Shown: positions 1 to 16,603 of the stretch, piece after piece
How the letters are laid out: the number at the start of each line of letters is the position of its first letter
How positions within the stretch are numbered: position 1 is the first letter of the stretch
Source: a virus
Length of the DNA: 16,603 bases
Strand: one strand, 5' to 3'
UHGV virus genome: UHGV-0121259
The notes under the pieces: generated by a model
The model's input: the letters and a program-made list of their open reading frames with translations, nothing else
Told to the model about the DNA's origin: nothing
The model's database searches: none
Translations under genes and position numbers: made by a program

Positions 1-49
1 GGACGCCCGCAGTGCGTGAACAGGCGTCCGATATTTTGAAGTGGGCAGA

Positions 50-369
50 TTACTTAACCCGCTTCCCCGTTTCGTCAATGACCTTCTCGCCATCCTCTTT
101 GGTAAACGCCCCTTTCTGACCTTCCGGTAGAATATCCAGCACCATTTCGGAGGGACGACAAAGACGCGTGCCGATCGGCGTCACTACAATCGGCCGATTA
201 ATCAGAATCGGATGCTGAAGCATAAAATCAATCAACTGCTCATCAGAAAATTTGTCTTCATCAAACCCAACTGCTCATAAGGTTCGACGTTCTTGCGCAG
301 CAATGTACGTACTGAAATGCCCATATCTGAAATCAGTTTGCTAAGTTCATCACGAGTCGGGGGAGTATC
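50..369 (-). pseudogene. arsC: arsC-like arsenate reductase remnant (5'-truncated and frameshifted)
   Basis: Two minus-strand frames together spell the middle and C-terminus of glutaredoxin-type ArsC (TPPTRDELSKLISDMGISVRTLLRKNVEPYEQLGL, then after a frame change DEDKFSDEQLIDFMLQHPILINRPIVVTPIGTRLCRPSE...GKRVK). The frame breaks near 262-272, consistent with a 1-nt deletion. The first ~35 codons, including the catalytic Cys region, are absent; homology starts right at the stop of the upstream 88-aa ORF. Confidence 0.75.
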
Positions 370-373
370 ACTA

Positions 374-640
374 CTAACGGTTGAACGTATGCTGTATCGC
401 TGCAAGCCGTGCAATATCTTTCCTTGTCTCTGCATCCCACGGTTCGTTATAAAACCACTTTGACGGGTGAGGGAGTTCAGATAAGGTGTTACTGAACAGT
501 ACCGATACTTCACCATCATCACTGTAGGTATCGAAGATTAACCGTCTACACTCCTTTGCAAACTCTTCACCACCGAGATACAGAAGTTGCCCCTGTTTCT
601 CTGTAACATACAAATCAAAATCTCTGTGTGACATCTTCAT
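374..640 (-). CDS. hypothetical small protein (88 aa)
   Basis: ATG-initiated ORF with non-repetitive, protein-like composition; its start overlaps the stop of a degraded upstream ORF (TAATG). No family recognised by eye. Confidence 0.4.
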   Translation of the reverse strand: MKMSHRDFDLYVTEKQGQLLYLGGEEFAKECRRLIFDTYSDDGEVSVLFSNTLSELPHPSKWFYNEPWDAETRKDIARLAAIQHTFNR

Positions 641-938
641 TATTGGTCAACAACCTTACAGTCATGCAGCATTACACGGTCAGGTGTAATCAGAGTTATT
701 TCATCACTTCTACGATAGCTTAACGTAACGCCACTATCCCCAGCTTTCGGCGCAAAGAACATCTCCAAACGTTTCACAGTGGCGCTCTCTTCAACGGTGT
801 AGTCATAGATTGCATACCGCTCCTGCTTGTCCGTGTATTTTGTACTTCTGACTAGCCATCCAAAACAATAGCGTGTTCACCCTGAGTTAACGACATACGC
901 ACTACAGTCTGACCATCACAGATTACGTCATAGTTCAT
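641..938 (-). pseudogene. frameshifted small gene remnant upstream of the 88-aa ORF
   Basis: Minus-strand translation gives MNYDVICDGQTVVRMSLTQGEHAIVLDG then stop; an adjacent frame continues WLVRSTKYTDKQERYAIYDYTVEESATVKRLEMFFAPKAGDSGVTLSYRRSDEITLITPDRVMLHDCKVVDQ and ends in a stop overlapping the next gene's ATG. Consistent with a single frameshift splitting a roughly 100-codon gene. Hand translation, so moderate to low confidence. Confidence 0.3.
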
Positions 939-989
939 TGCATATGCTGACAAGCTAAAGAGTGTGAGTGGAAACTAAGATGATATGCC

Positions 990-1406
990 TCATTTTATAA
1001 GCAACGCACAGTTATTCTGATTCCAGAGTGATGCAGCAGCTTCCTCATAGTTCGGTGACACGTTCTCTACATTCCTTGCCTTGTTGAAATCTTCAATCTT
1101 GTATTCGGAGTCCTGCACCTGGTAGTGGTAGACCTCTGCAAAATCTATAGCCATTTGCTCAGGGGTAGGATTGTACTCAGTAAATCCTCTCAGATTTGGA
1201 TAGTTCTTCTTAAACAACTGCACAGCTTTCTGTTCCATCGACTGAGCCTGGTCAGGAGTCACATCAGTTCTTAATCCCATATCCATTGTGTAGGCCATAC
1301 ACCGCATTACAGCATTCATCTCGTTCATATCTGCCTGAGAAACACCTTCAGCATTGACGCATGTAACCGTGAACAATCCCAGGATAAGTACCAGCACTTT
1401 CTTCAT
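990..1406 (-). CDS. exported protein with Sec-type signal peptide (138 aa)
   Basis: N-terminus MKKVLVLILGLFTVTCVNA-EG has a typical basic n-region, hydrophobic core and AxA-like cleavage site. Two Cys in the mature part could form a disulfide. No family assigned. Confidence 0.6.
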   Translation of the reverse strand: MKKVLVLILGLFTVTCVNAEGVSQADMNEMNAVMRCMAYTMDMGLRTDVTPDQAQSMEQKAVQLFKKNYPNLRGFTEYNPTPEQMAIDFAEVYHYQVQDSEYKIEDFNKARNVENVSPNYEEAAASLWNQNNCALLIK

Positions 1407-1551
1407 TATCTACCCACCTACAAAAAAACCGCCATAGTTGAAGGGGTAGATTATTACATTATTAGTAAGCGCACAGCGAGAGCCGTATTGACGGGGATGA
1501 GTCATTCAGTTGGCGGGGTTACGCTTCAGGGTAACAGTTCGCTGACCTGAT

Positions 1552-1565
1552 TGACTGGCCAGTCA
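1552..1565. promoter_or_regulatory. 14-bp perfect palindrome TGACTGGCCAGTCA
   Basis: Perfect dyad seen directly in the sequence, in AT-rich non-coding DNA upstream of the exported-protein gene; candidate dimeric regulator binding site. Confidence 0.3.
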
Positions 1566-2066
1566 GCTAGGGGTCAGTTTGGATATCGAAAATTATCGTA
1601 CGTAAAGGTTGATTTTTGTACTACTAGGCTGCGATAAGGGAGATAGACCACGTTGATAGGATGCTTTGAGCGAAGTGCAGACATTTTACTCATGGCAGTG
1701 GAGCGTTCCCGATTAATTAGACAGCACTTTCCAGTAACAAATTTAATTTGTATTTTTCGATCCCGGACAAGCAATACTTGTTGCAATTGATGATCGATGA
1801 ATTCTTTTTTGAGTGCCTGCAACGATTAACATCATTGGTAATCACGGAAAGTAAGATGTCTTAATACTTGCATATCTTTAACAGAAAATTCATGTAGTTG
1901 ATGACTATGATGGTCATCGCCTTTAATGAAATATCTACGTCCCAAAATCCCGTTCTAACCGCGAGTAAAATATCCGGCGTGGGGCATCAGGGAACAACGG
2001 CTGAAATTATCCCGCATTACGCTGGCGCCAGCTTAGCCCTGGCCACCAGCTTGAAGGGAGTTTCCG

Positions 2067-3008
2067 CTATTGATTTCTGAAGAACGCGGTCCTTGAAAGG
2101 GTCATTTGCGTCTGGCAGTCGACCATTTTCTTGACTTCAGCATCTGTTCCCTGCATTGAAACTTTACCGCACATAGCGTCCTTAGTTTTGATCCACTGGC
2201 GCTGAGAAGGCAGCAACTCTTTTTTCTTCTCTGGTGTTAATGTGCTCCAAGCGGTATTCAAATCAGAGTCAGCATTCGCAAAAGCCATTCGGGACTGATC
2301 AAGGTTGTCAGCTTTTTGTTGCTGAGGCTGCTGGTAGGATTGTTGTTGAATGGTTTGCTGAACCTGCTGCTCCGCCTCATATTTAGCCTGTTGCTGCGCC
2401 CTGAGTTGTGCCTGTTGTTCCGCTTCAATTTGACTTTGCTGGGCATCCTTAGCCTGCTGGATTTTCTGCTGCTCAACGATCGGGTTGATGATGGAAAGCG
2501 ATGTCAGTGCAGCGGCACCCACTGATATTGGGTTATCAGAAGAAGCTTTCACAAAAACGTTTTTCTGATCGTCGGTTGCCTGTGCGGTGTAGGAGATGCG
2601 TTTTGAAAAGGCGTTTGCGTTGTTATCCAAAGACAGGCTTTCCATTTGCTTGTCGAGATTACGGTTAAAGTTCTTTCTGTAAGCATCAGAAAGCTGTGCG
2701 TACTCGTTCGCAGGTAGGGTCATCGTCACGGTCCCTTCACAAGTTTTCATTGTGCTGCCCGTGTCACTTGAAGTTGTGGAGATTTCAGAGATGGTCAGTT
2801 TAATCTTGTCCAAAGCGCTTCGTTTGGTCTGATTAGTGACGTCAGGGTATTTGTCGACCTGTTCAGAGAGACCTTCATAAGCAGATTTTTTTATTAAATC
2901 CATGAGAGCTGACTGGGTCATTTCAGAGGAACAACCGATCACGTCTTTTTTGTTATCACAGCCTGTAATGGCAACGGCGAGTAAGAGTGCTGAGTATTTT
3001 AATCTCAT
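2067..3008 (-). CDS. lipoprotein with Gln-rich coiled-coil segment and C-terminal DUF1311 (LprI-like) domain
   Basis: Lipobox LLAVAITGC at the N-terminus; central Q/A/E-rich heptad-like stretch; C-terminus (ADSDLNTAWSTL...QRQWIKTKDAMCGK...VDCQTQMTLSRTAFF) fits the DUF1311 pattern of a conserved W, two Cys and an Arg. Confidence 0.7.
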   Translation of the reverse strand: MRLKYSALLLAVAITGCDNKKDVIGCSSEMTQSALMDLIKKSAYEGLSEQVDKYPDVTNQTKRSALDKIKLTISEISTTSSDTGSTMKTCEGTVTMTLPANEYAQLSDAYRKNFNRNLDKQMESLSLDNNANAFSKRISYTAQATDDQKNVFVKASSDNPISVGAAALTSLSIINPIVEQQKIQQAKDAQQSQIEAEQQAQLRAQQQAKYEAEQQVQQTIQQQSYQQPQQQKADNLDQSRMAFANADSDLNTAWSTLTPEKKKELLPSQRQWIKTKDAMCGKVSMQGTDAEVKKMVDCQTQMTLSRTAFFRNQ

Positions 3009-3459
3009 GAGTTCCCTTTAGAGTAAGGATTGGCTTTTAAGAGGCGGTCTGTAATCAGTCTGGAGGGCTATAGCAAACAGCGCTGAACACTGAACGCATC
3101 ACAAGCAAGAACCAAGGTGGTATCGGCAAAGACTGTGGAATCTTTAATTCAACTGATGAGAACGGTATGCACAAGGTTCAGTATCGATTATCCCGATGCA
3201 GGAAACCTGCAAGGCAGGTTTTGCTGCTGAACTTAAAAAAAGCTAGGTAAAGTCGGTACTGGCGTACCATTTATGACCTTTCACCTCCGCGGTGCACGAA
3301 AAAAATTCCGCAGAAATTCGTTCTTGGCTCATGTGTTCTGCTCCCTTCAAATTAATGCAGACCAAACTTAGCAACTTCCGCTCCTGGCACGAAGCCGACT
3401 ATACGCCTGAAGTATCATAGCTTAATTGGTTCTCTACACTCGCCACTGGGAGCGACTAC

Positions 3460-4104
3460 CTACGTTCTCTTCCCCCGTCCCATCTTCAGTACCTCATAAA
3501 AGGTCCCTCGCCCAAGCCCGTCTGACAACAATTCTCGCTCCTGAGCCAGCGTTTTCAGCTTTCGAAGTATCCGATCCGAAGCCGGCTTATCAGACGTCCC
3601 GTAACGCCCGTCAGTCTCCTCAACCAGAAGCTGAACCAGTAGCCAGCAGAGTCGGGCTGTATTCTCCCGCGCTTTGTCACGCTTATGCATCCCACGCTGG
3701 GAAGGTTGTGCTGAAGCAGTGAGATCCGGTAGCGCATCGTCGCCGAGTGTCTTCAGCCACTTGCGGCCACGGCTGTTGCGTGACAGTTTCATCACCGCCT
3801 TAAGGCTGCGGGCCTTAATTTCTGGCGGCGTGAGTTCGTCATCAATAAGCCGCCAGGCCAGGGCAAACATTTCATCGGCATAGAACATGCGTTTATTCGC
3901 CGGGGCGCTGATCATGCCCGTTGCTTTGATGGTGCGGCTGATGGCGTCGTGCAGGATACGGTAATTTTCCTGATGTTCTTCCGGCAGGGCGTTTGCAGGT
4001 TGGGAAGCATCGAGGCCGAGAAGCAGAAGGGCGAGATGCCGCGCTTCCAGCAGCGGCATATCACATTCCCGTTCAAACAGATTCTGACTAATGGGGCTGG
4101 TCAC
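3460..4104 (-). CDS. hypothetical protein (about 214 aa) coupled to integrase
   Basis: GTG start at 4104 lies 6 nt after a strong AAAGGAG Shine-Dalgarno embedded in the integrase 3' end; the integrase stop is at 4106-4108. No family recognised. Confidence 0.55.
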   Translation of the reverse strand: MTSPISQNLFERECDMPLLEARHLALLLLGLDASQPANALPEEHQENYRILHDAISRTIKATGMISAPANKRMFYADEMFALAWRLIDDELTPPEIKARSLKAVMKLSRNSRGRKWLKTLGDDALPDLTASAQPSQRGMHKRDKARENTARLCWLLVQLLVEETDGRYGTSDKPASDRILRKLKTLAQERELLSDGLGRGTFYEVLKMGRGKRT

Positions 4105-4105
4105 A

Positions 4106-5353
4106 TTATTCTCCTTTCACGATCTGCAGCGGTTCTTCTGCACCGAGCAGCGCCTGTCGTCTGGCAGCATCAACGTAGTTTCCCCACCACTGCATCAGCG
4201 GTCGCCTTTGTTCCAGGTAATCGCTGCGGTTATAGGCCGCTTCGATCTCGTCTTCTTTCTGGTGTGCCAGCGCAGATTCCAGAACTTCACGGGGGAAATG
4301 ACCTGCGCCTGCGGTCCTGGCGATGCTGCGCATGCCGTGGGCGACCAGTTCACCGCCAAACCCCATACGGATAAGCGCGGCGTTCGCGGTCTGTTGGTGC
4401 ATATGCTCCAGTGGTTTGCGAATGCTGGGGAAAACCCACGGACGATGGCGGCTGACTGGCTCCATGATCTGAAGAACGCGCAGTGCCTGTTTGCTGAGCG
4501 GCACCGTATGCGAACGGTTCATCTTCATAAAGGTGTCAGGGATACGCCATTCTGCTTTTTTCATATCGATGTCACACCAGCGGGCGCTAACGGCTTCGCC
4601 GGGGCGAACCCAGGTCAGTAGCTCCCATTCGATAAGGCAGCGGGTTTCCTTGCGGATAGAGGCGTTCTGTAGTGCCAGCATCAGCCTACCCAACTCGCTG
4701 GGGTGGAGTGCGGGCATGTTCTGCTTTTTCGGTTTCTTGAAGCGGGCGACCAGGTTGTCAGCCGGATTGAACTCGATGAGCTCTTCGGAGATGGCAAAGC
4801 GGAAGATTTCATTGAGCCGCGAGATAACCCGCCGCAGCGTTTCGAGGATGCCCTGTTCTTCCAGCGGTGTGAGGTGTTCCTTGAGTATTTTCGGGCGGAT
4901 CTCGGTGACGGGCGTATGGCCCAGAGAAGGAAAGACGTGCATCTCCAGCGAACGCCAGATATCTTTGACGTGATCTTCGCTGAGTCCACAGGTCCGTTTT
5001 TTCTCTTCCAGCCACTGTCCGGCTACCTTTTCCAGCGTGCATTCATTCTGGATGCGTTTTTCTTCGGCCATTTCAGCTAAGTGTTGACGAGGATCGATGC
5101 CCTGCCAGAGCAGTCGTCTGTACTGTGTGCGAGTTTCGCGGGCCATCGCCAGTGTAACGACCGGGTAAGGGCCAAGGCTGGTTTTGGTGCGCTTTTTGGT
5201 GACGGGATGATAATACTCGAAATGCCAGGCCTTCCTCCCTGAAGTCTTAACCAGCAAGTACAGGCCTTCACCGTCCCGTAGCTCATAATCTGTGCTACGG
5301 GGCTTCGCGCCAGCGATCTCCACATTTGTTAAGGGTTTCAGTTGCTTAGGCAT
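4106..5353 (-). CDS. int: P4-family tyrosine integrase (site-specific recombinase)
   Basis: 415 aa; N-terminal arm-binding region (KPLTNVEIAGAKP...DGEGLYLLV) and C-terminal catalytic region with conserved His/Arg/Tyr context (HGMRSIARTAG...ALAHQ...AYNRSDYLEQRR), resembling CP4-57 IntA-type integrases. Lies immediately downstream of the ssrA 3'-end att copy on the same strand. Confidence 0.9.
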   Translation of the reverse strand: MPKQLKPLTNVEIAGAKPRSTDYELRDGEGLYLLVKTSGRKAWHFEYYHPVTKKRTKTSLGPYPVVTLAMARETRTQYRRLLWQGIDPRQHLAEMAEEKRIQNECTLEKVAGQWLEEKKRTCGLSEDHVKDIWRSLEMHVFPSLGHTPVTEIRPKILKEHLTPLEEQGILETLRRVISRLNEIFRFAISEELIEFNPADNLVARFKKPKKQNMPALHPSELGRLMLALQNASIRKETRCLIEWELLTWVRPGEAVSARWCDIDMKKAEWRIPDTFMKMNRSHTVPLSKQALRVLQIMEPVSRHRPWVFPSIRKPLEHMHQQTANAALIRMGFGGELVAHGMRSIARTAGAGHFPREVLESALAHQKEDEIEAAYNRSDYLEQRRPLMQWWGNYVDAARRQALLGAEEPLQIVKGE

Positions 5354-5357
5354 GTTT

Positions 5358-5397
5358 TAGCACCACACTTTTTTAGCCCCACGATACCGTGGTGCTA
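5358..5397. promoter_or_regulatory. dyad symmetry in the integrase leader (TAGCACCAC / GTGGTGCTA, with inner palindrome CCACGATACCGTGG)
   Basis: 9-bp inverted repeat spaced about 22 nt, directly upstream of the int start codon at 5353 and covering its weak ribosome-binding region; possible operator or translational control hairpin. Confidence 0.3.
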
Positions 5398-5451
5398 AAC
5401 ATGGTGCCAAAAGGTCAAAATTCATACAGAGATCATGACCACACATGCAAC

Positions 5452-5489
5452 AAAAAAGCCTGCAACTCGTTGAAGTTACAGGCTTTTTT
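5452..5489. terminator. candidate bidirectional rho-independent terminator
   Basis: AAAAAAGCCTG-(16-nt loop with inner CAAC/GTTG pairing)-CAGGCTTTTTT; an A-run and a T-run flank the stem, so it can terminate on either strand. Sits between the ssrA fragment and int. Confidence 0.45.
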
Positions 5490-5519
5490 AAGGTTCATGA
5501 TGCATCATGAATGAATGTT

Positions 5520-5564
5520 TGGTGGAGCTGGCGGGAGTTGAACCCGCGTCCGAAATTCCTACAT
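5520..5564 (-). repeat. ssrA: 45-bp fragment of the ssrA (tmRNA) 3' end; attachment-site core shared by the two elements
   Basis: Minus strand reads ATGTAGGAATTTCGGACGCGGGTTCAACTCCCGCCAGCTCCACCA, matching the tmRNA 3' acceptor/T-arm and CCA tail as I recall the E. coli sequence. DNA 5' of it (5565 onward) is AT-rich and unrelated to tmRNA, so this is a partial copy, not a gene. Confidence 0.85.
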
Positions 5565-5649
5565 ACCATTTTTACCATAATGAAAACAGTTGTTTGTATT
5601 TAAAAACAGTATGTTAGTGTTGTTTTGTGTTAGTCCGTTTTATCCGTTT

Positions 5650-6717
5650 TTAACTCTCTGCCGCCACTTTGTCGCCATTAAAGGTAAGCAGAGGATCCGT
5701 TTTACCACTATAAGTGGAGATAACTTGAAAGATTGGTACATCATACTTTGCTATCAAATCTGCTATCATGAAAATCTTGCCAGAAGATGCATCGTCTTTG
5801 TATGAAAAAAAATCATCTGTAATATCAAGAATGTCTATCGTAAATTTAAAGTAAGTCGCTATGGTATTTCCAAGCTCACTACTAGACATGAAGTTTGTGA
5901 AAATTTGATATCCTTCTGTAGATAAGGAGGCATGTTCATTTAAACTGACAGTGGTCAAACACAACATCCGGTTTAATTTTAATAGTTTAAATTCTATTGA
6001 ATGTAGTGCTTGCATTTGACGCACTAGAACGTCATTGATATCTAACCCTTTATTCGATGAAGCAAAGCTTTCCATGGATTTAAGAATTTCGAGCCAATAT
6101 TTATTGATTTTTTTTATATATTCTTTATTTGCTTTTGCTGGCCTACCTTTTTCTGGGTTGCTTTCGTCAAATATATATCTATATAAATGTATAGGGTATG
6201 AAACCTTGCATGTAATCTCATGTATTTCAAGGTGGCGTTTGCGATGAATTATTTGGCCAGGTAAATTAGTAAAGTAATCAGTGACAAATTTCAAATGGCT
6301 ATAATGACTATCTGAAAGATTTTTTTGTTTAGCCTCCTGAATCTGTCGATTTGTTTGAACTGTCCGATGAATGTTAGCTACTACGGCAACAAATGGTATG
6401 GATAAAGAAAGTAACGCGATGGGAAGTTTGCTAATAGCAATGAAATTATTAAATCCATCACTGTTAAATTGCGGACTATGTCCAAGCCAGGAAAATAAAC
6501 CAAAATAAAATGATGATAGTAATGGTATCCTTATTGATTGTTTGAATAAGTATTGTTTTGTTAACGGTCTTTCATCCATTTCAAAAGCTTTTTTATTTAT
6601 ACAGAGTGTTAACTCAATAAACACATATAACACATACAAAGATATTAGTGCATATGACAGCCATGAATGTTGTTGAATAAAATCGTTAATAAACACTTTT
6701 TGAGTTTCTCCATCCAA
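5650..6717 (-). CDS. AT-rich membrane-anchored protein of unknown function (about 355 aa), cargo gene between att core and prophage integrase
   Basis: Long ORF in a markedly AT-rich segment (by eye) unlike flanking phage DNA. Three hydrophobic helices in the first ~120 residues, then a ~235-aa K/N/I/Y-rich soluble domain. The start codon is uncertain (TTG at 6717 or GTG at 6696); both overlap the integrase 3' end. Confidence 0.6.
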   Translation of the reverse strand: MDGETQKVFINDFIQQHSWLSYALISLYVLYVFIELTLCINKKAFEMDERPLTKQYLFKQSIRIPLLSSFYFGLFSWLGHSPQFNSDGFNNFIAISKLPIALLSLSIPFVAVVANIHRTVQTNRQIQEAKQKNLSDSHYSHLKFVTDYFTNLPGQIIHRKRHLEIHEITCKVSYPIHLYRYIFDESNPEKGRPAKANKEYIKKINKYWLEILKSMESFASSNKGLDINDVLVRQMQALHSIEFKLLKLNRMLCLTTVSLNEHASLSTEGYQIFTNFMSSSELGNTIATYFKFTIDILDITDDFFSYKDDASSGKIFMIADLIAKYDVPIFQVISTYSGKTDPLLTFNGDKVAAES

Positions 6718-7726
6718 GATTAGCTAGTGGATTCTTTGTTACTGCATCTTCTAAATGGTCGGGGGCAAAGTGGGCGTAAACCATCGTCATTTTTATATCG
6801 GCATGACCCAAAATATCTCGCAGTACCAATATATTTCCGCCGTTCATCATAAAGTGGCTGGCGAATGTATGGCGCAGCACGTGGGTGCATTGCCCCTCCG
6901 GCAGATCAATACTGGCCCGCTTTACTGCCCGCTCAAAGGCTTTTCTGCATGGCGTGAATAACTTCCCTCTGTTTTTGGGGAGTTCTTCATACAGATCCTG
7001 AGAAATAGGCACGGTACGGTTTTTCTTGCCCTTGGTCTTGGTATAGGTGATCCGGTATTTCGATAACTGATGGCCCTGCAGGTTTTCGGCTTCACTCCAG
7101 CGCGCGCCGGTGGCCAGGCATATTTTTGCAATCATCAGCAGGCTGGGGCTTTGAGATTCCGCGCAGGCATCCAGTAGGCGTTTAATTTCTTCCGGAGCCA
7201 AGAACGCCAGCTCACCTTCTGCGATTTTAAATGTTGGTAGCCCGGCGAGAGGGTTTGGTGCTGACCAGTGGCCTAGCTTTTTCAGGGTGCCAAAAACCGA
7301 TGATAGGTTACGTTGTTCGAGGTTTACCGTTCGGGGCTTAACTGGTGACATAAACGCGCCATCTTCATTTCGCATTTCACCTTTTAGCCGCGCTTCCCGA
7401 TATTTTGTGAAATCGGCTGCCGTTAACTCTGAAGCAACCGGATCGCCCAGACCATTACAAATAATGTTGAGTTTCGCCATTAGACGTTTCGGATCCGCAA
7501 GCGTCTGACCGTAGAGTGAGTGCCATTGCTCAATTACTTCTGACAAGCGCCGCCGATCTTCCTTCTCACCAAGCCATGGCTTTTTGTTCACTTCATCCAT
7601 GGTGAAGTTTTCGAATGCTACGGCCTCACCTTTCGTCGCAAATTGCTTGCGCACGCGTTTGCCGTCGCGTCCGTTTGGGTAGCATTCACACAACCATTTT
7701 CCGTTCGGCTGCTTTCTGATGGTCAT
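6686..7726 (-). CDS. int: P2/186-family tyrosine integrase
   Basis: 346 aa; N-terminal arm-binding type fold (KQPNGKWLCECYPNGRDGKRVRKQFATKGEA) and C-terminal catalytic box HVLRHTFASHFMMNGGNILVLRDILGHADIKMTMVYAHF. ATG at 7724-7726, three nucleotides downstream of the repressor stop, as in the P2 C-int operon. Confidence 0.9.
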   Translation of the reverse strand: MTIRKQPNGKWLCECYPNGRDGKRVRKQFATKGEAVAFENFTMDEVNKKPWLGEKEDRRRLSEVIEQWHSLYGQTLADPKRLMAKLNIICNGLGDPVASELTAADFTKYREARLKGEMRNEDGAFMSPVKPRTVNLEQRNLSSVFGTLKKLGHWSAPNPLAGLPTFKIAEGELAFLAPEEIKRLLDACAESQSPSLLMIAKICLATGARWSEAENLQGHQLSKYRITYTKTKGKKNRTVPISQDLYEELPKNRGKLFTPCRKAFERAVKRASIDLPEGQCTHVLRHTFASHFMMNGGNILVLRDILGHADIKMTMVYAHFAPDHLEDAVTKNPLANLGWRNSKSVY

Positions 7727-7729
7727 AAG

Positions 7730-8362
7730 TTAGAGGCTCTTGATTACTTTTATAGCACGGCCTACAACCTCGATATCATCAAGGCTGCACTCAAAAGATG
7801 ACTCACCCTGCTGGACAATTAAGCGATTGCCGGGGATGCGTGCAAGTTTAGCTATCGTTTTTATTCCATCAATATCAACGAGCCATACGCCATTTACTGG
7901 TGGAGTACCGCTACGGTCAACGAGGTAAGAGCCATCGTCTGTATGGATGAGCCACGGATTAGTCATGTTGTGGGGGATTAGACTTTTATCCAATATCACC
8001 TTGCCTTGGTCCACTAAAGCGCCACCATCTAATGTGGCCTTATCAATTTCAGGCGCTACAACCTCGGATAACGGTTTGATGTGGGGCTGGTTCACAAAAC
8101 CAAAACTATTTTCCTGCGCATTATTATCATTTTTATCACCTTGCCCAGTCGTTAACCAAAGCAGCGAAACCCCAGTTTCAAGAGCGCACTGTATAACCCA
8201 TTCTGCAGGGAAGCTATCTCTTAAGTATCTGTTTGCCATAGTGCTTTTTGAAACGGAAAGATGGTCACACAACTGCTGTCGAGAGTTGAAGTTATAAGCC
8301 TTAATCAGCCTATTGATAGCTTCACGCCCTCCGCTCTCATTACCTACCTTGATAGATCTCAT
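7730..8362 (-). CDS. phage CI-type immunity repressor (186-like size class)
   Basis: About 210 aa directly upstream of and co-oriented with int, divergent from the early operon; N-terminal region has an HTH-like segment (QQLCDHLSVSKSTMANRYL). No GDSM-type S24 peptidase motif seen, so probably not autocleavable. First ATG at 8360-8362. Confidence 0.65.
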   Translation of the reverse strand: MRSIKVGNESGGREAINRLIKAYNFNSRQQLCDHLSVSKSTMANRYLRDSFPAEWVIQCALETGVSLLWLTTGQGDKNDNNAQENSFGFVNQPHIKPLSEVVAPEIDKATLDGGALVDQGKVILDKSLIPHNMTNPWLIHTDDGSYLVDRSGTPPVNGVWLVDIDGIKTIAKLARIPGNRLIVQQGESSFECSLDDIEVVGRAIKVIKSL

Positions 8363-8374
8363 AAGCAAAACCCT

Positions 8375-8402
8375 TGACGTATATAAAATGTGATCTTAGT
8401 AT
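8375..8402 (+). promoter_or_regulatory. candidate rightward early promoter in the CI/cox switch region
   Basis: TTGACG, 16-nt spacer, TAGTAT in the 110-bp divergent intergenic region; overlaps the repressor translation start region. Confidence 0.3.
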
Positions 8403-8478
8403 TCATTCAAGGTTTGAAAAACAAACCTAAACCCTATAAAACGAGATAAATCGAAACCAAACTAAGAGATACTGCACT

Positions 8479-8721
8479 ATGAGCACTGATATTTCAATTC
8501 GTGTACCTAAAGAGATGGCTACGCCTGCAGAGTTCGCTGAATGGGAAGGTATCTCCCGTGGTTCTGTTTACCAGAAAATTCACCATGGTCAGCTTGCTAA
8601 GTACATGGTCAAGAAAGAAAAAAACAAAGGTCGCGTAAGTCTGCGTTACCTGATGTACAAAACCGACCAGGTTCGAGAATCCCTCGGTCATTCCAACTTT
8701 CGCGTCATTGTTGGTCAGTAA
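8479..8721 (+). CDS. Cox/Apl-like small DNA-binding protein (excisionase and switch regulator position)
   Basis: 80 aa, first gene of the operon divergent from CI; winged-helix-like segment ATPAEFAEWEGISRGSVYQKIHHGQL; position equals P2 cox / 186 apl. Confidence 0.5.
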   Translation: MSTDISIRVPKEMATPAEFAEWEGISRGSVYQKIHHGQLAKYMVKKEKNKGRVSLRYLMYKTDQVRESLGHSNFRVIVGQ

Positions 8722-8753
8722 GTTCAATTATGAGAACTTTTTGAGAGAGGCAC

Positions 8754-9263
8754 ATGTTTGATTATAAGATTTCCAAACATCCACACTTTGACGAAGCCTG
8801 CCGGGCTTTCGCGCTGCGTCACAACATGGCGAAGTTGGCAGAACGCGCAGGAATGAATGTCCAGACGCTGCGCAATAAGCTGAACCCGGAGCAACCGCAT
8901 CAACTTACGCCGCCGGAGATCTGGCTGCTGACTGATATCACAGAAGACTCAACGCTGGTTGACGGTTTTCTGGCTCAAATCCATTGCCTGCCGTGCGTGC
9001 CATTGAATGAAGTGGCAAAAGAGAACCTGCCACATTACGTCATGAGTGCAACTGCGGAGATTGGGCGTGTAGCTGCAGGCGCAGTATCCGGTGATGTGAA
9101 AACCAGTGCAGGCCGCCGCGATGTGATCAATAGCATCAACTCAGTTACGCGCCTTATGGCACTCACTGCAGTTTCATTGCATGCGCGTTTGCAGGCGAAT
9201 CCGGCGATGGCAAGCGCGGTAGATACCGTGACGGGCCTGGGCGCTTCGTTCGGTCTGATCTGA
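8754..9263 (+). CDS. CII-like regulatory protein (186 CII position and size)
   Basis: 169 aa with strong GAGAGAGG ribosome-binding site; second gene of the early operon; helix-turn-helix-like N-terminal region. Assignment is by synteny and size, not verified by alignment. Confidence 0.45.
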   Translation: MFDYKISKHPHFDEACRAFALRHNMAKLAERAGMNVQTLRNKLNPEQPHQLTPPEIWLLTDITEDSTLVDGFLAQIHCLPCVPLNEVAKENLPHYVMSATAEIGRVAAGAVSGDVKTSAGRRDVINSINSVTRLMALTAVSLHARLQANPAMASAVDTVTGLGASFGLI

Positions 9264-9270
9264 GGTGGCT

Positions 9271-9471
9271 ATGCTGACTAAAGAACCATCTTTTGCATCA
9301 CTGCTCGTTAAGCAAAGTCCTGCAATGCACTGCGGTCATGGCTGGATTATGGGGAAGGATGGCAAGCGCTGGCATCCATGCCGCTCTCAGGATGCGCTGC
9401 TGGACGAACTGTCTACTAAAAAGCAGGGGAAACCATGGCTATTGAAGGCGATGCTGCGACTGTTCCGCTAA
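9271..9471 (+). CDS. hypothetical small protein (66 aa)
   Basis: ATG at 9271 preceded by GAGGTGG; Cys/His-containing (HCGHGW...WHPC), possibly metal-binding; early operon. Confidence 0.4.
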   Translation: MLTKEPSFASLLVKQSPAMHCGHGWIMGKDGKRWHPCRSQDALLDELSTKKQGKPWLLKAMLRLFR

Positions 9472-9776
9472 GCGCTGGCCTCCGCCTTAATGGGTTAAAC
9501 CACATCGCGGAATTAAGGGCGAAAGTGTTTGGCTTAAATATTGATTCAGAACTGGAGCGCTTTATTAGCGATATGCGGGACCAACGGGATATTAACCATG
9601 AGCAGAATAAACGCGCACTAGCCGCAATATTCTTTATGGCAAAGATTCCGGCGGAACGTCATAGCGTCAATGTTAGTGAGCTGACGACTGACGAAAAGCG
9701 GAATCTGATTAAAACAATGAACCATTTCCGTACAGTGGTGAGTTTATTTCCAAATCGGCTAGCCATGCCGAATTAA
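9435..9776 (+). CDS. hypothetical protein (113 aa)
   Basis: ATG with AGGGGA ribosome-binding site; overlaps the previous ORF by 37 nt in another frame; early operon. Confidence 0.4.
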   Translation: MAIEGDAATVPLSAGLRLNGLNHIAELRAKVFGLNIDSELERFISDMRDQRDINHEQNKRALAAIFFMAKIPAERHSVNVSELTTDEKRNLIKTMNHFRTVVSLFPNRLAMPN

Positions 9777-9843
9777 TCCACAACCGAAATTAAAGGCGTA
9801 AACCCGCCGGGCATCTTATTGCCCAAATTCAGGAGAAACAACA

Positions 9844-10077
9844 ATGCGAAATATTGAAACCCGAATCACCAAAACAGGACCAGATGATGCTGGCCTTAAC
9901 CAGATGCTGACTGATGCGCGCATGGAAGAACGCCGTGCACGTGCTGCGGCAATGGTAGCCCGTCTTGATAGCCTGGCTTGCCATATCACGTCACGCCAGC
10001 TTAATCACGTTGAAGCGGCGGAGCTGCTGCGTATTGCGGCTGAAAACATTCAGAACGAAGCGCAGGAGATCCACTGA
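9844..10077 (+). CDS. hypothetical protein (77 aa)
   Basis: ATG with AGGAGA ribosome-binding site; stop overlaps the next start (TGATG). Confidence 0.45.
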   Translation: MRNIETRITKTGPDDAGLNQMLTDARMEERRARAAAMVARLDSLACHITSRQLNHVEAAELLRIAAENIQNEAQEIH

Positions 10078-10304
10078 TGGCTGATTCAATGGACCTTGTA
10101 CAGCAGCGCGTTGAAGAAGAACGTCAGCGCCACATCCACACCGCCCGCAACAGAACGCCGGGCGTTTCCCGTGTGCTTTGCATTGATTGTGATGCACCGA
10201 TCCCGCCAGAACGTCGCCGCGCTATTCCGGGCGTGCAGTGTTGCGTCACCTGTCAGGAAATTGCGGAGCTGAAAGGCAAACATTACGTAGGGGGTGCTGT
10301 ATGA
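10077..10304 (+). CDS. TraR/DksA-family C4 zinc-finger protein
   Basis: 75 aa with CIDCDAPIPPERRRAIPGVQCCVTCQ, the four-Cys zinc-finger spacing of phage TraR-like proteins; stop overlaps the dam start (ATGA). Confidence 0.7.
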   Translation: MADSMDLVQQRVEEERQRHIHTARNRTPGVSRVLCIDCDAPIPPERRRAIPGVQCCVTCQEIAELKGKHYVGGAV

Positions 10305-11158
10305 GCACTATCCTGAAATGGGCGGGTAATAAAACCTCCATCATGGCAGAACTGAAAAAACACCTTCCAGCAGGCCCGCGACTGGTTGAACCTTTCGCGG
10401 GTTCATGCGCTGTGATGATGGAGACAGACTATCCTCATTATCTTGTCGCGGATATTAATCCAGACCTGATTAATCTCTATCAGGTGATTAAAAATGATGT
10501 TGAATACTTCATCAAAGAGGGCAGATATCTTTTTGAAGCCCGTAATGATCCAGAGGCATATCATAAGACGAGACAGGAGTTTAACTTGCGCCATGGTGGT
10601 GCAATTGAACGCGCATTGTATTTCTTATATTTAAATCGCCATGGTTATCGCGGACTGTGTCGCTATAACTTGGACGGTTATTTTAATGTTCCTTACGGAA
10701 ATTATAAAAAGCCGTACTTCCCTGAAAACGAAATATGCGCATTTGCAGAAAAAGCAAAACGCGCAACGTTTATCTGCGCCAGCTATGACGAGACACTGGC
10801 ACTGCTGCAAACGGGTGATGTTGTCTATTGCGATCCACCATATGACGGCACGTTTAACGGATATCACACAGCTGGTTTTACAGAGGATGATCAGTACCAT
10901 CTGGCGTCTATTCTTGAGCGCCGGTCATTAGACGGTCATACGGTTATCGTGTCCAACAGCGATACGTCTCTGACCCGTTCGCTTTATCGTGATTTTACCC
11001 GCCATCGTATAACCGCTAAGCGCAGCATGGGCGTGGCTGCCGGTGATAGTAAAACTGCAGTAGAAATCATCGCCACAAAATCAGCATGCTGGTTTGGTGT
11101 TGATTTGGCGTCTGGTCCTGATATCTCGGTGGAAGCTGAGGTGCGGGCGTGGCAGTGA
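10301..11158 (+). CDS. dam: DNA adenine methyltransferase (Dam-like, N6-adenine)
   Basis: 285 aa; SAM-binding motif [11 protein letters not shown] and catalytic DPPY (VYCDPPYDG); GGGGTG ribosome-binding site; 3' end overlaps the replication gene start by 10 nt. Confidence 0.85.
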
Positions 11159-13557
11159 GTAAATTCACATTACATCATGCACAAACCACCGGCGGCTCGA
11201 ATGAGGCCGCGGTGGCTTTTCCATGGAATGCCCCAAAAAAAGCGGTTAACCCGTATCTGGACCCGGCGGAAGTAGCGCCGGAGTCTGCGCTTTCAAACCT
11301 CATCACTCTGTACGCAGCGGATAACGAGCAGGGGCATCTGCGCCGTGAGGCGCTGAGTGATAAGGTTTGGGAACGTTATTTCTTCAATGAATCCCGTGAT
11401 CCTGTCCAGCGTGAAATAGAGCAGGATCAGCTAATTAGCCATGCCAAAATGGCCCGCGAACAGCAGCGCGTTAATCCCGATTTGGTGATTATTGCCGATG
11501 TAAGCGCTATGCCTGCTCATATCAGCAAGCCTCTGCTGGAGCGGATTAAATACTTCCATAGCCTAGGTAGGGCTAAAGCTTATTCCCGCTATCTGCGCGA
11601 AACAATCAGGCCTTGTCTTGAGCGGCTGGAGCGCGTGCGTGACAGCCAGGTGTCTGCGTCTTTCCTGTTCATGGCGAGCCAAGACGGGCTGGAGGGGCTA
11701 CTGGTACTGCCTGAAATGAGTCAGGATCAGGTCAAACGTTTGTCCACGCTGGTTGCGGCACATATGAGCATGTGCCTTGATGCTGCCAGCGGTGATCTGT
11801 TTGTTGCTGAAGATGTTAAGCCAGAAGAAATCCGCCAGGTATGGGAAAGGGTTGCTGCAGAAGCCATGCGCCTTGAGGTCATCCCGCCTGCCTTTGAGAA
11901 GTTGCGCCGCAAAAAGCGCCGCCGCAAGCCGGTGCCTTATGAACTGATCCCACCGTCGCTGGCGCGCATGCTGTGCGCGGACTGGTGGTATCGCAAATTG
12001 TGGCAGATGCGCTGTGAGTGGCGGGAGGAGCAACTGCGTGCCGTCTGCCTAGTCAACAAGAAAGCGTCCCCGTATGTCAGCTATGAAGCCGTGATCCACA
12101 AACGCGAGCAGCGCCGTAAATCGCTGGAGTTCTTCCGCTCGCATGAGCTGGTCAACGAAGACGGCGACACGCTGGACATGGAAGACGTGGTGAACGCCAG
12201 CAACAGCAACCCGGCACACCGCCGTAATGAAATGATGGCCTGTGTTAAGGGACTGGAGCTGATCGCGGAAATGCGCGGAGACTGCGCGGTGTTTTATACC
12301 ATCACCTGCCCGTCACGCTTCCACGCAACCCTCAACAACGGCAGACCTAATCCGAAGTGGACCAGTGCCACTGTCCGGCAGAGCAGTGACTACCTGGTTG
12401 ATACGTTCGCCGCTTTCCGCAAGGCCATGCACAAGGCCGGGCTGCGCTGGTATGGCGTTCGCGTTGCAGAGCCGCACCATGACGGCACCGTGCACTGGCA
12501 TCTTCTGTGCTTCATGCGCAAAAAAGACCGCCGTTCCATCACCGCACTGCTGCGTAAGTTTGCCATCCGTGAAGACCGCGAGGAGCTGGGCACCAATACC
12601 GGGCCGCGCTTCAAGTCCGAGCTAATCAATCCGCGCAAGGGAACGCCGACCAGCTATATCGCCAAATACATCAGTAAGAACATCGACGGGCGTGGGCTGG
12701 CTAAAGAAATCAGCAAAGAAACCGGAAGATCACTGCGTGACAGCGCCGAGCATGTCAGCGCCTGGGCGTCACTGCACCGTGTTCAGCAATTTCGTTTCTT
12801 TGGTATTCCTGGGCGTCAGGCATACCGCGAGCTGCGCTTGCTTGCTGGTCAGGCGGCGAGAGTGCAGGGCGAACGCAAAGCGGGTGCGCCGGTACTGGAT
12901 AACCCGCGTCTGGATGCGGTACTGGCAGCTGCAGATGCGGGTTGCTTTGCCACTTATATCATGAAGCAGGGCGGTGTACTGGTTCCCCGCAAACATCACC
13001 TTGTCCGCACGGCTTATGAGCTTAACGACGAACCGAGCGCCTACGGCGATCACGGTATCCGTATCTATGGCATCTGGTCCCCGATTGTTGAGGGCAAGAT
13101 TTGCACGCACGCGATGAAGTGGAAAAAGATTCGTAAGGCCGTTGACGTTCAGGAGGCGGCAGCCGACCAGGGCGCTTGCGCCCCTTGGACTCGTGGCAAT
13201 AACTGTCCCCCTGTTGAAAATCTGAACAAATCAGGGGGTGATTTACCTGATATTAAAACCATGGGTGAGAAGGAGCTGCAGGAATATCTCCACAACATGG
13301 GCCAGAAGGAACGGCGGGAGCTGACAGCCAGGTTAAGACTGGTAAAACCTAAGCGGAAAAAAGCCTATAAACAGAATATTTCGGAGCAGCAGCGTCTGCA
13401 GCTTGAGGCAGAACTGACAGCCAGAGGATTTGAAGGTAGTGCATCGGAGATTGATTTGCTCCTGCGTGGCGGCAGCATTCCATCAGGTGCCGGGCTGCGT
13501 ATTTTTTACCGTAACCAGCGGCTGCAGGAAGATGACAAATGGCGTCAGTGGTACTAA
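11149..13557 (+). CDS. replication initiation endonuclease (P2 gpA-type rolling-circle initiator)
   Basis: 802 aa with GTG start; contains the twin-tyrosine motif SYIAKYISK typical of phiX174/P2 A-type nickases; position and size match gene A of P2/186. Confidence 0.85.
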
Positions 13558-13626
13558 GACTGCCGTTTAACAATTAGTGCTTTATTGACTGGTGTCAGTG
13601 TATCCAATTAACTGACAAAAAAGAGT

Positions 13627-13669
13627 TTTACATTTTCAAATCCCTAATATACTGTACACATAAACAGTG
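13627..13669 (+). promoter_or_regulatory. LexA (SOS) box overlapping a sigma70-type promoter
   Basis: TACTGTACACATAAACAGTG at 13650-13669 fits CTGT-N8-ACAG of the LexA consensus; TTTACA (13627-13632) sits 17 nt upstream of TACTGT, so the box overlaps the -10. Confidence 0.55.
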
Positions 13670-13715
13670 GGTATATATACAGTTGTTGTGTATCCGTGTA
13701 ATGATAGGAGGGAAG

Positions 13716-13904
13716 ATGCAGGACTATCTTTTGGAGTCATTAAAGCTCCAGCGTATTGATTTTTTTATCAAGCTTGTAGCGGCTAGTGAGTGCAGCGATG
13801 AAGAAAAGCGGCTGGCTATCCAGTGGGTGTCCGAACTGACCGACGAGCTGATGGCGAAAATCCGCAGCCATGAATACTGCCGGTCAATGGACGTAACCAG
13901 TTAA
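13716..13904 (+). CDS. small SOS-operon protein (62 aa), candidate Tum-like antirepressor
   Basis: ATG at 13716 is 4 nt after a perfect GGAGGG ribosome-binding site; first gene downstream of the LexA box and immediately upstream of dinI-like, mirroring the 186 tum-orf97 operon layout. Function inferred from context only. Confidence 0.4.
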   Translation: MQDYLLESLKLQRIDFFIKLVAASECSDEEKRLAIQWVSELTDELMAKIRSHEYCRSMDVTS

Positions 13905-13915
13905 AGGGAATCTGT

Positions 13916-14149
13916 ATGCGCATTGAAATAATGATCGATAAAGAGCAGAAGATTAGCCAGTCTACACTGGACGCCCTTGAATCCGAGCTTTACCGTAATT
14001 TGCGCCCTCTGTATCCCAAAACAGCAATTCGTATCCGCAAGGGCAGCGCCAATGGCGTTGAACTGAGCGGGTTAAAACTGGATGAAGACAAACAGCGAGT
14101 GATGGAAATAATGCAGCAGGTCTGGGAGGACGACAGTTGGTTACATTAG
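13916..14149 (+). CDS. dinI: DinI-family protein
   Basis: 77 aa; MRIEIMIDK...DALESEL...DEDKQRVMEIMQQVWEDDSW aligns by eye with E. coli DinI (MRIEVTIAK...DALAGEL...KEDKQRISEILQETWESADDW). Confidence 0.85.
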   Translation: MRIEIMIDKEQKISQSTLDALESELYRNLRPLYPKTAIRIRKGSANGVELSGLKLDEDKQRVMEIMQQVWEDDSWLH

Positions 14150-14282
14150 CGAACGTTGCGGACGATAAAACTGGTTTTTACCGTCCGCAAGGTTGAACAA
14201 CGAGCCACGCGAGGCGTTAGTGCTGTTGTGCATGTCTATGCCGCATGAAATCGCATGATCGTTTGAGGATCGTTTTTGCTGA

Positions 14283-14308
14283 GGCCCGCCAGAACTGGCG
14301 GGCTTTTG
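14283..14308 (+). terminator. rho-independent terminator of the SOS operon
   Basis: GGCCCGCCAG-AA-CTGGCGGGC followed by TTTTGCTT. Confidence 0.6.
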
Positions 14309-14353
14309 CTTATGTCATGCAGGTGCATGAAAACCGCTACACAAAGCGGGCAG

Positions 14354-14372
14354 GCGTGGCGGGGATACGAGC
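14354..14372. other. candidate cos (cohesive end) site of the prophage
   Basis: GGCGTGGCGGGGATACGAG; the first 13 nt match my recollection of the 186 cohesive end (GGCGTGGCGGGGAAAGCAT). It lies in a 450-bp non-coding GC-rich stretch between the late-early region and the portal gene, where cos sits in P2/186. Recollection-based, unverified. Confidence 0.3.
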
Positions 14373-14598
14373 GCGCGCCGCGGGGTGAAATAGTAAAATT
14401 CACTTAGCCTCAGGCCCGCTGATGGCTTCCTTCTGAAAGGGAGGGGGCGTTTTTGTGCAATCTTGTTTGAAGGGATTTAAATAAATGTTGAATGTGTTCC
14501 GGAGTTGGCTGTAGATTTAGTGTTCTGTCACAAGTTGCAGTGATAGGTAGCAAACCTTTAAAAGGTTCTGCTATTGTTTCATTAAAGATTTATAGTCT

Positions 14599-15198
14599 TT
14601 GTCCGAAAATGACATTAAAGTAGTCGCCTTTAATGTCGTAAGCATGAAGGACAGAGAATTGAACTTAGAGCAGATTGCCAGTCAAAGTATAAGTAACCTT
14701 CAGTTTCTTCTCGATACTTTGAAGATGCCGTTGGCTGTTGGTCCAATCAGTGATGAAGACTATGTGATCCTGACCACAGGATACGCTCAGCTAGAATGGG
14801 ATTATGGTTTTTCTCGGTTTGGCAATCGAAGTGATAAGTTTGAATTTTGTTTGAAGCTCCTTGCGGGGCCACTTAGGCATATCCCTTCTGGCGCAGCTAT
14901 GTGCACCTTTGATGAGGACGCTGGAGTCATAGAGATCCATTTTGTGGAATCTTTTGTGAAAGATGATGACGTAGAGCATCCTCTTTACGGCAACATGTTC
15001 ATGGTTACATTGTGGGCGGTATATCTTTTTGGTAGCGCGGTTGGGTGTCAAGAGATTCGCATCCCTGAAGCCCTGAATCAAAAAGTTGCTGATCACTATA
15101 AAAAATTTGGTTTTAAAGGTGATATAAGCTTGCTTTCGGCACCTTTTGCTACAATAACTGATGTAGTAAGACGCTACATTACTTCTAAGAAACAGTAG
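14599..15198 (+). CDS. hypothetical protein (184-199 aa), cargo gene; possible divergent GNAT-like fold
   Basis: ORF in a lower-GC segment (by eye) between cos-like site and portal gene. Start uncertain (TTG 14599 or ATG 14644, neither with a strong ribosome-binding site). C-terminal EALNQKVADHYKKFGF resembles acetyltransferase motif B (e.g. AtaT EALNEKAHTFYKSLGF), but the CoA-binding Q/R-x-x-G-x-G/A motif is not evident. Confidence 0.55.
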   Translation: MSENDIKVVAFNVVSMKDRELNLEQIASQSISNLQFLLDTLKMPLAVGPISDEDYVILTTGYAQLEWDYGFSRFGNRSDKFEFCLKLLAGPLRHIPSGAAMCTFDEDAGVIEIHFVESFVKDDDVEHPLYGNMFMVTLWAVYLFGSAVGCQEIRIPEALNQKVADHYKKFGFKGDISLLSAPFATITDVVRRYITSKKQ

Positions 15199-15277
15199 AT
15201 AAATTTTTGCGCAGTGCTACAATGCTGCGCCAAACATCCACCACCGGATGATGAGGCTTGACCTCTAAGAGGAAATC

Positions 15278-15457
15278 ATGACTATGACGCATAGTGACAA
15301 GAAAGCTCAGAAGCATTACTCAGTATCTGATGTTTTCAGCCGTATGGGCGTCGCGATGGAAGAACTACTTCAAGCGGCCCCACATATGATGCAGGACTGC
15401 AAATTTGAAGGAAATGAGCTTCATGGTAAGCTCAAAGAAAAGCAGAAAGCTGCTTAA
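15278..15457 (+). CDS. hypothetical small protein (59 aa)
   Basis: ATG at 15278 preceded by AGAGGA; below the 60-aa cutoff of the supplied ORF track; followed by a strong terminator. Sequence MTMTHSDKKAQKHYSVSDVFSRMGVAMEELLQAAPHMMQDCKFEGNELHGKLKEKQKAA. Confidence 0.4.
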   Translation: MTMTHSDKKAQKHYSVSDVFSRMGVAMEELLQAAPHMMQDCKFEGNELHGKLKEKQKAA

Positions 15458-15481
15458 TTCCATGAAATGCGTTTTGCATGA

Positions 15482-15505
15482 AGCCCGGTAATACCGGGCT
15501 TTTTT
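15482..15505 (+). terminator. rho-independent terminator after the cargo pair
   Basis: AGCCCGG-TAATA-CCGGGCT followed by TTTTT; just before the convergent portal gene stop at 15513. Confidence 0.6.
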
Positions 15506-15512
15506 ATGCCAG

Positions 15513-16553
15513 CTAGTCAGTATTAAGCTCATATGGATTGAATCGGACTACCTCTTCACCAAGCCATTCATTTAGCTCCAGTAATCGCTTTTGTAACGGT
15601 ACTATTTCGTTTCTTGTGAAGACGCGACTGGCCTTTTCCACATCCCCAAAACCGCCGGTATTGTTGGGAATGATACCCATCATTTGCGGCGGCACGCGGT
15701 GCGCTGCCATCATGTCATCACGGCTCACATTCTTGATGTTGAGAAATTCATCTTTCGCCGCTACCTCTGACAGCGGAATGATTTGAATCCCGTCTTTTTT
15801 GCCGTTGGGCGAGTACATGAATAGATTGCGGAAGTTGCCAGGGCCCTTGGCGCTTTTCATGGCCTGGCGGATATTGTTCACGTCCTCCTGGTTTTGCGCG
15901 GCGTCGGTCATATACATGATAAAGCCCGCATGGCTACCGTTAATGTAATACTTCCGGCGGAACAGCGTGGCGGACTCGTTGAGCAGGGCTGATGGAATGG
16001 CTGAGAGGTAACCGGGCAGCCCGTAAATCTCCTGGTTAATATCCGGCTCCATCAGGTGAAAAATGTTGCCCTGTGTAAATTCATAGGGCTGCGTGGTCAG
16101 GCCATACTGCACAAACCAGTAGGTGTCGAGGTCCACGCCACGGCGTGTGTACTTCGCCAGTGCTGGCTCCAGTGTGAGAACGCCGCCGAGCCGGTTGGTG
16201 CGCTTTTCCAGATAGGCGTTACCGAACACCAGATAATCCTGGACGAAACGGGCAAAAGCCTGCTGGCTGAGCAGGCGGTGCGGGATGTACGTACTGCTGA
16301 GAATGTCACGTTTAACCGCTATCGGTGAGCTGTGATGCACAGCGGCGCGGTAGGTTCGCGCCAGCCCGTCAAAGCTTACTGGCGGCTCATACCATCTGTC
16401 CATCTGTACGCATTCCACATAGTCCAGCAGCTCGCGGCGGTCCAGCACCGGGATCGGATCGCCAAAGCTGAAAGCCTCGGCAGCTACGCCTGCGTTTTTA
16501 GGCGCCGTAGCTTCTGTTGGCGTTGAGCTGGTTAAGGCTTCGGGTTCACTCAT
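15513..16553 (-). CDS. portal protein (P2 gpQ-like)
   Basis: About 346 aa on the opposite strand at the position and size of P2 gene Q; start ATG overlaps the stop of the upstream gene (TGATG). Assignment by synteny and size; the sequence was not aligned. Confidence 0.7.
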   Translation of the reverse strand: MSEPEALTSSTPTEATAPKNAGVAAEAFSFGDPIPVLDRRELLDYVECVQMDRWYEPPVSFDGLARTYRAAVHHSSPIAVKRDILSSTYIPHRLLSQQAFARFVQDYLVFGNAYLEKRTNRLGGVLTLEPALAKYTRRGVDLDTYWFVQYGLTTQPYEFTQGNIFHLMEPDINQEIYGLPGYLSAIPSALLNESATLFRRKYYINGSHAGFIMYMTDAAQNQEDVNNIRQAMKSAKGPGNFRNLFMYSPNGKKDGIQIIPLSEVAAKDEFLNIKNVSRDDMMAAHRVPPQMMGIIPNNTGGFGDVEKASRVFTRNEIVPLQKRLLELNEWLGEEVVRFNPYELNTD

Positions 16554-16603
16554 CAAAAAATCTCCACAATATTGCTGGTATTGGCGGACTCGCCCTGCAG
16601 CGG
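16553..16603 (-). CDS. 3' end of upstream late gene (position of terminase ATPase gpP), partial at window edge
   Basis: Open frame to the window edge ending ...NIVEIF-stop, with the stop overlapping the portal ATG. Too short to identify by sequence. Confidence 0.3.
   Translation of the reverse strand, partial: PLQGESANTSNIVEIF

Follow-up and report, generated by a model that had tools for sequence, protein, structure and literature searches.

The window analysed here is a stretch of 16,603 nucleotides from the virus genome UHGV-0121259. Near its start, the minus strand carries two small, overlapping reading frames, the upstream one broken, and the question is what kind of module they belong to. 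The original prediction considered a toxin-antitoxin or regulator-effector pair whose upstream member might have been lost, with decay of the whole module as the alternative. The locus at 374-1406 (minus strand) is the worn tail of a three-gene, translationally coupled island operon. According to our overall account, which we consider probable, this decayed operon was accessory cargo of a serine-recombinase prophage or island, and its 88-aa product may be a recombinase-linked orphan. The finding is largely one of ordinary gene decay in a genomic-island remnant, known in kind and new in its protein members. Three very rare, unannotated protein families, travelling together behind an adhesin gene, are thereby defined.

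A three-gene operon and its relatives

The operon comprises the following genes.

990-1406, minus strand: intact 138-aa gene, first of the trio, encoding a predicted secreted protein; its stop codon TGA and the pseudogene's ATG overlap as ATGA
640-993, minus strand: 118-codon pseudogene of a predicted secreted beta-barrel protein, defined by DNA alignment with the intact homologues P0001, P0002, P0004, P0008 and P0009
374-640, minus strand: intact 88-aa gene, last of the operon, defined as an ORF with the homologues P0005-P0007 and the remote relatives P0026, P0027 and P0029

The order is thus a 138-aa secreted protein, an ATGA overlap, a 118-aa secreted protein, a TAATG overlap and an 88-aa cytoplasmic protein. 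The overlapping stop and start that first drew attention were recovered, as TAA at 642-640 of the upstream frame overlaps ATG at 640-638 of the 88-aa ORF. The arrangement proved to be a trio rather than a pair, in which the broken gene is the middle member and its start is overlapped by the 138-aa gene. The broken gene had also been drawn too short, at about 100 codons with a start at 938; it has 118 codons, beginning with a signal peptide at ATG 993-991 (MRHII...) and ending at TAA 642-640. In the intact homologues, which have 118-120 residues, the leader MRHIIITTALSLFSLSA(H/Y)A precedes MNYDV; therefore, the ATG at 938 corresponds to the first residue of the mature protein. One intact homologue is the E. 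coli protein HAV9602741.1. The 88-aa ORF is open over 374-640 as originally described, but it stops two to three codons before the end of its homologues, at the junction with an arsC fragment. Homologues of both small ORFs were found in a collection of 5.8 billion proteins at E = 1e-30 to 1e-53, showing that both are real genes.

The 138-aa protein has a Sec-type leader at its N-terminus. Citrobacter portucalensis has an annotated protein identical to it, and proteins from Klebsiella aerogenes and Enterobacter hormaechei fall in its 90% cluster as well. Purifying selection was evident in all three families, with dN/dS values of 0.11-0.23 for the 138-aa gene, 0.09-0.25 among intact genes of the 118-aa family and 0.05-0.16 for the 88-aa gene. 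The families are sparsely distributed. The 118-aa family forms seven clusters among the 5.8 billion proteins and was absent from a scan of IMG/VR viral contigs. For the 88-aa protein, an HMM search of 1.84 billion representative proteins returned only three further true relatives (87, 137 and 142 aa), giving a family of four representative clusters. Scans located this family at one locus in IMG/VR and three in metagenome contigs, and a peptide-pattern scan of 185,579 GTDB species-representative genomes yielded no relative. At the DNA level, positions 330-1000 had no match in complete E. coli genomes or phage records, and only a 40-bp edge belonging to arsC matched plasmids.

Comparison with intact orthologous arrangements had been proposed at the outset, their absence from other genomes being taken as an argument against the module. 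Intact overlapping trios of 137/138, 118/119 and 88/91 aa were present in L013, L011/L012 and L016/L017 (L numbers denote loci). Each of them lies directly downstream of a gene whose 551- or 681-aa product carries a YadA membrane anchor (an adhesin). The elements that carry the trio occupy a site between kdgR (IclR family) and yebQ/htpX, the gene order being that of E. coli K-12 and the Pfam labels having been computed. In L016, the intact trio is followed by convergent prophage tail genes, and in L013 by a truncated serine recombinase gene. L003 matches L013 except for a clean 1086-bp stretch (L013 3418-4503) that it lacks, in which lie the final 19 nt of the 118-aa gene, the complete 88-aa gene and the recombinase fragment. 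L013 and L003 would accordingly represent successive deletion remnants. As a separate observation, the L013 element (adhesin gene and trio) sits inside yebQ, with a 59-aa N-terminal fragment upstream and the remaining MFS gene downstream.

From these contexts, we infer that the trio was accessory cargo of the "moron" type, located at the end of a prophage or island with a serine recombinase, a prophage origin being suggested by one full context (L016) and one remnant (L013). As with other lysogenic-conversion cargo of prophages, the intact trio of L016 lies between the attachment-site-proximal adhesin gene and the prophage tail genes; as with grounded prophages, the trio of L013 lies in a remnant that keeps only the element ends and a truncated recombinase. 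The trio differs from prophage morons in that IMG/VR contains no match for the 118-aa family and a single one for the 88-aa family, and that a collection of phage records contains none. The copy in the window has lost its adhesin gene, is fused to a 5'-truncated, frameshifted arsC and travels as a 1.7-kb block in an ssrA-linked island array.

Possible roles of the encoded proteins

The 88-aa protein has no leader and is predicted to be cytoplasmic, mildly acidic and helical. Its AF2 model was all-helical but of low confidence (pLDDT 55), too poor for a fold search. A variable region at residues ~63-75 was considered as a frameshifted segment and rejected, the sequence there being simply divergent. 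More can be learned from the gene neighbourhoods, in which a large serine recombinase gene is the most widely conserved neighbour of the family, often coupled to it by ATGA. The loci in which a family member and a serine recombinase gene occur together are as follows.

L001, 7060-8751 and 6791-7063: 563-aa large serine recombinase and 90-aa relative, whose gene overlaps the stop of the recombinase gene by ATGA (4 bp)
L030, 5180-6429 (likewise L031 and L080): 142-aa relative, 39% identical to the window protein, with an ATGA overlap with the stop of a recombinase fragment
L078, 821-4355: recombinase gene, unannotated gene and 88-family gene, in that order, with 4-bp overlaps
L079, 3087-6330: the same order, with 4-bp overlaps

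The recombinase C-terminal fragments in L030/L031/L080 are 38-43% identical to the recombinase of L001 (an E. coli locus), and the intervening unannotated genes in L078 and L079 encode 375-409 aa, the overlaps there being read from ORF coordinates. The E. coli element with the 563-aa recombinase and the 90-aa protein belongs to GCA_016666165.1 (contig DADCNX010000005.1). This synteny spans 39-76% protein identity. The recombinase link thus extends across the deepest divergence in the 88-aa family, whereas coupling to the 118-aa gene is found in a single shallow clade. In the three trio contexts, the 88-aa gene is coupled to the 118-aa gene rather than to a recombinase gene. An adjacent recombinase is absent in the window, in L019, where the 88-family gene lies against a piece of yebQ at the end of an island, and in L020-L023, where it stands alone in a defence island.

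Since the recombinase is the most widely conserved neighbour, a recombinase accessory or directionality-type factor is the most likely role of the 88-aa protein, and a tentative one, to which we assign clearly less than an even chance on these gene neighbourhoods. The gene in the window would then be an orphan without its recombinase. Accessory or directionality factors of serine recombinases are exemplified by Anabaena xisF-xisH-xisI, SPbeta SprB and TP901-1 Orf7. Like the genes of directionality factors, the 88-family genes are small and, in four or five independent contexts, share an operon with a large serine recombinase gene, directly behind it and often overlapping by 4 bp. They differ in lacking homology to any known directionality factor, including a Pfam match to XisH or XisI, and in that the window copy and its closest relatives have no recombinase and are instead coupled to the 118-aa gene. 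Nothing specific came from a search of the literature for accessory genes of recombinases. If the candidate role holds, the family would supply one clade of large serine recombinases with a partner protein, these recombinases being enzymes that serve as genome-engineering tools and whose directionality factors are hard to find.

The orientation of the 88-aa gene also differs between close relatives. In L001, the 90-aa relative is convergent to a 120-aa gene rather than behind it, and comparison of L001 6363-7066 with L013 3433-3707 showed the 88-aa gene to be inverted, with a breakpoint exactly at the start codon. It is coupled to the 118-aa gene by TAATG in L013 and to the recombinase gene by ATGA in L001, both junctions being precise overlaps.

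The 118-aa protein points in another direction. Every intact member of its family has a predicted cleavable N-terminal Sec-type leader with an A-x-A cleavage motif, and its AF2 model (pLDDT 87.6) shows a disordered leader followed by a barrel. The protein is thus confidently modelled as a secreted small beta-barrel with a weak PliC/MliC likeness, and it was possibly a periplasmic enzyme inhibitor of that type. The PliC/MliC inhibitors (Pfam MliC, PF09864; Salmonella PliC 3oe3, Brucella PliC 4mir and PhiA 7dpy) are among the closest known systems. They differ from the 118-aa family in that the latter gave no PF09864 match even at E <= 10, and the conserved inhibitory loop motif was not seen in 118-family alignments. 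A Foldseek comparison of the model with the PDB returned no significant match.

These features sustain a live, partial alternative, in which the trio would be an orphan cluster for immunity or inhibition. Its secreted 138- and 118-aa proteins would neutralise periplasm-acting enzymes (such as lysozymes, or T6SS/CDI muramidases), and the 88-aa protein, instead of serving a recombinase, would be unrelated cargo, e.g., a cytoplasmic immunity protein or an anti-defence factor. The PliC-like barrel matches of the 118-aa model and the Sec leaders on both upstream proteins are in line with it, as are an LprI-domain protein encoded by the same island, one 88-family gene directly upstream of an Hcp gene and the 88-family genes that stand alone in defence islands. 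The structural scores are weak, however, sequence matches to MliC/PliC are lacking and no cognate effector is encoded nearby. The cluster would also leave unexplained why the 88-aa family is recurrently ATGA-coupled to serine recombinase genes across 39-76% identity. We therefore regard it as unlikely, though worth keeping beside the account of recombinase-linked cargo.

A type II toxin-antitoxin or regulator-effector pair that has lost its upstream antitoxin or regulator is far less probable still. The likeness is real in outline: as in such modules, two small genes with overlapping stop and start codons lie on a mobile island, and the upstream one is inactivated. The signal peptide and the beta-barrel model, however, indicate that the protein is exported and is neither an antitoxin nor a regulator that binds DNA, whereas both components of such a module are expected to be cytoplasmic. 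No homology to a known toxin, antitoxin or defence family emerged, as the 138-, 118- and 88-aa proteins had no match in Pfam, NCBIfam, PHROGs or PADLOC (E <= 0.1) and PDB sequence searches with single proteins and profiles gave nothing below E = 0.5. Nor are the genes obligate partners: the 118-aa gene is found without a coupled 88-aa gene in L001, where the two are convergent, and in L003, which has no 88-aa gene, and 88-family genes occur alone or behind recombinase genes. Furthermore, the unit has three genes rather than two, the first of them also secreted, and the 88-aa gene is intact in at least 12 assemblies despite the loss of its supposed antidote. The toxin-antitoxin part of the original prediction was thus not borne out, and the locus should not carry a toxin-antitoxin annotation.

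Decay of the middle gene

The upstream gene had been described as split by a single frameshift. Its frame is indeed broken at about 840-855, leaving a 45-codon ORF (640-777) and a 33-codon ORF (852-953) in different frames of the minus strand, but a DNA alignment of the window copy with the five intact homologues revealed three lesions, not one.

966-971, minus strand: lesion 1, loss of 2 nt from the part that encodes the signal peptide, at about 968/969 with an uncertainty of a few nucleotides
852-854, minus strand: lesion 2, a nonsense codon, TAG, in frame at the position of AAG (Lys) in the closest relatives, from DNA alignment
838-843, minus strand: lesion 3, a 1-nt deletion at about 840/841, reading GAAGTACA-AAATAC here and GAAGTGTACAAATAC in an intact homologue

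Lesion 1 leads to a premature TAG at 957-955. Both deletions are common to all 12 near-identical copies (L005-L010 and L024-L029). The codon at 852-854 separates these copies into two sets: it is TAG in the window and in L024-L029, and AAG in the six loci L005-L010, which are ~98.5% identical and keep both frameshifts. Since the two frameshifts are shared by copies without the TAG, the decay was stepwise, with the frameshifts first and the nonsense codon later. By this alignment, the TAG is the most recent lesion, specific to the lineage of the window. The dN/dS between the frame-corrected pseudogene and the intact gene of L013 was 0.15, the same as between intact genes of the family, which indicates that inactivation was recent relative to the divergence of the family.

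It has next to no probability that the frameshifts are sequencing or assembly errors and that the gene is intact in the cell. One indel does fall in a short A-run, but the gene has three separate lesions, and the one at 852-854 is a substitution that created TAG. Moreover, six other assemblies (L024-L029) show the full set with 100% identity, and six further ones show both frameshifts, the assemblies coming from different samples and sources; reproducibility across independent assemblies rules out sequencing error. Intact genes of 118-120 aa exist in L001, L011, L013, L014 and L016, and the window copy carries disabling lesions, as expected of a unitary pseudogene. Judged from these alignments, the middle gene is a true pseudogene, in agreement with the alternative originally offered, that the module is decaying. 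It is just as hard to credit that the split gene still functions through programmed frameshifting or as separate peptides, its fragments being open for 33 and 45 codons, because two frameshifts of different sign and a stop-codon readthrough would be needed, the signal peptide is cut off from the mature domain, and the intact homologues are encoded without any frameshift.

The loss of the middle gene may have consequences for its downstream neighbour. No Shine-Dalgarno sequence lies within normal distance of the 88-aa start, and a promoter and terminator scan of window positions 1-2100 found nothing. Because the gene lacks a good Shine-Dalgarno sequence of its own and translation through the pseudogene is lost, its expression is probably reduced, presumably at the level of translation through the broken coupling. 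The outer genes themselves have been spared. About four lesions were counted in ~680 bp across the two pseudogenes of the locus, and none in the 684 bp of the 138-aa and 88-aa genes. At an equal rate, the chance of observing zero lesions would be a few per cent (a rough estimate), which argues for continued selection on both genes.

The 1.7-kb block, its palindromic boundaries and the ssrA array

The second pseudogene is the arsC fragment, and the whole locus forms part of a block with sharp boundaries.

1-1684, no strand assigned: 1.7-kb block consisting of the arsC fragment, the 88-aa gene, the 118-codon pseudogene, the 138-aa gene and a leader; ~99% identical in Citrobacter and K. aerogenes assemblies
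53-369, minus strand: arsC 3' fragment (codons ~36-141) with a frameshift near 250-270, located by tblastn with E. coli ArsC and by DNA matches to plasmid arsC
1663-1681, minus strand: left boundary of the block, a type-A palindromic site, TCTGCACTTCGCTCAAAGC

The arsC fragment represents the 3' two-thirds of the gene (labelled "ArsC (weak)" in relatives) and directly adjoins the stop codon of the 88-aa gene; this rearrangement scar is the same in every copy of the block. The block occurs in three different flanking contexts, its right boundary lying ~19 bp beyond window position 1. Each end lies within a type-A palindrome with arms that are chimeric between contexts. In a Mixta genome, an intact arsC is followed by the same type-A palindrome and then by a type-B palindrome; the arsC tail with its palindrome is therefore a native end of an ars operon.

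The two palindromes together form a repeat of ~66-75 bp, consisting of type A (GTCCGCTyy-TCGCTC-nnAGCGGAC), a spacer of ~18-25 nt and type B (GTCCGCTTC-GTGCCA-GAAGCGGAC). Copies were located at the following positions.

Window: 1663-1681 (minus strand) and 3377-3395 (plus strand)
L005: 2678-2696, 4303-4366, 6960-6978 and 8638-8656
L006: 3284-3347, 4516-4579, 6960-6978 and 8638-8656
L033-L077: further copies

In Klebsiella and Citrobacter island arrays, the repeat sits between defence-gene cassettes (AbiH, YcaO, McrBC, kinase/FRG and SMEK_N). The exact 24-nt type-B sequence was found in 45 stretches of GTDB representative genomes, covering many Enterobacterales genera, several Alphaproteobacteria MAGs and a few other taxa, e.g., Haliea, Idiomarina, Chloroflexota and Thermoguttaceae. 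Near-copies with up to two mismatches are often clustered within one 8-kb locus, roughly 0.8-2.4 kb apart, and loci of other Enterobacterales and of Alphaproteobacteria MAGs contain clusters of near-identical copies spaced by roughly 1-2.4 kb; the alphaproteobacterial copies have GGGTCA instead of TCGCTC at the type-A centre. The arms show sequence conservation instead of covariation, which points to putative protein-binding half-sites.

Several known kinds of element were considered for this repeat and rejected. A high-copy REP element does not agree with an exact 24-mer in only 45 stretches of representative genomes, and neither ssrA nor a tRNA gene adjoins the repeat. An integron attC site would have a GTTRRRY core, which the GTCCGC...GCGGAC palindromes at the block boundaries lack, and the scanned window ORFs included no IntI-type integrase. 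The type-A arms often mismatch, making the repeat more like conserved inverted half-sites than a strict hairpin. Rfam gave no match at gathering or E-value thresholds, and a literature search found no paper containing the sequence. A conserved two-palindrome repeat at cassette boundaries deserves a study of its own. The sequence data would also accommodate a bolder combination, in which the 88-aa protein founds a new accessory or directionality-factor family for a proteobacterial clade of large serine recombinases and the 1.7-kb block is a cassette exchanged by site-specific recombination at the two-palindrome site; we consider it doubtful that both hold together.

Beyond the block, the window contains a P4-type integrase gene (4106-5353) and, at 5520-5551 (within 5520-5565, minus strand), a 3' fragment of ssrA (tmRNA), GGACGCGGGTTCAACTCCCGCCAGCTCCACCA, between the P4-type integrase island and a 186/P2-like prophage. 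ARAGORN detected no complete tRNA or tmRNA gene in the window, although this fragment is present. The fragment is an attachment-site repeat that marks tandem integration at ssrA. Taken together, the P4-type integrase, the ssrA 3' fragment and the prophage indicate that the locus is a tandem island array at ssrA.

The P4-type island carries further cargo. The C-terminal part of a 313-aa protein (2067-3008, minus strand) is an LprI (lysozyme inhibitor) domain, and the protein gave a match to phrog_5094 with E = 2e-171; the island thus has another putative periplasmic inhibitor besides the decayed barrel gene. A 214-aa protein (3460-4104, minus strand) matches phrog_30524.

The 186/P2-like prophage looks intact over 7730-16556, as far as the window reaches, and the following genes were recognised.

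6686-7726: prophage integrase
10238-11158: Dam-type methyltransferase
11149-13557: replication protein A
13916-14149: DinI-like protein
15513-16556: portal protein

It also encodes a CI repressor, CII (CP76), DUF5347 and DUF2732 proteins and a TraR-type zinc finger protein. At the attachment-site-proximal end, a 355-aa ORF with a TTG start (5650-6717, minus strand) overlaps the end of the integrase gene. It has no Pfam family, matches phrog_17460 at E = 1e-118 and may be prophage-end cargo.

What the first reader, a model, noticed from the sequence alone, without database searches (positions are those of the whole stretch)
4106..7726. Two integrases flanking one ssrA-derived att copy: tandem integration at the tmRNA gene
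A single 45-bp copy of the ssrA 3' end lies between a P4-family integrase (left) and a P2-family integrase (right, separated from it by one cargo gene), all on the same strand. The simplest reading is successive integration of two unrelated elements into ssrA, each regenerating the att core. ssrA is an established target for the E. coli CP4-57 island, and I recall that some P2-family prophages (Fels-2 type) also use it. The intact ssrA should lie outside the window to the right of the prophage, and no third att copy is visible to the left, suggesting the older island has lost its distal end.
Basis: partly seen in the sequence, partly recalled or inferred. Interest (0 to 1): 0.5.

Follow-up and report, generated by a model that had tools for sequence, protein, structure and literature searches.

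The report
Phage and island stacked at ssrA
A Fels-2-like prophage has inserted into the tmRNA gene (ssrA) next to a genomic island that also targets that gene, leaving one 45-base ssrA fragment between their two integrase genes; this is a textbook and recurrent arrangement, not a new one.

Summary
One exact 45-nt copy of the ssrA 3' end lies at 5520-5564 (- strand). On one side is a CP4-57/P4-type integrase (4106-5353). On the other is a Fels-2/SopEPhi-type integrase (6686-7726), with one low-GC orphan gene (5650-6696) in between. All are on the - strand.

Natural comparisons fix the junction to the base. A Citrobacter-like assembly carries the same island, 100% identical over window 1-5564, directly after an intact ssrA and with no prophage. 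A C. portucalensis genome carries the same phage end, and its identity to the window stops at 5520, where a different island follows. A free phage attP, the SopEPhi end and an E. coli ssrA-prophage junction share a 47-nt core with the window.

A complete E. coli genome has the predicted layout: smpB, intact ssrA, Fels-2-like prophage, ssrA fragment, P4-type integrase. Among 59 enterobacterial loci with related integrases, 45 adjoin an intact ssrA. Six adjoin only a fragment, and each of those six has a second integrase upstream.

Tandem integration is therefore supported. The intact ssrA of this genome was not reached. The claim that the island lost its distal end cannot be judged. The phenomenon is already known, so interest is low.

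The parts
5520..5564 (-). Displaced 45-nt 3' end of ssrA (T-arm, acceptor 3' strand, CCA). It is the int-proximal att junction of the prophage and also the ssrA-side junction of the island. Together with 5518-5519 it forms the 47-nt core shared with phage attP.
   Evidence: L004 identity to the window ends at 5564 and L087 identity ends at 5520.
5452..5489 (-). Hairpin and T-run terminator that follows ssrA in island-bearing genomes. It is island-borne and is conserved in E. coli CFSAN061770.
   Evidence: Sequence and alignment. This hairpin is what produced the spurious Thr_leader Rfam hit.
4106..5353 (-). CP4-57/P4-type tyrosine integrase of the ssrA island (415 aa). Its start lies 166 bp downstream of the ssrA 3' end.
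   Evidence: In 45 of 59 related loci the integrase lies at the same spacing from an intact ssrA.
3460..4104 (-). 214-aa protein of unknown function (phrog_30524). It is a conserved partner directly downstream of this integrase.
   Evidence: It is 94-96% identical in E. coli, Citrobacter, Kluyvera and Enterobacter loci.
2067..3008 (-). Island cargo: a 313-aa protein with a weak LprI-like C-terminus (phrog_5094).
990..1406 (-). Island cargo: a 138-aa orphan.
374..640 (-). Island cargo: an 88-aa orphan.
5650..6696 (-). Prophage accessory gene (moron) in the slot between int and att. It encodes 348 aa, has ~32% GC, and is predicted to have N-terminal membrane helices. Function unknown (phrog_17460).
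6686..7726 (-). Fels-2/SopEPhi (186-type) integrase of the prophage (346 aa).
7730..8362 (-). 186-type CI repressor.
8479..8721 (+). Apl/Cox-like excisionase-repressor, assigned by its position between cI and cII. In phage MLG42 the gene at this position is annotated apl.
   Evidence: Assigned by synteny only.
8754..11158 (+). Early operon: CII (8754-9263), Fil (9271-9471), DUF5347/B-like (9435-9776), DUF2732 (9844-10077), TraR (10077-10304) and Dam methylase (10301-11158).
   Evidence: Gene calls and Pfam, mapped to the window; for Dam.
11149..13557 (+). Replication endonuclease gpA.
   Evidence: Phage_GPA, E 2e-131.
13716..15198 (+). Variable region between gpA and the portal gene: a 62-aa ORF, DinI (13916-14149), and a 179-aa protein of phrog_4350 (14659-15198).
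15513..16556 (-). P2-type portal protein gene (Q). The true start is probably a few codons inside the ORF.
   Evidence: An exact-sequence look-up of the 347-aa ORF failed.

Best explanation
The window spans the boundary between two independent integrative elements stacked at the tmRNA gene of a Citrobacter-like enterobacterium.

The first is a genomic island with a CP4-57/P4-type integrase. It sits in its canonical place, with the integrase start 166 bp downstream of the ssrA 3' end.

The second is a Fels-2/SopEPhi-like temperate phage (Peduoviridae). Its attP carries a 47-nt core, made of the last 45 nt of ssrA plus AA. The phage recombined with the ssrA copy that preceded the island.

This Campbell-type insertion put the phage-borne 3' end and a phage terminator onto the body of ssrA, which keeps the gene intact at the far end of the prophage. 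That step is inferred here and shown only in an E. coli analogue. It displaced the previous 45-nt 3' end, its island-borne terminator and the island to the int-proximal end of the prophage. The single fragment therefore serves as the junction for both elements.

Island first and phage second is the most economical order, but the layout alone does not prove it.
For: The 45-nt fragment and the identity of both integrases are established.

Empty-site control: L004 (NCBI GCA_045798925.1) and L006 carry the same island behind an intact ssrA (tmRNA at 9471-9834, integrase at 10001) with no prophage. L004 is 100% identical to window 1-5564 with 0 mismatches, and the identity ends exactly at the 5' edge of the fragment.

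Reciprocal control: L087 (named Citrobacter portucalensis by NCBI for the identical cargo protein) has the same phage end and core, 94.7% identical over 5520-7906. The identity ends exactly at the CCA, and a different P4-type integrase island follows.

Att sites: the attP of the free Yersinia phage MLG42, the SopEPhi end, the E. coli L3_E36 ssrA-prophage junction, the L004 ssrA-island junction and the window junction all share an invariant 47-nt block. The flanks are exchanged as reciprocal recombination predicts. Phage records begin matching the window at 5518-5520.

Same architecture in a complete genome: E. coli NZ_LR882997 reads smpB, intact ssrA, Fels-2-like prophage, ssrA fragment, P4-type integrase.

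Recurrence: of 59 enterobacterial loci with relatives of the island integrase, 45 adjoin an intact ssrA. Six (L030, L043, L047, L050, L054, L068) adjoin only a 3' fragment, and each has another integrase gene immediately upstream, either Fels-2-type or lambdoid-type. L093 is a further case.

Not an assembly artefact: the junction is 100% and 99.99% identical in two separate metagenome assemblies.

Literature: SopEPhi and Fels-2 integrate into ssrA (PMC3448106). [quoted passage not shown]
Against: The intact ssrA at the far end of this particular prophage lies outside the window and outside every contig I could read, so regeneration of ssrA is inferred from analogues. No distal att copy of the island was found within 15 kb, so the island's own boundaries and mobility remain undefined. 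The same layout would also arise if the island had integrated into the displaced 45-nt fragment after the phage. That fragment contains the whole short 3' core used by CP4-57-type elements.
Confidence: 0.9

Rival explanations
1. Reverse order. The Fels-2-like phage integrated first into a bare ssrA. The P4-type island then integrated into the displaced 45-nt fragment at the prophage's int-proximal end rather than into the intact gene.
For: The fragment contains the last ~19 nt of ssrA. That is all that CP4-57 duplicates, as shown by the K-12 distal repeat ACTCCGCCAGCCCACCA. The fragment could therefore serve as an attB for such an integrase, and the resulting layout would be identical.
Against: The island exists without the prophage behind an intact ssrA, with 0 differences over 5,564 nt. 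Relatives of its integrase adjoin an intact ssrA in 45 of 59 loci. The same phage end is also found next to a different island and next to no island. The phage is therefore the more recently mobile partner.
Confidence: 0.07
2. Assembly chimera. A metagenome assembler joined a phage contig and an island contig through the shared ssrA repeat.
For: The best matches to the window are metagenome scaffolds, and the join lies exactly at a repeat.
Against: The junction is identical in two independent assemblies (ERZ28584583 and ERZ27238986). Analogous junctions occur in complete or isolate genomes. A 45-nt repeat is shorter than the k=119 implied by the contig names.
Confidence: 0.01
3. One composite element carrying two integrases moves as a single unit, rather than two independent elements.
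For: The two integrases are adjacent and co-oriented. No att copy was seen at the island's far side, so a composite bounded only by outer repeats cannot be excluded from the window alone.
Against: Each half is found separately. The island occurs alone (L004, L006). The phage end occurs with another island (L087) or with none (L091, L092). Free virion genomes have their attP at exactly this core.
Confidence: 0.02

Closest known systems
SopEPhi and Fels-2 (Felsduovirus, Peduoviridae) integration into ssrA of Salmonella
   Same: The integrase is 92% identical to SopEPhi Int. The order att, accessory gene, int, cI, apl, cII ... Dam, gpA ... portal is the same. The same ssrA 3' core lies at the end of the SopEPhi record. 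About half the window matches these phages at 86-90% DNA identity.
   Different: The accessory gene between att and int is unrelated to SopEPhi orfY. The host appears to be Citrobacter-like rather than Salmonella. The cargo between gpA and the portal gene also differs.
CP4-57 cryptic prophage/island of E. coli K-12 (intA, ssrA)
   Same: The integrase is of the same family, 48% identical over 404 aa and passing NCBIfam PRK09692. It has the same position and orientation just downstream of the ssrA 3' end. An AlpA gene lies further inside the island, outside the window.
   Different: The cargo is entirely different. No distal repeat was found within 15 kb. Here the island abuts only a fragment, because a prophage separates it from the gene.
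Tandem island arrays at tRNA/tmRNA genes, as defined in the Islander database (Hudson, Lau and Williams 2015, PMC4383910)
   Same: There are two elements, each with its own integrase, co-oriented with a tDNA fragment between them.
   Different: Islander requires every member to have its own fragment. The island's fragment and the intact gene are outside the available sequence.
E. coli L3_E36_ETEC (NZ_LR882997) ssrA locus
   Same: It has the same architecture base for base at the junction, and the phage part is 92% identical.
   Different: The neighbouring element there is a true P4-like satellite with psu, delta/ogr and icd genes. Here it is a metabolic or unknown-cargo island.

Membership tests
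Tandem array of integrative elements at a tDNA (Islander definition) | Each member has its own tyrosine integrase gene | tested here: met
   There are two unrelated integrases, at 4106-5353 and 6686-7726.
Tandem array of integrative elements at a tDNA (Islander definition) | A displaced tDNA fragment, co-oriented with the gene, marks the end of each member | tested here: inconclusive
   The prophage fragment is present at 5520-5564. No island distal fragment was found within 15 kb, although the same search recovers the CP4-57 distal copy in K-12 as a positive control. The island continues beyond the sequence available.
Tandem array of integrative elements at a tDNA (Islander definition) | An intact, regenerated tDNA lies at the head of the array | not testable with these tools
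   It lies about 22 kb beyond the right end of the window, and no readable contig reached it. It is met in the analogous E. coli locus.
Fels-2/SopEPhi-like (186-type) P2-family prophage | 186-type Int, CI, Apl and CII switch, followed by gpA and the P2-type portal gene in P2 order | tested here: met
   Pfam hits Int_N, Phage_CI_repr plus Phage_CI_C, Phage_CP76, Phage_GPA and Phage_portal. DNA matches to Fels-2, SopEPhi, SEN8 and MLG42.
Fels-2/SopEPhi-like (186-type) P2-family prophage | attP core equal to the ssrA 3' end | tested here: met
   A 47-nt block is invariant between the MLG42 attP, the SopEPhi end and the window junction.
CP4-57/P4-type ssrA islands | Integrase with a P4-type arm-binding domain, central domain and catalytic domain | tested here: met
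   Arm-DNA-bind_3, Phage_int_M and Phage_integrase domains. PRK09692 scores 459 bits against a cut-off of 434. It is 48% identical to IntA.
CP4-57/P4-type ssrA islands | The integrase gene lies immediately downstream of, and co-oriented with, the ssrA 3' end | tested here: met
   The spacing is 166 bp here and in L004. The spacing is the same, within a few bases, next to an intact ssrA in 45 of 59 related loci.
P4-like phage satellite | P4 genes such as psu, delta, sid or the alpha primase | tested here: not met
   The island ORFs in the window have no such Pfam hits. None appear in the 15 kb of island in L003 and L072. The E. coli L3_E36 neighbour does have them.

The most novel reading that the evidence does not exclude
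The low-GC, 348-aa orphan gene (5650-6696) lies between the prophage integrase and att, and overlaps the 3' end of int. It is co-oriented with cI and int, so it could be co-transcribed with them in the lysogen; that is a conjecture, not something I tested. It may be a new membrane-anchored superinfection-exclusion, anti-phage or lysogenic-conversion factor. It has no recognisable family or fold.
Probability: 0.25. Interest if true: 0.4.

Novelty: already known. Interest (0 to 1): 0.12.

Why it matters
It matters little beyond correct annotation. It is a clean example, resolved to the base, of how the tmRNA gene accumulates mobile elements in tandem, and of how one short gene fragment can mark the boundary of two elements at once.

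In practice it shows that the prophage ends at 5518-5520. The DNA to the left belongs to a separate island and should not be counted as prophage cargo.

The comparison loci show that phage and island combine freely. The same phage end sits next to different islands, one of which carries GAPS4 defence genes. That is relevant to how defence and metabolic cargo are shuffled at this hotspot.

Tried and rejected
Reaching the intact ssrA of the source genome failed. The exact look-up of the portal ORF found nothing. The 179-aa gene near the portal gene is shared by many P2-like prophages at other sites. By the contig lengths and locus ranges, and assuming a prophage of about 33 kb as in Fels-2, both long contigs that carry the junction end inside the prophage.

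A search for a third att copy found none. I used 25-mers with up to 3 mismatches, 16-mers with up to 2 mismatches, and a 19-mer with up to 3 edits, which recovers the K-12 control. I do not read this as loss, for the reasons given in the report.

Two extra Rfam hits are by-products of the ssrA fragment and its terminator: tmRNA_permuted at 5342-5577 and Thr_leader at 5449-5518. Both were rejected.

The papers by Pelludat et al. 2003 and Williams 2003 are not held in the library. I cite them only through papers that reference them.
Full report
**Observation**

The window has no complete tmRNA gene (ARAGORN). Rfam aligns 5520-5609 (- strand) to the tmRNA model with high posterior only over the last ~50 positions (E 2e-9). 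Read on the - strand, the sequence ends ...GGTATGTAGGAATTTCGGACGCGGGTTCAACTCCCGCCAGCTCCACCA at 5520.

The 45-mer starting at ATGTAGG occurs once, at 5520-5564. There is no second copy even with 3 mismatches, and none was expected by chance. It is identical to the last 45 nt of ssrA in L004 and in E. coli K-12.

To its left is ORF 4106-5353 (-), a P4/CP4-57-type integrase:
- It has Arm-DNA-bind_3, Phage_int_M and Phage_integrase domains.
- It passes NCBIfam PRK09692 above the cut-off.
- It is 48% identical to K-12 IntA.

To its right is a 348/355-aa ORF with no Pfam family (5650-6696/6717). Then comes ORF 6686-7726 (-), a 186/Fels-2-type integrase that is 92% identical to SopEPhi Int. This is followed by a 186-type CI repressor and, on the + strand, CII, Fil, a B-like gene, TraR, Dam and gpA. 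A P2-type portal gene lies on the - strand.

The two integrases share no meaningful similarity.

**What lies on each side**

From 5518-5520 rightwards the window matches Fels-2, SopEPhi, SEN8 and Yersinia phage MLG42 at 86-90%. It also matches prophages in E. coli at up to 92%. Nothing to the left of 5519 matches any phage record.

The segment 3455-5519 (integrase plus a 214-aa ORF) matches E. coli chromosomes at about 93%. In E. coli CFSAN061770 that integrase lies directly after an intact ssrA next to smpB.

**Natural controls define the junction to the base**

Exact-protein look-ups recovered several informative contigs.

L003 and L005 are two separate metagenome assemblies. They are 99.99% and 100% identical to the window across the junction, which rules out a chimeric join.

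L004 (NCBI GCA_045798925.1) and L006 carry the same island with no prophage. An intact tmRNA gene lies at 9471-9834 and the identical integrase starts at 10001. L004 is identical to window 1-5564 with no mismatch, and the identity stops exactly at the 5' edge of the 45-mer (alignment).

Conversely, the cargo protein led to L087 (GCA_048350715.1). NCBI names the identical protein from Citrobacter portucalensis. In L087 the phage end and core match window 5520-7906, and the identity stops exactly at the CCA. A different P4-type integrase then follows, with GAPS4-type defence genes, ParA, TraD and MobA.

The 45-mer is therefore the only sequence common to "island only" and "phage plus another island". 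This is what site-specific recombination within that core predicts.

**Att sites**

I aligned five sequences:
- the attP of the free phage MLG42, which lies between a small ORF and int;
- the end of the SopEPhi record;
- the ssrA-prophage junction of E. coli L3_E36;
- the ssrA-island junction of L004;
- the window junction.

They share an invariant 47-nt block, made of 45 nt of ssrA plus AA, at window 5518-5564. The flanks are swapped as in a Campbell insertion. The window has the phage int-side arm on one side and the island flank on the other. E. coli L3_E36 has the ssrA body on one side and the other phage arm, including a phage-borne terminator, on the other.

PMC3448106 states that SopEPhi and Fels-2 integrate into ssrA.

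**The predicted intact gene**

I could not reach the far end of this prophage. In the complete E. coli L3_E36_ETEC chromosome the same architecture is fully visible. The order is smpB, intact ssrA, a small ORF, ogr, D ... Q ... A ... cI, int, an accessory ORF, the ssrA fragment, then a P4-type integrase belonging to a P4-like satellite. That ssrA is regenerated in the source genome is thus an inference from a close analogue and from the attP sequence. It is not shown directly.

**How ordinary is it?**

A scan of one genome per species found 59 enterobacterial loci encoding relatives of the island integrase.
- In 45, an intact ssrA ends about 166 bp upstream of the integrase.
- In six (L030, L043, L047, L050, L054, L068), only a 3' fragment is there. 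In every one, another integrase gene sits immediately upstream in the same orientation. It is Fels-2-type in L068 and L043, and lambdoid-type with an S24 repressor nearby in L030, L047 and L054. In L050 it is a truncated integrase ORF with only the catalytic domain.
- L043 still shows the intact gene 5 kb further up, with a decayed prophage in between.

A further E. coli case appeared by chance (L093). In 5,426 complete E. coli genomes the 45-mer has 5,695 places, which is 269 more than one per genome, and up to 4 in a single genome.

The Islander database paper describes the regenerated-gene/displaced-fragment principle. It lists 125 tandems of two or more among 3,919 islands. [quoted passage not shown] A Klebsiella survey found ssrA occupied by islands in more than half of the strains, with 22 different islands (bioRxiv 10.1101/2020.11.02.365908).

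**Order of events**

The layout alone does not fix the order. The 45-nt fragment contains the whole short 3' core that CP4-57-type elements duplicate. The K-12 distal copy is ACTCCGCCAGCCCACCA. The island could therefore in principle have entered the displaced fragment after the phage.

Three observations favour a resident island and a more recently gained phage, or a phage recently lost by excision in the sister lineage:
- The island-only state shows zero differences over 5.5 kb.
- This integrase family dominantly associates with an intact ssrA.
- The same phage end is found next to other islands or next to none.

**The "lost distal end" inference**

No further copy of the ssrA end exists in the 15 kb to the left of the fragment in L072. 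The search does recover the two-deletion distal copy in K-12.

The island nevertheless continues throughout that stretch. It carries a regulator, an ornithine cyclodeaminase-like gene, a PALP enzyme, AlpA, DHDPS, an MR_MLE enzyme, an MFS transporter, and then a second AlpA. Only 1 of the 59 related loci shows a distal repeat within the ~10 kb of sequence held downstream of the integrase (L063). CP4-57 itself is 22 kb long. The window therefore says nothing about loss, and the verdict on this point is "cannot tell".

**Host**

The chromosomal flank upstream of ssrA in L004 carries a bapA-like giant adhesin and a type I secretion system. It is 91% identical to Citrobacter meridianamericanus and 87% identical to C. 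youngae. The exact cargo protein is named from C. portucalensis. A Citrobacter freundii-complex host is inferred, not shown.

**The gene between int and att**

It has about 32% GC against 50-58% for the phage backbone. It belongs to a small family of 34 clusters, and every source that names an organism gives an enterobacterial genus. It has no Pfam, NCBIfam, PADLOC or PDB sequence match, only phrog_17460 of unknown function.

Homologues at 42-52% identity occupy the same place, overlapping the 3' end of a Fels-2-type int. The slot is variable:
- It is empty in MLG42.
- It holds an unrelated orfY in SopEPhi.
- It holds other ORFs in L068 and in E. coli L3_E36.

An AlphaFold model is confident (pLDDT 83). 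It shows N-terminal hydrophobic helices, a 65-residue helix and an alpha/beta C-terminal part. It has no informative structural neighbour. A role in exclusion or defence is conjecture.

**Verdict**

The interpretation as tandem integration at ssrA is supported, with two caveats: the intact gene was not seen in this genome, and the distal-end claim is unfounded. The phenomenon, both element families and even this exact architecture are already documented in public genomes and in the literature. It is a tidy but ordinary case.

Noticed in passing
window 5650-6696 (-): A low-GC (~32%) orphan gene of 348 aa sits in the prophage int-att slot. It is predicted to be membrane-anchored and has no known family or fold. 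Even distant homologues occupy this position. The slot is empty or holds unrelated genes in related phages.
   Followed up: partly
L087:11345-21047 (GCA_048350715.1; NCBI names the identical cargo protein from Citrobacter portucalensis): The same phage end and core is followed by a different ssrA island. That island has a 408-aa P4-type integrase, GAPS4-type defence genes (PDDEXK_GAPS4, GAPS4b_N), ParA, TraD and MobA. Phage and island therefore combine freely at ssrA.
   Followed up: partly
window 3460-4104 (-): A 214-aa protein of unknown function (phrog_30524) starts two bases after the island integrase gene ends. It is conserved at 94-96% identity next to this integrase in E. coli, Citrobacter, Kluyvera and Enterobacter. 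It may be a functional partner of the integrase.
   Followed up: no
window 13557-15513: The region between gpA and the portal gene holds a 62-aa ORF, DinI and a 179-aa phrog_4350 protein. In relatives carrying the same 179-aa gene, the neighbouring cargo varies: HipA_C plus HIRAN proteins, an HNH-like protein, or a 225-aa protein with no family. The E. coli L3_E36 prophage has DUF2971 plus DUF4145 at this position. From my own knowledge, this corresponds to the known variable P2 tin/old position.
   Followed up: partly
L043:4235-9834 (uncultured Enterobacteriaceae MAG): An intact ssrA and a second 3' fragment lie only 5.2 kb apart. Between them is a decayed Fels-2-like prophage (CI, int, and a CII-baseplate J fusion ORF), followed by the P4-type integrase. 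This appears to be a later stage of the same tandem.
   Followed up: partly
L072:10993-20267 (island beyond the left end of the window): The island continues with a PAS/HTH regulator, an ornithine cyclodeaminase-like gene, a PALP enzyme, AlpA, DHDPS, a mandelate racemase-like enzyme, an MFS transporter and a second AlpA gene. Two AlpA genes suggest that the island is itself a composite or a further tandem.
   Followed up: no
window 5342-5577 and 5449-5518 (-): The Rfam sub-threshold hits to tmRNA_permuted and Thr_leader are artefacts of the ssrA 3' fragment and of the terminator hairpin that follows it.
   Followed up: yes
L004:1-9398: In this host a bapA-like giant adhesin gene and its type I secretion genes lie immediately upstream of ssrA. 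In E. coli, smpB occupies that position.
   Followed up: no
L041:47-72 and 9816-9835 (Yersinia ruckeri ATCC 29473): Two degenerate ssrA 3' copies lie 9.7 kb apart upstream of the related integrase, and ARAGORN finds no intact tmRNA in the locus. This may be another tandem with diverged cores.
   Followed up: no

Follow-up and report, generated by a model that had tools for sequence, protein, structure and literature searches.

An AT-rich membrane-protein gene between int and the ssrA att core of a 186-like prophage belongs to a large cargo family and is a candidate anti-phage factor

In this study, we analysed a viral DNA window of 16,603 nucleotides (UHGV virus genome UHGV-0121259) and examined an AT-rich gene, here called the cargo gene, that lies between the phage integrase gene and an ssrA-derived att core. 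The gene is real and belongs to a large family of prophage cargo. From its context and the architecture of its product, we give an even chance to the reading that it encodes a single-protein anti-phage factor, made by the lysogen and acting by abortive infection or exclusion. It is a good candidate for a new anti-phage protein because its large family is found repeatedly in known phage-defence hotspots. If this prediction holds, a compact one-gene defence family has been missed by PADLOC, Pfam, and NCBIfam, and this family comprises about 950 clusters at 50% identity across enterobacteria, Pseudomonas, and Paraburkholderia.

The att core was read directly from the sequence as a 45-nt fragment at about 5520-5564 on the minus strand, matching the 3' end of ssrA (tmRNA). 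We take the two to be identical over these 45 nt, judged by the E. coli ssrA sequence. No tmRNA or other RNA gene was found in the window with Rfam or ARAGORN, and the core is kept in all related loci. The P2/186-type tyrosine integrase gene, int, is located at 6686..7726 on the minus strand (Pfam Int_N and Phage_integrase). It is preceded on the same strand by a 186-type CI repressor gene at 7730..8368 (Pfam Phage_CI_repr and Phage_CI_C). A P4-type integrase gene (4106..5353) lies in a separate island past the att core, and the remainder of the window consists of a 186-like early region and the portal gene. The cargo gene sits between the int stop (6686) and the ssrA core, with presumed integrase arm repeats retained downstream of it.

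An intact frame of 355 codons, counted from a TTG in the ORF list, runs along the minus strand at 5650..6717. The chance that a random frame stays open over 355 codons at ~33% GC, as computed from base composition, is ~1e-12. Therefore, the cargo ORF is not a product of chance in such AT-rich DNA. A 99%-identical protein from Citrobacter portucalensis, P0001, is 348 aa long, and because of this length the likely start of the cargo gene is the GTG at 6696. The predicted CDS would then cover 5650..6696 on the minus strand, with the stop codon at 5650-5652, and encode 348 aa. Alternative starts are the TTG at 6717 (355 aa) and an internal ATG at 6579 (309 aa, without the first transmembrane helix), and the latter is used as the annotated start in some homologues. 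The cargo gene overlaps the int stop (6686-6688) by 11 nt with the GTG start and by 32 nt with the TTG start. The GC content of the cargo gene is 0.327 and its GC3 is 0.275, against 0.45-0.56 and 0.44-0.62 in the flanking phage genes; the individual GC and GC3 values are 0.494 and 0.516 for int, 0.448 and 0.437 for cI, and 0.557 and 0.616 for gpA. The initial annotation had described an AT-rich ORF of ~355 aa, foreign in composition to the phage backbone, placed between the ssrA-derived att core and a P2-type int and overlapping the 3' end of the latter. All of this was borne out, with 348 aa as the likely length. Pairwise dN/dS within the family was 0.03-0.07 in the conserved core and 0.07-0.16 in the C-terminal domain, with dS saturated in several pairs. 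A spurious ORF is ruled out by the size of the family, by dN/dS, and by the length of the ORF. These results indicate that the cargo gene is under purifying selection in its core and its C-terminal domain alike.

Next to int, related phages carry different genes. We compared 80 IMG/VR loci with an integrase of 90-96% identity, of which six ended too near int and 74 were informative; since the loci were not dereplicated, the proportions given here are rough. The slot between int and att was empty in 14 of the 74 loci, where about 130 bp separated int from the core. The cargo family occupied it in 20 loci, in one of which it was accompanied by a SMEK-domain protein. A soluble family without known function, mostly 395-418 aa long, was present in 23 loci, and a 506-514-aa family, also without known function, in nine, with fragments beside the cargo family in a tenth. 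The other contents were a dCTP-deaminase defence gene (PADLOC E=2e-146; 3/74), a ~220-aa membrane protein (2/74), and a dCTP-deaminase-like gene paired with ThyX (2/74). In a single locus, the att core was not found and two methyltransferase genes lay downstream. Whether the att-int junction differs between related prophages had been raised by the initial annotation, and the slot is indeed a variable cargo hotspot, with at least seven contents among phages with integrases of 90-96% identity. The cargo family ranks among the two commonest int-att cargoes of ssrA-integrating 186-like prophages. If the defence prediction is true, the family probably influences, through this rank, the range of phages able to infect many lysogens of clinical Enterobacterales.

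The borders of the slot were defined by aligning 11 loci with different cargo. Every cargo ended at ATGGCGRCAnnnTGGCGGCAGAG..TTAAAA, a conserved sequence separated from the ssrA core by some 130 nt. Two direct repeats, ATGGCGAC ... GTGGCGGCA, are located here at 5659..5678 on the minus strand. They are present in all slot variants and code for the last codons of the cargo ORF (…GDKVAAES*), so that the last nine or so codons of this ORF are conserved border DNA. An unrelated slot cargo protein has a like ending, …GGTLAAES. These repeats are the right border of the cassette and, from their position and repeat structure, are probably the arm-type sites of attP for Int. In the related integrases, the alignment breaks off at residue 325-345 of 346 (mostly 334-343), and their last codons vary with the cargo; the end of the int coding sequence, in its last codons, is therefore the site of the left border. 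Such a geometry would fit cassette exchange by recombination between conserved flanks, and the sharp borders show how genes of this kind swap between phages.

The initial annotation had called the gene an orphan, which did not hold. The product matched phrog_17460 over its full length (E=1.3e-118; residues 11-335 of the 355-aa TTG-start ORF against positions 2-339 of the 343-position profile). An exhaustive profile search returned 954 clusters at E<=1e-3 and 453 at E<=1e-10. The 34 clusters from a word-seeded search were all labelled hypothetical and all from Enterobacteriaceae, and relatives in Pseudomonas, Paraburkholderia, and Edwardsiella were found by genome scan. As phrog_17460 itself has no assigned function, membership is silent on mechanism. 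The window protein had no match in Pfam, NCBIfam, or PADLOC, and a set of 65 diverse family members gave no convincing match to any Pfam family or PADLOC model. A literature search with the phrog_17460 identifier, the homologue accessions, or putAbiC returned nothing.

Members of the family also occur far from the slot studied here. In P2-like prophages of Providencia, a member was located between ogr/portal and gpA in four of four look-ups, and this gpA-portal position is the classical old/tin defence hotspot. Further diverged copies follow int in these prophages, giving up to three paralogs, with one phage carrying all three. In Dickeya, a member lies in an island near an OLD-TOPRIM ATPase and UvrD helicase pair, while in Paraburkholderia a member adjoins a SIR2-like gene and in Xenorhabdus one is placed at a prophage end. 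These results place the cargo family repeatedly in hotspots and islands of defence genes. In a 2026 NAR survey of P2-like phages, int-att was described as a minor hotspot for defence, with 3% of the P2 systems, and six of eight genes without known function from P4 hotspots protected against phages. Like the hotspot cargo of P2-like phages catalogued by Rousset 2022 and the 2026 NAR survey (old, tin, fun/Z), the cargo family occupies the int-att and gpA-portal hotspots, and the cargo gene is a single AT-rich gene that is swapped between near-identical phages. Unlike the catalogued systems, it has no homology to the systems of PADLOC v2. Location is not proof of defence, because the slot also holds the dCTP-deaminase-like and ThyX pair, which does not look like a defence system. 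We conclude that this is a large, uncharacterised family of a known kind, namely prophage hotspot cargo, and that it is probably defensive.

The arrangement of the genes suggests when the cargo gene would be expressed. In phage 186, cI and int are driven by pL, and from this arrangement we infer that the cargo gene is expressed in the lysogen from pL together with cI and int. Here, all three lie close together on the same strand, with overlapping or abutting ORFs, and cI would be the first gene of the presumed lysogenic transcript. A site scan found no terminator-like site on the minus strand between cI, int, and the cargo gene, and no promoter-like site upstream of the cargo gene; the sole minus-strand promoter-like match near its 5' end falls within the ORF (6564-6537). 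Other 186-like prophages, inserted at ssrA or elsewhere, repeat the gene order cI-int-X, where X takes the place of the cargo gene here, as does one reduced remnant. In 186 itself, pL is the named lysogenic promoter and faces pR.

The predicted protein consists of three N-terminal transmembrane (TM) helices and a large soluble domain, as the initial annotation had proposed; hydropathy, AlphaFold2, and the homologues agree on the three helices. Hydropathy was strong at residues 11-35 and 82-113 and weaker at 49-70, and in the homologues all three segments, TM2 included, exceeded the threshold. The AlphaFold2 model (mean pLDDT 84, pTM 0.63) has helices at residues 11-34, 49-70, and 79-97, and a long helix at 99-143 that extends TM3, followed by a domain of mixed alpha/beta structure. 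TM1 (residues 11-34; 6595..6666, minus) is hydrophobic and poorly conserved in sequence, and mean pairwise identity over residues 1-37 was 0.18-0.32. It is followed by a conserved core at residues 38-143 (6268..6585, minus), with a mean pairwise identity of 0.69 in a close set and 0.46 in a broad set of homologues. The core consists, in order, of a K/R-rich loop, TM2, a short loop (GF..F..ISKLP), TM3, and a stalk helix (NIHRTxQTxxQI...KNxxDxxYxHxK). The variable C-terminal alpha/beta domain covers residues 144-348 (5653..6267, minus). Its identity was 0.30 in the close set and 0.15 in the broad set, and its pLDDT was mostly 75-93, with values of ~60 at residues 291-300 and 341-348. Over the 65 members, K+R counts amounted to 0.75 at the N-terminus, 3.4 for loop 1, 1.1 for loop 2, and 4.2 immediately past TM3. 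Under the positive-inside rule, these counts are the sole basis on which the large domain is placed, probably, in the cytoplasm. The topology is probably N-out and C-in, and this assignment holds even with a start at M40.

Conservation within the protein is concentrated in the membrane module. H110 and Q114 are invariant in the 65 diverse members, and R111, T112, T115, Q118, I119, K125, N126, D129, H134, and K136 are kept in at least 90% of them. Conservation of the stalk follows one helical face (the observed value was reached in 1.2% of shuffles), and TM3 is conserved on all sides. In the globular domain, Y172 is the only invariant or near-invariant residue, which argues against an enzyme. 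The AlphaFold2 model had no fold match among solved or viral predicted structures, and a comparison of the family profile with the sequences of solved structures gave coiled-coil noise only.

The initial annotation had pointed to superinfection exclusion or abortive infection. Such a role is still the best reading of the context, and it is assigned by association alone. The anti-phage reading suggests the following course of events. The lysogenic promoter would drive the cargo gene along with cI and int, and the cargo protein would insert into the inner membrane by three helices with the N-terminus out and the C-terminus in. The conserved module of TM2, TM3, and the stalk would be the executing part; it probably oligomerises, and it may then perturb the membrane or block infection at a membrane step. 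The choice of which invading phage is recognised would fall to the fast-evolving cytoplasmic domain, and the protein would thus be divided into a sensor and an effector. Other phages would be aborted or excluded, and the lysogen and its resident prophage would both be protected. The closest functional analogue may be RexA/RexB of phage lambda, with both roles in one chain. The likeness lies in accessory genes that follow the repressor gene on the lysogenic transcript and are directed against other phages. In RexA/RexB the membrane and cytoplasmic components are separate, whereas in the cargo protein they would be fused in one polypeptide; RexB has four TM helices beside a separate RexA, the single cargo protein has three, and no sequence or fold similarity between them was found. 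A bolder version of the proposal is held only tentatively. It describes a new widespread single-protein defence system in which the three helices and the stalk act as a gated pore or disruptor, a hypervariable cytoplasmic domain acts as the sensor, up to three paralogs per P2-like phage serve as a specificity repertoire, and cassettes are swapped between the int 3' end and the att arm repeats. The pairing of a conserved core with a variable domain, together with the natural sets of paralogs, would make the family a convenient subject for work on the encoding of specificity.

Inner-membrane exclusion proteins are known from several phages, such as SieA of P22, Imm of T4, and gp15 of HK97. The cargo protein may likewise act by superinfection exclusion without cell death, blocking genome entry or an envelope step at the inner membrane, and we regard this as rather unlikely. 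All of the hotspot evidence is common to this explanation and the preferred one, and it is further supported by the membrane anchor of the protein and by the place of its gene in the putative lysogenic operon. The predicted short periplasmic loop and TM3 are highly conserved (GF..F..ISKLP), and they could therefore contact a conserved entry component. However, the prediction places the large variable domain in the cytoplasm, away from the site where tail and ejection proteins act, and no similarity to known Sie proteins was found in PHROGs, Pfam, or PADLOC.

AT-rich membrane-protein genes beside int and att are also classic cargo of lysogenic conversion, as exemplified by gtr and oac of Shigella and Salmonella phages. 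On this account, the cargo protein would benefit the lysogen outside phage conflict, as a factor for the envelope, stress, or host interaction, and the ability of the slot to carry nucleotide-metabolism genes is in line with it. We consider this improbable. The protein shows no resemblance to glycosyltransferases, acyltransferases, or any family in Pfam, and its globular domain lacks conserved catalytic-looking residues. The defence hotspots, the defence-gene neighbours, and the several diverged paralogs per phage fit conflict better than conversion.

A function for the phage itself, such as integration or excision, induction, lysis timing, or the countering of satellites or host defences, is more improbable still. 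The cargo gene is tightly coupled to int, whose stop it overlaps, and reaches into the presumed arm sites with its 3' end; the island with the P4-type integrase is next door. However, the gpA-portal hotspot and non-phage islands, both far from int, harbour members of the family as well. In addition, the empty slot in 14 of the 74 related phages indicates that the cargo gene is dispensable.

The initial annotation had also noted a hexapeptide, RHLEIH (residues 154-159; 6220..6237, minus; read from the sequence), as a hint of HEPN membership. A HEPN-type RNase toxin using this R-x4-H motif has next to no probability, since residues 151-162 have the lowest conservation of the protein (0.04-0.21 on a 0-1 scale), close homologues carry RNHGIK, RHREIK, or RYYNTK at this position, with the motif gone already at 72-76% overall identity, no HEPN profile was matched in Pfam or PADLOC, and no HEPN structure appeared among the fold matches listed. 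Membership in the HEPN group is ruled out on motif conservation.

Known membrane effectors of defence systems were compared as well. With PADLOC at E<=10, the 65 members gave scattered single weak matches only (2TM_IV, KwaA, LeoA). In PADLOC and Pfam, CBASS 2TM, SLATT, and KwaA models had weak matches in one or two of the 65 members, the best at 4e-5 (2TM_IV), and none in the window protein. One member of the family, P0215, has the UniRef name 'Phage abortive infection protein', which we suspect to be automatic. Lactococcal AbiC and AbiP are single-gene systems of ~340 aa with N-terminal TM helices (two in AbiC) followed by an extramembrane domain of ~230 aa. The putAbiC family (PF16872) was not matched by any of the 65 members at E<=0.01, nor by ten members including P0215 at E<=10. 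We then aligned 21 PF16872 proteins, seeded from an AbiC-like gene of plasmid p275A. In hhalign, a single-sequence comparison gave a suggestive though weak match at TM3 with a probability of 7.7%, and a profile-profile comparison of the cargo family with the AbiC-like alignment gave 3.7%. Homology of the family to AbiC/putAbiC is therefore not detectable and was rejected. The likeness is one of architecture only, with N-terminal TM helices and an extramembrane domain encoded in one gene. The cargo protein has three TM helices and a domain of 205 aa, as against two helices and ~230 aa in AbiC, and the conserved residues of AbiC lie in its C-terminal domain, whereas those of the cargo family lie in TM3 and the stalk.

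The most common cargo in the slot between the P2/186-type integrase gene and the ssrA-derived att core was a family of soluble proteins, mostly of 395-418 aa, which was found in 23 IMG/VR loci (L014:5035-6228, L023:5024-6247 and 21 others). No match to this family was obtained with Pfam or PADLOC. By eye, its motif RYSVAGLPCLYLGSSLY.CW.E resembles RES-domain toxins. A third cargo family, of 506-514 aa, was present as an intact copy in L013 (5014-6558) and seven other loci and likewise had no match in Pfam or PADLOC; a PD-(D/E)xK-like stretch, VDFLIKH…IFIDAKG, was noted in it by eye. In L068 (5044-6611) and L081 (5041-6596), the slot was occupied by a two-gene nucleotide-metabolism cargo consisting of a dCTP-deaminase/dUTPase-like gene and a ThyX thymidylate synthase gene. 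This pair indicates that some occupants of the slot do not look like classical defence genes.

Two direct repeats, TGGCGRCA, lie on the minus strand at 5659-5678 of the window and at the equivalent place in the compared loci with a related integrase (L013-L092). They flank the att core in all slot variants, including empty slots. The same DNA encodes the final ~9 codons of the AT-rich cargo ORF (…GDKVAAES*), and an unrelated cargo protein of 222 aa has the same kind of ending (…GGTLAAES). The C-terminal tail is therefore conserved as a side effect of the cassette border, and this border is probably formed by two Int arm sites.

At the other end of the cargo ORF, an internal ATG (M40, 6577-6579) lies just ahead of the conserved core and is the annotated start in several homologues of 309-311 aa. 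A weak promoter-like site is located inside the ORF shortly downstream of this ATG, at 6564-6537. A shorter isoform with two helices may also be produced.

Three diverged paralogs of the family to which the AT-rich cargo ORF belongs were found in one P2-like prophage of Providencia rettgeri (L094; 5958-7004, 7001-8098 and 14408-15098; see also loci L109 and L110). Two of them are in tandem, with overlapping stop and start, within the hotspot between gpA and the portal gene, and the remaining one comes after int. In the window, this classical P2 hotspot (13557-15513) lies between gpA (11149-13557) and the minus-strand portal gene (15513-16556). A DinI-like gene (13916-14149) is located there, together with a 199-aa AT-rich ORF (14599-15198; GC 0.42) that has no Pfam match. 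In the near-identical Citrobacter genome L104, a DUF4145 protein is encoded at the equivalent place.

A second island (window 1-5353; L104 9345-14131) adjoins the prophage, meeting it at the ssrA att core. Its P4-type integrase (4106-5353, minus strand) is accompanied in the window by a 313-aa LprI-domain protein (2067-3008) and uncharacterised ORFs, whereas GAPS4 defence-system domains come after this integrase in L104, showing that the cargo of the second island varies as well.

Follow-up and report, generated by a model that had tools for sequence, protein, structure and literature searches.

Repeats beside the ssrA core of a Fels-2/186-type prophage are candidate IHF and Apl sites, with the predicted integrase arm-type sites lying beyond them

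On the phage side of the attachment core of an integrated P2-like prophage, short direct repeats crowd into less than 90 bp, which raises the question of which protein they serve: the integrase, to which a preliminary description had assigned them as candidate arm-type sites, or other components of the recombination complex. The window analysed here, the whole stretch of 16,603 nucleotides of the virus genome UHGV-0121259, contains a prophage of the Fels-2/186 type, belonging to the P2 family and inserted in ssrA, of which positions 5565-5680 form the int-proximal att arm. The integrase gene (6686-7726, minus strand) codes for a tyrosine integrase of the 186/Fels-2 type with matches to Pfam Int_N and Phage_integrase and to PHROG integrase families, and the int region is 81-87% identical at the nucleotide level to SEN8, Fels-2, MLG42 and Cartapus. 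The same prophage encodes a 186-type CI and CII and gpA. The apl gene (8479-8721, plus strand) codes for a Cox-like excisionase and repressor, whose identity over 79 amino acids is 100% to the Apl of Fels-2 and whose identity to that of 186 is about 31%, and which matches the PHROG families for excisionase (E = 4e-39) and 'Cox-like excisionase and repressor' (E = 5e-28). Between the att arm and int, a cargo gene of 355 amino acids was identified, for which no match was obtained in Pfam, NCBIfam or PADLOC.

At the int-proximal junction of the prophage, the core is a copy of the last 45 nt of ssrA (tmRNA; 5520-5564, minus strand). It was recognised by the Rfam tmRNA model with high posterior across the last ~45 model positions, while no complete tmRNA was identified by ARAGORN. 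SEN8, MLG42, Cartapus and Fels-2 carry the same 45-nt block in their attP. This ssrA copy also doubles as the junction of an island with a P4-type integrase to its left. It is followed by a phage-specific flank (5565-5582) with a conserved ACCATTTTT at 5565-5573; the columns of this core flank in the profile of related arms (124-133) are conserved at 0.69-0.95, and the flank may contain the phage-side core-type half-site of the integrase.

The repeats themselves were found where they had been described, with AAAACAGT at 5583-5590 and 5603-5610 and CCGTTTT at 5635-5641 and 5644-5650. The 16.6-kb window contains no AAAACAGT beyond these two copies, and the CCGTTTT pair extends to (T)CCGTTTT, that is, to TCCGTTTT at 5634-5641 and 5643-5650. 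Measured from 5564, where the identity to ssrA ends, every copy lies at 19-86 bp, so that their nearness to the att core was also confirmed. Further units of the same arrays had been left out of the preliminary description, namely GTGTT(A) at 5617 and 5627 and TGTTAGT at 5612 and 5628, as had a third ATCCGTTTTA at 5695-5704 and a GCCGCCA/GTCGCCA tandem at 5660-5677. An inverted repeat (5561-5574 and 5601-5614, 86% complementary) was also considered as a structural element and was rejected, since its pairing is lost in SEN8, Fels-2 and MLG42.

For the conservation profile, 105 distinct related arms were used, whose identity to the window across this region is 36-83%. These were retrieved by a pattern requiring TGGCGRC and the core, so that the conservation of these two elements is partly by construction. 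The cores of both the AAAACAGT and the CCGTTTT repeats hold fixed columns in the 105 arms, and the bases between them vary. The repeats were found at the corresponding position in related prophages with the same integrase, where their absence would have counted against the preliminary description. The proposal that they are phage-side att elements thus stands, as they are conserved and look functional; their assignment to integrase arm-type sites does not.

For 186-type integrases, the arm consensus is tgccGCCActt (PMC3448106), and the GenBank record of 186 (NC_001317) gives YAYCGCCAYTY. Two tandem sites with an 11-bp period, TGCCGCCACTT at 5659-5669 and TGTCGCCATTA at 5670-5680 (plus strand), match the consensus exactly and lie just outside the interval of the repeats. 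This tandem is unique in the window, where 0.03 are expected by chance, and 5659-5680 is the most conserved block of the arm, a ranking for which the search pattern partly selected. In the attP of SEN8, MLG42 and Cartapus, a GYCGCCA tandem flanks the core on both sides. The true arm-type sites of the integrase are therefore most likely those predicted at 5659-5680, about 10 bp (10-30 bp) beyond the repeats. The repeat interval, in turn, corresponds to the part of the experimentally mapped 186 attP where the footprint of IHF and five operators of Apl are located.

Each AAAACAGT copy forms the 5' (WATCAR) half of a box that reads AAAnCA-N5-TTR in the 105 arms and matches the IHF consensus with one mismatch. 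Box 1, AAAACAGttgtTTG at 5583-5596, contains the first copy, and its occupancy is uncertain; box 2, AAAACAGtatgTTA at 5603-5616, contains the second (both plus strand). The mismatch to WATCARNNNNTTR is the same in both boxes, A for T at position 3. Over the whole window, matches to the IHF consensus show no enrichment (36 observed, 28.9 expected), so only the conservation profile is informative for IHF. In this profile, the CA and TT of the boxes are kept at 0.90-1.0 with the N positions free; in box 1, AAAACA is kept at 0.84-1.0 and TT (5594-5595) at 0.98-1.0 around a variable spacer. With at most one mismatch, WATCARNNNNTTR is present at offset 5584 in 70% and at offset 5604 in 81% of the weighted relatives, and box 2 matches perfectly in 11%; none of the other offsets in the 105 arms, on either strand, exceeds 15%. 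The boxes are also kept in ssrA-integrating relatives with P2-type arm sites (tgTGGaCa, not GCCGCCA; PMC3448106), and in 186-type loci at other tRNA targets with different repeats in the region of the recombination directionality factor (RDF), which shows that they do not track the RDF.

The comparison with 186 separates the two boxes. Counted from where the core identity ends, the first consensus base of box 2 is at 40 bp, compared to 41 bp from the crossover in 186, and the 186 IHF footprint (21057-21086, also numbered 2058-2087) centres on the core-distal box, so that box 2 is the positional equivalent of the IHF site footprinted with DNase I. 186 also carries AATCAAtagtATG at the distance of box 1 from the crossover; however, the footprint is not centred there and reaches it with its edge only. 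The positional correspondence to the footprinted site thus holds for box 2 and not for box 1. Taken together, the conserved pattern suggests that the AAAACAGT repeats are most likely candidate IHF sites. The sequence AAAAC is common to both types of repeat, and Apl could also touch the AAAACAGT boxes.

IHF could not fully occupy two sites spaced by only 20 bp, and since the 186 footprint centres on the distal box only, the IHF reading does not account for box 1. The distance of the box pair to the arm sites is fixed in 186-type att sites, whatever the tRNA or tmRNA target or the RDF. A speculative and rather improbable explanation is that the two boxes of the same orientation, 19-20 bp apart, represent alternative IHF registers, or that the pair is a site for a second factor. 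With two registers, IHF would occupy the distal box for integration; when Apl filled the operators abutting the distal box, IHF would move to the core-proximal box, and the bend, displaced by two helical turns, might contribute to directionality.

Between the boxes and the arm sites, four hexamers were identified on the minus strand in an exact 10-bp phase (5617-5652): CAACAC at 5617-5622, TAACAC at 5627-5632, TAAAAC at 5637-5642 and TAAAAA(C) at 5647-5652. The CCGTTTT pair, read on the int strand, gives TAAAAAC and TAAAAC and is thus the complement of the two outermost hexamers. The hexamer columns (5617, 5627, 5637 and 5647) are retained with at most one mismatch in 52-89% of the weighted relatives. 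This is the arrangement by which an RDF-binding array is recognised, at least three direct repeats about one helical turn apart, here four at 10 bp. The ATCCGTTTTA copy at 5695-5704 was considered as a fifth operator and was rejected: it lies inside the cargo open reading frame past the arm sites and is missing in the Kp4865-2 homologue. For TAAAACG, about two occurrences per window are expected by chance, and this copy is probably a chance occurrence.

A second array was identified in the spacer between cI and apl (8417-8466, plus strand), where five A-rich units follow each other with a 10-bp period (aaaaac, ctaaac, taaaac, taaatc and ccaaac), including TAAAACGAGATAAATC at 8437-8452. From its sequence and place, this array is predicted to contain the Apl operators of the lysis-lysogeny switch, which we consider probable. 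With at most one mismatch, TAAAACNNNNTAAMAC was found in the window only in the arm and in the cI-apl spacer; its three matches, compared to 0.13 expected, were reached in 0 of 200 shuffles, for a pattern picked after the sequences had been seen. Among 14 sequence classes of the cI-apl spacer, all from loci with a Fels-2-type Apl, TAAAAC is the most widely shared hexamer (13 of 14), and it was derived independently. TAAAACNNNNTAAMAC is present in 11 of the 14 class representatives, where the chance for each is at most 1.3%, and TAAAAC-N4-TAAMAC is conserved across the 14 classes; one class has TAAAACGAACTAACAC where the window arm has TAAAACGGACTAACAC.

Inside the window, dinucleotide shuffles showed no significant k-mer sharing with the cI-apl spacer (P = 0.14-0.23), in a test that covered both the hexamer array and the box region and in which array and spacer are both A-rich. 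The assignment to Apl therefore rests on evidence at the level of the family. In other groups, group-specific repeats in the ~40 bp beside the arm sites recur in the group's own cI-apl spacer, such as TGGCAA, TGGCCCTT, TTGATAA, TTATTGAC and ACATATAAA, and CTCACCAC in L200; this comparison was based on an automatic extraction, which failed for many loci. The strand relation of arm and spacer is not uniform among the groups (L054, L038/L048). Between subgroups of Fels-2-type Apl (66-72% versus >93% identity), no clear difference in spacer motif was identified. In one locus with an Apl of 49% identity (L011), two Apl-like genes lie in tandem, and the comparison of arm and spacer did not yield an obvious motif in common. 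As the hexamers stand in 10-bp phase and TAAAAC is present in the spacers of relatives sharing this Apl, the CCGTTTT repeats are predicted to be operators of Apl, the excisionase, which is probable; Apl is presumed to be the ligand of the TAAAAC arrays. In the literature searched, no description of TAAAAC as the operator of a Fels-2-type Apl was found.

We infer the protein that binds each element from the observed sequence, positions, conservation, phasing and correspondence to 186. It is likely on these grounds that the arm is composed, outwards from the core, of two IHF-like boxes, four TAAMAC hexamers and two arm-type sites of the integrase. By analogy to 186, an IHF-induced bend at the core-distal box would allow the integrase bound at the GCCGCCA sites to reach the core as well. 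Upon prophage induction, Apl would bind cooperatively to the phased TAAAAC array, which recurs beside its own gene in the cI-apl spacer, and bound Apl would re-shape the arm for excision. The repeats are real and conserved parts of a Fels-2/186-like att site, whose architecture is ordinary and already understood.

Among other explanations, we consider it unlikely that all of 5583-5652 is one RDF-binding region, with AAAAC in two orientations and no IHF at the AAAACAGT boxes. The AAAAC shared by both repeat types is also present in the cI-apl spacer, TAAAAC is matched with at most one mismatch at both boxes, on the apl-sense strand, in 57-77% of the arms, and 186 Apl is known to spread past its specific sites (PMC7498355). 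However, the boxes are devoid of the strongly conserved leading T of the hexamers and have a conserved CA-N5-TT instead, and they are spaced by 20 bp and not by 10, while 186 Apl needs three adjacent operators (PMC7498355). Moreover, groups with very different repeats in the RDF region (TGGCAA, TGCA-type or TTATTGAC) retain the boxes, and an IHF footprint is located at the same position in 186.

A/T tracts bend DNA intrinsically, and in the arm A5-6 and T4-5 tracts recur at a 10- or 20-bp phase. It is nevertheless quite unlikely that the phased tracts of the arm act mainly by intrinsic curvature, or by way of a different nucleoid protein (Fis or HU, for example), rather than specifically by IHF and Apl. 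Bases outside the tracts are conserved too, namely the C of TAAAAC, the CA and TT of the boxes and the leading T, and in other groups the A-tract array is replaced by GC-containing repeats (TGGCAA). Since these repeats stand in for the A-tracts at the same place, a protein-specific code is argued for.

That the region is AT-rich spacer DNA with chance repeats and no sequence-specific role is very unlikely, even if the preliminary description rightly urged caution on this point. Of 5000 shuffles of 5570-5659 with dinucleotides preserved, 4.8% contained two or more exact 8-mer direct pairs within 30 bp, and 0.7% reached the six 7-mer pairs that were observed, so that the sequence alone gives a modest excess only; for the window, two copies of AAAACAGT were reached in 36 of 200 shuffles and three of TAAAACG in 68 of 200. 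It is the conservation among the related arms that counts. There, the repeat cores remain at fixed columns with variable bases interspersed, although the 105 arms are only ~76% identical (median), the spacing from core to arm sites is free of indels in nearly all of them, the phasing is exactly 10 bp, and the layout is shared by loci at other tRNA targets.

Finally, it is extremely unlikely that AAAACAGT and CCGTTTT are arm-type sites to which the prophage integrase binds with its N-terminal domain: they are short direct repeats on the phage side within 90 bp of the core, and relatives that have the same integrase retain them, but neither resembles tgccGCCActt or YAYCGCCAYTY, which is itself matched 10-30 bp further out; in the attP of SEN8, MLG42 and Cartapus only the int side carries the AAAACA boxes and the TAAAAC array, which are missing from the other arm, where the GYCGCCA tandem stands; and the AAAACA boxes are kept in relatives with the P2-type arm sites TGTCCAC (L013-L016) and hence do not track the arm-binding domain.

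The result is mainly a correction of the annotation, in which the arm sites are placed at 5659-5680 and the repeats nearer to the core become candidate IHF and Apl sites. It provides a concrete candidate operator for Fels-2-type Apl, TAAAAC in 10-bp phase, and maps a minimal int-proximal arm of ~116 bp (5565-5680). Such a map is needed for judging the excision ability of ssrA prophages, or for the use of the Int/Apl pair as a tool. It also explains where cargo genes can enter and leave recombination unharmed, namely between the arm-type sites and int. The current understanding of site-specific recombination is not altered by these results.

The closest experimental reference is the attP of phage 186, studied by the Egan, Dodd and Shearwin laboratories (PMC7498355), for whose int side, the 'right' arm, the crossover, the IHF footprint, five Apl sites and two arm sites are annotated (NC_001317). 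Since operator sequences are missing from the text of the paper on 186 Apl, the operators were taken from the GenBank coordinates. The order of elements is shared, with the core followed by the IHF site, phased Apl operators, two arm sites of the integrase and int, and the distances are within 1-2 bp of those in the window; from the first base of box 2 to the first GCCGCCA-type heptamer, 58 bp were counted in 186 and 56 bp in the window. Also shared are the GCCA-type arm consensus, the two IHF-like boxes 20 bp apart, and the presence of the RDF motif between cI and apl. In contrast, the target of 186 is a tRNA-Ile gene and not ssrA, and its more distant Apl recognises an operator of the TTGCCA/TGGCAA type, compared to the presumed TAAAAC here. 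186 has five Apl units and the window four clear ones, orf69 lies between arm and int in place of the 355-aa cargo gene, and the IHF site of 186 has been footprinted, whereas the sites of the window are predicted from sequence.

The nearest relatives, Fels-2, SopEPhi, SEN8, MLG42 and Cartapus (Felsduovirus and ssrA-integrating P2-like phages), share the core, the arm-type tandem, two AAAnCA-N5-TT boxes and a TTAAAAAnnnnTAAAAC array, in register and with no indels. The exact doubled AAAACAGT and TCCGTTTT are specific for the window, while relatives contain, for example, AAAAACAGC, AAATCATT or CGCGTTTTT, and the cargo between arm and int is different or missing.

In phage P2, which belongs to the same family as the prophage described here, the RDF Cox binds repeated boxes in attP and in the early promoter region (PMC3936717; PMC7498355); P2 uses Cox and C proteins, which form another group than Apl and CI. 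The attP of phage lambda contains the Int arm sites P1, P2 and P'1-3, the IHF sites H1, H2 and H' and the Xis sites X1, X1.5 and X2. Its directionality is switched by an RDF that binds direct repeats spaced by about one helical turn (PMC7498355, PMC4880445). Lambda likewise depends on a heterobivalent tyrosine integrase and on IHF bends which bring the arm sites to the core; however, the integrase subfamily and the site sequences differ from those of the window, the Xis sites are located on the int-distal arm, and Xis is not a repressor of the switch.

The last 45 nt of ssrA were identified with Rfam at positions 5520-5564 on the minus strand, and no complete tmRNA gene is present in the window. 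To the right of this core copy, the window contains a 186/Fels-2-type prophage of the P2 family, which codes for a cargo protein of 355 amino acids (5650-6717, minus strand), an integrase (6686-7726, minus), a 186-type CI (7730-8368, minus) and an Apl-like protein of 80 amino acids (8479-8721), as well as CII, a Dam methylase, gpA and the portal protein. The Apl-like protein shows 100% identity to Fels-2 Apl and about 31% to Apl of coliphage 186, and PHROG assigns it to the 'excisionase' and 'Cox-like excisionase and repressor' families. The nearest phage records are SEN8, Fels-2, SopEPhi, RE2010, MLG42, Cartapus and several Klebsiella phages. Left of the core copy, the P4-type integrase of a second element was identified (4106-5353, minus), so that two elements are stacked at ssrA with the core copy common to both. 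Immediately upstream of this integrase gene, about 110 bp from the core copy, a TTTTAGCACCAC-like 11-12-mer occurs four times at 5355-5412, direct at 5355 and 5371 and inverted at 5389 and 5402; they may be arm-type sites of the second element or serve in its autoregulation.

Arm-type sites are direct repeats flanking the core on both sides, with the consensus tgTGGaCa for P2-type and tgccGCCActt for 186-type integrases (Nilsson et al. 2011, PMC3448106). In GenBank, the 186 record (NC_001317) gives the arm consensus YAYCGCCAYTY, with three sites on the left and two on the right. In the window, two tandem sites match the 186-type consensus, TGCCGCCACTT (5659-5669) and, directly after it, TGTCGCCATTA (5670-5680). 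This arrangement, written as GYCGCCA-N4-GYCGCCA, occurs once in the window, where 0.03 occurrences are expected by chance, and the circular attP sequences of SEN8, MLG42 and Cartapus carry the GYCGCCA tandem on both arms. This places the predicted arm-type sites 9 bp outside the interval 5582-5650, in which the preliminary description had proposed two short direct repeats, AAAACAGT and CCGTTTT, as candidate binding sites of the integrase. That role was not borne out, since these repeats do not match the arm consensus, and similar elements are confined to the int side in the attP of SEN8, MLG42 and Cartapus. On the other arm of these three attP sequences (positions ~555-600), a GC-rich hairpin with a T run, AAAAAGGGGCTACG...CGTAACCCCTTGTTTT, directly follows the ssrA 3' end and is presumably the terminator for the ssrA gene reconstituted in the lysogen.

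The repeats themselves are present as described. AAAACAGT is located at 5583-5590 and 5603-5610, with no further copy in the window, and CCGTTTT at 5635-5641 and 5644-5650, lengthening to TCCGTTTT with starts at 5634 and 5643. Among 5000 dinucleotide-preserving shuffles of 5570-5659, two 8-mer direct pairs at most 30 bp apart were reached by 4.8% and the observed six 7-mer pairs by 0.7%. The single sequence thus exceeds chance only modestly, and the earlier caution about chance repeats was justified for the sequence taken alone. A third exact ATCCGTTTTA was found at 5695-5704, within the cargo reading frame and past the arm sites. It is missing in the Kp4865-2 homologue (77% identical), about two chance occurrences of TAAAACG are expected per window, and the copy is probably fortuitous.

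Related arms were obtained by an integrase search of species-representative genomes and by one viral-contig scan with TGGCGRC-N(85-112)-core. This resulted in a gap-free alignment of 105 distinct arms with 36-83% identity to the window (median 76%), in which conservation is blocky and the bases between the conserved blocks are free to vary. The blocks comprise both arm sites, whose conservation is partly imposed by the TGGCGRC required in the search; TAAAAAC (5652-5646) and TAAAAC (5642-5637) on the int strand; AACAC (5631-5627) and TAAC (5616-5613); and, on the plus strand, AAAnCA (5603-5608) with TTA (5614-5616) and AAAACA (5583-5588) with TT (5594-5595). In this comparison, which the preliminary description had proposed, the cores of both repeat types are conserved. 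The spacing from core to arm sites of about 95 bp is free of indels in nearly all arms, consistent with a fixed nucleoprotein geometry. For 186-type integrase loci at many tRNA and tmRNA targets (L017-L086), a layout constant within 1-2 bp was identified, consisting of a pair of arm sites, group-specific phased repeats over about 40 bp, a pair of IHF-like boxes 19-20 bp apart and the core; it lies just downstream of int, at about 5500-5700 in most loci and further downstream in some.

The established IHF consensus is WATCARNNNNTTR. Each AAAACAGT copy opens a box AAAnCA-N5-TTR (box 1, 5583-5596; box 2, core-distal, 5603-5616) which corresponds to this consensus with one mismatch, A for T at position 3. 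When the consensus was slid along both strands of the 105 arms, more than 15% of the weighted sequences matched with at most one mismatch only at 5584 (70%) and 5604 (81%, including 11% perfect matches). In the window sequence alone, consensus matches are not enriched (36 versus 28.9 expected). Both boxes are retained in the ssrA-integrating relatives L013-L016, whose arm sites are of the P2 type and whose repeat array differs. They are also found in 186-type loci that use other tRNA targets, at +43 and +63 bp relative to the arm sites; the repeats adjoining the arm sites of these loci are quite different. The boxes are tied neither to the arm-binding domain nor to the excision protein (RDF), a pattern consistent with a host factor. 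With a spacing of 20 bp, full occupancy of two IHF sites at once is not possible. For 186, two IHF-like boxes exactly 20 bp apart were likewise identified, AATCAAtagtATG and TATCATtgacATA, and the DNase I footprint of IHF is centred on the distal one. Given this crowding and the position of the footprint, box 2 is predicted with fair confidence to be an IHF site, and box 1 is an IHF-like element of uncertain occupancy.

The integrases of L013-L016, from Photorhabdus, an Enterobacteriaceae MAG and Franconibacter, are 69-71% identical to that of the window, with the same ssrA core. Their TGTCCAC-like arm sites lie about 110-125 bp upstream of the ssrA core copy, near locus positions 5525-5545, and their phased repeat array differs, for example TGTTAnCCAT two to three times in L015. 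This suggests a modular exchange of the arm-binding domain and RDF region with core specificity retained.

On the int strand, the CCGTTTT region reads TAAAAAC-GGA-TAAAAC-GGAC-TAACAC-AAAA-CAACAC, that is, four hexamers starting exactly 10 bp apart (5647-5652, 5637-5642, 5627-5632 and 5617-5622), a pattern conserved in the family. Direct repeats at intervals of one helical turn are typical of RDF operators, and the four hexamers are probable Apl operators. For 186, the Apl motif is present both at attP and between pR and pL (PMC7498355). The cI-apl spacer of the window (8417-8466) contains five A-rich units with a 10-bp period, including TAAAACGAGATAAATC. Grouped by sequence, the spacers of 92 loci encoding a Fels-2-type Apl (66-100% identity) form 14 classes, which reflect differences in CI type. 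TAAAAC is the hexamer most widely common to them (13 of 14 classes), and TAAAAC-N4-TAAMAC with at most one mismatch was identified in 11 of the 14 class representatives, each with a shuffle chance of at most 1.3%; one class carries TAAAACGAACTAACAC, with TAAAACGGACTAACAC as the counterpart in the window arm. Within the window, this spaced pattern, picked after inspection of the data, has two matches in the arm, one in the spacer and no others, with 0.13 matches expected and three reached in 0 of 200 shuffles. In other groups, the 40 bp or so adjoining the arm sites hold repeats which reappear in the same group's own spacer, for example TGGCAA, TGGCCCTT, TTGATAA, TTATTGAC, ACATATAAA and, for L200, CTCACCAC. 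Against the operator reading, the strand relation of arm and spacer varies among groups. Plain k-mer sharing between arm and spacer within the window alone is not significant (P = 0.14-0.23), because both are A-rich. Descriptions of Fels-2-type Apl operators or IHF sites were not found in the literature searched. Unusual duplications of the switch region among P2-like prophages were seen in L011 (Plesiomonas MAG), where two Apl/Cox-like genes follow the switch in tandem (1700-2400), and in L200, with two tandem CI-like genes (2020-3516).

The cargo reading frame, located between int and the arm-type sites, matches only PHROG 17460 (function unknown); neither Pfam, NCBIfam nor PADLOC gave a match. 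This slot is empty in SEN8, Fels-2 and MLG42, whereas Cartapus has a RES-domain protein there and several E. coli prophages have GapS1; with contents so varied, it resembles a hotspot for cargo or defence genes. The final 20 or so codons (5650-5712) extend past the end of the PHROG profile and read through both arm-type sites, and the stop codon (5650-5652) supplies the initial TAA of the outermost TAAAAAC, so that coding sequence overlaps the recombination sites.

By analogy to 186 and lambda, a bend introduced into the arm by IHF would allow Int, held at 5659-5680 by its N-terminal domains, to reach the core. Upon induction, Apl would polymerise on the phased TAAAAC array beside the IHF box, thereby remodelling the arm for excision, and it would bind the switch region via the same motif. 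In the 186 record, the int side contains, in outward order, the predicted crossover, the IHF footprint (28-57 bp past the crossover), five TTGCCA-like Apl sites spaced 10-11 bp, two arm-type sites, orf69 and int. The first base of the distal box is 41 bp from the crossover in 186 and 40 bp from the end of core identity in the window, and the GCCGCCA-type heptamer of the first arm site begins 58 and 56 bp beyond that base, respectively. By these distances, the repeats of the window occupy exactly the positions of the IHF and Apl sites of 186. The attachment-site architecture is the same as that of 186 attP and is in this respect already known, as are the published arm consensus and the integration of Fels-2 and SopEPhi into ssrA (PMC3448106).

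What the first reader, a model, noticed from the sequence alone, without database searches (positions are those of the whole stretch)
13627..14310. LexA-boxed two-gene SOS operon (small protein plus DinI homologue) resembling the 186 tum induction module
A good LexA box overlaps a promoter -10 and precedes a 62-aa gene with a perfect Shine-Dalgarno site, followed 11 nt later by a clear DinI homologue and a strong terminator. The repressor here lacks an obvious autocleavage motif, so SOS induction would need an antirepressor; phage 186 does this with the LexA-controlled tum gene, co-transcribed with a DinI-like orf. The 62-aa protein is therefore a candidate compact antirepressor.
Basis: partly seen in the sequence, partly recalled or inferred. 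Interest (0 to 1): 0.45.

Follow-up and report, generated by a model that had tools for sequence, protein, structure and literature searches.

The report
LexA-controlled tumA–tumB prophage induction operon
This is the known SOS induction switch of Fels-2/186-type prophages: a small antirepressor gene (tumA) and a DinI-like gene (tumB) kept silent by LexA until DNA damage.

Summary
A LexA operator overlaps a promoter at 13627-13684. It is followed by a 62-aa gene (13716-13904), a DinI-family gene 11 nt later (13916-14149) and an intrinsic terminator (14281-14311). The window is the early region of a 186/Fels-2-like prophage whose CI repressor is of the non-cleavable 186 type.

The 62-aa protein is a true homologue of the N-terminal half of 186 Tum (profile-profile probability 96%, E 2e-9). 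The DinI gene matches Tum's C-terminal half (41% identity). The locus is therefore a split tum, annotated tumA/tumB in phage PSP3 and described for Fels-2 and PSP3 in the literature.

The protein is 100% identical to SopEPhi orf10. It is 90% identical to the E. coli HS prophage gene 'tum' (ECHS_RS04495), whose deletion abolishes mitomycin-C induction (Nat Microbiol 2025).

Two refinements emerged:
- The operator is a double, overlapping SOS box of the colicin type.
- Near-identical TumA (at least 97%) sits next to 29 different CI classes (29-99% identity), which suggests it recognises the conserved CI N-terminal domain.

Verdict: real, correctly interpreted, already known. The gap is in annotation ('hypothetical protein'), not in biology.

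The parts
13627..13632 (+). -35 hexamer TTTACA of the p95-like SOS promoter
   Evidence: Read. It lies 17 nt upstream of TACTGT. The same hexamer is at the same spacing in 67 of 77 hexamers scored at that spacing in the 80 related loci. The layout matches the annotated 186 p95.
13650..13655 (+). -10 hexamer TACTGT, which is the left arm of LexA box 1
   Evidence: Same hexamer and position as the annotated -10 of 186 p95. It was not called by the generic promoter scan.
13650..13669 (.). LexA (SOS) box 1, TACTGTACACATAAACAGTG
   Evidence: CTGT-N8-ACAG. HI about 6.9, the best site in the window, reached by 0 of 300 random windows. A box at this place precedes every Tum/TumA homologue examined, and 78 of 80 IMG/VR loci have a box with HI <= 10.
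13665..13684 (.). LexA (SOS) box 2, CAGTGGGTATATATACAGTT, offset 15 nt and overlapping box 1
   Evidence: HI about 9.5, second best in the window, 0.013 expected per random window. The geometry and near-sequence match the ColE1 cea double SOS box, TGCTGTATATAAAACCAGTGGTTATATGTACAGTA (L010 position 5063). It is conserved 15 nt downstream of box 1 in 75 of 80 loci.
13706..13711 (+). Shine-Dalgarno AGGAGG for tumA
   Evidence: Read; 4 nt before the ATG. Conserved in relatives.
13716..13904 (+). tumA: 62-aa antirepressor, homologue of the N-terminal domain of 186 Tum
   Evidence: phrog_698 at E 2.8e-36. hhalign against the 186 Tum N-terminal family: probability 96.2%, E 2.1e-9. It is 100% identical to SopEPhi orf10 and 90% identical to E. 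coli HS tum, ECHS_RS04495. Purifying selection: 31 codons with synonymous-only variation against 16 with amino-acid changes. AF2 predicts a two-helix hairpin, pLDDT 83.
13916..14149 (+). tumB: 77-aa DinI-family protein, homologue of the C-terminal half of 186 Tum
   Evidence: Pfam DinI at E 2.7e-24. It is 41% identical to Tum residues 71-145. Below the NCBIfam cut-off for host DinI orthologues (53 vs 111 bits).
14152..14194 (+). Stable hairpin just after tumB, with no U tract; role unknown, possibly the counterpart of the partial terminator t95a of 186
   Evidence: RNA fold. The 186 annotation has t95a directly after tum.
14281..14311 (+). Intrinsic terminator ending the operon
   Evidence: An 11-pair G+C-rich stem with loop GAAC, followed by UUUUGCUU. 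The 171-nt fold has z = -4.05.
7730..8362 (-). cI: 186-type immunity repressor, the inferred target of TumA (outside the finding's coordinates)
   Evidence: Pfam Phage_CI_repr (4.2e-32) plus Phage_CI_C (6.1e-28), no S24 peptidase match. PDB 2FJR, 186 CI, at E 2.5e-28.

Best explanation
This is the SOS induction operon of a 186/Fels-2-type (Peduoviridae) prophage, a split form of the 186 tum gene.

In the lysogen, two LexA dimers occupy two overlapping SOS boxes (13650-13684). The boxes cover the -10 hexamer and, by inference from its position, the transcription start of a p95-like promoter, so the operon stays silent.

DNA damage activates RecA, and LexA cleaves itself. The tumA-tumB transcript is then made and ends at the terminator at 14281-14311.

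TumA is a 62-aa acidic two-helix hairpin. It binds the prophage's 186-type CI repressor, which cannot cleave itself, and stops it holding its operators. The early lytic promoter then fires (apl, cII, replication gene A) and the prophage enters lytic growth.

TumB is a DinI-family protein. It most likely binds RecA filaments and tunes the strength or duration of the SOS signal. It is not the antirepressor.

What is shown here: the sequence features, the homologies and their conservation. What is shown by others: the requirement for LexA cleavage and for this gene family, in E. coli HS and, from my recollection of Bunny et al. 2002, in Fels-2. What is inferred from 186 Tum: direct TumA-CI binding and the role of TumB.
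For: 1. Context: int, 186-type cI, apl/cox, cII, Dam-type methylase and gene A lie upstream, and portal gene Q lies downstream. This is the same position as tum in 186 and tumA/tumB in PSP3.
2. Operator: two boxes with HI about 6.9 and 9.5, the two best sites in the window and far beyond chance. All nine phage loci examined, carrying Tum or TumA homologues that range from near-identical to only distantly related, have a LexA box upstream. In 80 further loci the box cores are conserved while the spacer bases vary.
3. TumA is homologous to the Tum N-terminal domain: hhalign probability 96.2%, E 2.1e-9, collinear over residues 1-53. The 186 Tum N-terminus hits phrog_698 at E 5.9e-6. The window protein hits phrog_8554 (4.4e-8) and phrog_1993 (1.4e-3), which are the families of 186 Tum and PSP3 TumA.
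4. TumB matches Tum residues 71-145 at 41% identity. In 186 an internal start at codon 71 makes the DinI-like product Tum95.5, annotated 'modulates SOS induction'.
5. TumA-like genes stand alone, without a DinI gene, in ESSI2-type and Yersinia phages. Many 186-type N-terminal homologues are 63-78-aa proteins named 'Tum protein'. The small protein is therefore the functional core.
6. Literature: Lemire 2011 (PMC3121763) states that Fels-2 and PSP3 have tum split in two by a stop codon, and that in PSP3 the upstream gene carries the antirepressor activity.
7. Genetics: in E. coli HS, deletion of tum (ECHS_RS04495, 62 aa, 90% identical to the window protein, followed by a DinI-like gene) or lexA(Ind-) abolishes mitomycin-C-induced lysis (PMC12055606).
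8. The gene is under purifying selection.
Against: - No experiment exists on this particular element or on its CI class.
- Direct TumA-CI binding has been shown biochemically only for the fused 186 Tum (Shearwin 1998, cited). That protein is too diverged for BLASTP to align with this one.
- TumA does not co-vary with CI. The same protein sits beside CI repressors as little as 29% identical to this one. A strictly immunity-specific antirepressor would not be expected to behave that way.
- The -10 hexamer is a poor consensus match.
- My LexA matrix was rebuilt from memory, although it calibrates against published values.
Confidence: 0.87

Rival explanations
1. The operon is intact and LexA-controlled, but in this particular prophage TumA does not match the resident CI class, because the immunity cassette was exchanged by recombination. 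SOS induction of tumA-tumB would then fail to trigger the lytic cycle, and the operon would act only as an SOS-responsive DinI 'moron'.
For: The cI-apl immunity region is highly mosaic: 29 CI classes lie next to a TumA that is at least 97% identical, while cII and gene A are 83-100% identical in nearly all of these loci. The window's CI class is a minority, 7 of 72, and is at most 70% identical to any CI in the phage collection.
Against: tumA and its double operator are kept intact in every CI class, with mostly synonymous change. Orthologues 87-90% identical work with CIs only 43-58% identical to this one, in E. coli HS and Fels-2. The CI N-terminal domain is well conserved across classes: 35 of 64 columns are at least 80% conserved.
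Confidence: 0.07
2. TumA does not act on CI. It is a partner or regulator of the DinI-like TumB, or of RecA or LexA, and the resemblance to the Tum N-terminus reflects a shared DinI-accessory role.
For: The two genes are adjacent in most Fels-2-type loci and are fused in 186. No structure or biochemistry exists for this family.
Against: TumA-like genes occur under a LexA box without any DinI gene. One IMG/VR locus (L065) has TumA but no detectable TumB. In PSP3 the upstream gene alone is reported to carry the antirepressor activity. Deleting only the 62-aa gene in E. coli HS blocks induction while the SOS reporter still fires.
Confidence: 0.04
3. The LexA box and the small ORF are chance features and no small protein is made.
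For: The ORF is short, it has no Pfam or NCBIfam family, and the promoter is a weak consensus match.
Against: 0 of 300 random windows reach box 1. There are 595 related stretches in IMG/VR alone, and the module is present in 1125 of 5426 complete E. coli genomes. The substitution pattern is codon-aware, and the SD is strong and conserved.
Confidence: 0.01

Closest known systems
E. coli HS prophage DuoHS tum (ECHS_RS04495) plus DinI-like ECHS_RS04500; Fels-2 STM2728 plus STM2726.1; SopEPhi orf10 plus orf11
   Same: Same two genes in the same place, after gene A and before the portal gene. TumA is 90%, 87% and 100% identical respectively. The same double SOS box is present. The DuoHS gene is genetically required for mitomycin-C induction.
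   Different: The CI repressor differs (43% identical in DuoHS, 58% in Fels-2). Fels-2 has an extra 243-aa gene after tumB, and SopEPhi carries different downstream cargo.
Phage PSP3 tumA/tumB
   Same: A split tum under a LexA box: a 60-aa upstream gene annotated 'similar to 5' end 186 tum; UV induction of prophage', then a DinI homologue. Both TumA proteins hit phrog_1993 and phrog_8554.
   Different: The sequences are too diverged for BLASTP. PSP3 has a single, near-consensus LexA box (HI about 0.6) rather than a double one.
Coliphage 186 Tum and the p95 SOS operon
   Same: LexA-repressed promoter with TACTGT as the -10 hexamer, an antirepressor of a non-cleavable 186-type CI, and a DinI-like moiety.
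   Different: In 186 the two moieties are fused into one 146-aa protein with internal restarts. It has a single LexA box, and a further gene (orf97) follows. No orf97 homologue was found in the 80 related loci.
Colicin operon double SOS boxes (for example ColE1 cea)
   Same: Two 20-nt LexA boxes offset by 15 nt. The proximal box CAGTGG(T/G)TATAT(G/A)TACAGT(A/T) is almost the same sequence. Colicin genes characteristically bind two LexA dimers (PMC2994835).
   Different: It controls a prophage antirepressor rather than a toxin. That paper explains the colicin case as protection from untimely lethal expression; the same rationale here is an inference.
Gifsy prophage dinI-gfoA/gftA operons (Lemire et al. 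2011)
   Same: A LexA-controlled operon that pairs a DinI homologue with a small antirepressor of a non-cleaved repressor.
   Different: The gene order is reversed (dinI first). The phages are lambdoid, with a different repressor family. I did not test homology between GfoA/GftA and TumA.

Membership tests
Tum/TumA antirepressor (N-terminal domain of 186 Tum) | Sequence homology to the N-terminal half of 186 Tum or to PSP3 TumA | tested here: met
   hhalign probability 96.2%, E 2.1e-9, residues 1-53 against 1-53. Reciprocal PHROG hits. Pairwise BLASTP alone finds nothing.
Tum/TumA antirepressor (N-terminal domain of 186 Tum) | Expressed from a LexA-repressed promoter | tested here: met
   In silico only. 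Double SOS box with HI about 6.9 and 9.5, beyond chance and conserved. LexA binding itself is not testable here.
Tum/TumA antirepressor (N-terminal domain of 186 Tum) | Located downstream of replication gene A in a 186-like prophage that has a 186-type, non-autocleaving CI | tested here: met
   Gene order. CI has Phage_CI_repr plus Phage_CI_C with no S24 match, and matches PDB 2FJR.
Tum/TumA antirepressor (N-terminal domain of 186 Tum) | Binds CI and blocks its operator binding; needed for SOS induction | not testable with these tools
   Known for 186 Tum (cited). A genetic requirement is shown for the 90%-identical E. coli HS gene. Not shown for this element.
DinI family (TumB) | Match to Pfam PF06183 above the gathering score | tested here: met
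   85.7 bits against 24.2, E 2.7e-24. phrog_189 at 6.4e-30. Not a host dinI orthologue: NCBIfam 53 bits against a cut-off of 111.
DinI family (TumB) | Binds RecA filaments | not testable with these tools
   Inferred from family membership only.
Colicin-type double SOS operator | Two LexA boxes offset by 15 nt (sharing 5 nt of the 20-mers), both of plausible affinity | tested here: met
   13650-13669 and 13665-13684. Compared directly with ColE1 at L010 position 5063. My HI values of 6.9 and 9.5 compare with published colicin E1 values of 7.48 and 11.06.
LexA/lambda-CI-type autocleaving repressor (considered for the resident CI) | Peptidase S24 domain | tested here: not met
   No Peptidase_S24 hit at E <= 1. 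There is only a weak PHROG 'UmuD-like' resemblance of the C-terminal domain (2.1e-5). I saw no Ala-Gly or Cys-Gly dipeptide when reading the translated CI, but I did not check this with a tool.

The most novel reading that the evidence does not exclude
TumA of the Fels-2 group is a pan-immunity antirepressor. One essentially invariant 62-aa protein (at least 97% identical) is paired with at least 29 CI classes that are 29-99% identical to the window's CI. One of those classes is 60% identical to 186 CI, yet its loci carry no 186-type Tum. This would work if TumA docks on the conserved N-terminal DNA-binding domain of CI. That domain has 35 of 64 columns at least 80% conserved, against 19 of 98 in the C-terminal domain and 0 of 37 in the linker. 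If so, TumA from one prophage could induce co-resident Fels-2-like prophages of different immunity, and immunity specificity and induction specificity would be uncoupled in this group.
Probability: 0.4. Interest if true: 0.45.

Novelty: already known. Interest (0 to 1): 0.2.

Why it matters
For biology, little is new. The module is the established way in which 186/Fels-2-type prophages, including the SopE-carrying phage of Salmonella, sense DNA damage. It sits in about a fifth of complete E. coli genomes.

The practical value lies in annotation. The antirepressor has no Pfam or NCBIfam family and its PHROG is labelled 'unknown function'. RefSeq calls it 'hypothetical protein' even in E. coli HS, where it has been tested genetically. 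Naming it would make the SOS inducibility of P2-like prophages predictable from sequence.

Two side observations could be followed up cheaply: the colicin-type double SOS box, and one TumA serving many CI classes. Both bear on how tightly, and how specifically, these prophages are induced.

Tried and rejected
- Pairwise BLASTP of the 62-aa protein against 186 Tum and PSP3 TumA found nothing, nor did PSP3 TumA against 186 Tum. Profiles were needed.
- The consensus promoter and terminator scans called neither the promoter nor the terminator. I accepted both from the 186 p95 annotation, conservation and RNA folding instead.
- A match to the 20-nt consensus with up to 3 mismatches finds nothing, because box 1 has 4 mismatches, all outside the CTGT/ACAG cores.
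- The second CTGT-N8-ACAG, inside tumB, was rejected as chance.
- No tRNA or tmRNA and no Rfam family in the window.
- No PADLOC hit for TumA, TumB or the cargo ORF.
- No solved structure for TumA or for the Tum N-terminus.
- Bunny et al. 2002 (PMC151935) is not held. What I say about it comes from Lemire 2011 or from memory.
- A 40-mer from the left flank found nothing in genome contigs, and the flank is not E. coli, so the host species was not determined.
- I did not run a fold search on the AF2 model, because a two-helix hairpin gives uninformative matches.
- I looked for a 186-type Tum, a PSP3-type TumA or orf97 in the 80 related loci and found none.

Full report
**What is there.**
- -35 hexamer TTTACA at 13627-13632, a 17-nt spacer, then TACTGT at 13650-13655.
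- A CTGT-N8-ACAG motif at 13652-13667.
- SD AGGAGG at 13706-13711.
- A 62-codon ORF at 13716-13904.
- An 11-nt gap, then a 77-codon ORF at 13916-14149.
- A G+C-rich hairpin with a U tract at 14281-14311.

CTGT-N8-ACAG occurs twice in the window against 0.16 expected.

I rebuilt a LexA heterology-index (HI) matrix from 30 E. coli SOS boxes recalled from memory. It reproduces published values: recA 4.45 against 4.31, umuDC 2.42 against 2.77, and lexA 7.03 and 7.33 against 6.39 and 8.31 (published values from PMC2994835). With this matrix the 20-mer at 13650-13669 scores about 6.9. It is the best site in the window, and none of 300 random windows reached it.

The other CTGT-N8-ACAG, inside the DinI gene at 14009-14024, scores about 17. 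About 3.8 such sites occur per random window, so it is chance.

The generic promoter and terminator scans called neither element. The promoter nevertheless has the same layout as the annotated p95 of phage 186, where TACTGT is the -10 hexamer and the left arm of the LexA site. Folding gives an 11-pair terminator stem followed by UUUUGCUU.

**Context.** The window is the early region of a 186/Fels-2-type prophage:
- integrase, 6686-7726, minus strand;
- CI, 7730-8362, minus strand, with Pfam Phage_CI_repr and Phage_CI_C;
- an Apl/Cox-like gene and CII;
- a TraR/DksA zinc-finger protein and a D12-class adenine methylase;
- replication gene A, 11149-13557;
- the finding;
- a cargo ORF;
- the portal gene on the minus strand.

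The CI matches the crystal structure of 186 CI (2FJR, E 2.5e-28) and has no S24 peptidase domain.

**The operator is double.** A second LexA-like box, CAGTGGGTATATATACAGTT (13665-13684, HI about 9.5), lies 15 nt downstream of the first and overlaps it. It is the second-best site in the window, with 0.013 such sites expected per random window.

The combined 35-mer has the same geometry as the classical double SOS box of the ColE1 colicin promoter. I read that box directly from the plasmid: TGCTGTATATAAAACCAGTGGTTATATGTACAGTA. The Fels-2 proximal box is identical to the ColE1 one.

In 80 related IMG/VR loci:
- 78 have a best box with HI <= 10;
- 75 have a second box exactly 15 nt downstream with HI <= 13;
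- the spacer bases vary while the cores stay fixed;
- TTTACA sits 17 nt upstream in 67 of 77 hexamers scored at that spacing.

Colicin genes use such double boxes to bind two LexA dimers and avoid untimely lethal expression (PMC2994835). The same logic, tight and late induction of a lethal decision, is a reasonable inference here. 186 and PSP3 have a single, stronger box.

**The small protein is TumA.**
- BLASTP cannot align the 62-aa protein with 186 Tum or PSP3 TumA. It also fails between those two.
- The protein belongs to phrog_698 (E 2.8e-36) and also hits phrog_8554 (4.4e-8) and phrog_1993 (1.4e-3).
- Residues 1-70 of 186 Tum hit phrog_1993 (1.5e-23), phrog_8554 (3.4e-12) and phrog_698 (5.9e-6). 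PSP3 TumA hits phrog_1993 (2.7e-32).
- A profile of 21 diverse relatives of the window protein aligned with a profile of 15 relatives of the Tum N-terminus gives hhalign probability 96.2%, E 2.1e-9. Residues 1-53 align with residues 1-53.
- The DinI-family protein is 41% identical to Tum residues 71-145.

So 186 Tum equals TumA plus a linker plus TumB. Consistent with this, 186 retains an internal GTG start at codon 71 that yields a separate DinI-like product annotated as modulating SOS induction.

AlphaFold2 predicts TumA as a two-helix hairpin (helices 2-23 and 28-61, pLDDT 83). The nearly invariant Cys26 sits in the turn. From the sequence I count a net charge of about -4; this is my own count.

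The gene is under purifying selection. Among 85 copies there are 61 distinct DNA sequences but only 17 distinct proteins. Thirty-one codons show only synonymous variation and 16 show amino-acid changes, many of them in the tail after residue 50.

**This is already described.**
- The PSP3 record annotates tumA ('similar to 5' end 186 tum; UV induction of prophage') and tumB.
- The Fels-2 record points its DinI gene to PSP3 TumB.
- Lemire et al. 2011 state that Fels-2 and PSP3 have tum split in two by a stop codon, and that in PSP3 the upstream gene has the antirepressor activity. They cite Bunny et al. 2002 and a personal communication.
- From memory, and not checkable here, Bunny et al. showed that the Fels-2 tum homologue causes the lethality of lexA null mutations in Salmonella LT2.
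- Most directly, the Phollow study (PMC12055606) deleted 'tum', locus tag ECHS_RS04495, in the P2-like prophage DuoHS of E. coli HS. It also built a lexA(Ind-) strain. Both block mitomycin-C-induced lysis, while the SOS reporter still fires in the tum deletion.
- ECHS_RS04495 is a 62-aa 'hypothetical protein' between gene A and a DinI-like gene. It is 90% identical to the window protein and has the same double SOS box.
- The window protein is 100% identical to SopEPhi orf10.
- The module occurs in 1125 of 5426 complete E. coli genomes.

**Mechanism.** Shown here by sequence: a LexA-type double operator over the promoter, a two-gene transcription unit with a terminator, homology of the two products to the two halves of Tum, and a 186-type CI. 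Shown by others for close relatives: dependence of induction on LexA cleavage and on the small gene. Inferred:
- TumA binds CI and prevents operator binding, as 186 Tum does (cited).
- TumB binds RecA filaments and tunes SOS.
- Two LexA dimers bind cooperatively.

TumA-like genes also stand alone under a LexA box, without DinI, in ESSI2-type and Yersinia phages. Many 186-type N-terminal homologues are free-standing 63-78-aa 'Tum proteins'. This argues that the small protein is the effector and DinI an accessory.

**An unexpected side result.** In 80 IMG/VR loci whose TumA is 97-100% identical to the window's, the neighbouring CI ranges from 29% to 99% identity. Seventy-two CI proteins fall into 29 classes at 90% identity. 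One class is 60% identical to 186 CI, and those loci have no 186-type Tum.

In these loci cII is 82-100% identical and gene A 83-97% identical in all but two loci. The picture is a mosaic cI-apl immunity cassette in a conserved backbone.

Across the CI classes:

| CI region | Columns at least 80% conserved | Mean pairwise identity |
|---|---|---|
| N-terminal DNA-binding domain | 35 of 64 | 68% |
| Linker | 0 of 37 | 18% |
| C-terminal domain | 19 of 98 | 41% |

TumA orthologues are known to work with CIs only 43% (DuoHS) and 58% (Fels-2) identical to this one. One TumA type therefore probably recognises a conserved CI surface, most simply the N-terminal domain. This is a hypothesis, given as the novel reading.

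**Rivals.**
- TumA may be mismatched with this minority CI class, so that the prophage is not SOS-inducible. This is possible but disfavoured by the intact, selected gene and operator in every class.
- TumA may act on TumB, RecA or LexA rather than on CI. This is disfavoured by the stand-alone genes and by the E. coli HS deletion phenotype.
- Chance is excluded by the statistics and by conservation.

**Verdict.** The kind of system is already known and has been tested genetically in a 90%-identical orthologue. What is missing is annotation. No Pfam or NCBIfam family exists, and the PHROG is labelled 'unknown function'. Interest is low.

Noticed in passing
L011-L090 (IMG/VR loci), compared with window 7730-8362 and 13716-13904: TumA that is 97-100% identical to the window's sits beside 29 different CI classes, 29-99% identical to the window CI. 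The CI N-terminal domain is far more conserved than the linker or the C-terminal domain. This suggests an antirepressor that is not immunity-specific.
   Followed up: partly
window 13650-13684; L010 (ColE1) 5063-5097: The tumA operator is a double overlapping SOS box almost identical in geometry and sequence to the colicin E1 promoter's double box. 186 and PSP3 have only one box.
   Followed up: yes
window 14599-15198 (+): A 199-aa cargo ORF lies between the tum operon and the portal gene. From my own knowledge, this is the variable cargo slot of P2-like phages. It belongs to phrog_4350 (unknown function, E 3.1e-77) and has no Pfam, NCBIfam or PADLOC hit. Relatives carry different genes at this position.
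   Followed up: partly
window 14152-14194 (+): A strong hairpin lies directly after the tumB stop codon, without a U tract. The 171-nt region from tumB to the terminator folds better than all 200 shuffles (z = -4.05). It may correspond to the partial terminator t95a of 186; its role is unknown.
   Followed up: no
window 14009-14024 (+): A second perfect CTGT-N8-ACAG lies inside tumB. With HI about 17 it is at chance level (3.8 such sites per random window).
   Followed up: yes
window 4106-5353 (-) and 5650-6717 (-): A second tyrosine integrase (Arm-DNA-bind_3, Phage_int_M, Phage_integrase) lies 1.3 kb from the prophage integrase, so two integrative elements appear to sit in tandem. Between them is a 355-aa ORF with no Pfam or PADLOC match, in the lowest-GC part of the window (36.5-42.5% GC), and its 5' end overlaps the 3' end of the prophage int gene. 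No tRNA or tmRNA gene is in the window.
   Followed up: partly
window 10298-11158 (+): A D12-class (Dam-type) adenine methyltransferase gene ends 10 nt inside the start of replication gene A, as in E. coli HS DuoHS.
   Followed up: no
L097 8620-8808 (E. coli HS ECHS_RS04495) and 1125 of 5426 complete E. coli genomes: The experimentally tested tum gene is still annotated 'hypothetical protein' in RefSeq, and the family has no Pfam or NCBIfam model. This is an annotation gap.
   Followed up: yes

Follow-up and report, generated by a model that had tools for sequence, protein, structure and literature searches.

A two-gene cassette lying between the cos site and the portal gene of a P2/186-like prophage is an autonomous temperate-phage "moron", which pairs a 179-aa protein of GNAT fold with a 59-aa partner. 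We located it in the window, i.e. the whole stretch of viral DNA analysed here (16,603 nucleotides), and followed it across phages, prophages and genomes. The larger protein is probably an active, highly diverged acyltransferase, as judged from its predicted structure and conserved motifs. As a tentative interpretation, which we prefer to the others considered below while giving it somewhat less than an even chance, the cassette would be a toxin–antidote-like exclusion or addiction module with a reversed gene order; a role in phage exclusion is credible.

The limits of the cassette were drawn by comparison with relatives, and the cargo boundaries coincide with positions 14400 and 15510 (Table 1). 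On the left, the match to the nearest left-flank backbones (H32-H35) ends at about 14380-14400, and on the right the similarity to the portal region starts at about 15556. Eleven E. coli genomes are 99.1% identical to the window across 14400-15509, against at most 88% in the DinI/cos flank of the same genomes. The composition also changes at these borders, with 42.5% GC over 14400-15510 versus 55.7% in gpA and 53.9% in the portal gene (54-56% for the backbone). The cos-like sequence at the left edge shares 14 of its 19 nucleotides, the first 13 among them, with the 19-nt cohesive end annotated at positions 1-19 of phage 186. It is also kept in the loci L011 and L016, and 90 P2-like phage records show 88-96% conservation of the non-coding block around it. 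In phage 186 itself, the end of the portal gene lies 177 bp from cos, with just a terminator in between.

Table 1. Features of the cassette and of its immediate surroundings (coordinates are those of the window).
Feature	Position	Strand	Description
Intrinsic terminator of the early (gpA-DinI) operon	14281..14306	+	Hairpin of -23.6 kcal/mol, z -5.1, followed by UUUUGCUU; outside the cassette
cos-like cohesive end GGCGTGGCGGGGATACGAG	14353..14371		Left edge of the cos-to-portal slot
Whole cassette	14400..15510	+	42.5% GC; moves between phages as one unit
Terminator-like hairpin + T5, left end of the cassette	14425..14454	+	10-bp stem (hairpin 14425-14448), followed by GTTTTTG; -16.1 kcal/mol, z -1.3
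Candidate sigma-70 promoter of the GNAT gene	14488..14517	+	TTGAAT-18-TAGATT; low confidence
Conserved leader block TCCGAAAATGACATTAAAGTA	14602..14622	+	5' of the GNAT start; holds a 4-codon mini-ORF, MTLK* (14609-14623)
GNAT-fold protein gene	14659..15198	+	179 aa from a conserved TTG; Shine-Dalgarno AAGGA at 14647-14651
Internal sigma-70 promoter of the small gene	15196..15223	+	-35 TAGATA, whose TAG doubles as stop codon of the GNAT gene; 16-nt spacer; extended -10 TG-n-TACAAT; scan match with TG motif
Strong Shine-Dalgarno AAGAGGAA of the small gene	15267..15274	+	AGAGGA or GGAG before ATG in 10/10 loci
Small partner gene	15278..15457	+	59 aa; basic N-terminal tail, helix at residues 16-39, basic C-terminal tail ending in -KAA
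Intrinsic terminator, end of the cassette	15476..15509	+	AGCCCGG-UAAUA-CCGGGCU (15482-15500), followed by U6; -20.5 kcal/mol, z -3.4; followed at once by the portal gene in convergent orientation
Portal gene (P2 Q / 186 W homologue)	15513..16556	-	Right slot boundary, outside the cassette, convergent; ORF, named portal protein in relatives

The slot is variable. Related portal genes were found in 1,255 of 5,426 complete E. coli genomes and the cassette in 11, and other contents occupy the same place in loci L009 and L010 and in phage 186; in L010, the cos-to-portal sub-slot is filled, in the same orientation, by Hp1-Hp2-Hp3 (PADLOC PDLC03004-6). The initial annotation had described, from the letters alone, genes for a ~190-aa and a 59-aa protein in DNA of lower GC than the phage backbone, bracketed by two terminators and inserted as accessory cargo in a variable slot between cos and the portal gene, within the documented gpA-gpQ hotspot. 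This description stands: both open reading frames are real (179/184 aa and 59 aa, with pN far below pS), a 186-type cos and the portal gene flank the slot, the cassette is rare among relatives (11 of ~1,255 portal-bearing E. coli genomes) and replaced by other genes elsewhere, and both terminators are present, the upstream one being the weaker.

The longest open reading frame of the larger gene extends over 14599-15198 (+; 199 aa), and RefSeq relatives are annotated from an alternative ATG at 14644, which yields 184 aa. The comparison of homologues favours the TTG at 14659, which is also the point where the PHROG profile starts. Both cassette genes evolve under purifying selection when compared with nine homologous loci, with pN far below pS and dN/dS of about 0.08-0.30 (0.17-0.30 for the small gene).

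Sequence-based searches yielded little for the larger protein besides its assignment to phrog_4350 (function unknown, E 3e-77). It matched no Pfam family at E≤1 and none in NCBIfam or PADLOC, and the Pfam GNAT models recovered none of 29 homologues, even at E≤10. Run as a profile against the PDB, the 29-sequence alignment returned no hit, and the 66-sequence alignment gave solely sub-significant matches to motif B; at the sequence level, the GNAT-fold protein had no PDB match below E 0.1. One homologue (P0028) bears a UniRef name beginning with "N-acetyltransferase do...". The family is rare, with 75 representatives among 1.84 billion proteins.

The fold emerged from structure prediction. The AlphaFold2 (AF2) model of the larger protein (pLDDT 88.5, pTM 0.86) displays the topology beta1-alpha1-alpha2-beta2-4-alpha3-beta5-alpha4-beta6-7, which is the order of the GNAT core, supplemented by extra N-terminal and C-terminal helices. 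Foldseek matched it to 214 PDB chains at E≤0.001 with a probability of 1.00, of which the best 50 are all GNAT enzymes or GNAT-fold proteins, and a viral structure library likewise returned GNATs. The top match is the toxin AtaT in complex with its antitoxin, and KacT and TacT3 are also among the best matches (6gtq, 5zgn, 7ak9, 6ajm). The lead of the toxins over housekeeping GNATs is nevertheless marginal (E 4.6e-6 versus 5.3e-6, TM 0.5-0.6): AtaT, KacT and TacT3 have TM values of 0.50-0.57, and neither their E-values nor their TM values are better than those of PA3270, SpeG and RimJ. Other structural neighbours include aminoglycoside and nourseothricin acetyltransferases and PaiA.

Two of the GNAT motifs were inspected. 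Motif B reads N145-QKVADH-Y152-KKF-G156-F157 and fits N-x-x-x-x-x-x-Y-x-x-x-G-F; it aligns with Naa50 (E 0.12-0.26), RimI (at Y115) and SpeG (at Y135), matches that are each weak alone and that all agree. The motif-B tyrosine of GNATs acts as the general acid. In an alignment of 66 members with a mean column identity of only 20%, W52 never varies, and both Y152 and F157 reach a conservation of at least 90%. The beta4-alpha3 loop, ...VKDDDVE-H112-P-L-Y-G116-N-M118, departs from the canonical motif A Q/R-x-x-G-x-G/A, of which the central Gly alone is retained, with P in place of Q/R and an invariant M in place of G/A (P-L-x-G-x-M); an acidic insertion directly precedes this degenerate loop. Because the loop motif is replaced and the Pfam GNAT models are blind to all 29 members, acyl-CoA binding is not assured; the degenerate loop may nevertheless bind, since the pyrophosphate loop of GNATs binds through backbone amides. 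The hunch of the initial annotation, which had recognised a GNAT-like ...NQKVADHYKKFGF motif in a protein of no nameable family and had seen no clear CoA-binding loop in it, proved right on the fold, as borne out by the best 50 Foldseek matches and the motif-B alignments; the canonical loop is indeed not conserved, and the two proteins fall in families of unknown function only, phrog_4350 and phrog_2741, with Pfam, NCBIfam and PADLOC blank.

The GNAT-fold family is acidic, with a median pI of 4.9, 5.0 for the protein of the window and only 11 of 66 members above pI 7. The tRNA-acetylating toxins TacT and AtaT use a basic tRNA-binding surface, and an aminoacyl-tRNA target is therefore doubtful for this family. 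The overall acidity does not favour tRNA binding, although a local basic patch may be present.

The small protein belongs to phrog_2741 (function unknown, E 2e-30) and has no Pfam, NCBIfam or PADLOC match, in particular none to DUF1778/RHH or DUF4065. Its AF2 model is a single helix (mean pLDDT 66.5) flanked by disordered basic tails, with no DNA-binding domain. The C-terminus is conserved: among 96 cluster representatives, 75 end in -AA and 61 in -KAA, the exceptions being mostly obvious frameshifts or truncations, and the divergent copy of phage Eeyore ends in -EAA. About four basic residues lie within the last 12. Under the established recognition rules of ClpX, a C-terminal -A-A-COOH is an ssrA-like (C-motif 1) ClpXP degron, and the -KAA tail can be read as a candidate ClpXP degron.

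The signals that surround the two genes are asymmetric. The left hairpin is just moderately exceptional given its z-score of -1.3, and would shield the cassette against upstream transcription. The candidate promoter of the GNAT gene, read by eye from the sequence, matches the consensus at 8 of 12 positions and falls under the threshold of the promoter scan; its TAGATT element is common to a Pantoea locus (L014), and the other upstream sequence is not conserved between lineages. The leader block TCCGAAAATGACATTAAAGTA is kept in E. coli, Pectobacterium, Pantoea, Edwardsiella and Lonsdalea loci, where its flanks vary. The ATG of the mini-ORF within it is in frame with the GNAT gene in three homologues (P0012, P0014 and P0023) and out of frame in the window. 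The internal promoter of the small gene is better conserved, as TAnAAT and T[AG]GA[CT]A elements are present in all eight aligned intergenic regions, distant subfamilies included, and equivalent elements are also visible in L017, L019, L022 and L025. Small genes start with ATG after a strong Shine-Dalgarno in 10/10 loci, while GNAT genes start mostly with TTG or GTG; besides a truncated call, the two GNAT genes called with ATG both belong to the mEp460-type subfamily.

Two further candidate regulatory elements were discarded. An RNA switch in the small-gene leader (GAGG...CCTC...GAGG-SD) was dropped with 0 consensus pairs by RNAalifold, and the repeat GCGCAG-N10-CTGCGC over the internal -10 was rejected as a conserved operator, being missing in Edwardsiella and in E. 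coli L011. An Rfam search within the cassette returned no RNA family.

The two genes are strictly paired. In 14/14 loci, the GNAT gene has the small gene behind it; these comprise 3/3 loci reached from the small protein and an unannotated copy in phage Eeyore. The two proteins co-diverge, with a Mantel r of 0.889 that was equalled in none of 5,000 permutations. The pair occurs at no fewer than seven kinds of temperate-phage position, among them lambdoid phages, a siphovirus tail cluster and a satellite-like element. In Serratia symbiotica, it lies directly downstream of the CI repressor gene and is co-oriented with it; other copies separate int from xis or Q from the lysis genes, or stand at the edge of a prophage. 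It is confined to phages, prophages and satellite-like elements, and the family to temperate elements of Enterobacterales. A Megablast search of 50,697 phage records gave no match, and distant copies in mEp460 and Eeyore were found via tblastn alone, the gp23/gp24 pair of mEp460 providing natural homologues in a cultured phage. Terminators, a conserved promoter for the small gene, atypical GC and presence or absence at varied positions together define the cassette as a moron, the promoter of the GNAT gene being a weak candidate.

A conserved structural or packaging role, with the pair always portal-proximal in P2-like phages, was rejected because the pair is missing in >99% of the related E. 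coli prophages and in phage 186, and occupies unrelated positions in lambdoid phages. The occurrence of the pair outside the P2 slot had escaped the initial annotation.

The location of the cassette evokes defence. The gpA-gpQ hotspot of P2 holds old/tin together with validated defence systems (Rousset et al. 2022, PMC9122126), its named defence cargo comprising old/tin, Rst_3HP (Hp1-3), DprA-PRTase and DUF4238. In the same study, 3/8 of the new systems cloned from the hotspot gave a defence phenotype and most gave none, and the hotspot was found to carry non-defence cargo as well, such as partition systems and the cdt toxin (PMC9122126). The pair is listed there, in Table S5A, as "hypothetical + hypothetical", with no sign in that paper of its having been cloned or assayed (PMC9122126). 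Literature searches on the protein accessions, the PHROG identifiers and GNAT-based defence, including the DefensePredictor paper and a domain-centric screen, turned up no functional report, and PADLOC-DB v2.0.0 gave no hit at E≤1 for either protein. The cassette resembles the defence cargo of the hotspot in its slot, orientation, compact size and variable occupancy, and Hp1-3 occupies its exact site in L010; it differs in having no homology to validated or candidate PADLOC systems and in not being confined to the hotspot.

Among toxin–antitoxin (TA) systems, the closest parallels are the GNAT/DUF1778 modules AtaRT, KacAT, TacAT and ItaRT, which likewise associate a GNAT-fold protein of ~170-180 aa with a small-partner gene in a compact unit on mobile DNA, and the motif-B catalytic tyrosine of GNAT toxins (Y144, Y145) is conserved here as Y152. 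GNAT toxins are, however, defined by their association with a DUF1778/RHH or DUF4065 antitoxin (PMC9177977). The cassette is not a canonical GNAT/DUF1778 system: unlike in AtaRT, KacAT and TacAT, the partner has neither a DUF1778/RHH or DUF4065 domain nor a DNA-binding fold, there is no sequence-level similarity, and the GNAT gene comes first (14/14 loci), with a promoter dedicated to the partner in between. Also unlike the GNAT toxins, the enzyme is acidic and its CoA loop degenerate.

A reversed order is known from the type II TA modules mqsRA, higBA and hicAB, which possess an extra antitoxin promoter and whose antitoxins bear HTH or RHH DNA-binding domains and autoregulate. The cassette shares with them a toxin-like gene in first position, an internal promoter and stronger translation signals that would place the partner in excess, and a degron-like terminus of the partner. 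It differs from them in its partner, a single helix flanked by basic tails, and in an effector of unrelated fold.

As a promoter-to-terminator unit of atypical GC set between phage operons, the cassette is reminiscent of lambda rexAB and other morons, and the Serratia symbiotica pair, immediately 3' of the CI repressor gene, even has a rexAB-like position; it has no sequence or fold relation to RexA or RexB, and its mechanism is presumably enzymatic. GNAT-fold proteins encoded by mobile elements do act in phage-host conflict. The GNAT-domain integron cassette Brc113 was picked in a phage-resistance screen (bioRxiv 10.1101/2024.07.02.601719), and AcrVA5 and AcrVA5Bsp are anti-defence GNATs carried by mobile genetic elements (PMC10799925). 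Unlike the cassette, AcrVA5 and Brc113 are single-gene systems with no obligatory partner, and no sequence similarity to them was detected. AcrVA5, with ~92 aa, is also much smaller than the GNAT of the cassette.

An exclusion or defence function is proposed because the cassette sits at this position, is built as a moron and strictly pairs the GNAT with a labile-looking partner, and because a relative carries the validated defence system Hp1-3 in the corresponding sub-slot. In the reverse-order toxin–antidote module that we tentatively favour, the 179-aa GNAT-fold acyltransferase would be the toxic effector and the 59-aa protein its dedicated restraining partner. The partner would be produced in excess from its own conserved promoter, consensus ribosome-binding site and ATG start, and would be short-lived owing to its ssrA-like -KAA C-terminus, while the GNAT would be poorly translated from TTG or GTG. 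In lysogenic cells, the enzyme would be neutralised by its partner. Loss of the prophage, or a shut-off of host gene expression by an infecting phage, would leave the partner to decay, and the freed GNAT may then acylate an essential target, whereby the infection would be aborted or the cured cell killed. A more specific proposal, which we consider rather unlikely, is that of a new immunity or addiction family built on an acidic, sequence-orphan GNAT and a ClpXP-labile helical peptide of 59 aa, in which the decay of the peptide upon infection would unleash acylation of proteins instead of aminoacyl-tRNA; the target could then be a basic protein of the host or of the phage, for example a component of the nucleoid, the ribosome or the capsid.

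The toxin–antidote reading has its weak points: no DUF1778/RHH or DUF4065 protein accompanies the GNAT, the gene order is reversed, the GNAT is acidic and its loop degenerate; the marginal toxin-clade lead in Foldseek, the absence of any PADLOC match and the low success rate of hotspot clones (3/8) also count against it. Part of the same evidence suits an enzyme–substrate pair, in which the small basic protein would be a substrate or co-factor of the GNAT, acylated for example at its N-terminus or Lys-rich tails, and the agent that regulates the lysis-lysogeny decision, or hits a host or phage target, would be either the peptide so modified or the complex. An acidic enzyme (pI ~5) facing a partner with Lys/Arg-rich termini, the strict pairing and co-divergence, and the lack of a recognisable domain in the partner are all consistent with it, and many GNATs acetylate protein N-termini or lysines, RimI, RimJ, Naa50 and NatD being among the structural matches. 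We nonetheless hold this pair unlikely: the separate, stronger expression of the small gene and the weak start of the enzyme fit a stoichiometric neutralisation better, and the conserved -AA terminus suggests turnover and not a stable product, neither point being decisive. It is more improbable still that the protein is a pseudo-enzyme, a GNAT fold devoid of acyl-CoA binding that would serve with the small protein as a non-catalytic sensor, scaffold or decoy. The replacement of the canonical loop by an invariant HPLxGxM after an acidic insertion, and the failure of every GNAT sequence model to detect any member, point that way; against it, catalysis-type residues are kept at a mean column identity of 20%, namely the tyrosine that corresponds to RimI Y115 and SpeG Y135, the motif-B Asn and E102 of beta4, and loop degeneracy is compatible with binding through backbone amides.

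Two other roles were considered. The GNAT could act in counter-defence by acetylating and inactivating a host immune protein, as AcrVA5 does with Cas12a, the small protein being a regulator or chaperone. The precedent of anti-defence GNATs on mobile elements (AcrVA5, AcrVA5Bsp; PMC10799925), the position beside cos, at one end of the virion DNA, and the restriction to phages, prophages and satellite-like elements speak for such a role; we regard it as quite unlikely, for the partner lacks the HTH of the Aca regulators that are often found beside acr genes, the post-cI placement and the insulated promoter-to-terminator layout argue for expression in the lysogen and not in early infection, and an anti-defence enzyme has no evident need of an obligatory, labile-looking partner (14/14 loci). 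The least probable of the readings is a host-fitness or lysogenic-conversion enzyme that would detoxify, for example, an antibiotic, a polyamine or a toxic metabolite by acetylation. It can invoke SpeG, the aminoglycoside and nourseothricin acetyltransferases and PaiA as structural neighbours, as well as the non-defence cargo of the hotspot (partition systems and the cdt toxin; Rousset et al.), but small-molecule GNATs normally require no dedicated, co-inherited 59-aa partner with its own promoter, the family is rare (75 in 1.84 billion proteins; 11/5,426 E. coli genomes) and confined to Enterobacterales temperate elements, and the weak TTG/GTG starts argue against a need for abundant enzyme.

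About one fifth of P2-like phages carry only unannotated genes at the hotspot (PMC13586616), and in the sister P4 hotspot 6/8 of such loci that were tested turned out to be new defence systems. The cassette offers a clonable example of these loci, with 1.1 kb, clear limits, a mutable Y152 and an obligatory partner that bears a candidate degron. It also exposes a GNAT clade that curated HMM libraries still miss and that structure prediction alone reveals. Should a toxin–antidote or exclusion role hold true, acylation of protein or RNA by a non-canonical GNAT would join the few effector chemistries of phage defence, and GNAT toxins would no longer be limited to systems with DUF1778 or DUF4065 antitoxins. 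Were the protein-acylation version true, the cassette would represent a new effector chemistry of abortive infection, spread as a moron among the temperate phages and satellites of Enterobacterales.

The window carries a P2/186-like prophage whose gene order is shared by annotated E. coli relatives. The annotated 19-nt cohesive end of phage 186 is matched at 14 of 19 positions, the first 13 among them, and the surrounding non-coding block shows 88-96% conservation across 90 records of P2-like phages. The gap between cos and the portal gene is 177 bp in phage 186, with a terminator only; in the window it reaches 1,141 bp and holds the cassette, a unit of one large and one small gene. Just 5′ of cos, the early operon is closed by a small phrog_698 gene and a DinI-like gene (Pfam PF06183, E 3e-24); as this pair was found in most related prophages inspected, it belongs to the backbone and not to the variable cargo.

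Features of the window with their positions and, where assigned, strands
Feature	Position	Strand	Remark
313-aa LprI-domain protein	2067-3008	-	phrog_5094, E 2e-171
P4/CP4-57-type integrase	4106-5353	-	adjoins partial ssrA matches
Partial tmRNA (ssrA) matches	5520-5609; 5342-5577	-	both under Rfam gathering score
355-aa ORF	5650-6717	-	phrog_17460, unknown function, E 1e-118
Integrase	6686-7726	-	P2-type
CI repressor	7730-8368	-	186-type
Dam methylase	10238-11158
gpA replication endonuclease	11149-13557
phrog_698 small gene	13683-13904
DinI-like gene	13916-14149
Strong terminator	14281-14306		closes early operon
Match to 186 cohesive end	14353-14371
Upstream cassette terminator	14425-14448		followed by T5; modest, z -1.3
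Leader block	14602-14623		5′ of large gene
Small-gene promoter	15196-15223		sigma-70, exactly at stop codon of large gene
Downstream cassette terminator	15482-15500		followed by T6; z -3.4
Portal gene	15513-16556	-

The initial annotation had placed two genes at 14400-15510, in lower-GC DNA bracketed by terminators. ORF calling recovered both on one strand, the GC content of the cassette (42.5%) is lower than that of gpA (55.7%) or the portal gene (53.9%), and a terminator lies at either end. Both ORFs are under purifying selection, with dN/dS values of ~0.08-0.30 against nine homologous loci, where pS is saturated at 0.45-0.95 and pN far lower. The large gene probably starts at the TTG at 14659, 3′ of an AAGGA, since this codon and a Shine-Dalgarno sequence 8-10 nt upstream are conserved in P2-type loci; the PHROG profile starts there as well, and RefSeq relatives are annotated from the ATG at 14644. 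N-terminal extensions called in some homologues lie in differing reading frames. The conserved leader block contains a 4-codon mini-ORF (ATG ACA TTA AAG TAG), whose ATG is in frame with the large gene in the homologues P0012, P0014 and P0023, giving 190-195-aa products. Because the extension frame varies by lineage, the block is kept as DNA or RNA, not as protein.

Of 5,426 complete E. coli genomes, 11 contain the cassette DNA with 99.1% identity and none contains it at lower identity, and nucleotide-level matches are absent among sequenced phages; a related portal gene is carried by 1,255 genomes of the E. coli set. Since the DinI/cos flank beside the cassette in the 11 genomes is at most 88% identical, the cassette has been transferred among diverged backbones. 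The closest left-flank relatives cease to be similar at ~14380-14400 and portal similarity begins at ~15556, so the limits given by the initial annotation correspond to recombination boundaries. The slot also proved variable, as had been supposed: the cos-to-portal sub-slot is filled by an 89-aa ORF in one relative (L009) and, in another (L010), by Hp1-Hp2-Hp3 (PADLOC models PDLC03004-6), a system of three genes shown by Rousset et al. to protect against P1 (PMC9122126). In L010, a related P2-like prophage of E. coli FDAARGOS_1249 (525-4898), two cargo units surround cos, namely the plus-strand Hp1-Hp2-Hp3 and a minus-strand unit encoding a ComF/PRTase protein (weak ShosT/PsyrT PADLOC matches) and a 185-aa hypothetical protein; the hotspot thus appears as two sub-slots, one per side of cos. 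In E. coli 504239 (L001, 10114-13855), which harbors the cassette at 99.1% identity, ISCro1 (IS66-family) interrupts the adjacent portal gene, and both the capsid gene and D are truncated; in this one genome inspected, the cassette has thus been retained although the prophage is defective.

Other features were noted in the window. The 355-aa ORF, in DNA of very low GC (30-34%), occupies the interval from the P2-type integrase, whose downstream neighbor it is, to an ssrA fragment; it has a strong PHROG match and no Pfam or PADLOC match, and its region resembles a further cargo slot, on the int side of the prophage. No intact tmRNA was detected by ARAGORN in 4106-5609, a segment with 93-94% identity to islands that adjoin ssrA in E. 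coli, and the arrangement suggests tandem integrative elements at an ssrA attachment site. The element left of the P4-type integrase encodes the 313-aa protein, whose C-terminal domain is LprI (lysozyme inhibitor).

The large protein, for which no family could initially be named, matches nothing in Pfam, NCBIfam or PADLOC, and its PHROGs match is phrog_4350, of unknown function. Its family is a small one: a word-indexed search gave 29 clusters, and a full HMM search of 1.84 billion proteins gave 75 representatives. A confident AlphaFold model built with 29 homologues (pLDDT 88.5, pTM 0.86) displays the canonical GNAT strand/helix order plus terminal helices; Foldseek retrieved 214 PDB chains at E<=0.001, the best 50 all being GNAT enzymes or GNAT-fold proteins, with the toxins AtaT, KacT and TacT3 in the top ranks at scores similar to those of PA3270, PaiA, RimJ, NatD and SpeG (TM 0.5-0.6), and a search of a viral structure library returned GNATs only. 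On this modelling, we assign the GNAT fold with high confidence. The sequence-level signal is confined to motif B, to which the initial annotation had seen a resemblance: N145...Y152..G156-F157 aligns to Naa50, RimI (Y115) and SpeG (Y135), and a 66-member alignment (mean column identity 20%) shows at least 90% conservation of Y152 and of F157, with W52 invariant. The CoA-binding loop, judged unclear in that annotation, is non-canonical: after an acidic insertion, motif A reads H-P-L-x-G-x-M, invariant in the close family. Pfam GNAT models match no family member, even at E<=10.

The small protein, equally without a nameable family, matches phrog_2741 only in PHROGs, and its profile search yielded 96 clusters, restricted to Enterobacterales. 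In the AF2 prediction, a single helix spans residues 16-39 (pLDDT ~77-87) and the basic tails are disordered; no RHH or HTH domain was found. The C-terminus is -AA in 75 of the 96 representatives (-KAA in 61), and most of the others are plainly variants that arose by frameshift, read-through or truncation; phage Eeyore carries the most divergent copy, which lacks an annotation and has -EAA as its terminus. ClpX recognizes ssrA-type C-terminal Ala-Ala, which by analogy makes this terminus a candidate degron. Independent E. coli variants (P0169, P0184, P0191, P0197 and P0200) share a frameshifted C-terminus (...KQHDHSWCFLKTRL[Q]) and have lost -KAA, and the GNAT variants P0039 and P0040 have motif B destroyed by frameshift. 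Such seemingly recurrent inactivating or stabilizing lesions would be expected of a toxin–antidote pair.

The small gene follows the GNAT gene in all 14 loci examined, and the pairwise divergences of the two proteins are tightly correlated (Mantel r 0.889, reached by 0 of 5,000 permutations); the two are inherited as one unit. The pair occupies the P2-like cos-to-portal slot in Escherichia, Pectobacterium, Pantoea, Edwardsiella and Lonsdalea, and is also found between the Q antiterminator and lysis genes, within the tail gene cluster of a siphovirus, in the int-xis interval of mEp460, a lambdoid phage in culture (gp23/gp24), adjoining xis at a Salmonella prophage edge, and, in Klebsiella, in a satellite-like primase-polymerase element, where fis and the integrase flank it; the family HMM confirms homology of the large proteins of the mEp460, Salmonella and Klebsiella sets (E 1e-50 to 1e-81). 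In Serratia symbiotica it comes immediately 3′ of an S24 CI repressor gene and shares its orientation, by analogy a rexAB-like, lysogen-type position.

The small-gene promoter (-35 T[AG]GA[CT]A, 16-17 nt, extended -10 TG-n-TA[GCA]AAT) is conserved across subfamilies, and AAGAGGAA with an ATG lies 3′ of it at every small gene; GNAT genes mostly start with TTG or GTG. Given these asymmetric signals, the partner should be in excess over the enzyme. Members of the mEp460-type subfamily have a longer spacer between the GNAT and partner genes (178-196 nt; L017 5532-5727, L019 3808-4000, L025 3823-4000), in which an inverted repeat, CACCAATCG-N5-7-CGATTGG, is conserved; no T-run lies 3′ of this repeat, and P2-type cassettes lack it; an operator or RNA element is possible.

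Because we infer every functional step, it is only tentatively, and with somewhat less than even confidence, that we read the cassette as mediating exclusion of superinfecting phages by abortive infection, or prophage stabilization. A catalytic-looking GNAT would be made sparingly, together with an obligatory small partner, abundant from its own promoter and bearing a degron-like tail, whose decay would unleash the GNAT. This reverse-order toxin–antidote logic is suggested by the sparing enzyme, the abundant tailed partner, the promoter-to-terminator moron architecture, the lysogen-type positions and the slot itself, which in other prophages is occupied by validated defense systems. The pair is not of the canonical GNAT/DUF1778 family, since neither DUF1778 nor DUF4065 is present in its partner, its two genes stand in the opposite order, and no sequence-level relationship was found. 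As the large-protein family is acidic (median pI 4.9), an aminoacyl-tRNA target is doubtful, and it is no less likely that the target is a basic protein.

Among the rival readings, the constant pairing could be that of an enzyme with its substrate, and the GNAT could serve in counter-defense like AcrVA5 (PMC10799925). It could also be a metabolic or resistance enzyme. A pseudo-enzyme is the last rival. Catalysis by the GNAT is plausible, and its CoA binding putative. For the exclusion reading, Brc113, a GNAT-domain integron cassette with a reported phage-resistance role (bioRxiv 10.1101/2024.07.02.601719), offers some precedent for a GNAT in phage conflict.

The pair is listed in Table S5A of Rousset et al. 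as 'hypothetical + hypothetical' (WP_001485637 + WP_021523861; PMC9122126), and a literature search returned no mention of these accessions or of the pair's PHROG ids. The family is uncharacterized so far, being recorded only as PHROG unknowns, RefSeq 'hypothetical protein' entries and one unannotated supplementary-table row; the concept is related to known kinds, namely GNAT toxins, TA-type abortive infection and hotspot morons. Compact and clearly bounded, with a mutable putative catalytic tyrosine, a testable degron and a homologous pair available in cultured phage mEp460, the cassette is a good experimental candidate.
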